Part shown: positions 1 to 64,000 of the stretch, piece by piece
Layout of the letters: every line of letters begins with the position of its first letter
Numbering within the stretch: position 1 is the stretch's first letter
DNA from: Isurus oxyrinchus
Taxonomy: Eukaryota
DNA: 64,000 bases
Reading direction: 5' to 3'
Assembly: GCA_026770705.1 (NCBI GenBank)
Contig: JANJGN010000031.1
Span: forward strand, 930,001-994,000
Translations under genes and position numbers: made by a program
The notes under the pieces: model-generated
The model's database searches: none
What the model was told of the DNA's origin: nothing
The model's input: only the letters and a program-made list of their open reading frames with translations

Positions 1-364
1 CACGGCCTCAGTAGAGACTCTCCAAGACTGCATCTTCCCCTTAGTTTTGCACTAGGCTATCAACGTAAATTATTCACCAACATATTGACTTGGGACTGTT
101 TGTGCACACTGAACGACAAGAGGGATAATTGACTTCTGTTATGAGCAGAGACTTGCATTGACATCCTTGGAGCAGAGATGGTTAAAGAGAGATTTAGCAG
201 AATTGTACCAGAATTAAGGGGCATGCGTTATGTGGGGAGACTGGAGAAGATAGTATGCAAGATAATGGGAAGATTTAGCACTTAATGCGCATCGGTTCGA
301 TAGAGAATTTATGCATAAATTGTTTCTGCTGGCAGGAGAAGTCCGTTTGACCGGCACTCTGTGC

Positions 365-690
365 ACTATATTAAACATTCACTCTCTCCACCACCGATGC
401 AGAGTGCCAGCAGTATGTTCCACCTACAAGATGCATGGCAGCAACTGACAAAGGCTCCCTCGACAGCACCTAACAACTCGCGACATCTACCTTCCAGCAG
501 GAGAAGGACAACAGAGACATGGGAACATGAAAGTTCCCCTCCAAGCCACACGCTATTCTAGCTTGAGATTAGACCTCGGCTCCCTCACTGTCACTGGTTC
601 AAGAAGGCGGCTCACCAGCAATACATTTAGGCATGGGCAACAAGTGGTCCCTTGTCAGCGACGCCCACATCCCACGAATTAATTTTTCAA
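365..690 (+). mobile_element. 3' end of CR1/L2-group LINE, family B
   Basis: Shares tacaagatgca..ttcaagaaggcggctcacc..gcccacatccca with copies near 10860, 37900 and 60680-61015. Confidence 0.75.
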
Positions 691-3447
691 AAATATTCGT
701 AGGCAGAGAAATCTGAATCAGCATGGTTGGTAAAAGCAGCAGGGCACAGGGGGAGGTGGTGACGTAGGTGACGTTAGGTATCCAATAGGCACTGTCTAAT
801 TCTCTGGGAACTGTGTTCAAATACTATGGCAGCTCGAATTTTGATTTGTAAAAATCTCTTTGGAAAGGAGATGTGCCACCTTTACCTGGCGTACATGTGA
901 ATCCAGGTCTCCAGCGACGTGTCTGCGTCTTAAGCTTCCCGCTGAAATGTACTATTAAACCACTGAGTTCAAGGGAAATTGGGATGGGCAGCAAAATTTT
1001 ATCTTGTTCGCGAAGACGGCATCGCATCAAAAATATTTTTAAAGGGATCAGGGCAATTAATTTCAATCGATGTGCTATTGCAGTAGAGGAAGCGAGGCCT
1101 GAAAGTGCGACGGAGACAGATTGAATAGTAATTTTCAAAAATGAATTGTATGAAACATTTGAAAACCTAAAGCAACGCTATTGGGAAAGAGAAAGTGCTA
1201 AGAATAATTGAATAGAGGGGCGAAAATTAAGGTTTTCGTTTAAAGATACTTTACTAACAAATCTAATAGGGGATTCAGATGCAATCTCTACCTAAGGAGT
1301 GGTGAGAATATATAACTCACTGCCACAGTAAATTGATTGTGCCGAACAGCATAGATGGCTTTAGTGGAGAAGTTAGTTAAGGATATGAGGGAGATGAGAC
1401 TGGACGAGTCCTGATACGGTAAAATGAAGAGGATTAAGATGAGATTTGTGTGAGAATATTGAATAGCTCCTTCAAAGCGCCGGGCCCGGGCTTAACTGTA
1501 AATGACCCTGATCTGTGCGCTATGATTCCATGATACATAAAAGTGCCTCCCTGCCTCAAGCAGAGGAGGTTTAATTTCCCATCTGAGAACAGAGTTTTAA
1601 ATGGTTAATTTGTTCGCAGTGTTGAACTCTTGGATGCTTTGAAAATTGTTCAAAAGACAGCTACAGTCTGATAGACAAATGGTTTAACGGTTTTCAACAA
1701 ATGCTTAAACCGCCATCAGGAGCCAGGTGTGCCAGTGAGAAATGAATCTGGACAGGTGTCTCAATTTTGCACTGTGAATCAACTGTTACTCTTTTAACGG
1801 TTCTAAGATTAATTATTTCCTGTCTGGATAGATTTGCTCCTCTTAGAGCAGAGAAGTCAGGGCAAATTTGAAAGAGGAGTTGAAAATCATGAAGCGTTTT
1901 GATAAAGTAAATAATGAGACATAGAGCAGGATGGCCGTTAACCAGGAATTTAAAGTAACGACATAAGAACCAAAATGGGGACATAGGGACATAGGAGCAG
2001 GAGTGCACCATTCGGCCTCTCGAGCCCGCTCAGGCATTTCACCAGTTCATGGCTGTCCTACTTCAACGCCACTTTCCCGCACGATTCTCAGATTCCTTGA
2101 TCAGTACGTCAGTGGAGATCAGTAGAATCATTCTCTACAGCGAATTACTGTCACCTGGAATGATTCTGCTGGAAAGGGCTTCGGAAGCAAATTCGATAGT
2201 AACTTTTAAAAGAGAATTGGAGAAGTATATGAAGCGGAATATTTGCAGTGCTATTGGGAACGTCTCAGGAGTATGCGAATTTATAAGTTAGCTCTTTTGG
2301 AAAGCAAAGGCAAGCACTATGGACAGAATGGTCTTCCCTCGAGCGGCATAATTTTATGATTCTATGATAATCAGCGCATCTCTGGCCGCCAGTGCAACAA
2401 AGGGAACACCGGCTGGGACAACCACTTCTTTGGATGTAATGGCCCTCGGAAAAATTCAAGGTCACAGTCGGGAGCTTTGTGTAATTCCTTGCCAAACACT
2501 TCCGTCCGTTCTTTCAATGGGAGAATTAATCCATTTCCCCAACTCGTCACCTGCTCGGAAAATTCAGAGATTATTTTAACGCAACAGTGCTGCTGAATTC
2601 TATTAATTAAAAATATATTGATGTAATCTGAAGCGATAAAGAGCAAGATGGTGAATCAAGATTAATAAAAAGCCAATCATGATTTATATTATTTACTTAA
2701 ATGCTGGAACATAATTAATTGCGTTAGGTAGGTAAATAGATATTTTGATAGATGAGAGCACTATGACAGTTGAAATCTTGATAACAGGTAGAAAATTAGT
2801 TCCATAGATTAGTTCCATAGATGAATTATACATTTTGCTTTCTCCCTATCTCTGCTTTCTCTGCCTGTAGCCAGTACTATGTCTGAGTCTAGCTGGTAGC
2901 ACAGTGGGTTTGTTGCTGGTAGGGTAGCATTGAAGATTAGATTAATGATCCATGGACATGAGGTTAACTCCCAATCCTGACAGCAGATTGAATAAAATCT
3001 GCTATAAAAAGCTGGTATCAGTATTCATGTTCTTGGAACTGTCGAATTGTCGTAAAAAAACATCTTGTTCGCTAATGTCTAGTAGAGAATTAAATCTGCC
3101 ATCCTTCCCTGATCTGACCTCGACGTTACTCCGGATATAGCCGAATATAGTTGACTAACTGCTCTCTGTGAAGGTGGCTCTCTACCGATTTCTCGAGGAC
3201 TAAATAAAGGATAATAATCGTTGAACTTGTGACTGACATCAGCATCCCCTGAATGACTTTAACAAAAGTTATTTCCCTTCTCATGTTCTCAATAAGTTTG
3301 TTTCTGCCCTGAGCCACATTCCCGCCTGCATCGTCTTTTCCCCTTTTTGTCACTATGCCAGGCGCAGTAATACATCCTCCAGCGCACCCCACCCCCCACC
3401 CCACCGACCCCCCCCCCCCACGCCCACCCCCTCCAACCCCCTCACAG

Positions 3448-3770
3448 CCTGGACGCTTGCACGTGGAAGGTCGAGTCATCGGATCTCGAGGCGATGAAAC
3501 CGTCCAAAGGGTCGATGTTGCCGGAGTTGGGAGAGTGGAAAACGAGAAAGAACTCTTGATTTGGGAGATGGTGATACCAAAAGAACCCGGAGCCGTAGGC
3601 TCCCGATGCAGAACAGGAATAAGAAGTAGCACAATGGGAGTAAAATTCAGGAACATGACATTTGCAATCAAACTGCTCCATTGCACTGAAGGGGGGAGAT
3701 ACACTGTGTAACAGCAGCGCAGATACCAGACATTGAGTGAAATGCATTAAAAAAGTTTAGAAGTTTTCAC
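3448..3770 (+). pseudogene. Possible decayed Ig V-set exon of CD2/SLAM/CEACAM type
   Basis: After ctcacag: VIGSRGDETV..LLIWE..FRNMTFAIKLLHCTEGGRYTV*..SLEVF, resembling the NxSLxIxxLxxxDxGxYT pattern without canonical cysteines. Phase 0 and internal stops weaken the call. Confidence 0.3.
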
Positions 3771-5229
3771 AACAGAAACAGAGTCCTGGTGGGTGTGCAG
3801 TGTCTTTATGGAACCACAATTCTGTTTGAGTGACAGCTGTAGCCCGCTCACGCTAAGCCCTGGCTTCTAAGTGTCTGATGAACACCCTAACACTTCCACC
3901 CCCATTGTCCCCTGTCTCTCCAAACTGTTGAAGCCACTGAACCTGGTACCATTCTGTTAAATACACCCCCCCCTTACGTTTCTTCTCTTTTAAGGAGATC
4001 TCAAGCTTCTCAGATCTCAGATGGATGTCCCACAACCCTGACACCAATCTGCTCTATCTCAACTGCATCTTCTCTGGAGCCTTAACATCCTAATGGAGAG
4101 TTCCCAACTTTGCACACACAATACTCGAATGAAGCGTGAGCTGTACTCAAAAGAGGAGGAATGAAGGGGAGGTTTATTTAACGGAATGGTACCATGGATG
4201 AGTGGCTTTAACAATTTGGAGAGACTGGAGAATCTCGTGGGCTGCGGTGTTATCGAGTAAGGATTCAGCAATTGTCAGTCAGATTGTAAGAGGCACAGGG
4301 AGATTGTCTATCCATATCTAAACATTAGAACATATCTAATGAAATTCTATAGCAAGTCCGTTCACAACTGAATTTTTACAAAACATGGGGAACATGCGTC
4401 AGTCCGAGAATATCGGAAAGATTCGTGGCGGCAACAAATCGATTGCAGGCTTTGCAAAGTTCACTTTAAATCCGGGTTTTTGATTGGTAGTGTGTCAGAT
4501 CTCTTTCTTTATTTTCTTTCTTTCTCTCGCGTCCTTTTCTCTCTGTCTCTTCCATTCTCTACGTCTCTTATTCCCCCTCTCTCTCTCTATATCTCCTTCT
4601 CCGACTGTTTATCGTCCTCTCTCCTTCTCAATTACTAAAGAATTTCGTAACCCTTTTCAGAATGTCGAGAAGTTAGGGGCTGCGGTGGAGCAGACAGATT
4701 TAAGAATGGCAGGACATAAATGACTACGTTCTGTTGGACAGTTGCAAAAAACATTTAAAAAGTGCTATGTAGTGGTAGCCTTTAACTCAAGATATTGGAA
4801 GTATAGATGGGAGGGATTTACGAATGTTTTTATAATGCTCTCGGTAGATCCCGCGTGGAGTGCTGTGTTACGTTCTGTCTCTCTGTCCCTACGGCCCCTT
4901 CTTCCGACTGCTAACCCCACTCTCCTTCCTTCCCCTCATCTCCCTCTCCTTTTCACACTCCCTCTCACTCTCCCACTCCACTTCTTCATCCTTCCCTCTT
5001 CTGCTGTTTCCCTTGTACTTTACTATTTCCCTCCCATCAGCTCTCTATCCTCCCACCCCTTTCTCAATCCTTCCCCTTATCTTCCTTTTTCTATTCTCCT
5101 TTACCCACTTCCACCCGTGATCATTGTCTCCATCCAGTTCATCTCCCCACCCTTCCTCTGTTCCTCAAAACCCCTTTTCTTTCTCCTTCCTCTCACTCTC
5201 ACTGGAAATCCCAGGTGGTGGCCCATTTG

Positions 5230-7275
5230 TTGCCTTCACCCTTCTCGGTTGTAGAGATCATGCATTTGGAAGGTAATGTCAAAGGAGCCTTGGTGAGGTT
5301 CTGCAGTGCATCTTGCAAATGACAGAAACTGCTGGCACTGTGCCTCGGTTGTGAAGGGAGTGGATGTTGAAGGAGGAGAATGGGGTGCCCATCACTGGGT
5401 GGTATTGAGCATCTTGAGTGCTGTTGGATCAGCACTCATCCAGGCAAGTGGAGGGTATTCCATCATACTCCTGACTTGTGCCTTGTACATGGCAGACAGG
5501 CTGTGGGGAGTCAGGAGCTAAGTTACTTTCCGTGAAATTCCCAGTCTCTGAACTGTTCTGGTAGCCACACTATTTATATGGCGAATACAGTTCAGTTTCT
5601 GGTAAATTGTACCCCAGGATGCTGATAGTGGGGAATTCAGTGATGGTAATATTGAATATCAAGAGGTGATGGTTAGATTGTCTCTCTTCGGGATGCTGTT
5701 ACCTGGCACTTGTGTGGTGTGAATGATACTTACCACTTACCAAGCACGAATATTGCCCAGGTCTTGCTGCGTATGGGCACTGACTACTTTAGTATCTGAG
5801 CAGTTGTAAATGGTGTTGATAATTGTGCAATCATCGGCGAACATCTCTACTTCTTACCTTATGATGGAGGGAATTTCAATGATGAAGCAGCTGAAGAGCC
5901 TAGGGCACTACCCTCTAGAACTCCTGCAGGGTTGTCTTGAGACTACGGAATGACCACCAAAATAGCAACCATCTTCCTTTAGACCATAACACATAGGAGC
6001 AGAAATTAGGCTATTCGGCCCATCGAGTCTGCTCCACCATTCAATCATGGTTGATAAGTTTCTCATTCCCATTCTCCCGCCTTCTCCCCATAAACTGTGA
6101 TCCCTTTAACAAGCAAAAACCTATCTATCTCGGTCTTACATACACTCAATGACCTGGCCTCCAGAGCCTTCTGTGGCAATGAATTCCATAGATTCACCAG
6201 TCTCTGGCTAAAGAAGTTTCTCCTCATCTCTGTTCTAAAGGGTCTTCCCTTTACTCTGAGGCTGTGCTCTCGGGTCCTAGTCTCTTCAACTAATGGAAAC
6301 ATCTTCCCCACGTTCATGCTATCCAGGCCTTCCAGTATTCTGTAAGTTTCAATCAGATCCCCCCTCATCCTTCTAAACTCCAACGAGTTTAGACCCAGAG
6401 TCCTCAAAAGGTCTTCATATGTTAAGCCTTTCATTCCTGGGATCATTCTCGTGAACCTCTGCTGGACCCTCTCCAGGGCCAGCACATTCTTCCTGAGATA
6501 CGGGGCATGAAATTGCTCACAATATTCTAAATGTTGCCTGACCAGGGCCTTATAAAGCCTCAGCAGCACATCCCTGCTTTTATATTCTAGTCCTCTCGAA
6601 ATAAATATCAACAACGCTTTAGCCTTCCTAACTAGCGACTCAACCTGCAAGTTAACCTTAAGAGAATCCCAGATTAGGACTCCCAAGTCCCTTTGCACTC
6701 CAGATTTCTGAATTCTCTCCCCATTTAGAAAATATGCTATGCCTCTATTCTTCCTACCAAAGTGCATGACCTCACACTTCCCCACGTTGTATTCCATCTG
6801 CCACTCCTTTGTCCATTCTCTTAACCTGTTTAAATCCTTCTGCAGACTCCCCATGTCCTCAATAATACCTGTCTCTCCACCTAATTTTGTATCATCTGCA
6901 AACTTAGCCAGAATGCCCTCAGTTCCTTCATATAGATAATTAATGTATAAAATGAAAAGTTGTGGTCCCAACACTGACCCTTGCAGAACTCCACTAGTCA
7001 CCGGCCGCCATCCTGAGAAGGACTCCCTTATCCCCACTCTCTGCCTCCTGCCAGACTACCAATCTTCTATCCATCCTTTGTGCTCGATATAATTCCAACC
7101 TGTGGAGAGTTTCCCCCTGATTCTCATTCGGCCCAGTTTTGCTAGGGCTCTTTGATGCCACACTCCGTCAATTGCTACTTTGATGTCAATGGCAGGCACT
7201 CTCACATCACGTCTTGAGTTCAGCTCTTTTACCCTTGTTTAGACTAAATTTTTAATCAGGTCAGTAGCTGAGCGT
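5230..7275 (-). mobile_element. Family B LINE (RT fragment) interrupted by a CR1 at ~5982-7075
   Basis: Reverse complement of the family B RT and 3' region at 5230-5980, continuing at 7075-7275. Confidence 0.75.
5982..7075 (-). mobile_element. 5'-truncated CR1 LINE with 324-aa open RT C-terminus (6063-7037)
   Basis: VTSGVLQGSVLGPQLF..KFADDTKL..LERVQQRFTRMIPG..RRNFFSQR motifs plus the CR1 3' UTR. Confidence 0.93.
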
Positions 7276-7539
7276 TCTAGCCTGCACGTAATCGAGAAAG
7301 GGAGTGTGTGAAAAGTAGAAACAGTGTGAGCCACGGGCTGACAGGCGAGACTGAGAAAGAAAAAGAAATGAGAGACAGTGTGAATGAGGAGGTGAGAGAC
7401 AGAGAGTGTGAGAGATTTGGAGAGAGGGAGGCAGAAAGACATGCACAGTGAGAGAATAAGATAAAGAGAGGAAATGTAGCGAGATAAATGGAAAGCGGCA
7501 AAAACAAAATGTGCTACAGAATGACAGAGCGACAGATAA

Positions 7540-7775
7540 ACACACACAGACACAGGCACTCTCTCTCTCTCGCACACACACATACACACACACACACCCA
7601 ATCTCACTCTCTCACACAAACATACACACTGTCACGCACACACACTCTCTCTTCTACGCACTCACTTACACACACAGACATACACCCTCTCTCTCTCTTA
7701 CACACACGTCCACTCTTTCTCTACACACACTCACACACACCCTCTATCATACAAACACACACTTACACACACACA

Positions 7776-7819
<44 letters not shown>

Positions 7820-7900
7820 CTCTCTCACACACACGCACACACACATACTTTAACACAAAGCACCCTTTCTCTCACACACACATGCACATACGCACAGATT
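7540..7900 (+). repeat. (CA)n/(CT)n compound microsatellite
   Basis: Long acac and ctct runs. Confidence 0.95.
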
Positions 7901-9188
7901 GGCAAGCAAGCTGATTCCCGCTTGATCAACACAAAAGGGGAAGTGACCAATTCTGCACAGCCTTCTTACGTCCTTTATGTGTTCCTCCAATATTTGCATC
8001 GAAGGGGTTGGCCCCTCAAAGGACTTCAAGTTTCTATACCCGCTCCATTGATTATTAGTTGCAACTTAACATGGCCATTCTGGTGAACCTGAGATGCTAC
8101 CCCTCTAAGAGGAATGTAACCTTCCTGAGTTTCGGTGCCCAGAACTGAAACAGTTACTCCAGGTGGAGTATGACCAGTCCGATAGACAACTGGTTCAACA
8201 TTTCTACCCCTCTTTATTCCAGCCCCCTTTGGAATATTCCATTGGTCTTACCAATTCCGATATGTACCTGCCTGCAGACTTTCGCCAATTTGTTTGGCCG
8301 AATAGGTAAATATTTCCCTTCTTCCTTTGTTTCTAGGTTTTAACCATTCAGAAAATATTCTGCTTCATCTATCTAAGGTGCGCCTAAGAACCACCTTTAA
8401 CATTCATTTCCTCCACCACTGACACCATGCACCTCGGGTGACTGGTTGTCTCAGTTGGCTAAACGTTTGATCTAGATCAGGTTGGTGCAATCAGCAGGGG
8501 TGGATGCCAAGGCTCCTCATTGACCTACACATTGTAGAGATTAGGATACCGTGGGTTGTCTTTGTCTTTTGACCAAGTATGGCATGAAGGAGCCCTAGCA
8601 AAACTGGGGTCAATGGGAATCAAGTAGAGAAATCTCTGCTGGCTGGAATCATACCTAGCGCTGTTAGCACCGATTCATCTTAGTTCCAGGGGATCACTGC
8701 ACTAGTTCCTCAGGATGGTGTCCTCGGCCCAGCCATCGTCAGCTAATTCATCAATGCCCTTACTTCCATGATAATGTGGGGTTGACTCTTAAATGCCCTC
8801 TGAGCAAGGGCAATTATGGATGGGCAATAAATACTGGCCTAGCCAGCGGTGCCCACATCTCATGTATGAATAAACAAATATAAAAAATAAGGTCAAAATT
8901 CGGGATGCTCACTGATGATCGCGAGAAATTCAGCATCATTCACGACTCCTCAGATTCTAAAGCAGTCCATGTCCAAATGCAGGAAGCCCTGAACAATATC
9001 AAGGCTTTGGCTGACAAGTGGCAAATAACATTCACGCCATACAAGTGTTAGGCAATGAACTTTTCCCGCAACAGAGAATGTTACCATTGCCCCTTGATAT
9101 TCAATGGTGTTATCATCACTGAGTCTCCCACTATCAATATACTGGAGATTATCAATGACCAGAAACTAAACTGGACCAGCCATATAAA

Positions 9189-10648
9189 CCCCTCCATCAT
9201 TTTCGCATGGTCCATCACTGACACTTCCCTTCCCTTCCTTGACGCTCTGTCTCAATTTCTAGTGATACACTGTCCACCAATATTCATTATAAGCCCTCTG
9301 TCTCCTACAGCTACCTCGACTATAGCTCCTCACATCCTGCTTACTGTAAGGACTCCATCTGATTCTCTCAGTTCCTTCAAATCCATCGCATCTTTTCTGA
9401 TGATGCCACTTTCAAAAACAGTTCCTCTGACATGTCCTCCTTTTTCATTAATGCAGGTTTTCCACCCATGGTGATTGACAGGACCCTCAACCGTGTCCAG
9501 CCCAACTCCCACGCATCTGCCCTGACACCTTCCTCGCCCTCCCAGAGTCCTAATAGGGCCCCCGTGATCGTCACTTATCACCCCACAAGCCTCCACATTC
9601 AAGGGATCATCCACCACCATTTCTGCCAACTCCAGCATGATGCCACCACCAAACACATCTTCCCTGCACTCCCACCCCCGGCGGCTTTCCAGAGGGACAG
9701 TTCCCTCTGGAGCACGCTGGTCCACTCCTCCATCATCCCCTACACCTGAACCTCTTCCCACGACACCTTTCTGTGCAACCGTAGAAGGTACAATACCTGC
9801 CCCTTCTCCTCACCGCCCAAGGGCCCAAACAATCCTTTCAAGTGAAGCAGCATTTCACTTGCACTTCCCTCAATTTAGCCTATTGCATTCGCTGCTCCTA
9901 ATGTGACCTCCTCTACATTGGAGAGACCAAACGCAGACTGGGTGACTGCTTTGTGAAACACCTTCGGTTTGTCCGCAAGCAGGACCCAGACCTCCCTGCC
10001 GTTTGCCTTTTCAACACTCCACCCTGCTCTCATACCGACATGTCCGTCCTTGGCTTGCTGCATTGCTCCAGTGAAGCTGAACGCAAACTGGAGGAAGAGC
10101 ACCTCATCTTCCGACTAGGCACCTTACAGCCTTCTGGACTTAACACTGAGTTCAGCAACTTCAGATCATGAACTCTCACCTCCATCCCCAACCCCTTTTC
10201 GATCTCCCTTTTTCAAATAATTTATTATTTTTATATATTTTTCTTTTCCCATTTATTTTAAAATTTATTTCTATCTAAGGTTTTATCTCCACCTTTTAGC
10301 CCATTGTGATTCTTCCACTCACCCAACCCCCATCTGTTACTTGCTTGTCCTGCTTTCTATCCTTATTGTCACCATTAGCACATTCATAACATAATATCAC
10401 CACCATCGACACCCCTTTGTCCTTTTGTCTATGATATCTTTGGCAATCTCCTCTTTGCCTCCACGTATCACTGGCCCTCTATCCAGCTCTACCTGTCCCA
10501 CCCCTTTCAACCAGCTTATATTTCACCTCTTTTCTATAATTCCTTAGGTCTGATGAAGAGTCGTTCGGACTCGAAACATTCACTGTATTCCTCTCTGCAG
10601 ATGCTGTCAGGCCTGCTGAGTTTTTCCAGCTATTTTTGTTTTTGTTTT
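9189..10648 (+). mobile_element. Penelope-like retroelement (RT C-terminus, GIY-YIG endonuclease, pLTR tail)
   Basis: LPFLD..IHYKP..HPAYCKDSI, MSSFFINAGFPP, LYIGETKRRLGDCFVKHLR, RKLEEEHLIFRLGTLQPSGLN. 11-bp target-site duplication agccatataaa at 9178-9188 and 10649-10659. Confidence 0.9.
10546..10584 (+). ncRNA. Minimal type-I hammerhead ribozyme motif in the Penelope pLTR
   Basis: CTGATGA(10550)-A-GAGTC-gttcg-GACTC-GAAAC: intact core boxes and perfect stem II; cleavage triplet and stem I are degenerate. Confidence 0.7.
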
Positions 10649-11034
10649 AGCCATATAAATATAGTGGCTACCAGAGCCGGTCAGGGACTAGGAATCCTGC
10701 AACGAGTAACTCACTTCCTGACTCCCCAAAGCCTGCCCAAAATCTACAAAGCATATGTCAGCAGTGTGATGGAATACTCTCCATTTGCCTGGATGAGTGC
10801 TGCTCCAACAACACTAAAGAAACTTGACACCATCCAAGGCATATCAGCCTGATTGGCACCACATCCACCACTGACACACAGTGGCAGCAGTGTGTACCAT
10901 CGTCAAGATGCACTGCAAGAATTCACCAAGGTGCCTTAGGCAGCACCTTCCAAACCCGGGACTACGACCATCTTGAAGGACAAGGGCAGCAGCTAGATGA
11001 GAACACCACAACCCGAACGTTCCCCTCCAAGATG

Positions 11035-11815
11035 GATGTGAAGTATTCCCTTAAATCTCTGATAATATCCTCTGGCCCTTTTGTCCTTAATGGGCCCTCC
11101 TCTTTCCTTGGTTATCATCTTCCCATTAATATATTTATAGAATATCTTGAGATTTACGCTACTTTTACTAGACAGAGCTTTCTCATATCCCCCCTTTGCT
11201 CTCACAATTGCTTTCTTAAGCTCCACCCTGCACTTTCTGCACTCCAGTAATGCCTCTGCTAATTTGCTCCCCTTGTTTCTGCTAAAATCCTGTCTTTTCC
11301 TTCACACCGTATCCTGAATATCTCTGACCATCCAAGGTTCTCAGGGCTTTTTGCTCCTTCCTATCACCCTTGAGGGATCATGTTGAGCCTATATCCTCCC
11401 CACTTCCTTTTTGAACACCGCCCCCCACCCACTGCTCTTATGCAGATTTCCCCACAAGTAGATGTTCCCAGGCTACCTTGACCAAATCAAGCCTTATTTT
11501 AATAAAATCCGCTCTCCCCCAAACCAAAACATTTTTTTGCATCTTGTCTATTTCTTTGTGCATAACAACCTTAAATTGTATCATGTTGTGGTCGCTCACA
11601 CTAAAATGCTCCCACACCACCACCTCAGCCACCTGTTTGGCTTCATTACCCAGAATTAGGTGCAGCATTGCGCCGACCCTTGTTGGACACTCTACATATT
11701 GACCTAAAAAGATCTCCTCTACACATTTCAGGAAATCCACACCATCCAAGTCCTTATCACTATATCTATCCCAATTTGTTTTGGGAAAGTTGAAATCACC
11801 TAATATAATTACCCA
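11035..11815 (-). mobile_element. CR1 LINE ORF2 fragment (endonuclease/tether)
   Basis: DFLKCVEEIFLGQYVECPTR..LHLILGNE..SDHNMIQF. Confidence 0.85.
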
Positions 11816-13105
11816 ATGACACCGCTGGACAAGCTAAATCTCAGGTGGAATCCAACCTGATAGGTCCTAATGTATTTTCTTTGATACACGGAGCGTGACT
11901 ACTGAACAGAGTGACAGGAGTCAGCTGATTAAAATTTAACAAAATAATAAAATATTAATTAAACCAGTAAAGATGAACTATAATGCATCATTCCTTTACC
12001 CAGAACTATACGTATACAAATATATACAGATTCATAAGGATAACAGAAGTTACAAAAGCCATTTATACTCTCATGTTCACTGTATATAGACAGTCCACCT
12101 AAAGCAATAGGCAGCCTGTGGTCAGGCACACCACACCCTGAAACTAAGTGACAGATGCCACCCCGAACAGATGTTATTGATATCTCAGCTCCCTCCAGAT
12201 ACTTGTCACACCATGAGCCAACTGATCTCACTGAACTCCATCTTTCTCACAAGGTTTTCCAATCTCTGCTGTTGAAGAATTTGCGCTGGAATCTACCCCC
12301 AAATAATGATTTCTCTCAGGCATATTCCACAAGGGTCCATTCGAACTGTCCTTCCGACATTCCTCTCCCCTGGATCACCACATAAATTGAAACTTCTTTC
12401 CATGAACGCTGTCTCAATGACTCAACCATGCCAATTGAACACCACTGCTTCACAAGCCCAAATTAAAGAATTACAGTCCTTCCCGACTTCTTGCTTTAAA
12501 TCTGCTTCCTGCAGCTTTATTCTGTCTAAGCCTGAAGTTTGGCGCCTTCCTCTCAGCTCCTTACTTTCACTTCCACAGAACAATACCTCTTCCAGCTTCC
12601 TGTCCTTGTCCTTTGACCAGGCTGTCCATTCGGGCCCTTTACTGTTCCACTAACCTGGATTTGGGGAGTTTCTTCTTTAGCTGCTCCTGCAGTTTCCTTT
12701 CCTCTTCAGCCTTTCTTGGCAGCCGGCCTGAACTTTAGTTTGGGACTTGTTATCTGTCCCTCTGTTGTCCAGCCTCTCTGGAGTCCTGGCTTCAACTGAA
12801 CTCAAACTGCTTTCAACTGAACTGAAACTACTTTTCTGGTTCTGTGGAGCCTCCTTCTCTGGACCTCTGTGGCTAGGAAACATCAAAATTTCTTTCAACT
12901 CTCGTTTGCTTTAATCCCCTTTCAAGAGTAATAAAATCTTCAATAAAATCAAGGCATCTTAAAAAGTGAAACTAAAACTCAACATCTTCTTTTCTTAACA
13001 CACAAATAGAGAAATACTAATCAAACTTAAAATTAAAGCTAAAATTCAAACCTAAAGATATACCTTCTTCCTAAAACACGCAAATATAAATGTAACTTAC
13101 TTAAA
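11816..13105. mobile_element. Unclassified insertion, solo-LTR-like
   Basis: Abrupt break of the CR1 at 11815; starts TG; ~1.3 kb non-coding with strong strand asymmetry. No TSD confirmed. Confidence 0.35.
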
Positions 13106-15029
13106 CCTTCTCTATTTCCTAAGAGGAGGAGATGGGAAACAGGAGACAGAGGAGATCGGGGGAGGGGTGGTGGTGGCGGGGGTTAGGTGGGTGGGAGAGG
13201 CGGGTGGTGCAAGAGGCGGGGGAGATGGGGAGAAGGAAGCGGAGGAGATGGGGAGCAGGAGGCGGATGGGTGACAGTAGAGGGCACCCATAGCCTGGGGA
13301 CCTCATTGCAACCCTTTACACCGCTGTGGAAATAACCCCATTGCTGATTTTTTCAACAACATTTTTTAAAAGAATAGGAATGTTTTGTTTTCTGAAGGTA
13401 AAAAAGAAACAATGTTAATTGCTATAAATAGCAATACTCCTCCGTTGTGGGGGAGGGATCTTTGAAACATAACTTAGTGTATTGTTGCAAAGCAGAATTT
13501 TCACTCAAATAAGATCATTTACCTATTGCATTTGTCTCCCCGGGCAACCATACGTATTATTATCCTATAGCCCTACCAGTTGTTCTTCTAGGTAGGCAGT
13601 CTCCTTAAACGGGTTTATTAAGCCATTCTATAATAAAATGAAAGCATTCATGTCATAATCTTACCAAACTAATGACCAACAAAATAAAAACAAACGCCTA
13701 CAACCACACCAACGCCCTCCACTTCTCTCTCTCCCCGCCCCCCCCCCCCCCCACCCCCCGCCCTACACACCTTAAACCAGCTTATATTTCAACTCTTTCT
13801 TGGACTCACTCAAGTTCTGCCGAAGGGTCATGAGGACTCAGAACGTCAACTCTTTTCTTCTCTGCCGATGCTGCTAGACCTGCTGAGTTTTTCCAGGTAA
13901 TTCTGTTTTTGTTAAGTGACCAACAGACCATTTAAAGTTGGTCCAAGCACAAGTGTTCTGATGAAGTTCTACACCAAAACATGAACTTGTTACTTGCCTT
14001 TACATATGATTTGATCTTTAAATTCTCATCCTTGTATTCAAATCCCTCTGTGGCCTTGTCCTGCCACACCTCTGTAAATCTGTAATCTTCCAAGATCTCT
14101 GTGATCGTCCAATTCCCAACTTTTGCACATACTCAATTTGGCATGTTTCTCTGCTCATGAAAACCAGCACTTCCGCTCAAATTTTCGGTTACCTTGTTCT
14201 AATATTTCCACATGGCTTGGTGTCAACCCTTGTCTGGAATTTGATACCATAGCAACTTATGTCACAGCGAGCCTCTCATGTTGTGCAGCAACAAAATAAC
14301 ATCTTTCAATCATTTTCACTTTTGGAAGAAAACAAAAATCACAGATAAAAACACTGCCTGTTCAGAATTCAAGAACCATCTGAAATGCAGGCCCAGATTT
14401 TTGCTATGGCAAACGGGTTCTCCGTCATGGTAAATATATCAGAAATAGCCCAAGATCCTAAGTTACATCTGCAAACATGGTATATCCCATCTTCACATGG
14501 ACGGGGATGGAGTCAGGCTGGGTTCCATGCATGCACCTGTGAGACAGGCCATTTAGATCACCAGCTGCCTCCTCTGAAGTGCGATTTTGATAGGCCAGGA
14601 ATGTGAAGCCCGGCGTGTGCAAATTAGACCTGGTCTGTTAAGAGCTGGATTCGTTTGGATAGCAAAGATACCCCTTTGGAGAGGTAAGGTACTCCGTTTG
14701 ATATGGATTTGGGACACTTTTGGGAAAGCAAGGCAACTTTTGGGGTAGGTAAGGCACCCTTTGAGATTGTTGAAAGTAGACACGATTATGCAGAAAATGT
14801 GCATAAACACATTTGGACTGTCTAAGCTGTCAAAGAACTGTCACAACTCATTGGAACTGTCAAAGCTGTGAAATAACTGCCAAAACTCTTTGGAACTGTT
14901 AAAGCTGTCCAGGGGTTTAACTCTGCTGGGCTTTAATTTAAAGCAAAATTGTAGAGCTCAAAGAAAAATCACTGCTTGATATTCTATTCTGTTTGTTGAC
15001 ATAATGTTGTCTTATTGGATTCAGAGTCA

Positions 15030-18000
15030 CAGAGTTATAGAGGTCTACATCACATAAAACTCCCTCAGCCCATCGAGTCAAACAAGTACCTAACTATTCT
15101 AATCTCATTTTTCAGCACTAGGCCCATAGCTTTGTAAGCCATGGCATCACACGTGCACATCCAAATACTTCTTAAATGTAACGAAGGTTTCTGCCTCTAC
15201 CACCCTTTCAGGCAGCAAGTTCCAGATTCCTACCACCCTCTGGGTGAAAAAAATTCTTCCTGACCTCTCCTCTAAACCTCCTGCCCCTTACCTTAAATCT
15301 ATGCCCCCTGGTTATTGATCGATCCACCAAGGGGTATAGTTGCTTCTTGTCTACCCTATCTATGCCCCTCATAATGTTATGAACCTCAATCATGTCCCCC
15401 CTTAATCTTCCCTGCTCCAGGGAAAATAACCCGAGTCGATCCAATCTCCCCTCATAACTAAAATTCTCCAGCCCAGGCAACATCCTGGTGAATCTTCTCT
15501 GCACTCTTTCTAGTGTAAACACATCCTCCCTATAATGCGGATCCCTGTATTGCACACAATACTCTAGCGTTTTACATAGTTCCAGCTTTAACCTCCCTGC
15601 TCGTATATTCCATGCCTCGACTAAGAAAGGCAAGGATCAAGTATGCCTTCTTAACCACCTTATCTACCTGTCCTGCTACATTTAGGGACATGCACACCAT
15701 GATTCCTCTGATCCTCAGTGCTTCCCCGGGTTCTACCATTCATCATGTATTCCTGTGCCTTGTTTGCCCTGCCTAAGTGCATCACCTCACACTTGTCCAG
15801 ATTAAATTACATTTGCCACTGATCAACCCTTCTAAACAGCCTATCTACATCCTCCTGTAATCTAAGGCTATCCTCCTCACTATTTACCAACCCATGTCAT
15901 CCGCGAACTTACTGGTCAACCCTCCTACATTCATGTCTAAATCATTTATATATACCACAAACAGCAAGGGTTCCAGCACCGATCCCCATGGAGCCCCACT
16001 GGACACAGGCATCCAGATACAAAAACACCCCTGGACCATCACCCTCTTCTTCATTCCCCACTCAGCCAATTCTGGATCAAATTTGCCAAATGGCCTTGGA
16101 TCTCATAGACTCTTACCTTCTTTATTAGTCTCCCATTGTGCGACCTTATCAAGAGCCTTGCTGAAGACCAAGTAGACTATGTCAAATGTATTGCCCTCGT
16201 CTACACACATGGTCACATCTTCGAATAATTCAATCAGATTGGTCAGACATGACCTCCCCTTAACACAACCATGATGACCGTCCTTGGTTAATCCCTGCCT
16301 CCTCACGTGTAGTTTAATAGTGTCCCTCAGAATTGCTTCCAATATTTTCCCCACAACTGTTAGACTGACTGGCTTGAAGTTCCCTGGTGTATCCCTTCCT
16401 CCCTTCTTGAATAACGGTACTAAATTGGCAGTCTACCAGTCCTCTGGCACCTCTCCCGTGGCTAGACAGGTATTGAAAATTATTGCCAGCTCCACTGCAA
16501 TCTCCTCCCTTGCCTCACTCAACAGCCGGGGATACATTTCATTCAGGCCGGGAGATTTATCAAATTTTAAGCCTGCCAGACCACTTATAACCTTTTCCTT
16601 TTCTATTCTAATTTCTTTCATTTAATCACCGTCCTTCTGGATGATTCCATACCCACGTCGACCCTCTCGATTGTGAACACCGACACAAAGTAGTCAGATA
16701 GAACGCTACCTATGTATTCTGGCTCCACACCCAAATTACCATATGGTACTTAATGAGCCCTACTCTTTACCTAGTTTTCCTCTTACTCTTAATGTACTTG
16801 TAAAATGACTATGGATTTTCCTTTATTTTACCTACAAATGTTTTTTTCATGCCCCCTTGTTGCTCTCCTAATTTCATTTTTAAGTTCCCCCTTGCACATT
16901 CTATATTCCTCTAGGGTTTCTGCTGTTCGCAGCCCTCGCTATCTGCCATAAGCCTCCCTTTTTCTCTTTATCTTTCATGTACATTTCTCGACATCCAGGC
17001 TTCCCTGGACTTGTTGGTGGAGGTTTTTTTTATCTTTACTGGAATACGTTGGACCTGTATCTCCCTATTTCCTTTTTGAATGAGTCCCATTGCTCTGACA
17101 CAGATTTACCGAAAGGTAGCTGCTCACAGTCCATTCTGGTCAAACCATACATGATATTATTAAAATCAGCCTTCTCACAATTTAGAAGTGTGATTTCTAG
17201 CCCATCTTTGTTTTTTCCATTGCAACCTTGAAACTTAGGATCACTATCCGCAAAATGCTCCCCCACAATACCTCTACCACTTGCTCTGTTTCATTCCCTA
17301 AAATTAAGTCCAGAACTGCCCCTCTCTTGAAGGACCTTCTACATAGTGGCTTAAAAAACTCCCCTGGATGCAAGTTAAAAATTCTGCTCCCTCTAAACCT
17401 ATCATACTATGACTAACCCAGTTAATGTAAGTAAAGTTGAAATTCCACACTATTACTGCTCTATTATCTTTACACTTCTCTGACATTTACCTACATATCT
17501 GCTCTTCTATTTCTCTCTGACTGTTTGGGGGACTAACCTACACTCCCAGTGTGATTGCTTCTCTTTTGTTTTTAAGTTCTGCCCATACAGCTTCATTTGA
17601 GGAGCCTTCTAAGATGTCATCCCGCCTTACTGCTGTAATTGACTCCTTGATCAAAACTGTCAGCCTTGTGTATGCACCTCAGTGATTCCAGCTGCTGCTC
17701 AAGCTCCGAAATTCGGAGCACAATTAGCTGCAGCTGGTGAGACTTCCTTCAGGCATGGTCGGTCAGGGCGCAAGGAGCTTCTAGGACTTCCCACATGTTG
17801 CAGGGGTACATAACACGGGACTAATGCCATGCCTCTAGTTGAAAGAAAAAGAAGCCTTACTTTAAGTTAAATACAGTACAAAAACGTTAAATTATTTATG
17901 TACTGAAACAAAAACTTGAAGTCTTACCTTTCCTTAGCTTAATCCATTTTAAACTGGAGAAAAACTGGATAAAAACACGTAGCCACTGCTCACCAATCAG

Positions 18001-18090
18001 CTCTCACCTTTGTGCTGACGTCAGTTTTTGAATCTTCCCCGCTCTCGCGCTGGATCTGACCTCTGCAACACTCTCTCCCACTGTCTTGTG
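15030..18090 (-). mobile_element. Long decayed CR1 (5' UTR, ORF1 N-terminal remnant, ORF2, 3' UTR)
   Basis: RT motifs GAPWGSVLEPLLF, KFADD and KSPGLNEMYPRLL; endonuclease remnant; 5' UTR with ccaatcag and tgacgtca (18016). Confidence 0.88.
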
Positions 18091-21000
18091 TTGGCACTCT
18101 TATTTTCAACAAGAACTGACTGCAGGACACTCTTCCCAGACTGCTTCACCGCAATGCTAACTGCAGGACACTCTTCCCAGACCTTAGCTTAATCTATTTT
18201 AAACTGGAGATAAACTGGAGAAAAAAACTGCAGATAAACACTTAACTACGACTCACCATTCAGCTCTCACCATTTTACTGACGTCATCAGTATTACGCTG
18301 TAATGGCTTATTTTACAAACTAACATTATCACAGTGGGGTGCCTATTAAGTCAGTCGTGTGATTATAGAATATAAATATTTGTTTTCATATGAGATTAGT
18401 TGAGGGAAGGTCAATGTATCACTTATTTTTTTTTAAATAATGATGTCTTCTATCGATACAGAATTTTATTTTATATCAGCATCGCTCCTGATGTTTGCCC
18501 ATTGGTGATAACTATGCTGTTTTTTTGTTTCAATGATACACACAGGCTGTCGGCATTGTAGCTGAGCTACCGTTATTGATAACACATTTCACAGAATCAC
18601 AGAATCACAATGTCACACAGTGCAAAAGAAGTCCTTTGGCTCATCGAGACTGTACCGAACATGAGCACATATCTATATTAGCTTTATTCTATAAAGACAG
18701 GTTCCAACACGGGATACCTTACCTTCAACCCCAGACCAGGTGATGCTATACCTAATACAGAGAACCTTACAGTATCTAATACTGGAGCCATAGCCACAAT
18801 CAACTATTATCATGACAGATACTATTTGAGTTTTCATGGAGATGATAAGTGAAAAGCGGGGTGGGTAGGGCAAATGAGGTGACATGAGTTAGCACTAAGT
18901 TGGCAAAGGGGCTATATAAAAGGTCATGGAGATAGGTGGGTGGCAAAGGGGTATGAGCAGCCATTGGAGTCGATGGGGGCATGATATGGAATCTGTTGCC
19001 ATGGATATGGCATGCAAGATGTGTGAGGTCTGAGGGGATGTGAGGGATGAGGGCTGGAGGGATGTGTATTTTATAATCTTTATATATTTTTTGTTTTGGA
19101 CACAGTGCTGGAGCCCTGAGACAGGTCTTTCAGACAGTCTGTGTCGGCATCTGGTCCCCTCCTCACTTTCTCTTAGGTCGCCTGAACTTCTATTCTAGCT
19201 CGAACCGCATCCCCAGACTGAAAATCAGACATGCAGGTAGCAATTTTTAAATGACGACTCAAAACGTCAACTTTGCTCTTCTCAGCCGATGCTGACAGAC
19301 CTGCTGAGTTTTTCAAGGTATTTCTGTTTTTGTTTTAGCAATTTTTAAAGGTCAGGTTCACGGAGCTGGGTGTTAAAATGAAGGCTTCAATCTCGATCCT
19401 CTGTCTCGCTAACAAATAGTGAGCTCAGAAATAATAGGACACCATTCCCTCAGCATTCATCTCGCTGAGTGCAACTCGCTATCAGTATCCCAGTTAAGCT
19501 GGTGTATTTAGCTGTGGCTGATCAGATTTCATTTGTGAAACCAATTACTTGCCAATGTCCAGCAAAAAACATTCGCTTGTCTCAACAATGAGTTGTGTGG
19601 TGGTCATGGTGCATACCATGACAAGGGAAGAGGATAATGCGGGCATACAGCACATAAGAAGAGTTAGATAGACACCATAATATTGTTAAAGGTCCATTTC
19701 ATAATAGCTTTCCTCATTTACAGCATGAACAGAAATAACTTGCATTCATGTAGCACCTTTCACAAAGAACTTTACAGATAATGGAATACTTTTGAAGCAT
19801 AGGCACAGTTGTAATGTGGGAAATGCAACAACTGATTTGTGCAAAGGCTGATCCCACAAAGAGTAATTAGTGTAGTGTCACAGGGATCAATTGTAAGTCC
19901 TCAACTATTTACAAGTTGCATGGAGGAAACAAAGAGTATGCCAAGAGCTATAGGTAGATAAGTGGGTGGGCATAAATTTGACAGATGGCATATAATATTG
20001 AAAATATGAAGTCATCCATTTTGGTAGGAAGAAAAAAAACAAAATATTATGTAAATGGAGAGAAACAACAGAATCAATTTACAGAGGAATCTGGGTGTCC
20101 TTGCACATGAATCACAAGACATTAACATGCAGGCAGAGCAAGTACTTTGGAAGGTAAGTGGAATGTTGCCCCTTTTTGCAAGAGGGATAGGGTTTAAAAG
20201 TAAGGAAGTATTGCTGAAACTGTGCAGAGTGTTGGTGAGACAGCATCTTGAGCACTGTGCTCTGTTCTGATCTATTTATATTAGGAGGGATATACTTCCT
20301 TTGGAGAGAATTCAGAAAATGTTCACTAGGTTGATTCCTAAAATAAAGGCATTGTCTTAAGAGGAATGATTGAGCAGGCTGGGCTTGTGATAGTACTCTA
20401 AATTATTTTCAACAAGAACTGACCGCGGGACACTCTTCCCAGACTGCTTCACCATGATGCTAACTGCAGGGCAATCTTCCCAGATTGCTTCACCTCGATG
20501 CTAACTGCAGGACATACTTCCCAGAACTTTGTTTAATCTATTTTAAACTGGAGAAAAACTGGAGGAAAAACTGAAGAAGAACACTTACACACTACTCACT
20601 AATCAGCTTTCACCTTTTTGCTGATGTCATTAGTATTAAGTTGTAATGACTTATTTTACAAACTAACATTACCACAGTTCGTTGCCTATTAAGTGAGCCA
20701 TTTGATTGATATCTCTAAGTGGCTATAGAATAGAAATAGTTGTTTTCCTATGAGATTACTTGAAGGAAGTTCAATGTATCACATGTTCTTTTAAACAATG
20801 AAGTCATGAATAGACACATCATTTTATTTTAATCAGCATAGCTCCTGACGTTTGCCTATCGTGGATATTATATTGTTTTTTGTTTCAATGATATACACAG
20901 GCCGTCGACTTTGTAGCTGAGCTAACTTTATTGATCAAACGTTTTCCTAACATGAACACATATCTGCAGTGGCTGAATTATATCAAGAGAGGTTCCAGCA

Positions 21001-22875
21001 TGGCCTATCTGACCTTCAACCCCCAGGCCAGGGGGTTGATGCCATATCTAGCACAGACTGGCCATACAGTATCTAACACTGCAGCCACAACCATAATCAG
21101 CAATTATCATGACAGGTACTAGTTGAGTTTTCATGGAGAGGATACGTAAAAGGGGGGTGGGTGGGGCAAATGGACTGGCATGATATAGCACTAAGTTGGC
21201 ACGGGGGTCTATAAAGGGCCATGGAGATAGTTGGTTGGCATAGGCTTATGAGGAGCCATAAGAGTCGATGGGAGCATGAGGAGGATTCTGTTGCCATGGA
21301 TGTGGCATGCCGAGTGTGTGAGGTCTGAGGGGATGTGAGCGGTCAGGGTTGGAGGGATGTTTATGTTATAATCTTTATTTTTTTTTGGCCTTCCTCCCAG
21401 CCTGCCTTGGAACTTGTCACCTTCTATTCCAGCTTAACCCACGCCCTCTGCTGAATGCAACTCGCCATCAGTAGCCCAGTCAAGCTGGTGTATTTAGCTT
21501 TGGCTGATCAGATTTCATTGCTGAAACCATTTACTTGCCAATGCCCTGCAACAAACATTTGCTTGTTTCAACAATGAGCTATGTGGGGGTCATGGGTCAT
21601 ACAATGGCAAGGGAGGAGAATAATGAGGGCATACAACACATGAGGAAAGAGTTAGATGAACGTCATTGTAATCTGAATGTTCCATTTCATATTCCTTTCC
21701 TCATTTACAGCATGAACAGAAAGAACCTGCGTTCAAATAGCGCCATTCACAACCTCAGGATTTCCAAAAGCACTTTAGATCTAATGGAATACTTTTGAAG
21801 TGTAACTACTGTTTTAATGTGGGAAATGCAATAACTGATTTGTGCACAGGCAGATCCCACAGACAGTAACTAGTGCAGTGCCCCAGGGATAATTTCTGAG
21901 ACTTCAACTATTTACAAGTTGCAAGCAGGAAACAAAGAGTCTGCAAAGAGGTATAGATAGATAAGTGAGTGGGCATATATTTGGCAGATGGCATATAATG
22001 TGGGAAAATATAAAATCATTCATTTTGGTAGGAAGAACAGAAAAACAAAATATTATTTAGATTGATTCCAGAGATGCGGGGCTTGTCTTATGAGGAGAGA
22101 TTGAGTGGTTTAGGCCTATACTCACTAGAGTTTAGAAGGATGAGAGGAGATCTAATTGAGGCATATAAGATGCTAAAGGGGATAGACAATGTAGATGTGG
22201 AGCGGACATTCCCCTTCTGGGGCATTCTAGAACAACAGGCCATAGCTTTAGGCTAAGGGGTGGTATATGTAATCAGAGATGAGGAGGAATTAGTTTTTTC
22301 AAAGGGTCGTGAATCTGCGGAAATCACTACCTCAGAGTGCAGTGGATGTCGGGACGCTGAATAAGTTTAAGAGGGAGATAGAGATATTTTAATTAGTAAT
22401 GGGTTGAAAGGTTATGGGGAGAGGGCAGGAAATTGAAGTTGATGCCGAAATTAGATCAGCCATGATAGCAATAAATGGCGGGGCAGGCTCGAGGGGCTGA
22501 ATTGCCTACTCCTGCTCTTTGTTCTTATGTTCTTATGTAAAGAGAGAGAGAGACTAAGAATTTATTTACAGAGGAATCTGGGTGTCTTTGTACATGAATC
22601 ACAAGAAATTAACATGCAAGCAGAGCAAGTAATTAGGAAGGTAAATGGAATGTTGCCCTTTATTGCAAGAGGGATGGACTTTAAAAGTAGGGAAGTCTTA
22701 CTGCAAACTGTACAGAGTTTTGGTAATACTGCATCTCTAGCACTGTGCACAGTTCAGACTCATTTAAATTAGGAAGAATAAACTTCCATTGAAGACAATT
22801 CGGCGAAGTTCACTAGGTTGATTCCTGAAATGAAGGGGTTGTCTTACAAGGAAATGATGTGCAGGCTGGGCCTAT
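18090..22875 (+). repeat. Tandem segmental duplication, units ~18090-20388 and ~20392-22875
   Basis: Both units start ttattttcaacaagaactgac..ggacactcttcccagactgcttcacc and are colinear through to gcaggctgggc. Unit 2 has an extra CR1 3' end at ~22060-22545; unit 1 has a pLTR fragment at ~19255-19335. Confidence 0.88.
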
Positions 22876-23836
22876 AGCCATTTAGAAGAATGTGAAAAAT
22901 CTTATTGAAGCATACAAGATTATGAAGGTACTTTACAGGATAGATGCTGAGGGAGAATGTTTCACCTCATTGGATAAGCTAGAATGAGGGGGTGGGTGGT
23001 GGTGGGGGGATGGGGGGGTCAACGTTTCAAAATAAGGGTTGTCCATGTGAGACAGAAGTGAAGGTGATTTTCTTCTTTCAGAGGCTTATGAATCTTTGGA
23101 ATTCTGTACCCCAAACATCCATGGAAGATGGGTCAGGTAATATATTCAAAGTTGAGTTAGACAGATATTTGATCGACAAGAGAGTCAAGAAAAATGGGGA
23201 ACAAGCAGAAAAGTGGAGTTGAGGTCAAGATTGGATTAGCGTTGCTTACTGAGTAACCAATCAGGCTTACGGAGCCAAATGGCCTACTCCTGATCCAATT
23301 TATTGTACTCCTATGTAAGCAGCAATGCGATTATGAGCACAAATTCTGTTTTAGTGATGTTAGTTGAGGGATAAATATTGGCTGGGATACTGAGAGAACT
23401 TGCCTACTCCTTTCAAATATGCCACAACTATAGAGTAAACTCACAAAGGCTACAGCCTCAACTAGGGGCCACACTCAGAGGAAGCACTTGCAAGAGGCAC
23501 TGGGGGTGACAACACTTTAGTCCTAATTTCTTATCTTGCATTCCTTTCAACCACTGATGAATTCAACCCGTATGTTATCATTATATATAGGGTCATTGGA
23601 GAGATGTTTTAGACAACTCCAAAATCAAAACAAGAGTAATCAACCAAAGGTTTATGCAAGAAAACTAAGGCTCCATGTATAGACACCATCATTATGTCAC
23701 CTACGTTCATTATAATGAGTCTTTTAAAGATGCCCAAATACAGGCCAATACGTACTTAAAAGTAAAACTCTTCCTGTTGTAAAGTAGGCCCATAAAGTTT
23801 TGAACCAAAAGGAAAATAAAACCTTTATATACTAAC

Positions 23837-24095
23837 CTGTAGCTTGTCCACTGCAACTTTCAAGGATTCGTGAATATCTGTTGGTCCTTTGTCTGCGTCA
23901 CTCACTCCTCCTGTAGCCCCAGAGAAGGACGAAAAGTAAGAAAAATATCACAAGGAGAAAGATGTTACTCCTGACCAATAGGTAATACAGCAGGCAGTTC
24001 ATGTGAAAATAAGTTGTAGCCATTGCAAAAGCTTTTATTTACAATCTCTAGAATTTTGCTGTGCAAATCATTTCTTGCAGACTGGGGTCGCAATG
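23837..24095 (-). other. Two candidate phase-compatible exons of an unidentified gene (24095-23976 and 23910-23837)
   Basis: Both have AG acceptors with pyrimidine tracts and GT donors, joined by a 65-bp phase-1 intron. Spliced frame is open: LRPQSARNDLHSKILEIVNKSFCNGYNLFSHELPAVLPIG/GVSDADKGPTDIHESLKVAVDKLQ. No homologue recognised. Confidence 0.3.
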
Positions 24096-25434
24096 CTGAG
24101 AAACTACAGAAAACCATTAGCTGATAGGCCAATAAATAGGCACGAGAGAGGAAAGGACACAAAGCAAGACAGTTGGACATTAATTGTTGATGGCAAAAGT
24201 TGGACAGTCAGTGGATTGAGTATGCTGTAGTATCTAATAGTACAGAAGGAGGACATTCTATCCATTGTGACTGTGCTGGCTCTTTGATGGAATCATCTAA
24301 TCAGTTCCCCTCAGTTTTCCCTTTTCTGTTACCCTACAAATTTATCATTTTATGTATTTTCTAATTCTCCTTTGATAGTTACTATTTAATCTGTTTCCAC
24401 CATCCTTCTCAAAAGCACATTGAACATTGTGACAACTTACTATAAGAAAAAATTCTCACCCCCCACAACCCCCAACCCACTCAACATCCCCAAATCTTAT
24501 ATTTCATATGCGTTGGTGTATATCTTGTGGTTTCGGTTGTGGTTCAGAAATATTAAGGTCGAGGAAACAAAGCTCGATATGTTGTTAGAAGGAAGTAAAT
24601 TTATATAGGAGGTCTGTTCCAATTGAATGTTGGAAACATTGTGGTCATTTCGCAGGATTTCTAATGCTATTTAGAGTTTTTGACATCTATTCAAGTTTCT
24701 TCCAGCTTTGCTAGGTTAAATTATTTCTGCATTGCAGTACCTTTAGTGGCCACTACCTTAGCTAGCCATGGGATTATTATTTCACTGCAATGGTGGCGCT
24801 GTCGAGCACTTTCTGATTTTTCTCGGGCTTACTTAAGCACCACCCACAAAACAGCCTTTTTTGGGGCGAAATTGGAGTTCTCTGTTTCAAAAGGTAAGTA
24901 AAACAGTTAAAAAAGCTTTTTTTAAAACCTTCATTTAGCTGTTAGGAACTGTTAATGGAGAGACTCTTCTCCCCACAGCCCATGCTGCAGTATTTACCTT
25001 CAGCAATAATTGACACATTTCTGCCTGAGAGTTCCGCTTAGTGAGGTCTCACTCCTGCTAGGTAAGTCCTGTTCCTCCACAAACTTTGCAGCAAATAGAC
25101 TTTTACTAATTAAGCTCTCCCAGAATTGGACAATATTACTGGAGCTCGATGCCTGCTAGCCGGAGCAAGTTGTGATTCCAAGACATTGGTATGGTGTGTG
25201 GAATGTCTATAAAGCCACAGAATCACTTACACACAGAAAGGTTTGATAGATGTTTTACTTTCACACCAGTCCATTCCTTCCTGCTGCATGCGAAGGATTG
25301 CGACTTGAATTTTGCTCAATCAAATCTTCAAAACATGCTGCCAGCATGTTGTGGATGCCACACTTGAAAATCAAAGATCTTCAGAAAGCACCAGCTGCCA
25401 TCATGTTACCACCGTGGCAAGTTCTTCTTCTAGG

Positions 25435-28400
25435 CATAGAAGCACAGAACATAGGAGCAGGAGGAGGCCACGCAGCCCTTTGATCATTGCTGATCCTCTA
25501 TCTCAACGCCAAACTCCCAGTTTCTCCCCACGGCCCTGGACGCCTTCAGAGTCCAGAAATCTATCTATTTCCTTCTTGAATATATTCAACGACTTGACCT
25601 TCACAGCCTTCTGTGGGAGGGAATTCCGTAGTTTCACCGCCCTCTGAGTGAAGATGTTTCACCTCATCTCATCCTAAGTAGTCTAGCCCATATTCTGAGA
25701 TTGTGACGGCTTGCTATAGAACCCTAGCCAGAGGAAACATCATCCCTGTATCCAGTCTGTCCAGTCCTGTCAGAATTTTATCGGTTCCAATGGGATCCCA
25801 TCTCCTTTCTCTGAACTCTAGTGACTATAGGTCTAGTCGGTCCAATCTCTCCTCTTAGGACAATCCTGACATCCCAGGAATCAGTCTGGGGAACCTTCAC
25901 CGCACTCCCTCTATGGCAAGTATATCCTTTCTTAGGTAAGGAGACCAAACTGCACACAGTACTCCAGCTGTGGTCTCACAAAGGTACTATACAGCTGCAA
26001 TTAGACATCCTTGCTCTGGTAGTCAAGTCCTCTGGCAATGAAGGCCAACATACCATTTGCCTTCTTAACTGCGTACTGCACCTGCATGTTTGCTTTCAGT
26101 AATTGGTGTACAAGGACACACAGGTCCCTTTGTACCTCATAATTTCCCAATCTATCACCATTTAATAATACTCTGCCATTCTGTTTTTCCTACCACAGTG
26201 GATACCTTCACACTTATCCACATTTTACTGCATCTGTCATGCATTTTCCCACTCACTCATCTTGCCTAAAACGCCTTGAGGCCTCTTAACATCATCATCA
26301 CTCACATTCCCACTTAGTTTTGTGCCATCAGCAAATTTGGAAATATTACATTTGATTCCCTCATCCAAATCATTGATATATATATTGTAAATAGCAGGGG
26401 TCTAGGCACTGATCCCTACAGTATTCCACAAATCACCGCCTGCCATTCCAAAAAAGACCCATCTTTACCTATGCTCTGTTTCTTGTCTGATAACCAATTC
26501 ACAATCCATGCCAATATCTTAGCCCCAATCCCAAATGCTTTAATTCTACACACTAACCTCTTATGTAGCATTTTATCAAAAGCTTTCTGAAAATCCAAAT
26601 ACGCCACATCCACTGGTTCTCCCTTATCTATGCTGCTAGGTCAGTCTTAAAAAAAATCTGCAGTAGGTTTGTCAAACATGATTTCTCTTTCATAAATCCA
26701 TGTTGACTTTTTCTAATTCCACTGATATTTTCTGAGTGTCCTGTTATTACATCTTTATAACAGGCCATGCACTTTCCCCACCACTGATGTTAGGCTAACC
26801 GGCCTTTAAGTCTCCCCCCCACCCCCCACCCCCACCCCCGCGCCTTTTATAAAATAGTGGGGAGACATTTGCCACCCTCTAATATTCCAGGACTGTTCTA
26901 GAACCTACAGAACTTTGGAAGATGACAACCAACTCAGTCATTATTTCCATGGCCGCCTCCTTTAGCACCCTGGGATATAGATTATCAGGCCTTGGAGATT
27001 TATCAGTTTTCAGTCCAATTAATTTCTCCAGCACTATGTGTTTAGTCATACTAATTTCCTTCAATTCCTCCTTCTCTCTCTGCCCTCGATTCCCTAGCAT
27101 TTCTGGGAAGTTATTTGTGTCTTCCTCGACGAGCACAGAATGAAAGTAATGGCTTAATTACTCTGTGATTTCCTTGCTCTCCGTTATAAATTCTCCTGTT
27201 TCAGACTGTAAGGGGCCTACATTTGTCTTCGCTAATCTTTTCCTTTTTACATATATATAGAAGCTTTTACAGTCGCATTTCTGTTCCTTGCAAGTTTACT
27301 CTCATACTCTATTTTTCTCCTCTTCATCAACCTCTTTGTCCTCCTTTGCTGAATTCTGAACTGCTCTCAAGCTTCAGGTTTGCTACTTTTTCTAGTAACT
27401 TTATATGACTCCTGTTTGATCTAATACTGTCCTTGATTTCTTTTGTTTGCCATGGTTGGACTGCTTTTCGCGCTGTGTTTTTGCACCAGAAAGGAATGTA
27501 TAACTGTTGCAATGCATACATTAGCTCCTTAAATATTAGCCATTGCTTACTCAACGTCATGCCTTTTAGTGAAGTTCCCCAATCTATGCCTCATACCTTC
27601 ATAGTTTCCTTTGTTTAGATTTAGGACCCTAGTTTCGGATTGGACAACTTCACTTTCCAAACTAAAGAAGAATTCTACCATGTTATGGTCACTGGAAGGA
27701 GGTTGCACAGCAAGATAGTAATTAACCCGTTCTCATTGCACAAAACTGAATCTAGGACAGCCCTTGTTGGTTCCTCGGCGTACTGGTCTAAAAAAACCAG
27801 CTCGGACACGCTTCAGGAATTCATCTTGTCGTATATACGGTCATTTGTGCATTGAAGTTTAAAGTCCTTGTATTCTGTGCCTTGCGAATGCGGAACAATA
27901 AGGTGCCAGTTGTGTTTAAAAATAACCCAATTGACATCATGGTCATCATCCAGTACGAGGTAATACGACTCTTTGCACGCTTCTTTATAAATCTTCGTAG
28001 CCAGTTTAGCGATAGGTGAATCAGCTGGCAAACCTCCGTACAATAAATCCCTGACCCAAGTATCACTGGGCTAATAGAAAAACAAAGGCAAAAAATAATT
28101 TGTTAATTTGGTTTGCCCAGCCTATATGTAGATTAAAGTCACCCATGATTGCTGTAGCACTCTTGTTACATGCACCTCTAATTTCCTAATTAGTACAGTC
28201 CCCTACCTTACCACTACCTTTTGGAGGCCTATAGACAACTTCCTTTGATGTTTCCCACCCCTTGTTACTTCTTGGCGCCTCCGAGACTTATTCTACATCT
28301 AGATTTTCTGTGCCAATATCCTCTCTCACTGTTGCAATGATTTCATCTTTAACTAACAATTCCACGCCACCTCCTTCTCCTTTTTGCCTGTCCATACTAA

Positions 28401-28495
28401 ATATCGAACACCCTTGGATATTCAGTTCTGAGCCTTGGTCACCCTGCAGCCATGTCTCTGTAATCACAATCATACGATACCCATTTACATCTATT
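25435..28495 (-). mobile_element. Decayed CR1 ORF2, endonuclease to 3' UTR
   Basis: [37 protein letters not shown] and a CR1 tail near 25435. Confidence 0.9.
27826..28099 (-). other. Non-LINE insert inside a CR1 endonuclease region, origin unknown
   Basis: CR1 sequence breaks after caaattaacaa and resumes at gatgaattcc. The insert has an acceptor-like tttttctattag, two overlapping open frames of ~80 codons and 10 CpGs in ~245 bp. Confidence 0.65.
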
Positions 28496-30248
28496 CTAGG
28501 GAAATGGTGTTGGAGGAATTGTTGGGATTGAAGGTCAATAAATCTCCAGGGCTTGATAATCTACATCTCAGAGTATTGAAGGAAGTGGCCCTATAAATAT
28601 TGGAGGCTTCGGTGGTCATCTTCCGAGATTCTGTAGAGTCTAGAACAGTTCCTATAGATTGAAGGGTAGCTAATGTAACCCCACTATTTAAGAAGGGAGG
28701 TGGAGAGAAAGCTGGGGATTATAGTCCAGTCAGCCTGACGTCGATATTGGTGAAAATTTTAGAGTCCATTATAAAGGATTTAATAGTTGAGCACTTGGAA
28801 AACAGTGGGAGAATCTGACAGAATCAGCATGGATTTACGGAAGGGAAATCATGCTTGACAAATCTACTGGAATTTTTCGAGAATGTAACTGGTAAAGTTG
28901 ATGAGGGGGAGCCAGTCGATGTGGATTATTTGGACTTTCAGAAGGCTTTCACAAAGTTCCACATAAGAGATAAGAGTTTGAAATTAAAGTGCATGGGATT
29001 GGGGATAGTGTATTGAGATGAATACAAAACTACTTGGCAGACAGGAAACAAAGAGTAGAAATAAATGGGTATTTTTCTGAATGGCAGGCAGTGACTAATG
29101 GGGTACCGCATGGATTGGTGCTGGGACCCAGCTATTCAAAATATATATTAATGATTAAGATTAAAGAACTAAATGTAATGTCTCCAAATTTGCAGATGAC
29201 AAAATGTTGGGTGGGAGGGTAAGGGTGAGAAGGATGCAGAGATGCTTCAGTGTGATTTGGACAAGAGCAGTGAGTGGGAAAATGCATGCCAGATGTAGCA
29301 TAATGTAGATAAATGTGAGGTTATCCACGTTGGTTACAAAAAATGGAAGGCAGATTATTATCTGAATGACTATAAATTGAGAGAGGGGAATGTGCAATGA
29401 GACCTGGGTGTCCTCGTACACTAGTTGCTGAATGTACCCATGCAGGTGTAGCAGGTGGTAAAAAAGGCACATGGTATGTTGGCCTTCATAGCCAGAGGAT
29501 TCGAGTACAGGAGCAGGGATGACTCGCTAAAATTGTACAGTTCTTTGGTGAGACCACGCCAGGAATATTGTGTGCAGTTTTGGTTTCCTTGTCTGAGGAA
29601 GGATGTTCTTGCAATTGAGGGGTGTAGCGATAGTTTGCCAGACCACTTCCTGGGCTGACAGAACAGGAATGTGAGTAGAGATTGAGTTGGTTAGGATTAT
29701 ATTCGCTGGAATTCAGATGGATGAGGGCGGATCTCACAGAAACCTATAAAATTCTAACAGGACTTGTCAGGGTAGATGCAGGAAGGATGTTCCCGATGGT
29801 GGGGGAGTCCAGAACCGGGAGTCATAATCTGAGGATATGGGGTAGACTATTTAGCACTGAGATGAGGAGAAATTTCTTCATCCAGAGACTGGTGAGGCTG
29901 TGGAATTCGCTATCACAGAAAGTAATTAAGTCCAAAACATTGTATGTTTTCAGGAAGGAGTTAGATATAGTTCTTGGGCCAAAAGGGATCAAATTATATT
30001 GGAAGAAAGCAGGAACAAACTATTGAGTTGGATACAAAAACAGAATTACCTGGAAAAACTCAGCAAGACTGGCAGCATCTGCGGAGAAGAAAAGAGTTGA
30101 CATTTCGAGTCCTCATGACCCTTCGACAGAACTTGATTTCGAGTCCAATTTTGAGTTGGATGATCAGTCATGATCATAATGAATGGTGGAGCAGGGTCGA
30201 AAGGAAGAATGGCCTATCCTGCCCCTATTTTCTACGTTTCTATGTACA
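28496..30248 (+). mobile_element. CR1 RT-to-3' fragment containing a Penelope pLTR piece (~30033-30135)
   Basis: VTNGVPHGLVLGP, LVRPRQEYCVQFW, RRNFFIQR; tail ending tttctatg. Confidence 0.9.
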
Positions 30249-31629
30249 GTGCCTTTAGACTTCTCTCTTTACTCATCTTTTTGGTACTATGGCTTTATTT
30301 GTTTCTAGCCCCTCTTTTCACTTTTCTGTCTTTCATTTATAAATTTAGGTCCCTCTTTTCTGTCTCCCCACTCAGTTCCCATTCCACTGCCACTCTAGTT
30401 TTAACCCTCCCCTACTGTACCAGCGAATATGCCTGCGGGGATAATGGACCTGGTTCTGCTGGGGTGCAACCCAACTCCTCAACTCGGATACGATGCTCCT
30501 TGAGCTGCAAACACTTACTACAAATGTGTTCACTCTCGTGTCCAGCAGCGCCCACATGCTGCACCAGCAGTACATCACCGTACTACTATAACTATTGTAT
30601 ATTACTTAATTTATTAATTAATAACTCTAGTATCTCTGTTCTTTACACTTGAAGAATCCCTCGCTTTTTACACTCCATTGGAATGTTTGTTTACATCAGT
30701 ATTGATCTTATACACAACAAACTGCTTTTAAGAAAAGGGGAGAAAAAAATCTAGAGACCTAAACACAAACTAAAGACATTGCTTTTACTTTAACGACTAG
30801 GAATAATTTTTTCATACATTCATGAGATGTGGGTGTCGCTGGCTTTGCCAGGATTTAGGGGCCATTCCTAATTTCCCCTGTACAGAACGCATGTAGGCCA
30901 GACCAGGTAAGGACAACAAATTTTCTTCCCTCGAGAAGACTAGTGAACAAGATGGATTTTCACAACAATCAACAATGGTTTCATAGTCATCATTGGACTT
31001 TCAATTCCAGATTTTTATTGAATTCAAATTCTACTATCTGACTACGGTGGAAACAGGACTTGTAGAGATTTAAGGACCAATGAGGCACCAGAATGGATCT
31101 TGGGGCTGCAAGTCAATTTCCTTGAGTGAAGACACTTTGAAAGGACACTGGAATACTCACCCTGGTGTGGCAGGGAGGAGGGAGCCTTTTGAAAGTTCAG
31201 AAGGAACAGGAGACCTGATCAACAGGCTACATATCCGCTGAGAGCATAGCATAATATATAAATACATTGTAATGTTTTTTTGAAATGTGTTAATTAATTA
31301 ATGAGGAAGGACCTTTTCTCCAGTTTGGCATGTTAGTGGCCCATTAAGTAATGTTGAGTCGAAGTTGATTTTAGTTTTTTTTACCATAAAATCTTAAAAC
31401 ATGAAATCTTGGCATGTGATTGTAAGTAGCCAGGAAATTCATATCTCCTTTAAAAATCATTTGGTCTCCATGGGGTTTGTAACATGATATCGCACCTCAA
31501 ACTTCTAAGTGTGATAGCTTACACCCTTTGCAAACAATCCAAGGAGTATACAGAGCTGGTATGGGAGAGATTTATAAGAAAATACCTTTCAGAGTATAAT
31601 AATTTAAGAAACAGGAGTAGGAACATACA

Positions 31630-33560
31630 AGTATACATACACATTTAGAGCAGGAGCAGGCCATTCAGCCCTTCGTGCCTGCTCTGCCTTTCAATAAGAT
31701 CATGGTTAATCTGATTGTGGCCTCAATGCCACTATCGTGCCAACTCCCAATACCCTTTGATTCCCTTGTTAATCAAGAGTCTATCTACCTCTGCCTTAGA
31801 AATATTCAATGACCTGGCTTCTAACACTGTCTCCATAGACACAGGACTCTCAGAGAAAAAAGTTCTCCACATCTCTGTCTTTGATGGAAGAGCTGTGACC
31901 CCTAGTTTTGGTCTGTCCTGTCAGGGCGAACATTCTTTCCACATTAACTCAGCTAAGCCTCCTCAGGATCCTACACGTCTCGTTAAGATCAACTGTCATT
32001 CTTCTAAACTACAATAGCTAACTCCCAAACAATACAAATTTTCTTCATAGAATATTCCCCTTAGCCTATGCCAGGAATCAGTTGAGTAAACATTCTTTGA
32101 ACCGCTTTCAATACAATTATGCCCGTTCTTAAATAAGGAGACCAAAATTGTTCAGAATACCCCAGATGTGGTCCCACCAATGCCCTGCACGACATGAGAA
32201 AACATCCCTATTTTCATACCCCATTCCAATTGCAATAAGCAACAGCATACAAAGTGCCTTCATAATCACATGTTGCATCTGCAATACCTTTTTTTGAGAG
32301 TCACGTACGAGGACACCCTGATCCCTCTGTACCTCTGTAAACTCTCTTCATTTAGCGAAAAGCTGTTTTTTTATTCTTCCTGACAAAGTGGACAAGTTCA
32401 AATTTTCCCACATTAAACTCTATCTGCTAAATGTTTGCACACTGCTAACGAATCTATGTTACTTTACAGACTCTTTCTGTCCTTTTAAGAAATTACTTTC
32501 CTATCTATCTTTGCGTCATCAGCAAATTAGCAACTATAAATTCGGCCCCTTCATCCAAATCATTGATATAGATTGTAGTTAAGGCTCCAGCACTGATCCT
32601 TGTAGCACTCGTTACATCTTTCCAACCCAAAAATCACCCATTTATGCCTACTCTTGGTTTCCTGTTAGCTAACCAATCCTTTATCCATGTTAATATGATA
32701 CTCCAACACCATGAGGACTTACTTTGTATCATAACCTTTGATGTGGCACTTTTCAAATGCCTTCTGAATCTAAGTACACCACGCCTACAAGTTCCCCTTT
32801 ATCCACTTTGCTACTTACTTCCTCTAAGAGCTGTAGTAAATTAGTAAAACATGATTTCCTTATCACAAAAACATGTTGACTCTGCCTGCTGTAGAGGAAT
32901 TGATAGGATTTTAAAAAGTAAATAACAATAAATGATCAGTAAGAAAAACAGGAAGAAAGCATTCAGCCCCTTGACTGCTCTCCCATTCAATAAGATCATA
33001 GCTGCTTTGATCATGACTTTAACTCAACATTCCCGGCTGCGCCTTATCCCCCTCCACCCATTAACGTTGAATCTTCTACACTTCAAAAGTCTGTCAAACT
33101 TTGTCTTGAATATGTTCAATGGCCAGTCTCGATTGCATTCTGGGGTAGAAAATTTCAAAGATTACTGATCGTCTGTAGGAATAATTGTCTCCTTATTCCC
33201 ATCTTAAATAGAAGGTCCCTTATTGTGAGACTATGTATCCGGTTTCACAATCCCCACGACAAGAGCATCGTCTCAGCATCCAAACGATCAGGCCCTCTTC
33301 AGAATATTGCGTTTCAATAAGATCACCTCTGATTGTTTGAAAATTTAATATTAGGAGTTTCCCACTATGTTGTAGACTCCTCCCATCTGCATCAAACACC
33401 CTCTAGTGTTTCCTTTTTCCCTTTTGAACAGTTCAATTAAATCACCCCTCACTATTCTAAATTCAGGGAATGCAGCAAGGTTAATGCAACCTGTCTTCTT
33501 AATTTACCCCACGAAATCCCGGTTTTGTTCTGGTGAATCTGAGTTGTGAACCCTCCAGTT
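31630..33560 (-). mobile_element. Old CR1 fragments
   Basis: CR1 3' UTRs at ~31640 and ~32950 followed by decayed RT sequence. Confidence 0.75.
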
Positions 33561-33651
33561 TTGTCCTGTTCACTATCACCTCCCACACCAACCCCACCCC
33601 CCCACACACCCCCCACCACCCCCCCCCCCACCCCCAACATTTGCTTTTGGA

Positions 33652-33765
33652 ACTTCCTGCCGCTCGCAGTTCCACATAATCCAATCAGGGAATGAGGGGC
33701 GGGGCTGATAAAAAAAAGGGCGGGGCTGTCACTCTGAATTGGCGGGGCTGGGCTGTCAATCAGTG
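33652..33765 (+). promoter_or_regulatory. Putative V1 promoter
   Basis: ETS-like acttcctg 33652, ccaatcag 33681, three GGCGGGGC boxes and ctgtcaatca, all 80-190 bp upstream of the leader ATG. Confidence 0.6.
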
Positions 33766-33840
33766 TGAGGAGGAGCATTGTATTTCCAGTGTTTTCTTAC
33801 CAGTGATACAGAGTGGTTAAAAGGGAACCTGAAGTGGAAA

Positions 33841-34385
33841 ATGTATCTGTTGCTGGCTGCGTTAACCATGTTTCACTGTTATGAACTTGCCAGGCAACAA
33901 TTCCTATTCAGCCTTGAGCTTCCAGTCCCACTTGCTGACCTTCCCTTACTCTCTCTCCTTCTCGTCTTTTTCTATTTCTCTACATTTATATCTTTCCTTC
34001 CTTTGTTTCCCCAATACCCAAATACCCCCTTTAATAACGGCTTAGGCTCGCCTTCTCTTCCCCAGATGCGAACGCACAGACTATCCGCCAGACTCCCGTT
34101 GCTGCCTCCAGATTTCCCAGGCATGAAATGCAAATAGTCTGCGCTGTGGAGTTACCCTTACATGTTCTGATACAGATAATACTCGGGGAACGAGCTGCAC
34201 TTTCTGTTTTACTCCACAGGCACCAATATTGTAAATCCAGTGGGGCCGGTGGACGATTTCACCGCCTGGAGACCGCGAGATTCCGAGTTCAAGTTGGAGT
34301 CCCCCAGCCTGCGGGCGGATCACTCAGGCGTGTACTATTGCGCCTGTACAGTGACTCAGAGAGATGGAGCAGCTGAACAAATACC
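33841..34385 (+). pseudogene. TRBV: TCR beta V pseudogene V1, TRBV30-like
   Basis: Leader 33841-33877 (MYLLLAALTMFH, phase-1 GT donor at 33878). Acceptor ccccag, V exon 34066-34346: QTIRQTP..QIVCAVE, frameshift, then YPYMF*YR*YSGNELHFLFYSTG..DDFTAWRPRDSEFKLESPSLRADHSGVYYCA. The Trp41 codon is TGA and there is a second stop. RSS tacagtg(34347)-23 bp-acaaatacc(34377-34385). Confidence 0.92.
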
Positions 34386-36014
34386 CCAAAGGCGGCAGGA
34401 AACAGTTGTGAACGATAACACTGCGCGGTGGCTGCACCTGCTGTGTTTTGTTTTTCTTGCAGAGCGAGCATTGTTTTTGACAATAAGAGAAAAGGCTACA
34501 ACGAAAGTGAGTGATCAGGTTGAGGAGAACTGGAGAAAGGGAAAAGGAAAATTAACGAGGAGGTTACCAGAACTGAGAGGCTATAGTTAGCAGAAAAGGA
34601 TTGGCAGCCTTATTTCTAGTGGAATAAGGGTATTGAAATATATTCATTATAGAGGTTCTTGAAATTGTGAAAGTTGTTTGATAGGGCAGATAAAGTGAAC
34701 ATATTTCCACTTTCTAGGAAGATCAAAACGATTAGAAGACGCCATCAGTAATACATTTAACTGGGAATCTGGGCGAAACTAACCCTGAGGGTGGTGAGAA
34801 TGTGGTTGGAGAAAGGATATACTAAAGGTGAAATTATACAAACACGTGAGGGAGAAATAAATAGATTCAACTAAGTAACGTTAAGAAAGAAAGATAAGAG
34901 ATAAATAGAAAGGGAGAGGGAAGTTTAGAGAAAGAAGGACAACAGAAAAGAGACAGAGAGAGAGGGCGAGTGAAATCACTAAGATAAAAGCAAAATACTG
35001 CAGATGCTGGAAATCTGAAACAAAAGCAGAAAATAATGAAAAACTGAGCAGCATATGTGGAGAGATAAAGAGCATTTTGAGTCCATATGACCCTTCTTCA
35101 GAGCTGAAGAGAAGTGGAAATGTGATGAAACTTATAGGGGGTTGGGGCAGGTGGAGCTGGATAGAAGGCCAGTGATAGGTGGAGGCAAAGAAGAGATTGA
35201 CAAAGATGTCATGAACTAAGGAACAACGGGAATGTTAATGTTAGTGGTTACCTAAACCGGGTCAGGACTATATTTTACCTCCAACTGGCCACCTCGAGTC
35301 CACATTTCTCAGCACACTGACCCAACAAAAATCCATCAATCTCAGTTTTGTAATGTAAGATTAACCCCCCATTAATCTTTTGCTGGGAGACGGTTCCAGA
35401 TTTCCACAACCATTTGTGAGAGGAAATATTTCCTCACATCACCCTGAAAGACCTGTCTCTAATTGTGAAGTTATACTATTTTTTCTGGTGTGGGAATCTA
35501 GAAAATGAGGTACCTATCGCCTGCGATTACTGCTTTCGAAATCCATGAAAAAAACTCAAATGTGGGTCTTTCATGCAGAAGGTAAGACAGACAAGGTTAT
35601 GCAACCTGTCCTCATGATTTAAACCCTTAAACGCAGGTATAATTCTGTTGAATGAGCTTTGTACTCCCTCCAGGTCCAATTAATCCTTCCTGAGGTGTCT
35701 GCCCCGAATGGAAAGAAGGATTCCCGAAGGAACTTGCTCTGGGTTCCCTCCAATGAGCCAGAACTTCCTCCGTTTCGCTTTCTAGTTCCCTTCAAGTAAA
35801 AAATCCATTGGACTGTATGATTCTTCCTTATACAGCGAGACAACTAACTCCCTTCGCAGCTCCAGACATCCTAGCTTCCCACGAGATAGAAGCTACTCTG
35901 CTCTATCTTTGTGAGGTCGACCCTGGATGACCTGAGAATGGTTCACATTAAACTGCATCTGCCGCGCCTTTACCCACGCTGTCCCCTTTCAAACGCCCCG
36001 TTCCGCACAATAAT

Positions 36015-36080
36015 AAGGGTGGGGCTTTCAATCAGAGGAGGCGGGGCCTGGCCTTTTACACCTACATCACTTCCTTAAGC
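36015..36080 (+). promoter_or_regulatory. Putative V2 promoter
   Basis: tcaatcag 36028, ggcggggc, and tacatcacttcct (partial CRE-decamer overlapping an ETS core) upstream of the ATG at 36189. Confidence 0.5.
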
Positions 36081-36188
36081 TCTTCATGTTTTCCTCAATG
36101 ATTTTAAACAAGCAGGTCAGCTCCCAACAAGACTCCATCTTCTTGGCTCAGCTCATTTCCTTATTACAGGAAAGGTTTACCAGTCAAC

Positions 36189-36685
36189 ATGTACGTGGTT
36201 TTGAGTTTCCTGAGCTTATTTCAATGCCAGTGATTTTTTTTATGCAATAACCTGTTTAACAACAATTCTTTATATTTCCTTTCCTTCATTATTCCTTTCC
36301 TTCCCTTCCTTTCTTTCTTTCCCTCCTTCCTTCTTCACCTCTAAGATTTCTTCAGTTCTGACCTCCTCCTCTCCCTGTCTCTTCCCCAGACGTGAACTTG
36401 CAGCCGATCTGCCAGACTCCCGCCGCTATCTACAAATTTCCTAGGCAGGCAGTGGAACTGAATTGCGAGGTAGAGGGCAGGAGTATCCCTGCTAATTACG
36501 GGTACAGACAACACCAGGAGAAAGTGTCCCAAGTAATGTTTTACTCCAGTAATATCAGCCACGTGAGTTCAGAGGGGCCGGTGGACGGTTTCACCGCCGA
36601 GCGACCGACTGGCTCCAAGTTCAAGCTGCAGTTCTCCACCCTGCGGGCGGATCACTCGGCCATGTATTACTGCGCCTGGCGTCTT
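36189..36685 (+). CDS. TRBV: TCR beta V segment V2, TRBV30-like; open frame but probably non-functional (leader 36189-36225, V exon 36390-36685)
   Basis: Leader MYVVLSFLSLFQ followed by GCCAGT at the position where V1 has its GT donor. V exon VNLQPICQTPAAIYKFPRQAVELNCEVEGRSIPANYGYRQ..MFYSS..GFTAERPTGSKFKLQFSTLRADHSAMYYCAWRL. Both canonical Cys are present; conserved Trp41 is Gly. Confidence 0.88.
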
Positions 36686-36725
36686 CACAGTGATTTAAAG
36701 AGATGGAGTATCTCAAACAAACACC
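36686..36725 (+). other. RSS of V2 (consensus heptamer, 24-bp spacer)
   Basis: cacagtg 36686-36692, 24 nt, acaaacacc 36717-36725. The spacer aligns to the V1 spacer with one extra base. Confidence 0.85.
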
Positions 36726-37619
36726 AAAGGCGGCAGGAAACGGCTGTGAATGAGGAAACCAGGTCGTGTTGTAAAGAAAGAAACATTGGGTTTAGTTTGC
36801 AGAATGAATGTGTTTTTGACAAGAAGAAGAGACTAAAAGATAGATCGGGAATATAGAAAGCAAGGAAGGAAAGATAGAATGTAATAAACAAAGGATGAAC
36901 GACAGAGAGGAGAGAATTTGTTTGCAATCGATATACTGAAGCTGTGTTGCATTTATCCACAAATGCAGCCGAGGACACTCTAGGACCCTGAAACAGACGA
37001 CTGCAATTATTTTATATGGCACAGCAGAATCCCATTCAGCTCCCTCGAACTTGTTACGTATAAGCAGCCGGAGGTCTACTGCCCCTGACCAGGGAGGAAG
37101 AGACCATTAAATGACTCTCGAGCCTGTAGCACAGAAACAGTAGGAGACCCATTCACTCCCTTTGGGCTTGTTACACAGGAACGAGAGGAAGCCATTAAGC
37201 TCTTTCAATATGTTATATAGAAGAGGAAGAGGTCATTCATTTCCTCGTTGCTGTTAAACATGATCAGGCCGAATTCATTCATTTACCCGAACTGCTTTGC
37301 CTTTCAATTAGATCATTGTTAAAATGTGTCTTAACTTAACTTAAATGTATCTTTATTCCATATGTATCTCTTGAAAGCTCAAGTTCACCCTTAACTCCAA
37401 GAAGCTCATCAGTCGTGTGAAGGAATGGAACAGGACATCTGAAAATACCTAGCCTTAATTTCAATGCTTTGCCATCTTGTCTGGATTCAGCCCCACCGGG
37501 AACTGTTTCACTTTATCAAATGTATCAGCCCTTTTTAACATTTTCCAATCCTCAATTAGCTAACCACTAAATTTATTGTTCTCAAGCGAAATGAGTCCAA
37601 GTCTATGCCAGTTCAACTA

Positions 37620-38185
37620 TCTCCAAATGGCATTACGTTCGCTCAATGCTCCATCATCGATGTCCTATGGATTATCATTGACCAGAATCTCAAGTCAGAG
37701 GCTGAGAATTCTGTGGCAAGTAACTCACTTCTTGACTCCCCAAGGCCTGACCACCGTATACAAGGAACACGTCAGGAATGTGATGGCATCCTCTCCACTT
37801 GGCTTGATGAGTGCAGCTCCCATAACACTCGAAGCTAAACACCCTATGCCCGGGGCAAAGCAGTCCATTGAAGGCACCACATCCACTAAAATTCACTCCC
37901 TCCATCACCAATGCACAGTAGCAGCAGTGTGTACCATCTACAAGATGCACTGCAATAATTCACCAAGGTTTCTTTAGCAATGTGATCCAAACCCGCTACA
38001 TTTACACCTGGGAGAGGGACAGCAGAGACATGGGAACACCACCACCTTCAAATTCCCCTCCAAATCACACACCATTCGGACTGGGAAATATTTAACTCTT
38101 CCTTCACAGTCGCTGGGTGGAAATACTGGAACGCCTTCCCTAAAAGCACCGCTGGTATACCCACACCCAATGGGACTGCAGCTGG
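37620..38185 (+). mobile_element. Family B LINE 3' fragment
   Basis: LTPQGLTTVYK..MSAAPITL..AAVCTIYKMHCNNSPRFL. Confidence 0.8.
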
Positions 38186-38530
38186 TTACATAAATAGGGA
38201 GGGTTGATGGGGCTGGAGCATGTTACACCGACAGGGAGCATTGTAGGGGGTGTAGGAGGTTACAAAGTTAGGGAGGGTTGTAGGGGCTGGAGGGGATTCC
38301 AGAAATTGGAACGGTTGGAGTAAGTTACAGAGATAGGAAGGGTGTTATGGGCTGGTAGAGGTTACAGAGATAGGGAGAATTGTAGTGGCTAGAGTTGGTT
38401 ACTGTGATAGGGAGTGTTGTAGGTTCTGAAGGTGGTTACATAAATAGGAAGGGGGTTATGGGCTAGTAGAGATGACAGAGGTAAGGAGGGTTGTAGGGGC
38501 TGGAGGTGCTTACAGAGATAAGGAATGAGT
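38185..38530 (+). repeat. Degenerate ~38-bp minisatellite
   Basis: About 9 copies of a unit like ggttgtaggggctggaggaggttacagagatagggag. Confidence 0.85.
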
Positions 38531-40714
38531 GCGACCATGGCGTGATTTGAGAACAAGGTTAACAGTTGTAGTTAAGCATTAAAGTAGAGAAGTCTTGGTA
38601 AAACTGCACAGGGAATTGGTGAGGCCACACATATGGCAATGGGTTCCATCTTGGTCATCTTACATAAGGAGGCATAAACTTGCATTGGAAATAGTTGAGA
38701 GACGGTTCACTAGGCTGATTCCTGGCATGAACCACTTGTCATATGAGGAAAGGTTGAGCAGGTTGGAACTGTACAGATTGGAATTCAGAAGAGTGAGCAG
38801 TGATCTTAATGACACAGAACAAAATCTGACGAGACTTAACAGGGTCAGTCCTGAAAGGGTGCTTCCACTCGTCAGAGTATTCAGAACTAGGGGACACAGT
38901 TTCAAGATAAGTGGACTCTTATTTAAGGCGGATATGAGGAGGAATTTCTCAGGAAGAAAAGGAACTGTTAAAGAGGTTTAAAAGCCAACGCTCACAGAAG
39001 ATATGGAAGAGTACAAGAGGCAGAAGGGAATAGAAAGGAAGCGATTGCTAGAGAAAGATCCTGGCCATTGAAGAAATATATGAAAGCCTGGGCACCGACG
39101 AGGAACAAAGATAAATTTCCCACATCATTTGTCCATTTATTTCAAGCAGTTGTTATTCGAACGTTATGTACAATGAAGAACACAGGCTGCAGTAACCTCA
39201 GTGAGAGAGGATGAAATCAAAGGGAGGTGGAGAAAACACTAACCAGCTTGTGAGAGAAGAAGACCCAGAAGAAACGAAGACAGAAGAGGCCACTGTAAAT
39301 TAAGGAATGAGAGCGAGCTTCAACCTGGAAGAAATCTGTAAAGTGCTGAAACGAAGAAAAATCGTCTAATAAGTAAAAAGGGATGAGATACCAGCAGAGG
39401 TACGCACCTGGATAGGACAATCAGGCTCCAGCTCCTGAACAACCTGCCCAATGACATTTCAAGAGAATATTGCAAGGGCATTGCAGGCAATGCATTGTTG
39501 GCAATTTCAAAGGAAAGGGAGACACTCAAGACTGTAAAATTTACGGAGGACTTAAACTCCTATCTCCAAGATATGGGAGAAAATCATAGACCAGAGGCTG
39601 TGAACAATAATGGAAACCTGAAAACAGGGGTATTACCATCCATAGACCAAGGACCCAATAAATGGACTGTTGATTTGAGCCTAGGGAACAGGATCAGAAT
39701 GAAATGTAGAAGTTATGGGAGAGAGAGAGGGAGAGGAAATGTGATGAGGCGAGTGATGCAGATGGGACTGCAGGGAGGAAGAGGAAAACTAGGGTCTGAG
39801 ACCAGATGGAAATATGTAGCGGAAAGAATGGGGCCGAAAGTGGAACAGATGACAGAGAAGGGGAGATGGATTAAATAATCACCCAGGCTTTTTGTGACTG
39901 CAATTAAGGTGGGAAAGGTCAAAGAAGGAAAATAAAGAGTTGGCGGTTGGTGGGGGGTGGGGGGGGGGGGGGGGGGGGTGGAGGTGAGGGTGTGATATCT
40001 TCTTATACTCGAACATGAGTCAGACCGAGTTCTGGACGACAAAGGACTTCAGAGTAAAGGGGAGGGCAGGAAAATGGAATTAAATCCACAATCTCGATTT
40101 TATTGAGTGGCGGAACCGGCTCAAGGGGCTGAAAGGCCTCGTCCTTTTCACACTTCCAATGTTCTTATTTGAATCGATTGCCAGTGTAGGTCAGCTAGCA
40201 CACAGAATTGGGCTCAGCATTCTTGTGGGACCTGACCAATGTTCTATACGACAAAAGTATAACTACTTCCCTTTGTATACCTTCAGATGAAGAGCAAAAA
40301 CTCTTTAACGTTGTGAACTCCTCTTGACACCTGTCCACCAGTTTTGAATTATTTATTCATGTGGATGCAGATTCCTTTGCTCGACCTCCGGCTCTGTTTT
40401 CTCTACATTTAGAAATTACAAGCGTTAGAAACTAGATACCAGAAAGTATCATGGTTAAGTCGAAAGTGGATGACGGCACATCACATTGTAACTCTTTTGA
40501 GCACAAACACGTTTCCATCTGTTCCTATTCAGATGAAGTTAAATTGTTTCATAGCTTACCATTGTGAGATTTGAACTCTTGATCTTGGGGTTACAAACCC
40601 AGTACCATAACCACTTGGCTATTTAGGATTGTATCTGACCCTGCTTTACCACTCAGTTAATCTGTCTATGAGTCTCTGAGCCCTGAGGTACTCTGGCTCC
40701 ATGTGCTCGACTTA

Positions 40715-40815
40715 CAGCCAATCAGATGGGCAGGAGCTGTCAATGAGGGTTAGAGGGCGAGGTTTTGTCGGTTCACTGCCCTCTTCCAGTTCAGTTGGTT
40801 TTGTTATCACTTCTA
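40715..40815 (+). promoter_or_regulatory. Putative V3 promoter
   Basis: ccaatcag 40718 followed by ctgtcaatgagg and gggcga, ~180 bp upstream of the ATG. Confidence 0.55.
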
Positions 40816-40896
40816 GTTAGGGCCTCCCAAGCAACAGTCTGACAGACAGGGCCTCTGGCTTTTGTTACTCCACCCTCAGGGCCTGTGTCCCGAACC

Positions 40897-41505
40897 ATGC
40901 GGATTTCCTTTCTGTCCGGCGTGCTGTCGCTGATCTTGTTGGCGGGTAAGTAAAGCGAGTGCTCGGAGCCACACCGAGGTCTTTAGGATTTGGAGCAAGA
41001 ATGTGTAAAAATAGCTCGCAAAGCAAGTATTTAATGAGAAGAGAGACAGATAGAGAGAGAATGAGTGAATGAAACAGTGAGCGAGCGAAAGAGATAATGA
41101 TAGAAAGAGATAGAGTATGTGACAGAAGAGTATCAGTGACAGAACAATTCATATTTCTGGGGAAATTGAAGTCTCCAGTTTTAATTATCCCTGTTTTACT
41201 TCAAGGTCCTGGTGCGCCTCAGAAGATTGTGCAGTCCCAGCAGTTTGTGTCGGTGAGACAGGGCGAGTCGGTGACTATCCCGTGTACCCAGCACGGGAAT
41301 GATAATTCCATGTACTGGTATCGCCAGCTCCCGGGCCAGGGGCTCCGGAACCTCTTGTACGCAGTGCATGCAGGGGATCCAACCAGGTCGGAAGGGATCA
41401 CCGAGAGATTTTTTGCCAAGAAGACAACAAACGGCAACTTCGACCTGAAGATAGGGACAGTGGAGCGGGCCGACGCGGCTCGATATTTCTGTGCTTGCAG
41501 TGATG
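40897..41505 (+). CDS. TRBV: TCR beta V segment V3, apparently functional (leader 40897-40945, V exon 41206-41505)
   Basis: Leader MRISFLSGVLSLILLA with g|gtaagt donor; acceptor caag. Open exon QKIVQSQQFVSVRQGESVTIPCTQHGNDNSMYWYRQLPGQG..ERFFAKK..FDLKIGTVERADAARYFCACSD with Cys23, WYRQ and YFC; resembles fish TRBV. Confidence 0.92.
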
Positions 41506-41544
41506 CACAGAGACATAGTCAGGCTGAACCGTGTTACAAAAACC
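41506..41544 (+). other. 23-RSS of V3
   Basis: cacagag 41506-41512, 23-nt spacer, perfect nonamer acaaaaacc 41536-41544. Confidence 0.95.
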
Positions 41545-43336
41545 TGCCCGTCTCAGGCACTATAAACCCATGAGTTCTAATGTTATGTCGGACATGATTC
41601 AAGGTGGAGGAATCCGTGTGTCAGAGGGAAAGTTAGCTGTCCTCTATCTATTATCTACATTAAATATATTATCCACCTGTCTGTCTATCTGTCTGCCTTT
41701 CTCTCTGCCTGTCTGTCTGTCTTTCTCTTTCTGTCTGCCTGTCTGTTTAGCTACATATCTAACCGCCTATCTGTTTATCTGTCCATGTATCCCTCCATCT
41801 TATCCATCATTTATCTCCCTGCCTAAAGTTAATTTATTATAATTGCGCTAACTGATGAAGAAAAATCTGTATCACCGGATATAATGTCCTGCTTTTAAGA
41901 TATCAACAGTCACATTGCGTTATTTGGACAAACGTATTAACACGTCATGAGGCATACGCAGATTTTGAGAGGATCATGGAATGATTTAGCACGGAAGGAG
42001 GCCATTCTACCCAACGTGTCCGTACTGACATTGTTAAGGAACGATCCAATTAGTCCTTGTTCAGTCTGCTTTCACAATCCTTCCAGCTAACGTCATTCAC
42101 AACATAAGAACTGACTGAAGAAAGCAATTCTAATTACCGCCCCCAGTCATCTTAATACATCATTCACTGGAAAAGTTTCTGCCCATTCACTATCAAAAAC
42201 ATCCATGGCTCTATCAAATCTCCGCTGTGGAGGAGAATGTCGGCTACTCCAATCTGTCCACACAAACTGAAAACCCTGGAAACCCTCACCCTTTCACCAT
42301 TCTGGCAAACCTTGGCTCAGCCATCTCAGCTCTAACGAGAATAACCAACACAAATCGGAAATAAATAATTTCGGAACCTTTAAACGCCTCTGATACAGTG
42401 TACAAGGTGTATTCAACAGCGGGACACCTGCCCCCTGACAGCGGTTTCAGAATCCGCTGAAAACTGTTAACTCACTTCTCTCAGACAGAAGGCCGCGTTT
42501 CAGGTGTTTATGAAATAATCTGTGAGTTATTGCCAGCAAAGAATTTAACGCTTTCGTTAATGCAGTGCTGGTGCCTGTTCCGATATGTTAAAAGAGAATC
42601 AAAGAACAGAAGAAAGCCATTCCTCCCATCGAGCCTGTGCTAGATCTGTGTGAAATTAGTACAATTAGACATCCCAATTCCCTTCAAGTAACGCAACAGC
42701 AGATTGTTCCATTTCTTTCTCCCTGTCTGCTCCTGCAGCTTCATCACAAATCCTACTAAATGCTTCAGTGCTGTTCTGCTCAAATACATTCTATATCAGC
42801 GAGGTCCACATTCTCACCACTCTCCTGAATACCCGAGTGGATTTATTACTAACTATCTTATAGTCATGGTCTCAGGTTTGGTCTCTCCTGTACATTACTT
42901 CCCCGCCTCACCCTGTTATTTGCCCAGAGCGTCCATTTATTGACCAAAATTCTCCCCTTCAATTATTATTTCCATTCCCTTTAGAAAGGTAGAATTGAAT
43001 TTGCTGCTAACACCCCATCCGGCCGCATCTTCCGGAAGTATTCGTTGCCTCCTTATCTCCCGAGGCTTTGTATGCCAATTATCTTAAGTCTGTATCCTCT
43101 GGTTTACGACCCTCCAACAGTGAAATGGCTGTCACTTTAGCAACTCTATCAAAACCCTTCCTTATTGTGAACGCCCCTATTAAAGTTCTATCTGTCATTC
43201 TCTGCTCTATCATTTATGTGACGTTGATGAACCGCCTGAGGATTGAGTGGAGTGTGGGTTATGAAGCGTGTTATTCGCAACCGGAAGTTTAATCAACTGC
43301 AGAAGTGTGAGAGCCTTTGAACGTGCTCCGTTCGTT

Positions 43337-44078
43337 TAGAAACATAGAAACATAGAAAAGAAGAGAAGGTGTAGGCCTTTCTGCCCTTCGAGTCTGCTCC
43401 GTCATTCATTATGATCATGGCTGACAATCCAACTCAATAGCCTGCTCTCGCTTTCTCCACATATCCGTTGACCCCTTTCACCCCACGAGCTATATCTAAC
43501 TCCTTCTTCAAAATATACAATGTTTTAGACTCAAATACTTTCTGTGGAGCGAATTCTGCAGGATCATAACTCTCTGGATGAAGAACGTTCTCGTCATCTC
43601 AGCCCTAAAGGGTCTACCCCTTATTGTCAGATTGTGACCCCTGATTCTGTACTCCTGCACCATCGGGAACATCCATCCTGCATCCAACCTGTCCATGTCT
43701 GTTAGAATTTTGTAGGTTTCTATGAGAGCCACCCTCATTCTTCCGAATTCCAGCGAATATAATCCTAACAGCCTCAATCCTTCCTCATATGTCAGTCCTG
43801 TCACCCCAGGAGTCACTCTGATAAACCGTCGTTGCGCTCCCTCTATAGCAAGAACTTCCTTCCTCAGGGAAGGAGGACAAAACTGTACACAATCTTCCAC
43901 GTATGGTCCCACCAAGGCCCTTTTTAATTGTAGCAACTCATCCCTGTTCCTGTACTCGAATCCTCTGGCTAAGGCGGCCGACATACCAATTGTCTTCTTT
44001 ACCGCCTGCTGCACCTGCATGCTTACCTTGAGCAACTGGTGTACAAGGGCACCAAGGCCTCGCTGCACATTCCCCTCA
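43337..44078 (-). mobile_element. 5'-truncated CR1 immediately upstream of the V4 leader
   Basis: ORF 43508-44068 with CR1 RT C-terminal motifs; (agaaacat)n tail at ~43338. Confidence 0.9.
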
Positions 44079-44092
44079 GCGAAGCAGCCATT

Positions 44093-44983
44093 ATGCTGTT
44101 TGAATTTCAGTATCGAGCATTGATTTTGTCACTAATTCCATGTAAGTCAAAGTAACAAACTTTTAGATATGTCTTTGTAGCGTTTTGCATTAGAATGCCA
44201 GTTGTCGTCGATCTGGTAGTAATCTAGAGATTTAAGCTCAGATCCAAGGTGATACTCCCGAGGCCAATGCAGTGGCTATTCGGCACTTTCAGATAAGGCG
44301 TTAAACTGATCGGCCCTCTCTGGTGGATGGAAGTGATCCCTGCGCCAAATTGGTGTGTATTGAGTGCTGAGTGTACTGAGCCAGCGTGTATCTCAGAAAC
44401 AACACCAAAATGCCCTGGTCATTTGTTCATTGCTGTTAATGTGAGATGGTTATGCTCAACCTCTCCCCCGCGCTTTTCCCATCACAACAATGACTAGATT
44501 TAAATGAACCCTCGGTGGTAAAAAGATTTGGGATTTCAGAGGTCGGGAACAATCTTTATGAATGGATGCCATTACTTTCTCTATATATCTTCTCTGCCCT
44601 AATCGATTGTTGACTAAAATGAAAATCCAATGGATGTTCTATACATTAGAAATACTCGCCTCTTACGTGGAGTAGTCGGTTTCTCTGCTATTGATTACAG
44701 CAGGGGAAGTCAGCCACATTCTGTTGCACGCTGATGAATATCGGCTATCCCATATGTTCCGGTACAGACAACAACCAGGTCGTGCATTTGAAACTCTTTT
44801 CTATCCTGCGGGAGCAGTGGTTGTCACCAGTTACACCTCCGAGTCATTTGAGGCAGTCAGGACCAGAAAAAACACTGTTTATTCTGGAACTGAGAGACTC
44901 CGCTGCATCTCACGCTGCTGTCTACACCCGTCCTTGCAGCATCGAACATCTTTCGAGAAGCCGGATCCGCAACTACAATACAC
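44093..44983 (+). pseudogene. TRBV: TCR beta V pseudogene V4, TRBV30-like, heavily decayed
   Basis: Candidate leader 44093-44141 (MLFEFQYRALILSLIP, t|gtaagt). Exon from 44650 across frameshifts: YVE*SVSLL / GKSATFCCTLMNIGYP / HMFRYRQQPGRAFETLFYPAG..ESFEAVR / PEKTLFILELRDSAASHAAVYTRPCS. Degenerate RSS aacatct-23-acaatacac (44945-44983). Confidence 0.8.
44255..44570 (+). mobile_element. Deu-domain SINE remnant in the V4 intron
   Basis: ctttcagataaggcgttaaac..ctctggtggatgg..gatccc..cattgctgtt..acaacaatgacta resembles the DeuSINE/SacSINE1 core, from recall. Confidence 0.6.
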
Positions 44984-46104
44984 AGGCATCCAGCGTCATT
45001 TTACACCACTAGGTGGCAGCATTCGATAATTTTCTGTCACCTGTGATGAAAGTGTCATAATTGTCAGAATATTTTCTGCTTTATTGTGAAGCAGGTTTAA
45101 GGGGGTAAGTACAGTTGAGCATCCGGGAGATTTAATTACATTTAGGGTCAGGTAGTCTGCAAGTTTGAAATCATCAAAAGAAGCTAGGTGCTTGACATGC
45201 TAATGAGTAAACATGGATGCTGGCTTATCATGCAATGTTTGAAGGTAATTTGCATTTTTAGATAAATGAAGAGAAATAGATTTCAAAGGGATCTTACCCT
45301 GTTTACCAGTAGCCAGATAAGCAACGCTAAGGAGTGTGATATTTTTCCCAAAGGTTACTGACAATATATTGACAGCATGATGGTTTTATATTATGAGAAA
45401 GATGCAGTTTCGAACAATCAGGAACAATATGATTTACAAATTAAAAATAGAGAAACAGAATAAAAGGCGAAGTGTCAGAAGGCCATGTATGAACTAAAGA
45501 AGTGTGTGAAACAGCTTTTGTGCATAATTCTGCGAGATAACGAAATTCAAGTTGGGGAAAAGCCATTTGGAACTCCACTTGCAAGTGGGGCACTGTGTTA
45601 ACATGATAATCCTGTTTTAAGCCTAAAATCTATCTTGGAACGTTGCCTTAAAGGGAGTGTAACTGTGGTTCAGAGAAATTAGGAATTTTAGGATTAATAT
45701 AGCAGTCAGTAACAGTAGTCTTAGGTAAGCACTTGAAATCTTTATATTTTGTCAATAAATATTTTATTTTTTAAAAAATCACTGAAGGTCTTGGTGGCCT
45801 CATTACTTCTGAATTCAGTGAACACATCTTGTAATAAATACGAATTACAAACTGTTGTGATAGAGTGACCAAGTTTCTCTTGTGGATTTGGTCCACCTGG
45901 CACACATCATCTGCCACATCATAACAGACCATGCATGAGAAAGGACAGCAGGAGATGTTTTTGCCCAAGTTACTGGGTATGGCCCACTTTTTAAGAACTA
46001 TTCATTCGCCAGGTACCAGGGAAGTACAGTGCTTCCATCCAACCACAAGTTAGCTCTATGATTAATTATCGATACCAGGTTAAACAGGGACTGATTTTTC
46101 ACCA

Positions 46105-46920
46105 CATGGTGTCACAGTTGGTTCAGTCGGTGACTTTCTCAAGTCCGAGTCAGAGCGTCTAAGCTTCAGGCCCCCACTCTAGAGTCTTCACCAATCTAGG
46201 CTGGCACTTCAGTACGAATAGTGAGGGAATGCTGCAAGTTTATTATCTGTCCTCATAGGTAGACATAAGAAAGAGACACTTGTATTTAAATACCACCTCA
46301 AAGGCCCAAAGAATTCCCCAAAGCACTTTGCAAAAACTGAATATTTTGCGTTGTAGTCACTAGTCAAATGTAACGGATTCGAAAGCCTATTTAGGTATAA
46401 GAGCTCCCAAAACACAACTTACAAACTGACAGGTGTCATGTATCAGTGATATTGGTAGAAAAACACATATTTGCCCATGACAACGCCTAACTTCCCACTT
46501 TTCGTCTCCTAGCAGCATCAGTGGAAATTATTTCATTGAACATGAGTGCAGTTGTGAATCGGTTTAATACATTATTCGAAAGCCAGCACCACCAACAGTG
46601 TAGCAGTTCCTCAGTACTGACCGTCCCACAGTGCAAGATCCGCTCAGCATCTACTTTCTGATAGTGCAGCACTCCATCAACACTGGCCCTCCGGCCGTGA
46701 GGCACTCCCTCAGTACAGACCCCTAGCAGTTCTACAGCCCCTCATCATTGACCCCACGACAGTGTGGTACTCCCTCAGTACTGACCCTCCGACAGCACTG
46801 TAATCCCTCAGCACTGACTCCCTGACAGTGCGACTCGCCCTCACTACTGACCCTCGGACAGTGCAGCACTCTTTCACTACTGACACCCCGACATGGCGAC
46901 TGTCCCTCACTACTGACAGT
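46105..46920. mobile_element. Two Deu-domain SINE pieces in opposite orientation plus a ~33-bp tandem array (46600-46920)
   Basis: tRNA-like head at 46105-46240 (+), reverse copy at 46270-46620, then ~9 copies of cagtactgaccctccgacagtgcagcactccct. Confidence 0.7.
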
Positions 46921-47497
46921 TAAAGTCTAAAGTCCGCCTAACTCTGTTTCAACTTTCATCCCTGCAGCGCATTCCATTACCACAGGGCGCCCAAAAAATG
47001 CTTCACAACATTTGAAATATTACAATGTATTTAAGGGCGACAATCATCTTCTGCACAGCAAGATCACAGAAAGAGCAAGACGGTGACAAACAGGTGATTT
47101 CGCCATTCTTCTTAATGTTGGTTGTGGTGCAGATCGCGACCCAGGACATTAGATTTTGCAGTCTCCCCGAGTGTGAATGTGTCGGTGCCACATGCATTTG
47201 CCCAACTAGCGTCGTCCTGCCAATTTTCCAACGCTCTGACGATAGACTCTTGCAGCACGAAGGAAGCCATTTGGCCCGTCGTGCGCGTGCCGGCCCTCTG
47301 CGGAAGTTAGTCCCACTTCTTCGCCTTTACCCGATAGCCCTGCAATCCCTTTCTCTCCAGGTCTTATCCAATCCAATTCCCTTTTGAAAGGCACGATTGA
47401 ATGCTCCTCCATCATGTGTCAGGCAGTGTATTCCAGAACGCAACTGTCCTCAACAACTCAGTTCCACTTAACAATTCCTCACAATTCCCTCCCTCAG

Positions 47498-48045
47498 CCG
47501 CATTCAGATGTCCCATGGTGCGCCAGCGGCGGAGGTGGTTGTTCCAAATGATTAAGCGGCGGCAAGGCAATGTTTTCAAACATGTAGCAGTAATGAATAC
47601 CTGTAGCAGTAATACATGTAGCAGTAATGATTACATGCAGCAGTAATACATGTAGCAGTAATACATGTAGCAGTAATGAATACATGTAGCAGCAATACAT
47701 GTAGCAGTCACACATGTAGCAGTAGTGAATACATGTAGCAGTAATACATGTAGCAGTAATGATTACATGTAGCAGTAATACATGTAGCAGTAATACATGT
47801 AGCAGTAGTGAATACATGTAGCAGTAATACATATAGCAGTAATGATTATATGTATTGTTACGAGCAGCTGAGAGACCAGGCCTGAAAGTCACAGTGACCT
47901 CCGTGTCCTTTATCGCGCTAATGCACGAGGAAGAATTCAAGAAACGGCTTGAATTCAGGAGGCCAATCTGAAGTCCTGCATCCTGCAAACACTGAGCGTG
48001 GAGCAGACTGACACGGTGACCTATTACTGTTGAACAGCAAATGCA
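47498..48045 (+). pseudogene. TRBV: TCR beta V pseudogene V5 (V6 family), CDR1 occupied by a minisatellite
   Basis: Acceptor ccctcag; MVRQ / AEVVVPND*AAARQCFQTCSSN [repeat array] DYMYCYEQLRDQ / GLKVTVTSVSFIALMHEEEFKKRLEFRRP / LKSCILQTLSVEQTDTVTYYC*. This parallels V6 (CYQNDSS..YEENFK..KTCTL..YYC). Leader and RSS not confidently identified. Confidence 0.82.
47580..47847 (+). repeat. Minisatellite of 16 units (7 x 19 bp and 9 x 15 bp), acatgtagcagtaat(gaWt)
   Basis: Units counted directly; total 268 bp. Confidence 0.95.
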
Positions 48046-48269
48046 GACCCAGTCCAAAATCTCACTGGGTAACCAAACGGAAAAATTCCAGGCACTCCCA
48101 GACCTAGCGTCGCATAGCAACACGTACGAAATTCCTCCATCTGTTTTGTGTTGGCTGAGTTAATTTCCTCTCGAAAACAGACAGAAGCATTTCGGATTAT
48201 ATGAGTTCACCCATATCTGCGCTGTTTTCATTCAATGCATCAATAGAACTTAAAAATAAAATGAAATTG

Positions 48270-48926
48270 CAGGTTCTTTATCTGAAAGCACGAAGCAGCT
48301 GAAATTAGATGGATGAATTAGTGGCACAAATATAAGTACACGATTTATATGTAATCAGCATGTCAAAAACATGGTGATAAAGGGAATTACATATTAACGG
48401 ATACACAATATGTAGGAAAGTAAACATAATGTCAAAGGGGGTGTGTAGCCCTGACAGTAAAGGGAGACATACAGACATTAATGAGAAAGGATCTGGAGCC
48501 TGAAGATCATGAAGTAGAATCCGTGTGGGTGGAAATAGCAAATGTCAGAAAATACTGGTGGGACCAGTTTCCCGGCCCCCCTCACAGTAATGATACCATT
48601 GGGTACAACATTTAACAGGAAATTATTGAAGTTTGTTACGAAAGCAATGTAATAATTGTTGGGGACTTTAACCTTCATAAAGACTGGGGCAATCAAATTG
48701 GTAAGAATGGCTCAAATGTGTTTGGGGAATGTTTCCGTGACAGGCTCTTGGAGCAGTACGTACTGGATCCAACCAAGGATAAAGCTAACTGAGGTCAAGT
48801 TTTTTTGTCATTCTTTCATGGGATATGGGTGGCGCTGACATGGCCAGCAATTGATCATTTGTGTAATAAAGCAGGGTTAACTCACAATGTCATAGCAAAA
48901 GATCCAATGGGAAAGAGCCATACAGT

Positions 48927-48972
<46 letters not shown>

Positions 48973-51420
48973 CCATACAGTTTCATGTTAAGTTTGAAAG
49001 TGACATATTCCAATCGCAAACAAGAACCTTAACATTAAACAAAGCCAATCACACAGATATGAGGTGACAACTGGCTAAGGGTAGTTGGGTAAATAGACTA
49101 AATGTTGAGGCTGTAAACGAACAGAAACAATTCAACATGTTCAACCAAAATGCATTCCACTGAAGAGCAAAAACTCAGCGAGGAAGGCCCACCCTTACTC
49201 AGAAGTTAAGATGGCATTAGATTAAAAGCAGAGGCTGATAATGTTTCAACAAAAAAAAATACTATAGCAAACTATAGATTTAAGGCGAGAGGAGAAAACT
49301 TTAGAGGAGATGTGCTGGGCAATTGTTTTACGCAGAGGATAGTGAGTGTCTGGAATTCGCTGCCAGAAGAGGTGGTGGAAGCAGGTATGATAGTGGTGTT
49401 TAAGAGGCAGCTTGACAAATACATGAATAGAATGGGAGTAGAAGGATACGGACCCTGGAAGTGCAAAATGTTTTAGTCTGACAGGCAATATGACCGGCTC
49501 AGGCTTGGAGGGCCGAAGGGCCTGCTCCTGTGCTGTACTTTTCTTTGTTGTTCTTTGAGGATTGGGAGTGTTTCAGGAACCAGAAAAGGGCTACCAAAAA
49601 GTTGATAAAAAGGAGGAAGAACAAAATATGAGAATAAACTATCCAGAAACATAAAAACAAATTGCAAGAGCTCTTATAAGTGTATGAAAAGGATACGGGT
49701 AACTAAGGTAAACGTTGGCCCCTTGGAGAAATTATCATCGGGAACGGGCAAGTGGCAAATATATTGCGTCTGTCTTCAGAGTAGAATACATAACTCCCAT
49801 GCCAGAAATAGAAGGTGACCTGGGGCTAAAATGGTGAGGAAATTAAGGAAATTAATATCAGCAGAGGAAAAGTATTGCAGAAACATAAGGGACTAAAATG
49901 CAGCAAAGCCCTAACGTCAGATGGCTACATCCTGGGCTTCTAAAAGAAATAGCTATAGCGTTAGTGGTTGTGCTGGCTATGATCTTCCAAAATTCCTTAT
50001 CTTCAGAAATGCTCCCACTAGATTGGAGGTTGGCAAAAGTTGCACCACTTTTCAAGAAAGGAGGAAGAGCGATAACAATGAATTATTGGCTGGTTAGACT
50101 AAAATTAGTTGCTTGCAAAATGCTGTAATCTATTACTGAGGAAGTCTTAAAGCACTAACAGAAGTAATTAGAACCAGTCAGCATGGTTTACTGAAGGGGA
50201 ATCAGTAATTTATTGAAGCGTTTTGAGGATGGACCTAATAGGGCTGATAAAATGGAACCAGTAGGTGTTGTATACCTGGATTTCCAAAAGGGGTTCTGTA
50301 AGGTGCCACACAAAATTTTAATAGGCAAAATAAGGGTTCGTGGTTTTGAGGGAATTAAATTAGTATGGATGGAAGATTGGTTAATGGTTTTAGCAAACAT
50401 ACATTGGGCATAACGGAGGCTTCTTCAAGTTGGCAATCAATGAATAATGGAGTGAACAAGGATCAGTGCTGGGGCCTCAGCTATTTGCAATCTGTATTAA
50501 TGACTTAGATGAAGGTAGAGAGTAATATATCTAAGTCTGCTGATGATACCAAGCTAGGTGGGAAGGTAAGATGTGGGGAGGACACAGAGAGGCTGCACAG
50601 AAATACAGACAGGTTATGTGAGTGGACAACAAGATGGCAGATGGAATATAAAAAAGGGAAATGTGAATTATTCATTTTGGTTATAGGAATAAAACACCAC
50701 AATACATTTTGAAAGGTGAAAAAATTGAAAGTGTTGATGTTCAAAGAGATTTGGTTGTTTTGGTGCAAGATTAAGTTAACATGCAGGTTCAACAAGCAAT
50801 CGGGAAGGCAAGTGGCATGCTGGCCTTTATTGCAAGGGGATTGGAGAACAAGAATAAAGAAGTCTTCCTGCAGTTGTACAGAGTTTTGGTCTGGAGTACT
50901 GTGTCTCGATCTCCTCATAACAAGGATTCACTAAATTAGTCTCTGGGATCAGGGGATTGTCTTATGAGAAGAGGCTGAGTAAATTGGGTTTATATCCTCA
51001 GGAGTTTAGAAGAATGAGAGGCGATCTCATTGAAACCTATAACATTCTGTTGGGGCTTGATCGGGAAGGCGATGAGAGATTGCTTTTATTGGCCGGGGGA
51101 TCTAAAATACGGCGGCACAGCTTTAGGATAAGGATCCGGTCCTTTAGGACTGAGATGAATAGAAATTTATTTATTCAAAGGGCTGTGGATCTTTGGGATC
51201 CTCTATCTCAGGTTATCGTGCTTGCCCCATTGTTGATTACAAGTTAGCTAGGATAGAATGATTTTTGTTCTCTCAGGGAATTAAGTGATACGGGGAGCTG
51301 GTGGAGAAATGGAATTGAAGCCCAAGGTGAATCATTATGGTATTGAATGATGGAGCAGGTTCGATTGGCATGTGGTTTTACTCCTGCTGCTACTTTTTAT
51401 GTTGTTATGATCCTATGTCT
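48270..51420 (+). mobile_element. Decayed near-complete CR1 ORF2 with a nested CR1 3' end (~49265-49555) and (TAA)n (48928-48970)
   Basis: LHPGLLKE..DWRLAKVAPLFKKG, YLDFQKGFCKVPH, SADDTKLGG, RRMRGDLIE. Confidence 0.88.
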
Positions 51421-52844
51421 ACCACCTCTAGGAGGAGCTCCTGAGCACGAGTGTGAATTTTGCAGATTCAGTGAAGCTGGAGTGGACCATTAAGTCCCTC
51501 GAGTCAGTTACATCGGAATGAAAAAAGAAGCATTCAGCGATTGGAAACAGTTTCCCCAAATCGTTAGGTCATGGCTGATCTGTAGCAAAACTGAGCCTGT
51601 CTGTCTTGGTTTTGCGCTGCTTAATACCATTTCATACCAATGAAAAATCTACTCATCGCAGGGGGCTTCGATTTAAAGTAATTGGTGGAAGGATAAGAGG
51701 GTAGTTGGATAGGATTTGTTTTATCCAGCTGGTGGTGGCGGTCTAGATTGCACTGGGTGAGAGGGTGGTAGAGGCAAAAATCTTGACCCGTTAAAACATA
51801 CATTTGGATATACACTCGAGCCTTTATGACCTTCTGGGCGACAGGACAAGGACTGAAAGGTGGAATGAGACAGGAGAGCTTTTCTTCTACTGAAACGAAT
51901 GCGATGGGTTGAATGGCCTCCTTCGGTGTCCTAAACCTTCTCATGAAATGTTGATTATTTTTTCAATTTACATCCCCCGCAGGCTCAAACGCTTTTTAGG
52001 GAAGGGAGTGGCAGATTTTCACTATAGTTTGTGAGAAGATGTGCTTACTGACATCGCCCCTAAACAGCCTCGTACCAATTTTAAGATTATGCACCCCTAG
52101 TTCAGGACGCCATACCAGAACATATCATTTTTCGCCATTAACCCTATGGGATCCATTCATTAAACCCGTGTATTATTAAAATATAATAATTATTAAAATA
52201 TTAAAAATCTCAATTTTTTCTGGGGAAAAGTTAGGTAACGATCAACGGCTATAATGGGGGTCGACGCAATTATCAAGCTGAAATAAATTGTTGAATCATC
52301 TTTCTTTTTATTCATTCTTGGGAATGTGAACGTCGATGAAGAGAGTGGGCATTTGCTGACAATGCATAGCTGCCCCTTGAAATTGTTCTGGCTATCCATT
52401 TTCTTGAACACGCTCAGCCTTCCTATGGTGAAGGTGGGGTTACAGTGCTCATAGGGCGCGAGTTCTAAGATTTTGACACAATGTTCATGAAGGACCGATC
52501 AAATCGGGATGGGAACGGGATTCTAGGATTCTCATTGAACTTGATGTTCTATTGGCTTAACGACGTTTATGTTGGTTAATCTTATGTTAAGTTCTTAAGG
52601 TAGGACAAACTCACTCTAAGATACTTACTAGGCCAAGGCATTTCTAATCAGAGAGATAGCAGGAAAACATACATTTTTAACAAGTCAGTCCATGTGCTTG
52701 GCCCTCCGCGTAAACACAAATAATCCCAAGCGCATTTGCTCGCCCTGTACCGTGATAATTCAATCGAACAGCTTCCAAAATTTGTGCAAGGTGGAAGAAC
52801 ACCTCGACTTATAAGCAGCCCCGGAACTCAAACCCAATTCTAAC

Positions 52845-53035
52845 CGAGGGCGGGGGGAGGGCAGGCAACCGAACCAGTAAGACATCTGGGTCCATCCACC
52901 GCCAATCAGACACCGACAATGAGGCCCGGATACAGGTGAGAAATTATTTAATTATCGCACTGTATTCTGCCCGAGTGTCTGAACAGGACTTCATAGAGGA
53001 AGTGAAGAGCACGGCCCCTCCCGAAGTCACGTTGA
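52845..53035 (+). promoter_or_regulatory. Putative V6 promoter
   Basis: GC box gggcgggg ~52847, ccaatcag 52902 then caatgagg, ETS-like aggaagtg ~52997. Confidence 0.55.
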
Positions 53036-53074
53036 AATTTCTCCATTCACAGATTCAGGTCCCAAGCCTGTAGC

Positions 53075-53496
53075 ATGCACTTACCGGGTCTCTTCATTAT
53101 CCTCTGCCCTCTGTTACCAAGTAAGTATTGTAGATTTATGACAATCCTGGCGCTAACATTACGTCGGCGTTTTCATTAACTAATAACCTTTATCGAACAA
53201 GATTTGGAAGATAAGCGTCATTTTTGAATGACTACTTAATCTGTGTAGAACAGGATAATTGATCGAAAGTTTTTGGTGAATAATTTTAGCTCATAATTTT
53301 CTTTTAAATGAATAACCAATACACGGATTATCTTAACTTTATTAATGCTTATCGAACAGATTTTCGCGAATTACTGGCCATTTTTCTACTTGATGTCACT
53401 TTCTATCTATCTAATGCATAAATATCCATCTATTTTGTATGTGTTTTATCTCTCTCTACCTATGTATCAGTTTGTCTATCCATCTTTTATTTAGCG

Positions 53497-53553
<57 letters not shown>

Positions 53554-54022
53554 CCTATCCATTCATCCTTCCAATCATCCAACTATTTTCCCTTTATCTG
53601 TTCATGATCTATCTATAATGTCTATCTACTATCTGTTAATGTATCTGTCCATCTAGTTAACATAGTCAACATGGTTGAATGATGCGCTGAATTTTGTAAA
53701 TATTCTCCTTATTTCTCCAGGTAAAACGCTGGCAGAGATTATTTACCAATGGCCAAGTGGGTTGACGTTGAACAAAGGCGAGCCAGCGGAATTGAACTGC
53801 TACCAGAATGACAGCAGCAAGTACATTATGCTGTGGTACCGGCAGTACGCCGGGCAGGGTCCCAACCTAATCGGTTACTCCGGCACGGGAATTGCATCCA
53901 CTTACGAAGAAAACTTTAAGAACGCGGTCGAGATTGTAAGGGCGGGGGACAAAACATGCACCTTGAAGATCTTCAAGGTTAAGACGGCAGACTCAGCGGT
54001 CTATTACTGTGCCAGCAGTGAG
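53075..54022 (+). CDS. TRBV: TCR beta V segment V6, apparently functional (leader 53075-53120, V exon 53721-54022)
   Basis: Leader MHLPGLFIILCPLLP with a|gtaagt donor; acceptor ttctccag. Open exon EIIYQWPSGLTLNKGEPAELNCYQNDSSKYIMLWYRQYAGQGPNLIGYS..YEENFK..DSAVYYCASSE; the CASS ending is typical of TRBV. Confidence 0.95.
53498..53556 (+). repeat. (TCTA)n microsatellite in the V6 leader intron
   Basis: More than 12 perfect tcta units. Confidence 0.95.
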
Positions 54023-54061
54023 CACACCGATGAAAACTGCGCTGGTACCAGCACAAAAACC
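54023..54061 (+). other. 23-RSS of V6
   Basis: cacaccg 54023-54029, 23-nt spacer, perfect acaaaaacc 54053-54061. Confidence 0.93.
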
Positions 54062-54648
54062 AACAGGATGAACACCAGAACTGACTGCAAGGTACAAGCC
54101 TTGAAAACAACTCATGTCTTCCCGCTTCACGGGCCGCTTTTAACAGGTTGAGTGACACCCTCAGTTAGGTGTGAATGACAGGGAATATTAGAAGGTTCTA
54201 GGAGATGATGGAGAGAGAGAAGTGGGGAAAAAGAGTTGCCCCGGATTCTCATGTTCATCGTCTTCGTTATTTTCATGTATATGTTAACATTCAAATCCAG
54301 ACATTGTTCTGGACTTGATCAATTAAATAGAATATTTAGTGATTTAAATAATGAAATATTTAAACCTCACCGCGGTAAAGAGTTGAAGAGGCAAACAATG
54401 ATTCAACATACGATTTTCGAAGCTTTAATTTATTCATTCTGGACAATAAGTATCAAATATATTATATTAGCCTTTTTAAAATTCGCATTCAGATTCCGTT
54501 TTGTAGACCTCGCGATTCTATATCACAGTCGCATTGTCCCGGGTGCTTGAGTGAAATTAGAATTTTTATTTCAGCACTTCTCCAACATCAATCGTCGCAA
54601 AATCAATATAATGTCCCTAAATGATTTCAGCCCAGTTCCTGCGTTCAG

Positions 54649-54942
54649 GGCGTTCCTGGAGTAATGAGGTTCAAAAAATGGCGCGGCGCTACTGAGCGAG
54701 GAGGCACCGACTGACCTGCCACCAGAACAGAAAACTTGCCAATAACATGTTGTGATACGGTCGGGCCGCCGAAGAGGCGCCGCCTTAACCCGTTCGAAAC
54801 ATTTCAGGAGGCGAAGCTCCGTATTTTGAGGGTTTTCAGGACGGGTTTTGTATAACTAAACTATTGGGACGGAAGAAGGTCCATCCTGACAATGAAGAGA
54901 GATTAGCCTACCTTCATCGCCACTTATTTTTGAGCAGCTCAG
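54649..54942 (+). pseudogene. TRBV: TCR beta V pseudogene V7 (V6-like), not visible in the ORF track
   Basis: Acceptor gttcag; manual translation SWSNEVQK..RLTCHQNRKLANNML*YGRAA..ISGGEAPYFEGFQDGF / SILTMKRD*PTFIATYF*AAQ. Trp41 and Cys104 codons are both TGA. A LINE 5' end follows immediately and no RSS is seen. Confidence 0.8.
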
Positions 54943-55859
54943 TGGGAGGTGATGGAGAAGCGGCAATGTCACTGGACTGGTAATCTCGAGAGCCAGCTAA
55001 TGCTCTTGGGACACCGGTTCAAATGCCCCTATCTAGGTACACTAATGCCCGTTTGGGGAAGGAAATCTGCCGTCCAGGTAATGGCCTGGCCACCAAGTGT
55101 CTCCAGACCTGCAGCAATGTGGCTGAAGCTTAGCTGCCCTCTGAAATGGCGCAGCAAGCTACTCAGTTGTATCAACATTCTGGAAGTAATAAAACTGGGC
55201 GGACAACCCGGCATCGACCTAAGCGCCATAAATGGCAGCGGCAATTCCAGCTCTGTCGACAGTGCAAAGTAGTTCCCACTAACATCTGAGGACTTGTGCC
55301 GAAAGCTACAATCTGACATAGACATACTCATGAAATATTGACTTACTGTGTCCCAAATATTGTCATCATCACCTTTGGGTATGTCCTAACCCATTGGCAG
55401 GACAGGACCACCAGAGGTTGGCACAAGCTCAGAGGGGGGCGCCCATTTAAAACAGAGATGAGGAGGAATTTCTTCTCTCAGAGGGTAGTTAATCTGTGGA
55501 ATTCTTTACCGCAGCGGGCTGTAGAGATTGGGTCGTTAAGTGTATTCAAGGCTGAGACAGACAGATTTTTAATCAGTAAGGGAATCAGAGGTTGTGGGGG
55601 AAAGGCAGGAAAGTGGATTTGAGGAATATCAGATCAACCATTGAATGGCGGAGCAGACTCGCAGGGCCGAATGACCCACTGCTGCCCCTGCTCCTCATAG
55701 TCTTGGTGGTGTGTGGAGTTGCCCTGGGTCTCCTCAACATTGACTCCTAACCTCACGCAATCTCACGGAATCAGCTGAAATATGGGCAAGGGAACGTCCT
55801 GATCATTACCACCCATCGACTCCCATCCCTTTTCAGCCGATGCATCTTTTTCCATGTGG

Positions 55860-56065
55860 AAAAAAAGACAGAAAATGCTGGAAAAACTCCGCAGATCCGA
55901 CGGCATCTGTAGAGTAAGAACCAGTGTTAACATTTCGAGTCCGTGTGAGTCTTCCTCAGAGATCTGAAGAAGGGTCATACAGACTTGAAATATTAACACT
56001 TTCTCACTCCACAGATGCTGTCAGGCCTGCTGAGTTTTTGCAGCACTTTCTGTCTTTATTTCAGG
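55860..56065. repeat. Inverted pair of Penelope pLTR fragments, each with a hammerhead core
   Basis: Arms of ~100 bp are imperfect reverse complements centred near 55961; minus arm CTGAGGA..GACTCGAAA, plus arm CTGAAGA..GACTTGAAA. Confidence 0.75.
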
Positions 56066-56374
56066 TTTCCAGCATTCGCAGTGTTTTGCTTTTATTTCCT
56101 TCATGTTGAACACTGACTGAGGAGGTACTGAAGGTTACAAGGACACAGAATGTACTATGGGTGAGGGACTCGGCAGTAACACTGCTGACTGAGCTGGCCG
56201 AGACCTGGAGGACAAACCTGTTGGACCACATCTGTGGTAGGTGGTGAGTGAACCAACAAGAGGGAAAAACATTTTTTACTCTGTCTACATCAATGTACCT
56301 GTCGCAGATGCATCTGTCACGACACTATTAGTAGGAATGATGACGTCACAGTCCCTGTGGAGACGAGGTTTGGG

Positions 56375-58535
56375 GGAGAGCGGATTTTAGTCAAATAAGG
56401 CAGGATCCGGCCAAGCTAGACTGGGAAGAGCTACTTCTGGGGAAATCTACAGAGGAGCAGTGGGGAGCGTACAAAAAGGGAAGGGGGAGGGTACAGGCTC
56501 GAAATATTCCCTCTAGGGTGATAGGAAGAAGTAACAAGCCCAGAGAACCATGGATGACCAGAGATATTTAGGACACGATCAGAAGGAAAAGAGAGGCTTT
56601 TAGCAAGTAAAAAGGGAGCAAATCAGCGGAGGCATTAATGGAGTACAGAAAGTGCAGGGTGGAACTTAAGAAAGCTATTAGGAGAACAAAGACGGAATAT
56701 AAGAAAGCTCTCTGGCTGGTAAAAACAGGGAAAATTCCAACATATTCTATAAGTATATCAATGGGAAGAGGATAACCAGGGAAAGAATAAGTTCCATTAG
56801 GGACCAAGGGGTAAACTATGGGTGGAGCCAGAGGACATCAGTAGAGTGTTGAACTAATTCTTCCCATCCATCTGCACCCAAGAGAATAAGGATGAAGGTG
56901 TGGAGCTCGGGGATAGAGACTGCGGGGTTCTTAAGCAAATTGATATGGGGAGTGACAAGGTATTGGAGGTGTTGGCAGGCTTAGAATTGGACAAACCTCC
57001 AGGTCCAGATGATTTCTGTCCCAGGCAGCTGAGGGAGGCAAGGGAGCAGATCGCAGGAACTCTGACCCAAATTTATAATTGCTCTCTGGCCAAGGGGGAT
57101 GGGCCAGAGGACTGGAGAATAGCTAATGTGGTTCAGCCATTTAAGAAGGGTTGTAGAGATAAGCCATGGAACTACAAGCCAGTGAGTCTCACGTCAGTGG
57201 CAGGGAAACTACTGGAGAAAACTTTAAAGGAGAGAATCTATCTCCACTTGGAGAGGCAATGTCTGATCAGTGATAGTCAGCATGGCCTTGTCAAAGGGAG
57301 GCCATGCCTAACAAATTTTATTTTTGAGGAGGTGACCAGGTGTATAGATGAGGGTAGTGCAGTTGATGTAGTTTATATGGATTTCAGCAGAGCCTTTGAC
57401 AAGGTCCCACATGGGAGACTTACAAAGGTGGCAAATGCACATGGGATACAGGGTAAGTTAATAAGTTGGATGGAAATTTGGCGTTTTTGGAGGAGATGGA
57501 GGGTGATAACAGAAGGATGCTTCAGTGACTGGAAGCCAGTGTCCAGTGGTGTGCCACAGGGATCTGTGCTGGGTCCTGTATCATTTGTCATTTACATAAA
57601 TGACATAGATGACTATGTTGGGTGTAGGATTGGTAAGTTTGCGGATGACACAAAGATTGGCCAGGTGGTTAGTAGGGAAGTTGTGTGTCTTGGGCTACAG
57701 GAAGTTATAGACGGGATGGTCAAATGGGCAGATAAGTAACCCTGAAAAGTGTGAGGTGATGCACTTTGGAAGGAGTAAATTGACAAGGAAGTATTCAATG
57801 AATGGCATGACACTAGGAAGTTCTGAGGAACAAAGGGACCTTGGCATTTGTTTCCATAGGCCTCTGATGGCAGAGGGGCATGTGAGTGGTGTGGTGAAAA
57901 AGGCATATGAGACACTTGCCTTTATCAATCGAGGCATAGATTAAAAAAGTAGGGAGTTCATGTTGGAATAATATAGAACCTTGGTGAGGCCACAGCTGGA
58001 GTACTGTGTGCAGTTCCGGTCACCACATTATAGGAAGGATATGATTGCACTGGAGGGGGTGCAGAGGAGATTCACCAGGATGTTGCCTGGGATGAAACAT
58101 TAAAGTTATGGAGAGAGGTTGGACAGATTTGGATTGTTTTCGCTGGAGCAGAGAAGACTGAGCAGCGACCTGATCGAAGTGTACAAGATTATGAGGGGCG
58201 GAGGCAGGGTGGATAGGGAGCAGCTGTTCCCCTTTATTTGAAGAGTCCGTCACCAGGGGCCATATGCTCAAGTTGAAGGGCAGAAGGTTTAGGGGGATAT
58301 GAGGAAAACCTTTTTACCCAGAGGGTGGTGACGTTCTGGAATGCGCTGCCTCGGAGGGAAGTTGCCTCACATCCTTTAAAAAGTACCTGGATGAGCTCTT
58401 GGCACGTCATAACATTCAAGGCTATGGGCCAAGTGCTGGTAAATGGGATTAGATAGGTAGGTCAGTTGTTTCTCAAGTGTCGGTGCAGACCCGATGAGCC
58501 GAAAGACCTCTTCTACACTGAGTGATTCTGTGATC
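56375..58535 (+). mobile_element. CR1 ORF2 fragment with 279-aa open RT core (56900-57739)
   Basis: KPPGPDDFCPR, YMDFSRAFDKVPH, GVPQGSVLGP, KFADDTKIG; (attctgtg)n-like tail. Confidence 0.93.
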
Positions 58536-59189
58536 TGTGGTTCTGAGGTCCTGCCTTCACATTGAAGATACCCTCCATCGTGTTGTGTGCCATTCCCACC
58601 TTGCTAAACGGGATAGATTTCAAACTGATCAAGCAGCTGAAAACTGGGCATCCATGAGACACAGTGGGATATCATTAATAGAATTGAATGTAACCACAGC
58701 CTGTAACTTCATGGCCCAACATATCCCCCACACTACCATTGCCATTAATGCAGCAAATCAACCCTGGTTCAATGAAGAGTGCAGGAGGGCATGCCAGGAG
58801 CAGCACCGGGCATACCTAAAAATTAAGAGTTAACCTGGTGAAGCTACAACACAGGACCACTTGCATGCCAAACAACGGTACAGCTTGCTATAAACTGAGC
58901 TGGGCAATCCCACAGGCAACTGGTCAGATCTAAACTCTAGAGTTCGGGAATGGTGATGGACAATTGCACAACTAAAAGGAGGAGGAGGTTCCACAAATAT
59001 TCCCAACACATCAGTGCAAAGGACAAGGCTGAAGGAAAAACAACCATCTTTGGACAGAAGTGCAGAGTGGGTGATCCATCCCACCCTCCTCCGGAGGTCA
59101 CCAGCATCACAGAGGCCAGTCTTCAGCTAATCCGATAAACTCCAAGTGATATTAAGTAATGGTTGAACGTACTGGATACTCCAAAAGCT

Positions 59190-59507
59190 GCAGAAGGTGA
59201 GGAGATTTCCACAAATCAGCCAACATATTTTCATTTTATTCAAGCATTTCTGTTGTTTCCGTTTGGTAAAATGGGGGCAACAGAAAACCAAGGTTTGTAA
59301 ATAAGCGCTAATTTCAATACTGATTCAATGTAAGAGGTATAAAGAATGTCATCTATTCTCTTTACTTTCTAGGTGGAAAGGAAACGCCATAATGGAAATG
59401 ATATTGTAACTATCATATTCCACGAAGGAGACGAATCATTGCAGTCCTTCAAACCATCGATGATTCGTTCCTATTTCACATGTATCCTCTTCCCTTTTGT
59501 GTACAGT
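59190..59507 (+). pseudogene. GARNL3: Isolated GARNL3 (RapGAP-domain) gene fragment: intron, exon 59373-59481 and U12-type donor, embedded in a LINE
   Basis: Polypyrimidine acceptor ctttctag, then VERKRHNGNDIVTIIFHEGDESLQSFKPSMIRSYFT, matching the RapGAP catalytic KRHIGND motif and, from recall, GARNL3 VERKRHIGNDIVTIVFQEG..FKPSMIRSHFTH. Followed by gtatcct. Upstream donor-like ag|gtgagg at 59197. Confidence 0.8.
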
Positions 59508-62500
59508 AAGGGACCTGAAAAAATTCTGGCATTAGCACTCAAGATTTGTGCTCCAGAACTAGCCATGTCCCGAGCCATTCGCTTCCACCATAGTTACAAC
59601 ACTGGCATCTACCCGGAAATCTGAAACAGTGCCCTGTGCACAAAAAAGTATTGCAAATCCAACCTGCCTATTTACTGTTCCATCAGCCTCCTCTGGATTA
59701 TCAGTAAAGTGATGGAAAGGGTCATCAACAGTGCTTTCAAAGGCACTTGCTCAGCAGTAACCTGGTTACTGATGCTCAGCTTGGCTTCTGCTAGGGCCAT
59801 TCAGCTTCTGACCTCATTACAGCCTTGGTCCAAACATGGACAAAAGAGTTGAACTCAACAGGTGAGGAGATAGCAACTGTCCTTGACTTAAAGGCTGCAT
59901 TTGACCAAGTGTAATATCAAGGGGTCCTAGCAAAACTGGAGTCAATGGGAATCAGGGGGAAAATTTTCCATTGATTGGAATCATACCTAAATCAAAGGAA
60001 GATGGTTGTGGTTGTTGGAAGCCAATCATTCAAGGTCCAGGACATCATTGCTAGTGTCCGTTAGGGCAGTGTCCTCAGCCCAACCATCTTCAGATGCTTC
60101 ATCAATGACCAAATCCAGGCTGGAAGTTGGGGTATTCTCTGATGATTGCACAGTGTTCAGTACCATCCACAATTTCTCAGATACTGAAGCAGCCCATGTC
60201 CACATACAACAATACCTGGACATTAAATAGGCATAGGCTTCGATGTAGCAAGTCACAATCACTTTGCAGAAGTGTCCGGCAATGGGCATCTCCAACAAGA
60301 GAGAATATAACCATCAACCCCTGACATTCAGTGGTGTTACATGCTGAATCAGTCACTCTCAACATACTGGGAGTTATCATTAAACAGAAACCTAACTGAA
60401 CTAGCCATAAAAACACTGCGGCTACAAGATCAGATCAGAAGCTAGGAATCCTGCAGTAAGTAACTCACCCCCTGACTCTCCAAAGCTCATCCTCCATCCA
60501 CAAGGCACAAGTCAGGAGTATGATGGAATACTCCCTACTTGCCTCGATAAATGCAGCTCCAATAACACTCAAGATGCTCAATATGCTCTAGAACAAAGCA
60601 GCCCATTTGAATCGTAGCCCATCTACCACCTTAAACATTCAGTTTCTCCATCACTGACTCACAGTGACAGCAGTGTGTATTATCTATAAGATGCACTGCA
60701 ACAACTCACCAATGTTCCTTCAATAGCGCCTTCCAAACCCGCAACCTCTACAACCAAGATGGACTAGGGCAGTAAGGCACATGAGAGCATCACCAGCTGC
60801 AAGCCTCTGGAAGCCACACACCATCTTCACTTGAGCTATATTGCCTTCACTGTCTCTGGGTCAAATCCCTCGAACTAACTTCTGAACAGAACTGTGGGCC
60901 TACACCACATGGGCTGTGAGTTCAAGAAGGCGGCTCATCTTTTAAAGGACAATTGGGGATGGAGAATAAATGCTGGCCCAGCAGGGGTGACTACATTCCA
61001 TGAACGAATAAAAAATAGCTAACGATGGGACTTGCAGTTCAGAGTGACTTAGTGCCTAGGCAAAGAAGATGACAATTGGCCTCAAACTGATGTATGTTTA
61101 CTGAGGATGCAGGTAACAATCCCTCGTGTACAGCTTTATCTGCATGTAACCAGTTTAGGCACTTGGAACATATTTTTGGCATGCAAATCCCTTTGTTAAA
61201 CCACTGTTAGAGCAGACTGCACAATTATAATCTCCCTATACCTTTGTTAGGCTACATTTTGAGAACTGTACAATGCACTGATCTCTATACACCATGCCAT
61301 GCCATACTTGGTGCACTGCACACTGTCCTGTTCTCCACATAGCTTGGTTAGACGACCTTTTGGAACCTGGACACAGCTATGGCCTTTATATCCCTTGATT
61401 ATTCCACACTTGAGGCATTGTGCAGTCATAATCTCCATATACCTTGCTTAGACCATGTCCACGTAAACCATCATGACACTTGTCGGTAAAGGTCAAACAG
61501 GAGGAGGGCATTGTGGAACACACTGGCCTAGAGTTGATTGGACAAATGGCCTGATACTGTGTTGTAGATTCAATGCTATTGCACGTAACAAATATCAATA
61601 TATGAAACTGAGGAGGCAACTAATCTTTTGATCTCTTTCAACAGATGAAATAAGATGTCATTCGTTATCATTTAAATTGGCGAAAAAAAGAAAATCACAG
61701 GCCCATGTAGTGGCACACTGTCACTCGGAAGTGGCACTGTATCTCCACTGAAGCCTGTACACAACATGGCTGCAGGGTCTCACTCCGGTCTCATCAACTG
61801 AACTGGATTTAGGACTGAAAGTGATATGTCTGCAAAATCAGTAATCGACAAATAACACATTACTCCCACACTTCGCAATGTTCTTCAGTTTGCTGCTTTA
61901 CATATAGCATCGTGCAAGAATCAAAATGGTTAGTCTTCCGGGGAGGGATCTTAACTCAGAAGAACTCATAAAGGGATGGTCCTCTTGAATTAAATCATGC
62001 ATCACAGACTTCCGGCAGAGAAACAGCTGAAGTTGTTGAAACAGGAGGAGGCCATTCAGTTTCACTAACTTCTTACACAGGAAGGCCTTCTTGTCTTTCC
62101 CTCCTTCATCAAAGGAAATAATTCCTCATTTTCCACCTGATTATTCCTTTATTTGTGTGAAACAACACAATATGATCACCCCTTTATCTCCTATGCTCAA
62201 ATGATTATACGAAGGTGCTAGCAGTATTGGCAGGGAGATACTCTCTGGTCCACCCAGGCCTGGTTCACATGTACATCATCGATGACAATATACAAACTGC
62301 CCACCTACCCACAGTCATGGGACAGAAGGAAAAAAGAGACAGAAACTCAAACTGATTTTGGGTGTGGCATCTGAGAAATTCCTCTCCGGCTACTCTTGGA
62401 TTTCCAAAATCAGTCCAGAGCTCCCTATGACACTAATAATTCAATGTGGTATGTGCCTTTTGCAAGAGGCAGTTCTCACCCGAGTCAGAAACTTGTCGGT

Positions 62501-64000
62501 CTCTTACTTGAAAGAATTCAGATTAAAATTGATTGAATGATATGGCAGGCTGTTCCAGAGGCTCACTGATATTAAAGGAAACAGTAGCATCCTGATATCT
62601 AACCTGGACCGATACTCACCCAACTTTAGATAGTGACCCCTGATCCTACCTAACTTGGAGCCATTTGTTCAACTTGAACAGAAACTATTTCCTTCATCAC
62701 CTTGTAGACCTCCATTAGATCACCCCAAGGCTACTCTACCTGCAGACAGACTTCCAGCTCTTTCAGTCGATATCAGAATTACATGTTCATTACAGCCAAG
62801 AAAGAGCCCATTCGGCCCTTCGAGTCCATGCCTGCTTTCTGGAGAGCAGTGCAGTCTGCCACATTCTCCGCTCTATTCTGTAAATTTATTTCCCTCAAAT
62901 GACTGTCCTATTTCCTTTTCAAATCATTCATTGCCTCTGCTTACACCATCCTCGTGGGCAGTGAGTTCAAGGCCTTTCGCATTTGTTGCCCTAATAAAAG
63001 AAAGTTCTTCCTCACATATCCCTTTCGCCCCAGGCATTGTGATCATTTTGGGGTCCCAAGACCACTTGTTTCAGCAGTGAACCTGGATTTATACTTATAA
63101 ACAGAATCGGCACCAAAACCTTTGTTGCCAGGCCTCTTGTGTGGTCCATTGGTGAAAGGTTTTTGCAGTCTATGTGGAAAAGGTTTTCTTGCCTTCCCTC
63201 TTCAACAATTTTGGTTTTGTAATGGTGAACTGACTAAGGGTAGCTCCTTTGCTCATTTCTCCCCACCTCTCTGCCTGGCACTTTCCTCTTCAGTTTCTTG
63301 TAATAAACTCATCTTCAATGAGCAACATGTCTCGGGGAAACAATACATGAAGTTTTGCATTGCACTCCTGATGTGTTCTTTAAGGAAATGCAAGGATTCT
63401 TCCTGAGGGATCTACCACTTGAAAGCAGGTGCTGTTCCCCGGGTTTTTGGCTCCTCTTCCAACATCAAGGAATGTTCACTGGTTCCGCTGTTTGGCCTGG
63501 CTTGCAATATTGAGCATGGACACCTCCCTGGGCCTTTGGACACCCACAGAAGGGCAGGGATGAACTCCCCCTGAGCCTATAAATGACTTTCCTACCGTAA
63601 CCTTTGTTACTTTTTTCAAAGAAAAAGAATCCCCTTTCTGAGGCATGAAATATATTTCATTAGACATGTTTGAAGTCCATAATGCAGCTCTCTCTCTCTA
63701 TCAAACAAATCATATATTGCACACACAATAATTCTCACAAGCATTTCTCCCATTAGTGTTATCAAAATAATGGGGTTGTAGATATCCGTGTCTCTCTTGC
63801 CTTTATTTTTATAATGACTTTCACCTTCTTTGAGGCTACACTCCAGTGAGCTATCTGAATTTCAGGCAAGGCATTCGTAAAGCACTCGCACAAACCCCTG
63901 AAACTTCGTGTGGGCACCGACAGGCAGGGCTGTCCATCTATGTTCAGATTCTCAAGTTTATCTAAAAGAATATTTTCATCTATTTTAATGAAATGCAATT

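What the first reader, a model, noticed from the sequence alone, without database searches (positions are those of the whole stretch)
59190..59507. Unspliced GARNL3 fragment with a U12-type donor captured in the middle of a LINE
Seen: the family B LINE RT frame stops at ccaaaagct (59189) and resumes at aagggacctgaaaa (~59508), apparently splitting a KAMGPD-type motif with almost no loss. The ~318 bp between contain cagaag|gtgagg (end of an upstream exon plus donor), a 176-bp intron, a 109-bp RapGAP exon and gtatcct. Established: GTATCCT is the U12 5' splice signature and KRHIGND is the RapGAP catalytic motif. Inference: because the intron is retained and the orientation matches the LINE, this could be a double template switch onto pre-mRNA during retrotransposition, or a templated DNA-repair insertion. 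It has since decayed (I>N in the motif). No other GARNL3 exons are visible in the window.
Basis: partly seen in the sequence, partly recalled or inferred. Interest (0 to 1): 0.72.

Follow-up and report, generated by a model that had tools for sequence, protein, structure and literature searches.

The report
GARNL3 repair patch in dead retrotransposon
A 318-base unspliced piece of the GARNL3 gene from another chromosome sits flush inside a broken jumping-gene copy among likely T-cell-receptor gene segments of a probable shark; it was likely pasted in as a DNA-repair patch after that copy had died, a known kind of scar with no sign of function.

Summary
The insert is real. 59190-59507 is an 88% copy of the single GARNL3 gene on contig C8: 183 bp of intron tail, a 109-bp RapGAP exon and 26 bp of a true U12 intron. 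The LINE halves join with no loss in other copies, and contigs of two other organism labels bridge the junctions.

Two first-reader claims fail. The 'upstream exon plus donor' is an old intronic repeat; the real upstream exon lies 23.7 kb away, so no whole 176-bp intron was retained. The capture also post-dates the LINE's integration. The block was duplicated into three copies on C31. Before the oldest split the LINE had gathered 9.2% shared changes, 4 stops and 8 frameshifts, the insert at most 2.9%; later rates are equal.

This argues against a double template switch during retrotransposition and for a templated repair insertion, with a 5-nt microhomology and no TSD or poly(A). DNA versus pre-mRNA template is unresolved. 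The site lies in a likely TCR-beta V cluster, with no RAG signal at the break. The kind is known (class 2 TSI; repair-mediated duplication), and this scan noted similar patches in other genomes.

The parts
58545..59189 (+). 5' part of the dead host LINE up to the break (continues upstream at about 56097-56369, beyond a later LINE insertion)
   Evidence: 73-78% to the 37 non-C31 copies among 40 scored; upstream continuation and third-copy contiguity
59190..59372 (+). Captured last 183 bp of the 23.7-kb GARNL3 intron; the first ~50 bp derive from an old dispersed repeat; acceptor ends 59372
59373..59481 (+). Captured 109-bp GARNL3 exon (RapGAP motif region); open here, R>C in the second copy, a stop in the third
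59482..59507 (+). First 26 bp of the GARNL3 U12-type intron (GTATCCT donor)
59507..59511 (+). 3' junction: 5-nt microhomology TATGG shared by parent and LINE majority; intact in the third copy, decayed by one base here
   Evidence: chance about 0.5-1%
59508..61015 (+). 3' part of the dead host LINE (RT region to 3' end), 19% from the family majority, many stops and frameshifts
   Evidence: weak RVT_1 on one open piece, E=0.057, below cut-off
56370..58544 (+). Second LINE with RT, nested in the host LINE and absent from the third copy (so younger than that duplication)
   Evidence: RVT_1 E=5e-21
53720..54061 (+). Nearest V gene segment with 23-bp-spacer RSS at 54023, co-duplicated with the insert; context, 5.2 kb upstream

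Best explanation
A 318-bp unspliced GARNL3 piece lies flush inside a dead LINE and was likely copied in as a germline double-strand-break patch, long after the LINE had integrated and decayed. Inferred steps: a break opened in the old LINE between the codons for A and M; the right end likely annealed to the GARNL3 template through TATGG, 26 nt inside the U12 intron; synthesis ran about 318 nt; the new strand rejoined the left end at an imperfect 4-of-5 match, losing 0-4 nt. The parent stayed intact. Soon after, the block with its V segment was duplicated, giving three copies on C31 that decay without sign of selection. Whether the template was chromosomal DNA or nascent pre-mRNA cannot be told.
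For: Flush junction, with no TSD, poly(A) or filler. 5-nt microhomology, chance 0.5-1%. Parent gene intact on C8. All three C31 copies share flanks beyond the LINE: 96.6% over 26 kb, and about 81% over 13 kb, so they are segmental duplicates. Changes shared by window and third copy: LINE 120 of 1304 sites vs insert 9 of 306 (p=1e-4); transversions 44 vs 3 (p=0.02); non-CpG sites 78 of 789 vs 2 of 207 (p=2e-6). Private changes are equal: 7.0 vs 8.2% and 7.0 vs 7.5%. The shared LINE changes include 4 stop-making substitutions and 9 identical indels, 8 of them frameshifting; 26 of 79 are synonymous, near the 23-28% neutral expectation. No subfamily explains them: 17 well-aligned copies carry 3-12 of 127 shared alleles, and 0 of 20 carry the shared insertions. 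No sister copy outside C31 exceeds 78-80% among 40 scored per search. Size and features fit PMC5110952 and PMC2671141.
Against: A strict filter (shared alleles seen in none of 20 other copies) gave 56 of 1322 vs 9 of 306, p=0.34; with at most one other copy, 85 of 1322, p=0.02. That filter is one-sided and included three partly unaligned copies, but the test lost significance. No empty-site paralogue of this very copy exists among the 3 full-length block matches, so the order of events rests on dating, not on a direct pre-insertion allele. The searches scored only 40 of about 9-10 thousand candidates, and one search missed the third copy itself. The 5' microhomology is imperfect and its ancestral state unknown. 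The parent intron shows only about 3% change against 7-8% in each copy, which needs a faster rate on C31 (partly supported: 1.7% vs 4.7% to organism C).
Confidence: 0.74

Rival explanations
1. End-joining capture of a free fragment (a small circle, an excised piece or a cDNA of pre-mRNA) at a break in the dead LINE, instead of synthesis primed on the donor.
For: The same dating applies. PMC5110952 argues many such inserts come from reverse-transcribed RNA. The fragment is colinear and unspliced, which fits DNA or nascent RNA.
Against: The 5-nt match lies exactly at the 3' junction, between target and donor flank. There is no filler and no permutation of the donor sequence.
Confidence: 0.14
2. 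Double template switch of the LINE reverse transcriptase onto GARNL3 pre-mRNA and back during integration, including mobilisation in trans of an already decayed source copy.
For: Same orientation; return to within 0-4 nt of the exit point; microhomology could guide a jump. Tripartite chimeras are described (PMC2104539, abstract).
Against: LINE and insert should then share one age, but the LINE carries about three times more pre-duplication change, with shared stops and frameshifts. No sister source copy was found. All insert-bearing copies are segmental duplicates.
Confidence: 0.06
3. Capture as old as the LINE, with the insert later reset by ectopic gene conversion from the C8 gene just before the duplication.
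For: It would also give a young-looking insert. Patchy identity between paralogous blocks (93% vs 81%) suggests conversion may act locally.
Against: It needs an inter-chromosomal conversion covering nearly all 318 bp. Few shared changes are seen in both the intron part (6 of 197) and the exon (3 of 109).
Confidence: 0.03
4. A functional, exonised RapGAP exon used in a TCR-locus transcript.
For: Acceptor, open 36-codon exon and U12 donor survive in the window copy.
Against: The third copy has a stop and the second an R>C in the motif. The exon has changed at the rate of the flanking intron (9 of 109 vs 16 of 197). No other GARNL3 exon maps to C31.
Confidence: 0.02
5. Assembly artefact.
For: None.
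Against: Three diverged copies. One contig of organism B spans both junctions, and contigs of organism C from two studies span them singly.
Confidence: 0.01

Closest known systems
Class 2 templated sequence insertions (TSI/TSIP; PMC5110952, parts 1-2 of 4 read)
   Same: Distant donor left intact; no TSD, poly(A) or polyadenylation signal; microhomology; size inside the 73-414 bp range of the experimental inserts; germline event
   Different: Ancient, fixed across at least three organism labels and amplified by segmental duplication; RNA origin not shown here
Repair-mediated duplications found as interrupted transposons (Pace et al. 2009; PMC2671141, parts 1-3 of 8 read)
   Same: Non-TE insert splitting a TE whose halves are contiguous in the consensus; 2-9 nt microhomology; intron/exon/intron donors listed (2 of 824); distant group mean 302 bp
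   Different: Donor is on another chromosome (254 of their 1,136), a group they did not class confidently as repair products; their pipeline filtered out multi-copy and segmental-duplication cases like this one
Tripartite LINE chimeras by double template switch (PMC2104539, abstract only)
   Same: Three-part LINE/cellular/LINE look
   Different: There the parts share one age and a TSD flanks the unit; here the LINE is older than the insert
Somatic templated inserts in antigen-receptor genes (LAIR1-type, PMC9457163, search listing only; RAG-mobilised inserts, PMC5339680, abstract and outline only)
   Same: Foreign exon with intron flanks inside an antigen-receptor locus
   Different: Germline, intergenic, 5.2 kb from the nearest RSS, not in a V(D)J or switch junction, no RSS at the break

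Membership tests
Class 2 TSI / repair-mediated duplication | Donor at a distant locus, left intact | tested here: met
Class 2 TSI / repair-mediated duplication | No TSD of 5 bp or more, no poly(A) tail | tested here: met
Class 2 TSI / repair-mediated duplication | Microhomology, microdeletion or filler at junctions | tested here: met
   5 nt at the 3' junction (chance 0.5-1%); 5' side imperfect
Class 2 TSI / repair-mediated duplication | Insertion into pre-existing DNA (target older than insert) | tested here: met
   by dating only, and one strict filter was not significant
Class 2 TSI / repair-mediated duplication | RNA or DNA template identified | not testable with these tools
   No splice junction is crossed, so both fit
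LINE double-template-switch chimera | All parts integrated at once (equal age) | tested here: not met
   120 of 1304 vs 9 of 306 shared changes
LINE double-template-switch chimera | Insert sense to the LINE RNA | tested here: met
   Both on +; one-in-two by chance
LINE double-template-switch chimera | TSD around the whole tripartite element | not tested
   5' end of the host LINE is decayed and interrupted
Processed retrocopy (class 1 TSI) | Spliced exons, poly(A), TSD | tested here: not met
   Intron on both sides of the exon
U12-type intron (parent intron) | GTATCCT 5' splice site at the true exon end | tested here: met
   Frame joins FTH/IFALV across it; orthologue listed as minor intron
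U12-type intron (parent intron) | U12 branch point near the acceptor | tested here: inconclusive
   No exact match to the recalled branch pattern near the acceptor; a 7-of-9 look-alike 12-20 nt upstream by eye; not scored with a matrix
RAG-generated break or insert | RSS heptamer abutting the break or the donor ends | tested here: not met
   Best candidates have 6 mismatches and lie 82 bp (window) or about 20 bp (one empty-site copy) away; none at the parent ends

The most novel reading that the evidence does not exclude
A germline counterpart of LAIR1-type templated inserts: the shark TCR-beta V cluster is a break-prone, fast-evolving region in germ cells, and its breaks are patched from nascent transcripts of testis-expressed minor-intron genes. 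The fossil would then record RNA-templated repair at an antigen-receptor locus, able now and then to bring whole foreign exons next to V segments.
Probability: 0.06. Interest if true: 0.6.

Novelty: new member of a known kind. Interest (0 to 1): 0.22.

Why it matters
It is a clean, datable example of a distant repair patch in a cartilaginous fish. The duplication lets the host LINE and the insert be aged separately, which separates repair from template switching; a single copy could not do that. It also marks the duplication history of a likely TCR-beta V cluster. No new function or mechanism follows. It would matter more only if such patches proved enriched in shark antigen-receptor loci or biased toward transcribed strands.

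Tried and rejected
Upstream exon plus donor inside the insert: rejected. Retrotransposed daughters carrying the insert: none; 5 of 5 matches were three C31 duplicates and two places in the parent intron. Empty-site paralogue on C31: none among the 3 full-length block matches. Subfamily origin of the shared LINE changes: rejected. Cryptic RSS at the break: none. Expression: no RNA holder listed, and two probable RNA runs gave no cover on the parent exons; neither is evidence either way. Homologue search with the V segment at 53720 found no candidate, and it is only 30% identical to the shark TCR-beta hit. Literature: 'GARNL3 + shark' 0 papers; 'shark + genome + repair-mediated duplication' 0 papers; only this library was searched. 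Earlier notes near this place: none. Rows dropped: 9 of 27 LINE copies (interrupted or partial); one search used 10 of those 27 plus 10 new copies; 3 of these 20 were dropped as partly unaligned. Four of 24 listed runs were laid on the insert and four on the parent.

Full report
OBSERVATION. The stretch 59190-59507 is as described. A search of the own genome gave 5 matches: the window (C31:989190), C31:870034 (98%), C31:1080496 (83%), C8:161727299 (88%, all 318 bases) and a 49-bp match 0.8 kb upstream of the last. The C8 exon's best hits are mostly named GARNL3, up to 95% to a basking-shark protein, which suggests a shark genome. A shark GARNL3 protein maps exon by exon along C8:161.42-161.84 Mb; the only other close matches are the same exon in the three C31 copies (a search the tool marked as a floor).

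ANATOMY. The insert is 183 bp of intron tail, the 109-bp exon 59373-59481 (Rap_GAP) and 26 bp of the next intron. In the parent that intron starts GTATCCT, is 3,999 bp long, and its removal joins FTH to IFALV in frame. Human and mouse GARNL3 have a listed minor intron with the same 5' site (PMC6717393, supplement rows). The branch point was not scored. The true exon ends KENKQQ with a GT donor 23,681 bp upstream. The 'cagaag|gtgagg' lies in an old dispersed repeat with 36 matches, and most aligned copies lack that GT.

JUNCTIONS. None of 27 other LINE copies has an insert here, and 20 of 27 read ATGG straight after the left junction; ten more copies agree. So essentially no LINE base was lost, and there is no TSD, poly(A) or filler. 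Parent and LINE share TATGG at the 3' junction, a match expected by chance in 0.5-1% of junctions. At the 5' side 4 of 5 bases match at -6 to -2, so the true join may lie up to about 4 nt further left. One contig of organism B spans 59086-59666 with 29 differences. Contigs of organism C span each junction, the 5' one in two studies. An organism A contig spans the 3' junction but may come from the source sample. These are short-read contigs, not long reads.

COPIES. The three C31 copies share flanks far beyond the LINE: 96.6% over 26 kb, and about 81% over 13 kb downstream plus blocks upstream. They are segmental duplicates, not retrotransposed daughters. In the third copy a later 5-kb stretch with LINE-like frames and a tandem array landed a few bases inside the insert, but both junctions are still present.

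DATING, THE KEY TEST. If the reverse transcriptase had captured the piece while the LINE integrated, LINE and insert would carry equal change from before the oldest duplication. They do not. Window and third copy share 120 of 1304 LINE sites against the family majority, but only 9 of 306 insert sites against the parent (p=1e-4). Transversions give 44 vs 3 (p=0.02), non-CpG sites 78 of 789 vs 2 of 207 (p=2e-6). Changes after the duplication are equal, 7-8% in both parts. The 9 is an upper bound, since it includes the parent's own changes. The left flank agrees: 50 of 610. The shared LINE changes look like decay in place: 4 stops, 9 identical indels, 26 of 79 synonymous. No sampled copy carries the set, and no copy outside C31 is closer than 78-80%. 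Against this: the strictest filter was not significant (56 of 1322, p=0.34), those searches scored 40 candidates each, and no empty-site paralogue is available. The parent intron changed less than the copies. Contigs of organism C differ from G000 by 43 of 2465 bases at the parent and 26 of 549 at the insert, consistent with a 2-3-fold faster rate on C31, though those contigs may be paralogues.

MECHANISM. Shown: donor, junctions, copy relations and the difference in shared change. Inferred: a germline break in the dead LINE, priming on GARNL3 through TATGG, about 318 nt of synthesis, rejoining, then duplication soon after. Not determined: DNA or pre-mRNA template, and the enzyme. Capture of a free fragment is the main rival.

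CONTEXT. The window holds V-set segments, three with 23-bp-spacer-type RSS. One is 62% identical to a catshark protein named TCR-beta-like, so this is likely a TCR-beta V cluster; the constant region was not sought. No RSS abuts the break or the donor ends, so RAG is not implicated. RAG activity in shark germ cells is recalled, not read here. The exon is open in the window but has a stop in the third copy and changes at the intron rate.

KNOWN KINDS. It meets the tested features of class 2 templated insertions (PMC5110952, parts 1-2 of 4) and of repair-mediated duplications detected as interrupted transposons (PMC2671141, parts 1-3 of 8). It fails the equal-age feature of double-switch chimeras (PMC2104539, abstract). 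Two searches found no paper on this case. The scan's notes list six similar patches in other genomes; they are unchecked, and one gave the lead to PMC2671141.

VERDICT. Real, ordinary in kind and unusually well dated. New member of a known kind; interest 0.22.

Noticed in passing
window 34180-54061: Four V-set segments on +, with RSS at 36686, 41506 and 54023; likely a TCR-beta V cluster running over C31:0.86-1.42 Mb. The one near 34180 is weak and may be a pseudogene.
   Followed up: partly
window 47534-55027 vs G000:C31:1066000-1073350: The V-containing block is 93% identical to the third copy while the adjoining DNA is about 81%, and the three V proteins are nearly identical: gene conversion or a more recent exchange.
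   Followed up: no
window 59508-61015: This LINE copy is 19% from the family majority, against 5-10% for most copies elsewhere; this suggests a 2-3-fold faster substitution rate in this part of C31.
   Followed up: partly
G000:C7:70095647, C4:96932931, C3:131663318, C21:101916131, C12:39762369, C10:164249940: Isolated Rap_GAP matches covering about profile positions 1-77 in one stretch, where several intron-bearing genes split at position 41: possibly spliced retro-fragments of RapGAP genes.
   Followed up: no
L003:560-860 and 1380-1550: A non-coding dispersed repeat of about 190-300 bp, present twice in the GARNL3 intron and at 30 or more other places; possibly a MITE; family not identified.
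   Followed up: partly
L004:1791-1797: In the third copy the U12 donor has changed from GTATCC to ATATCC, the AT-AC-type form (recalled); its exon has a stop, so probably chance.
   Followed up: no
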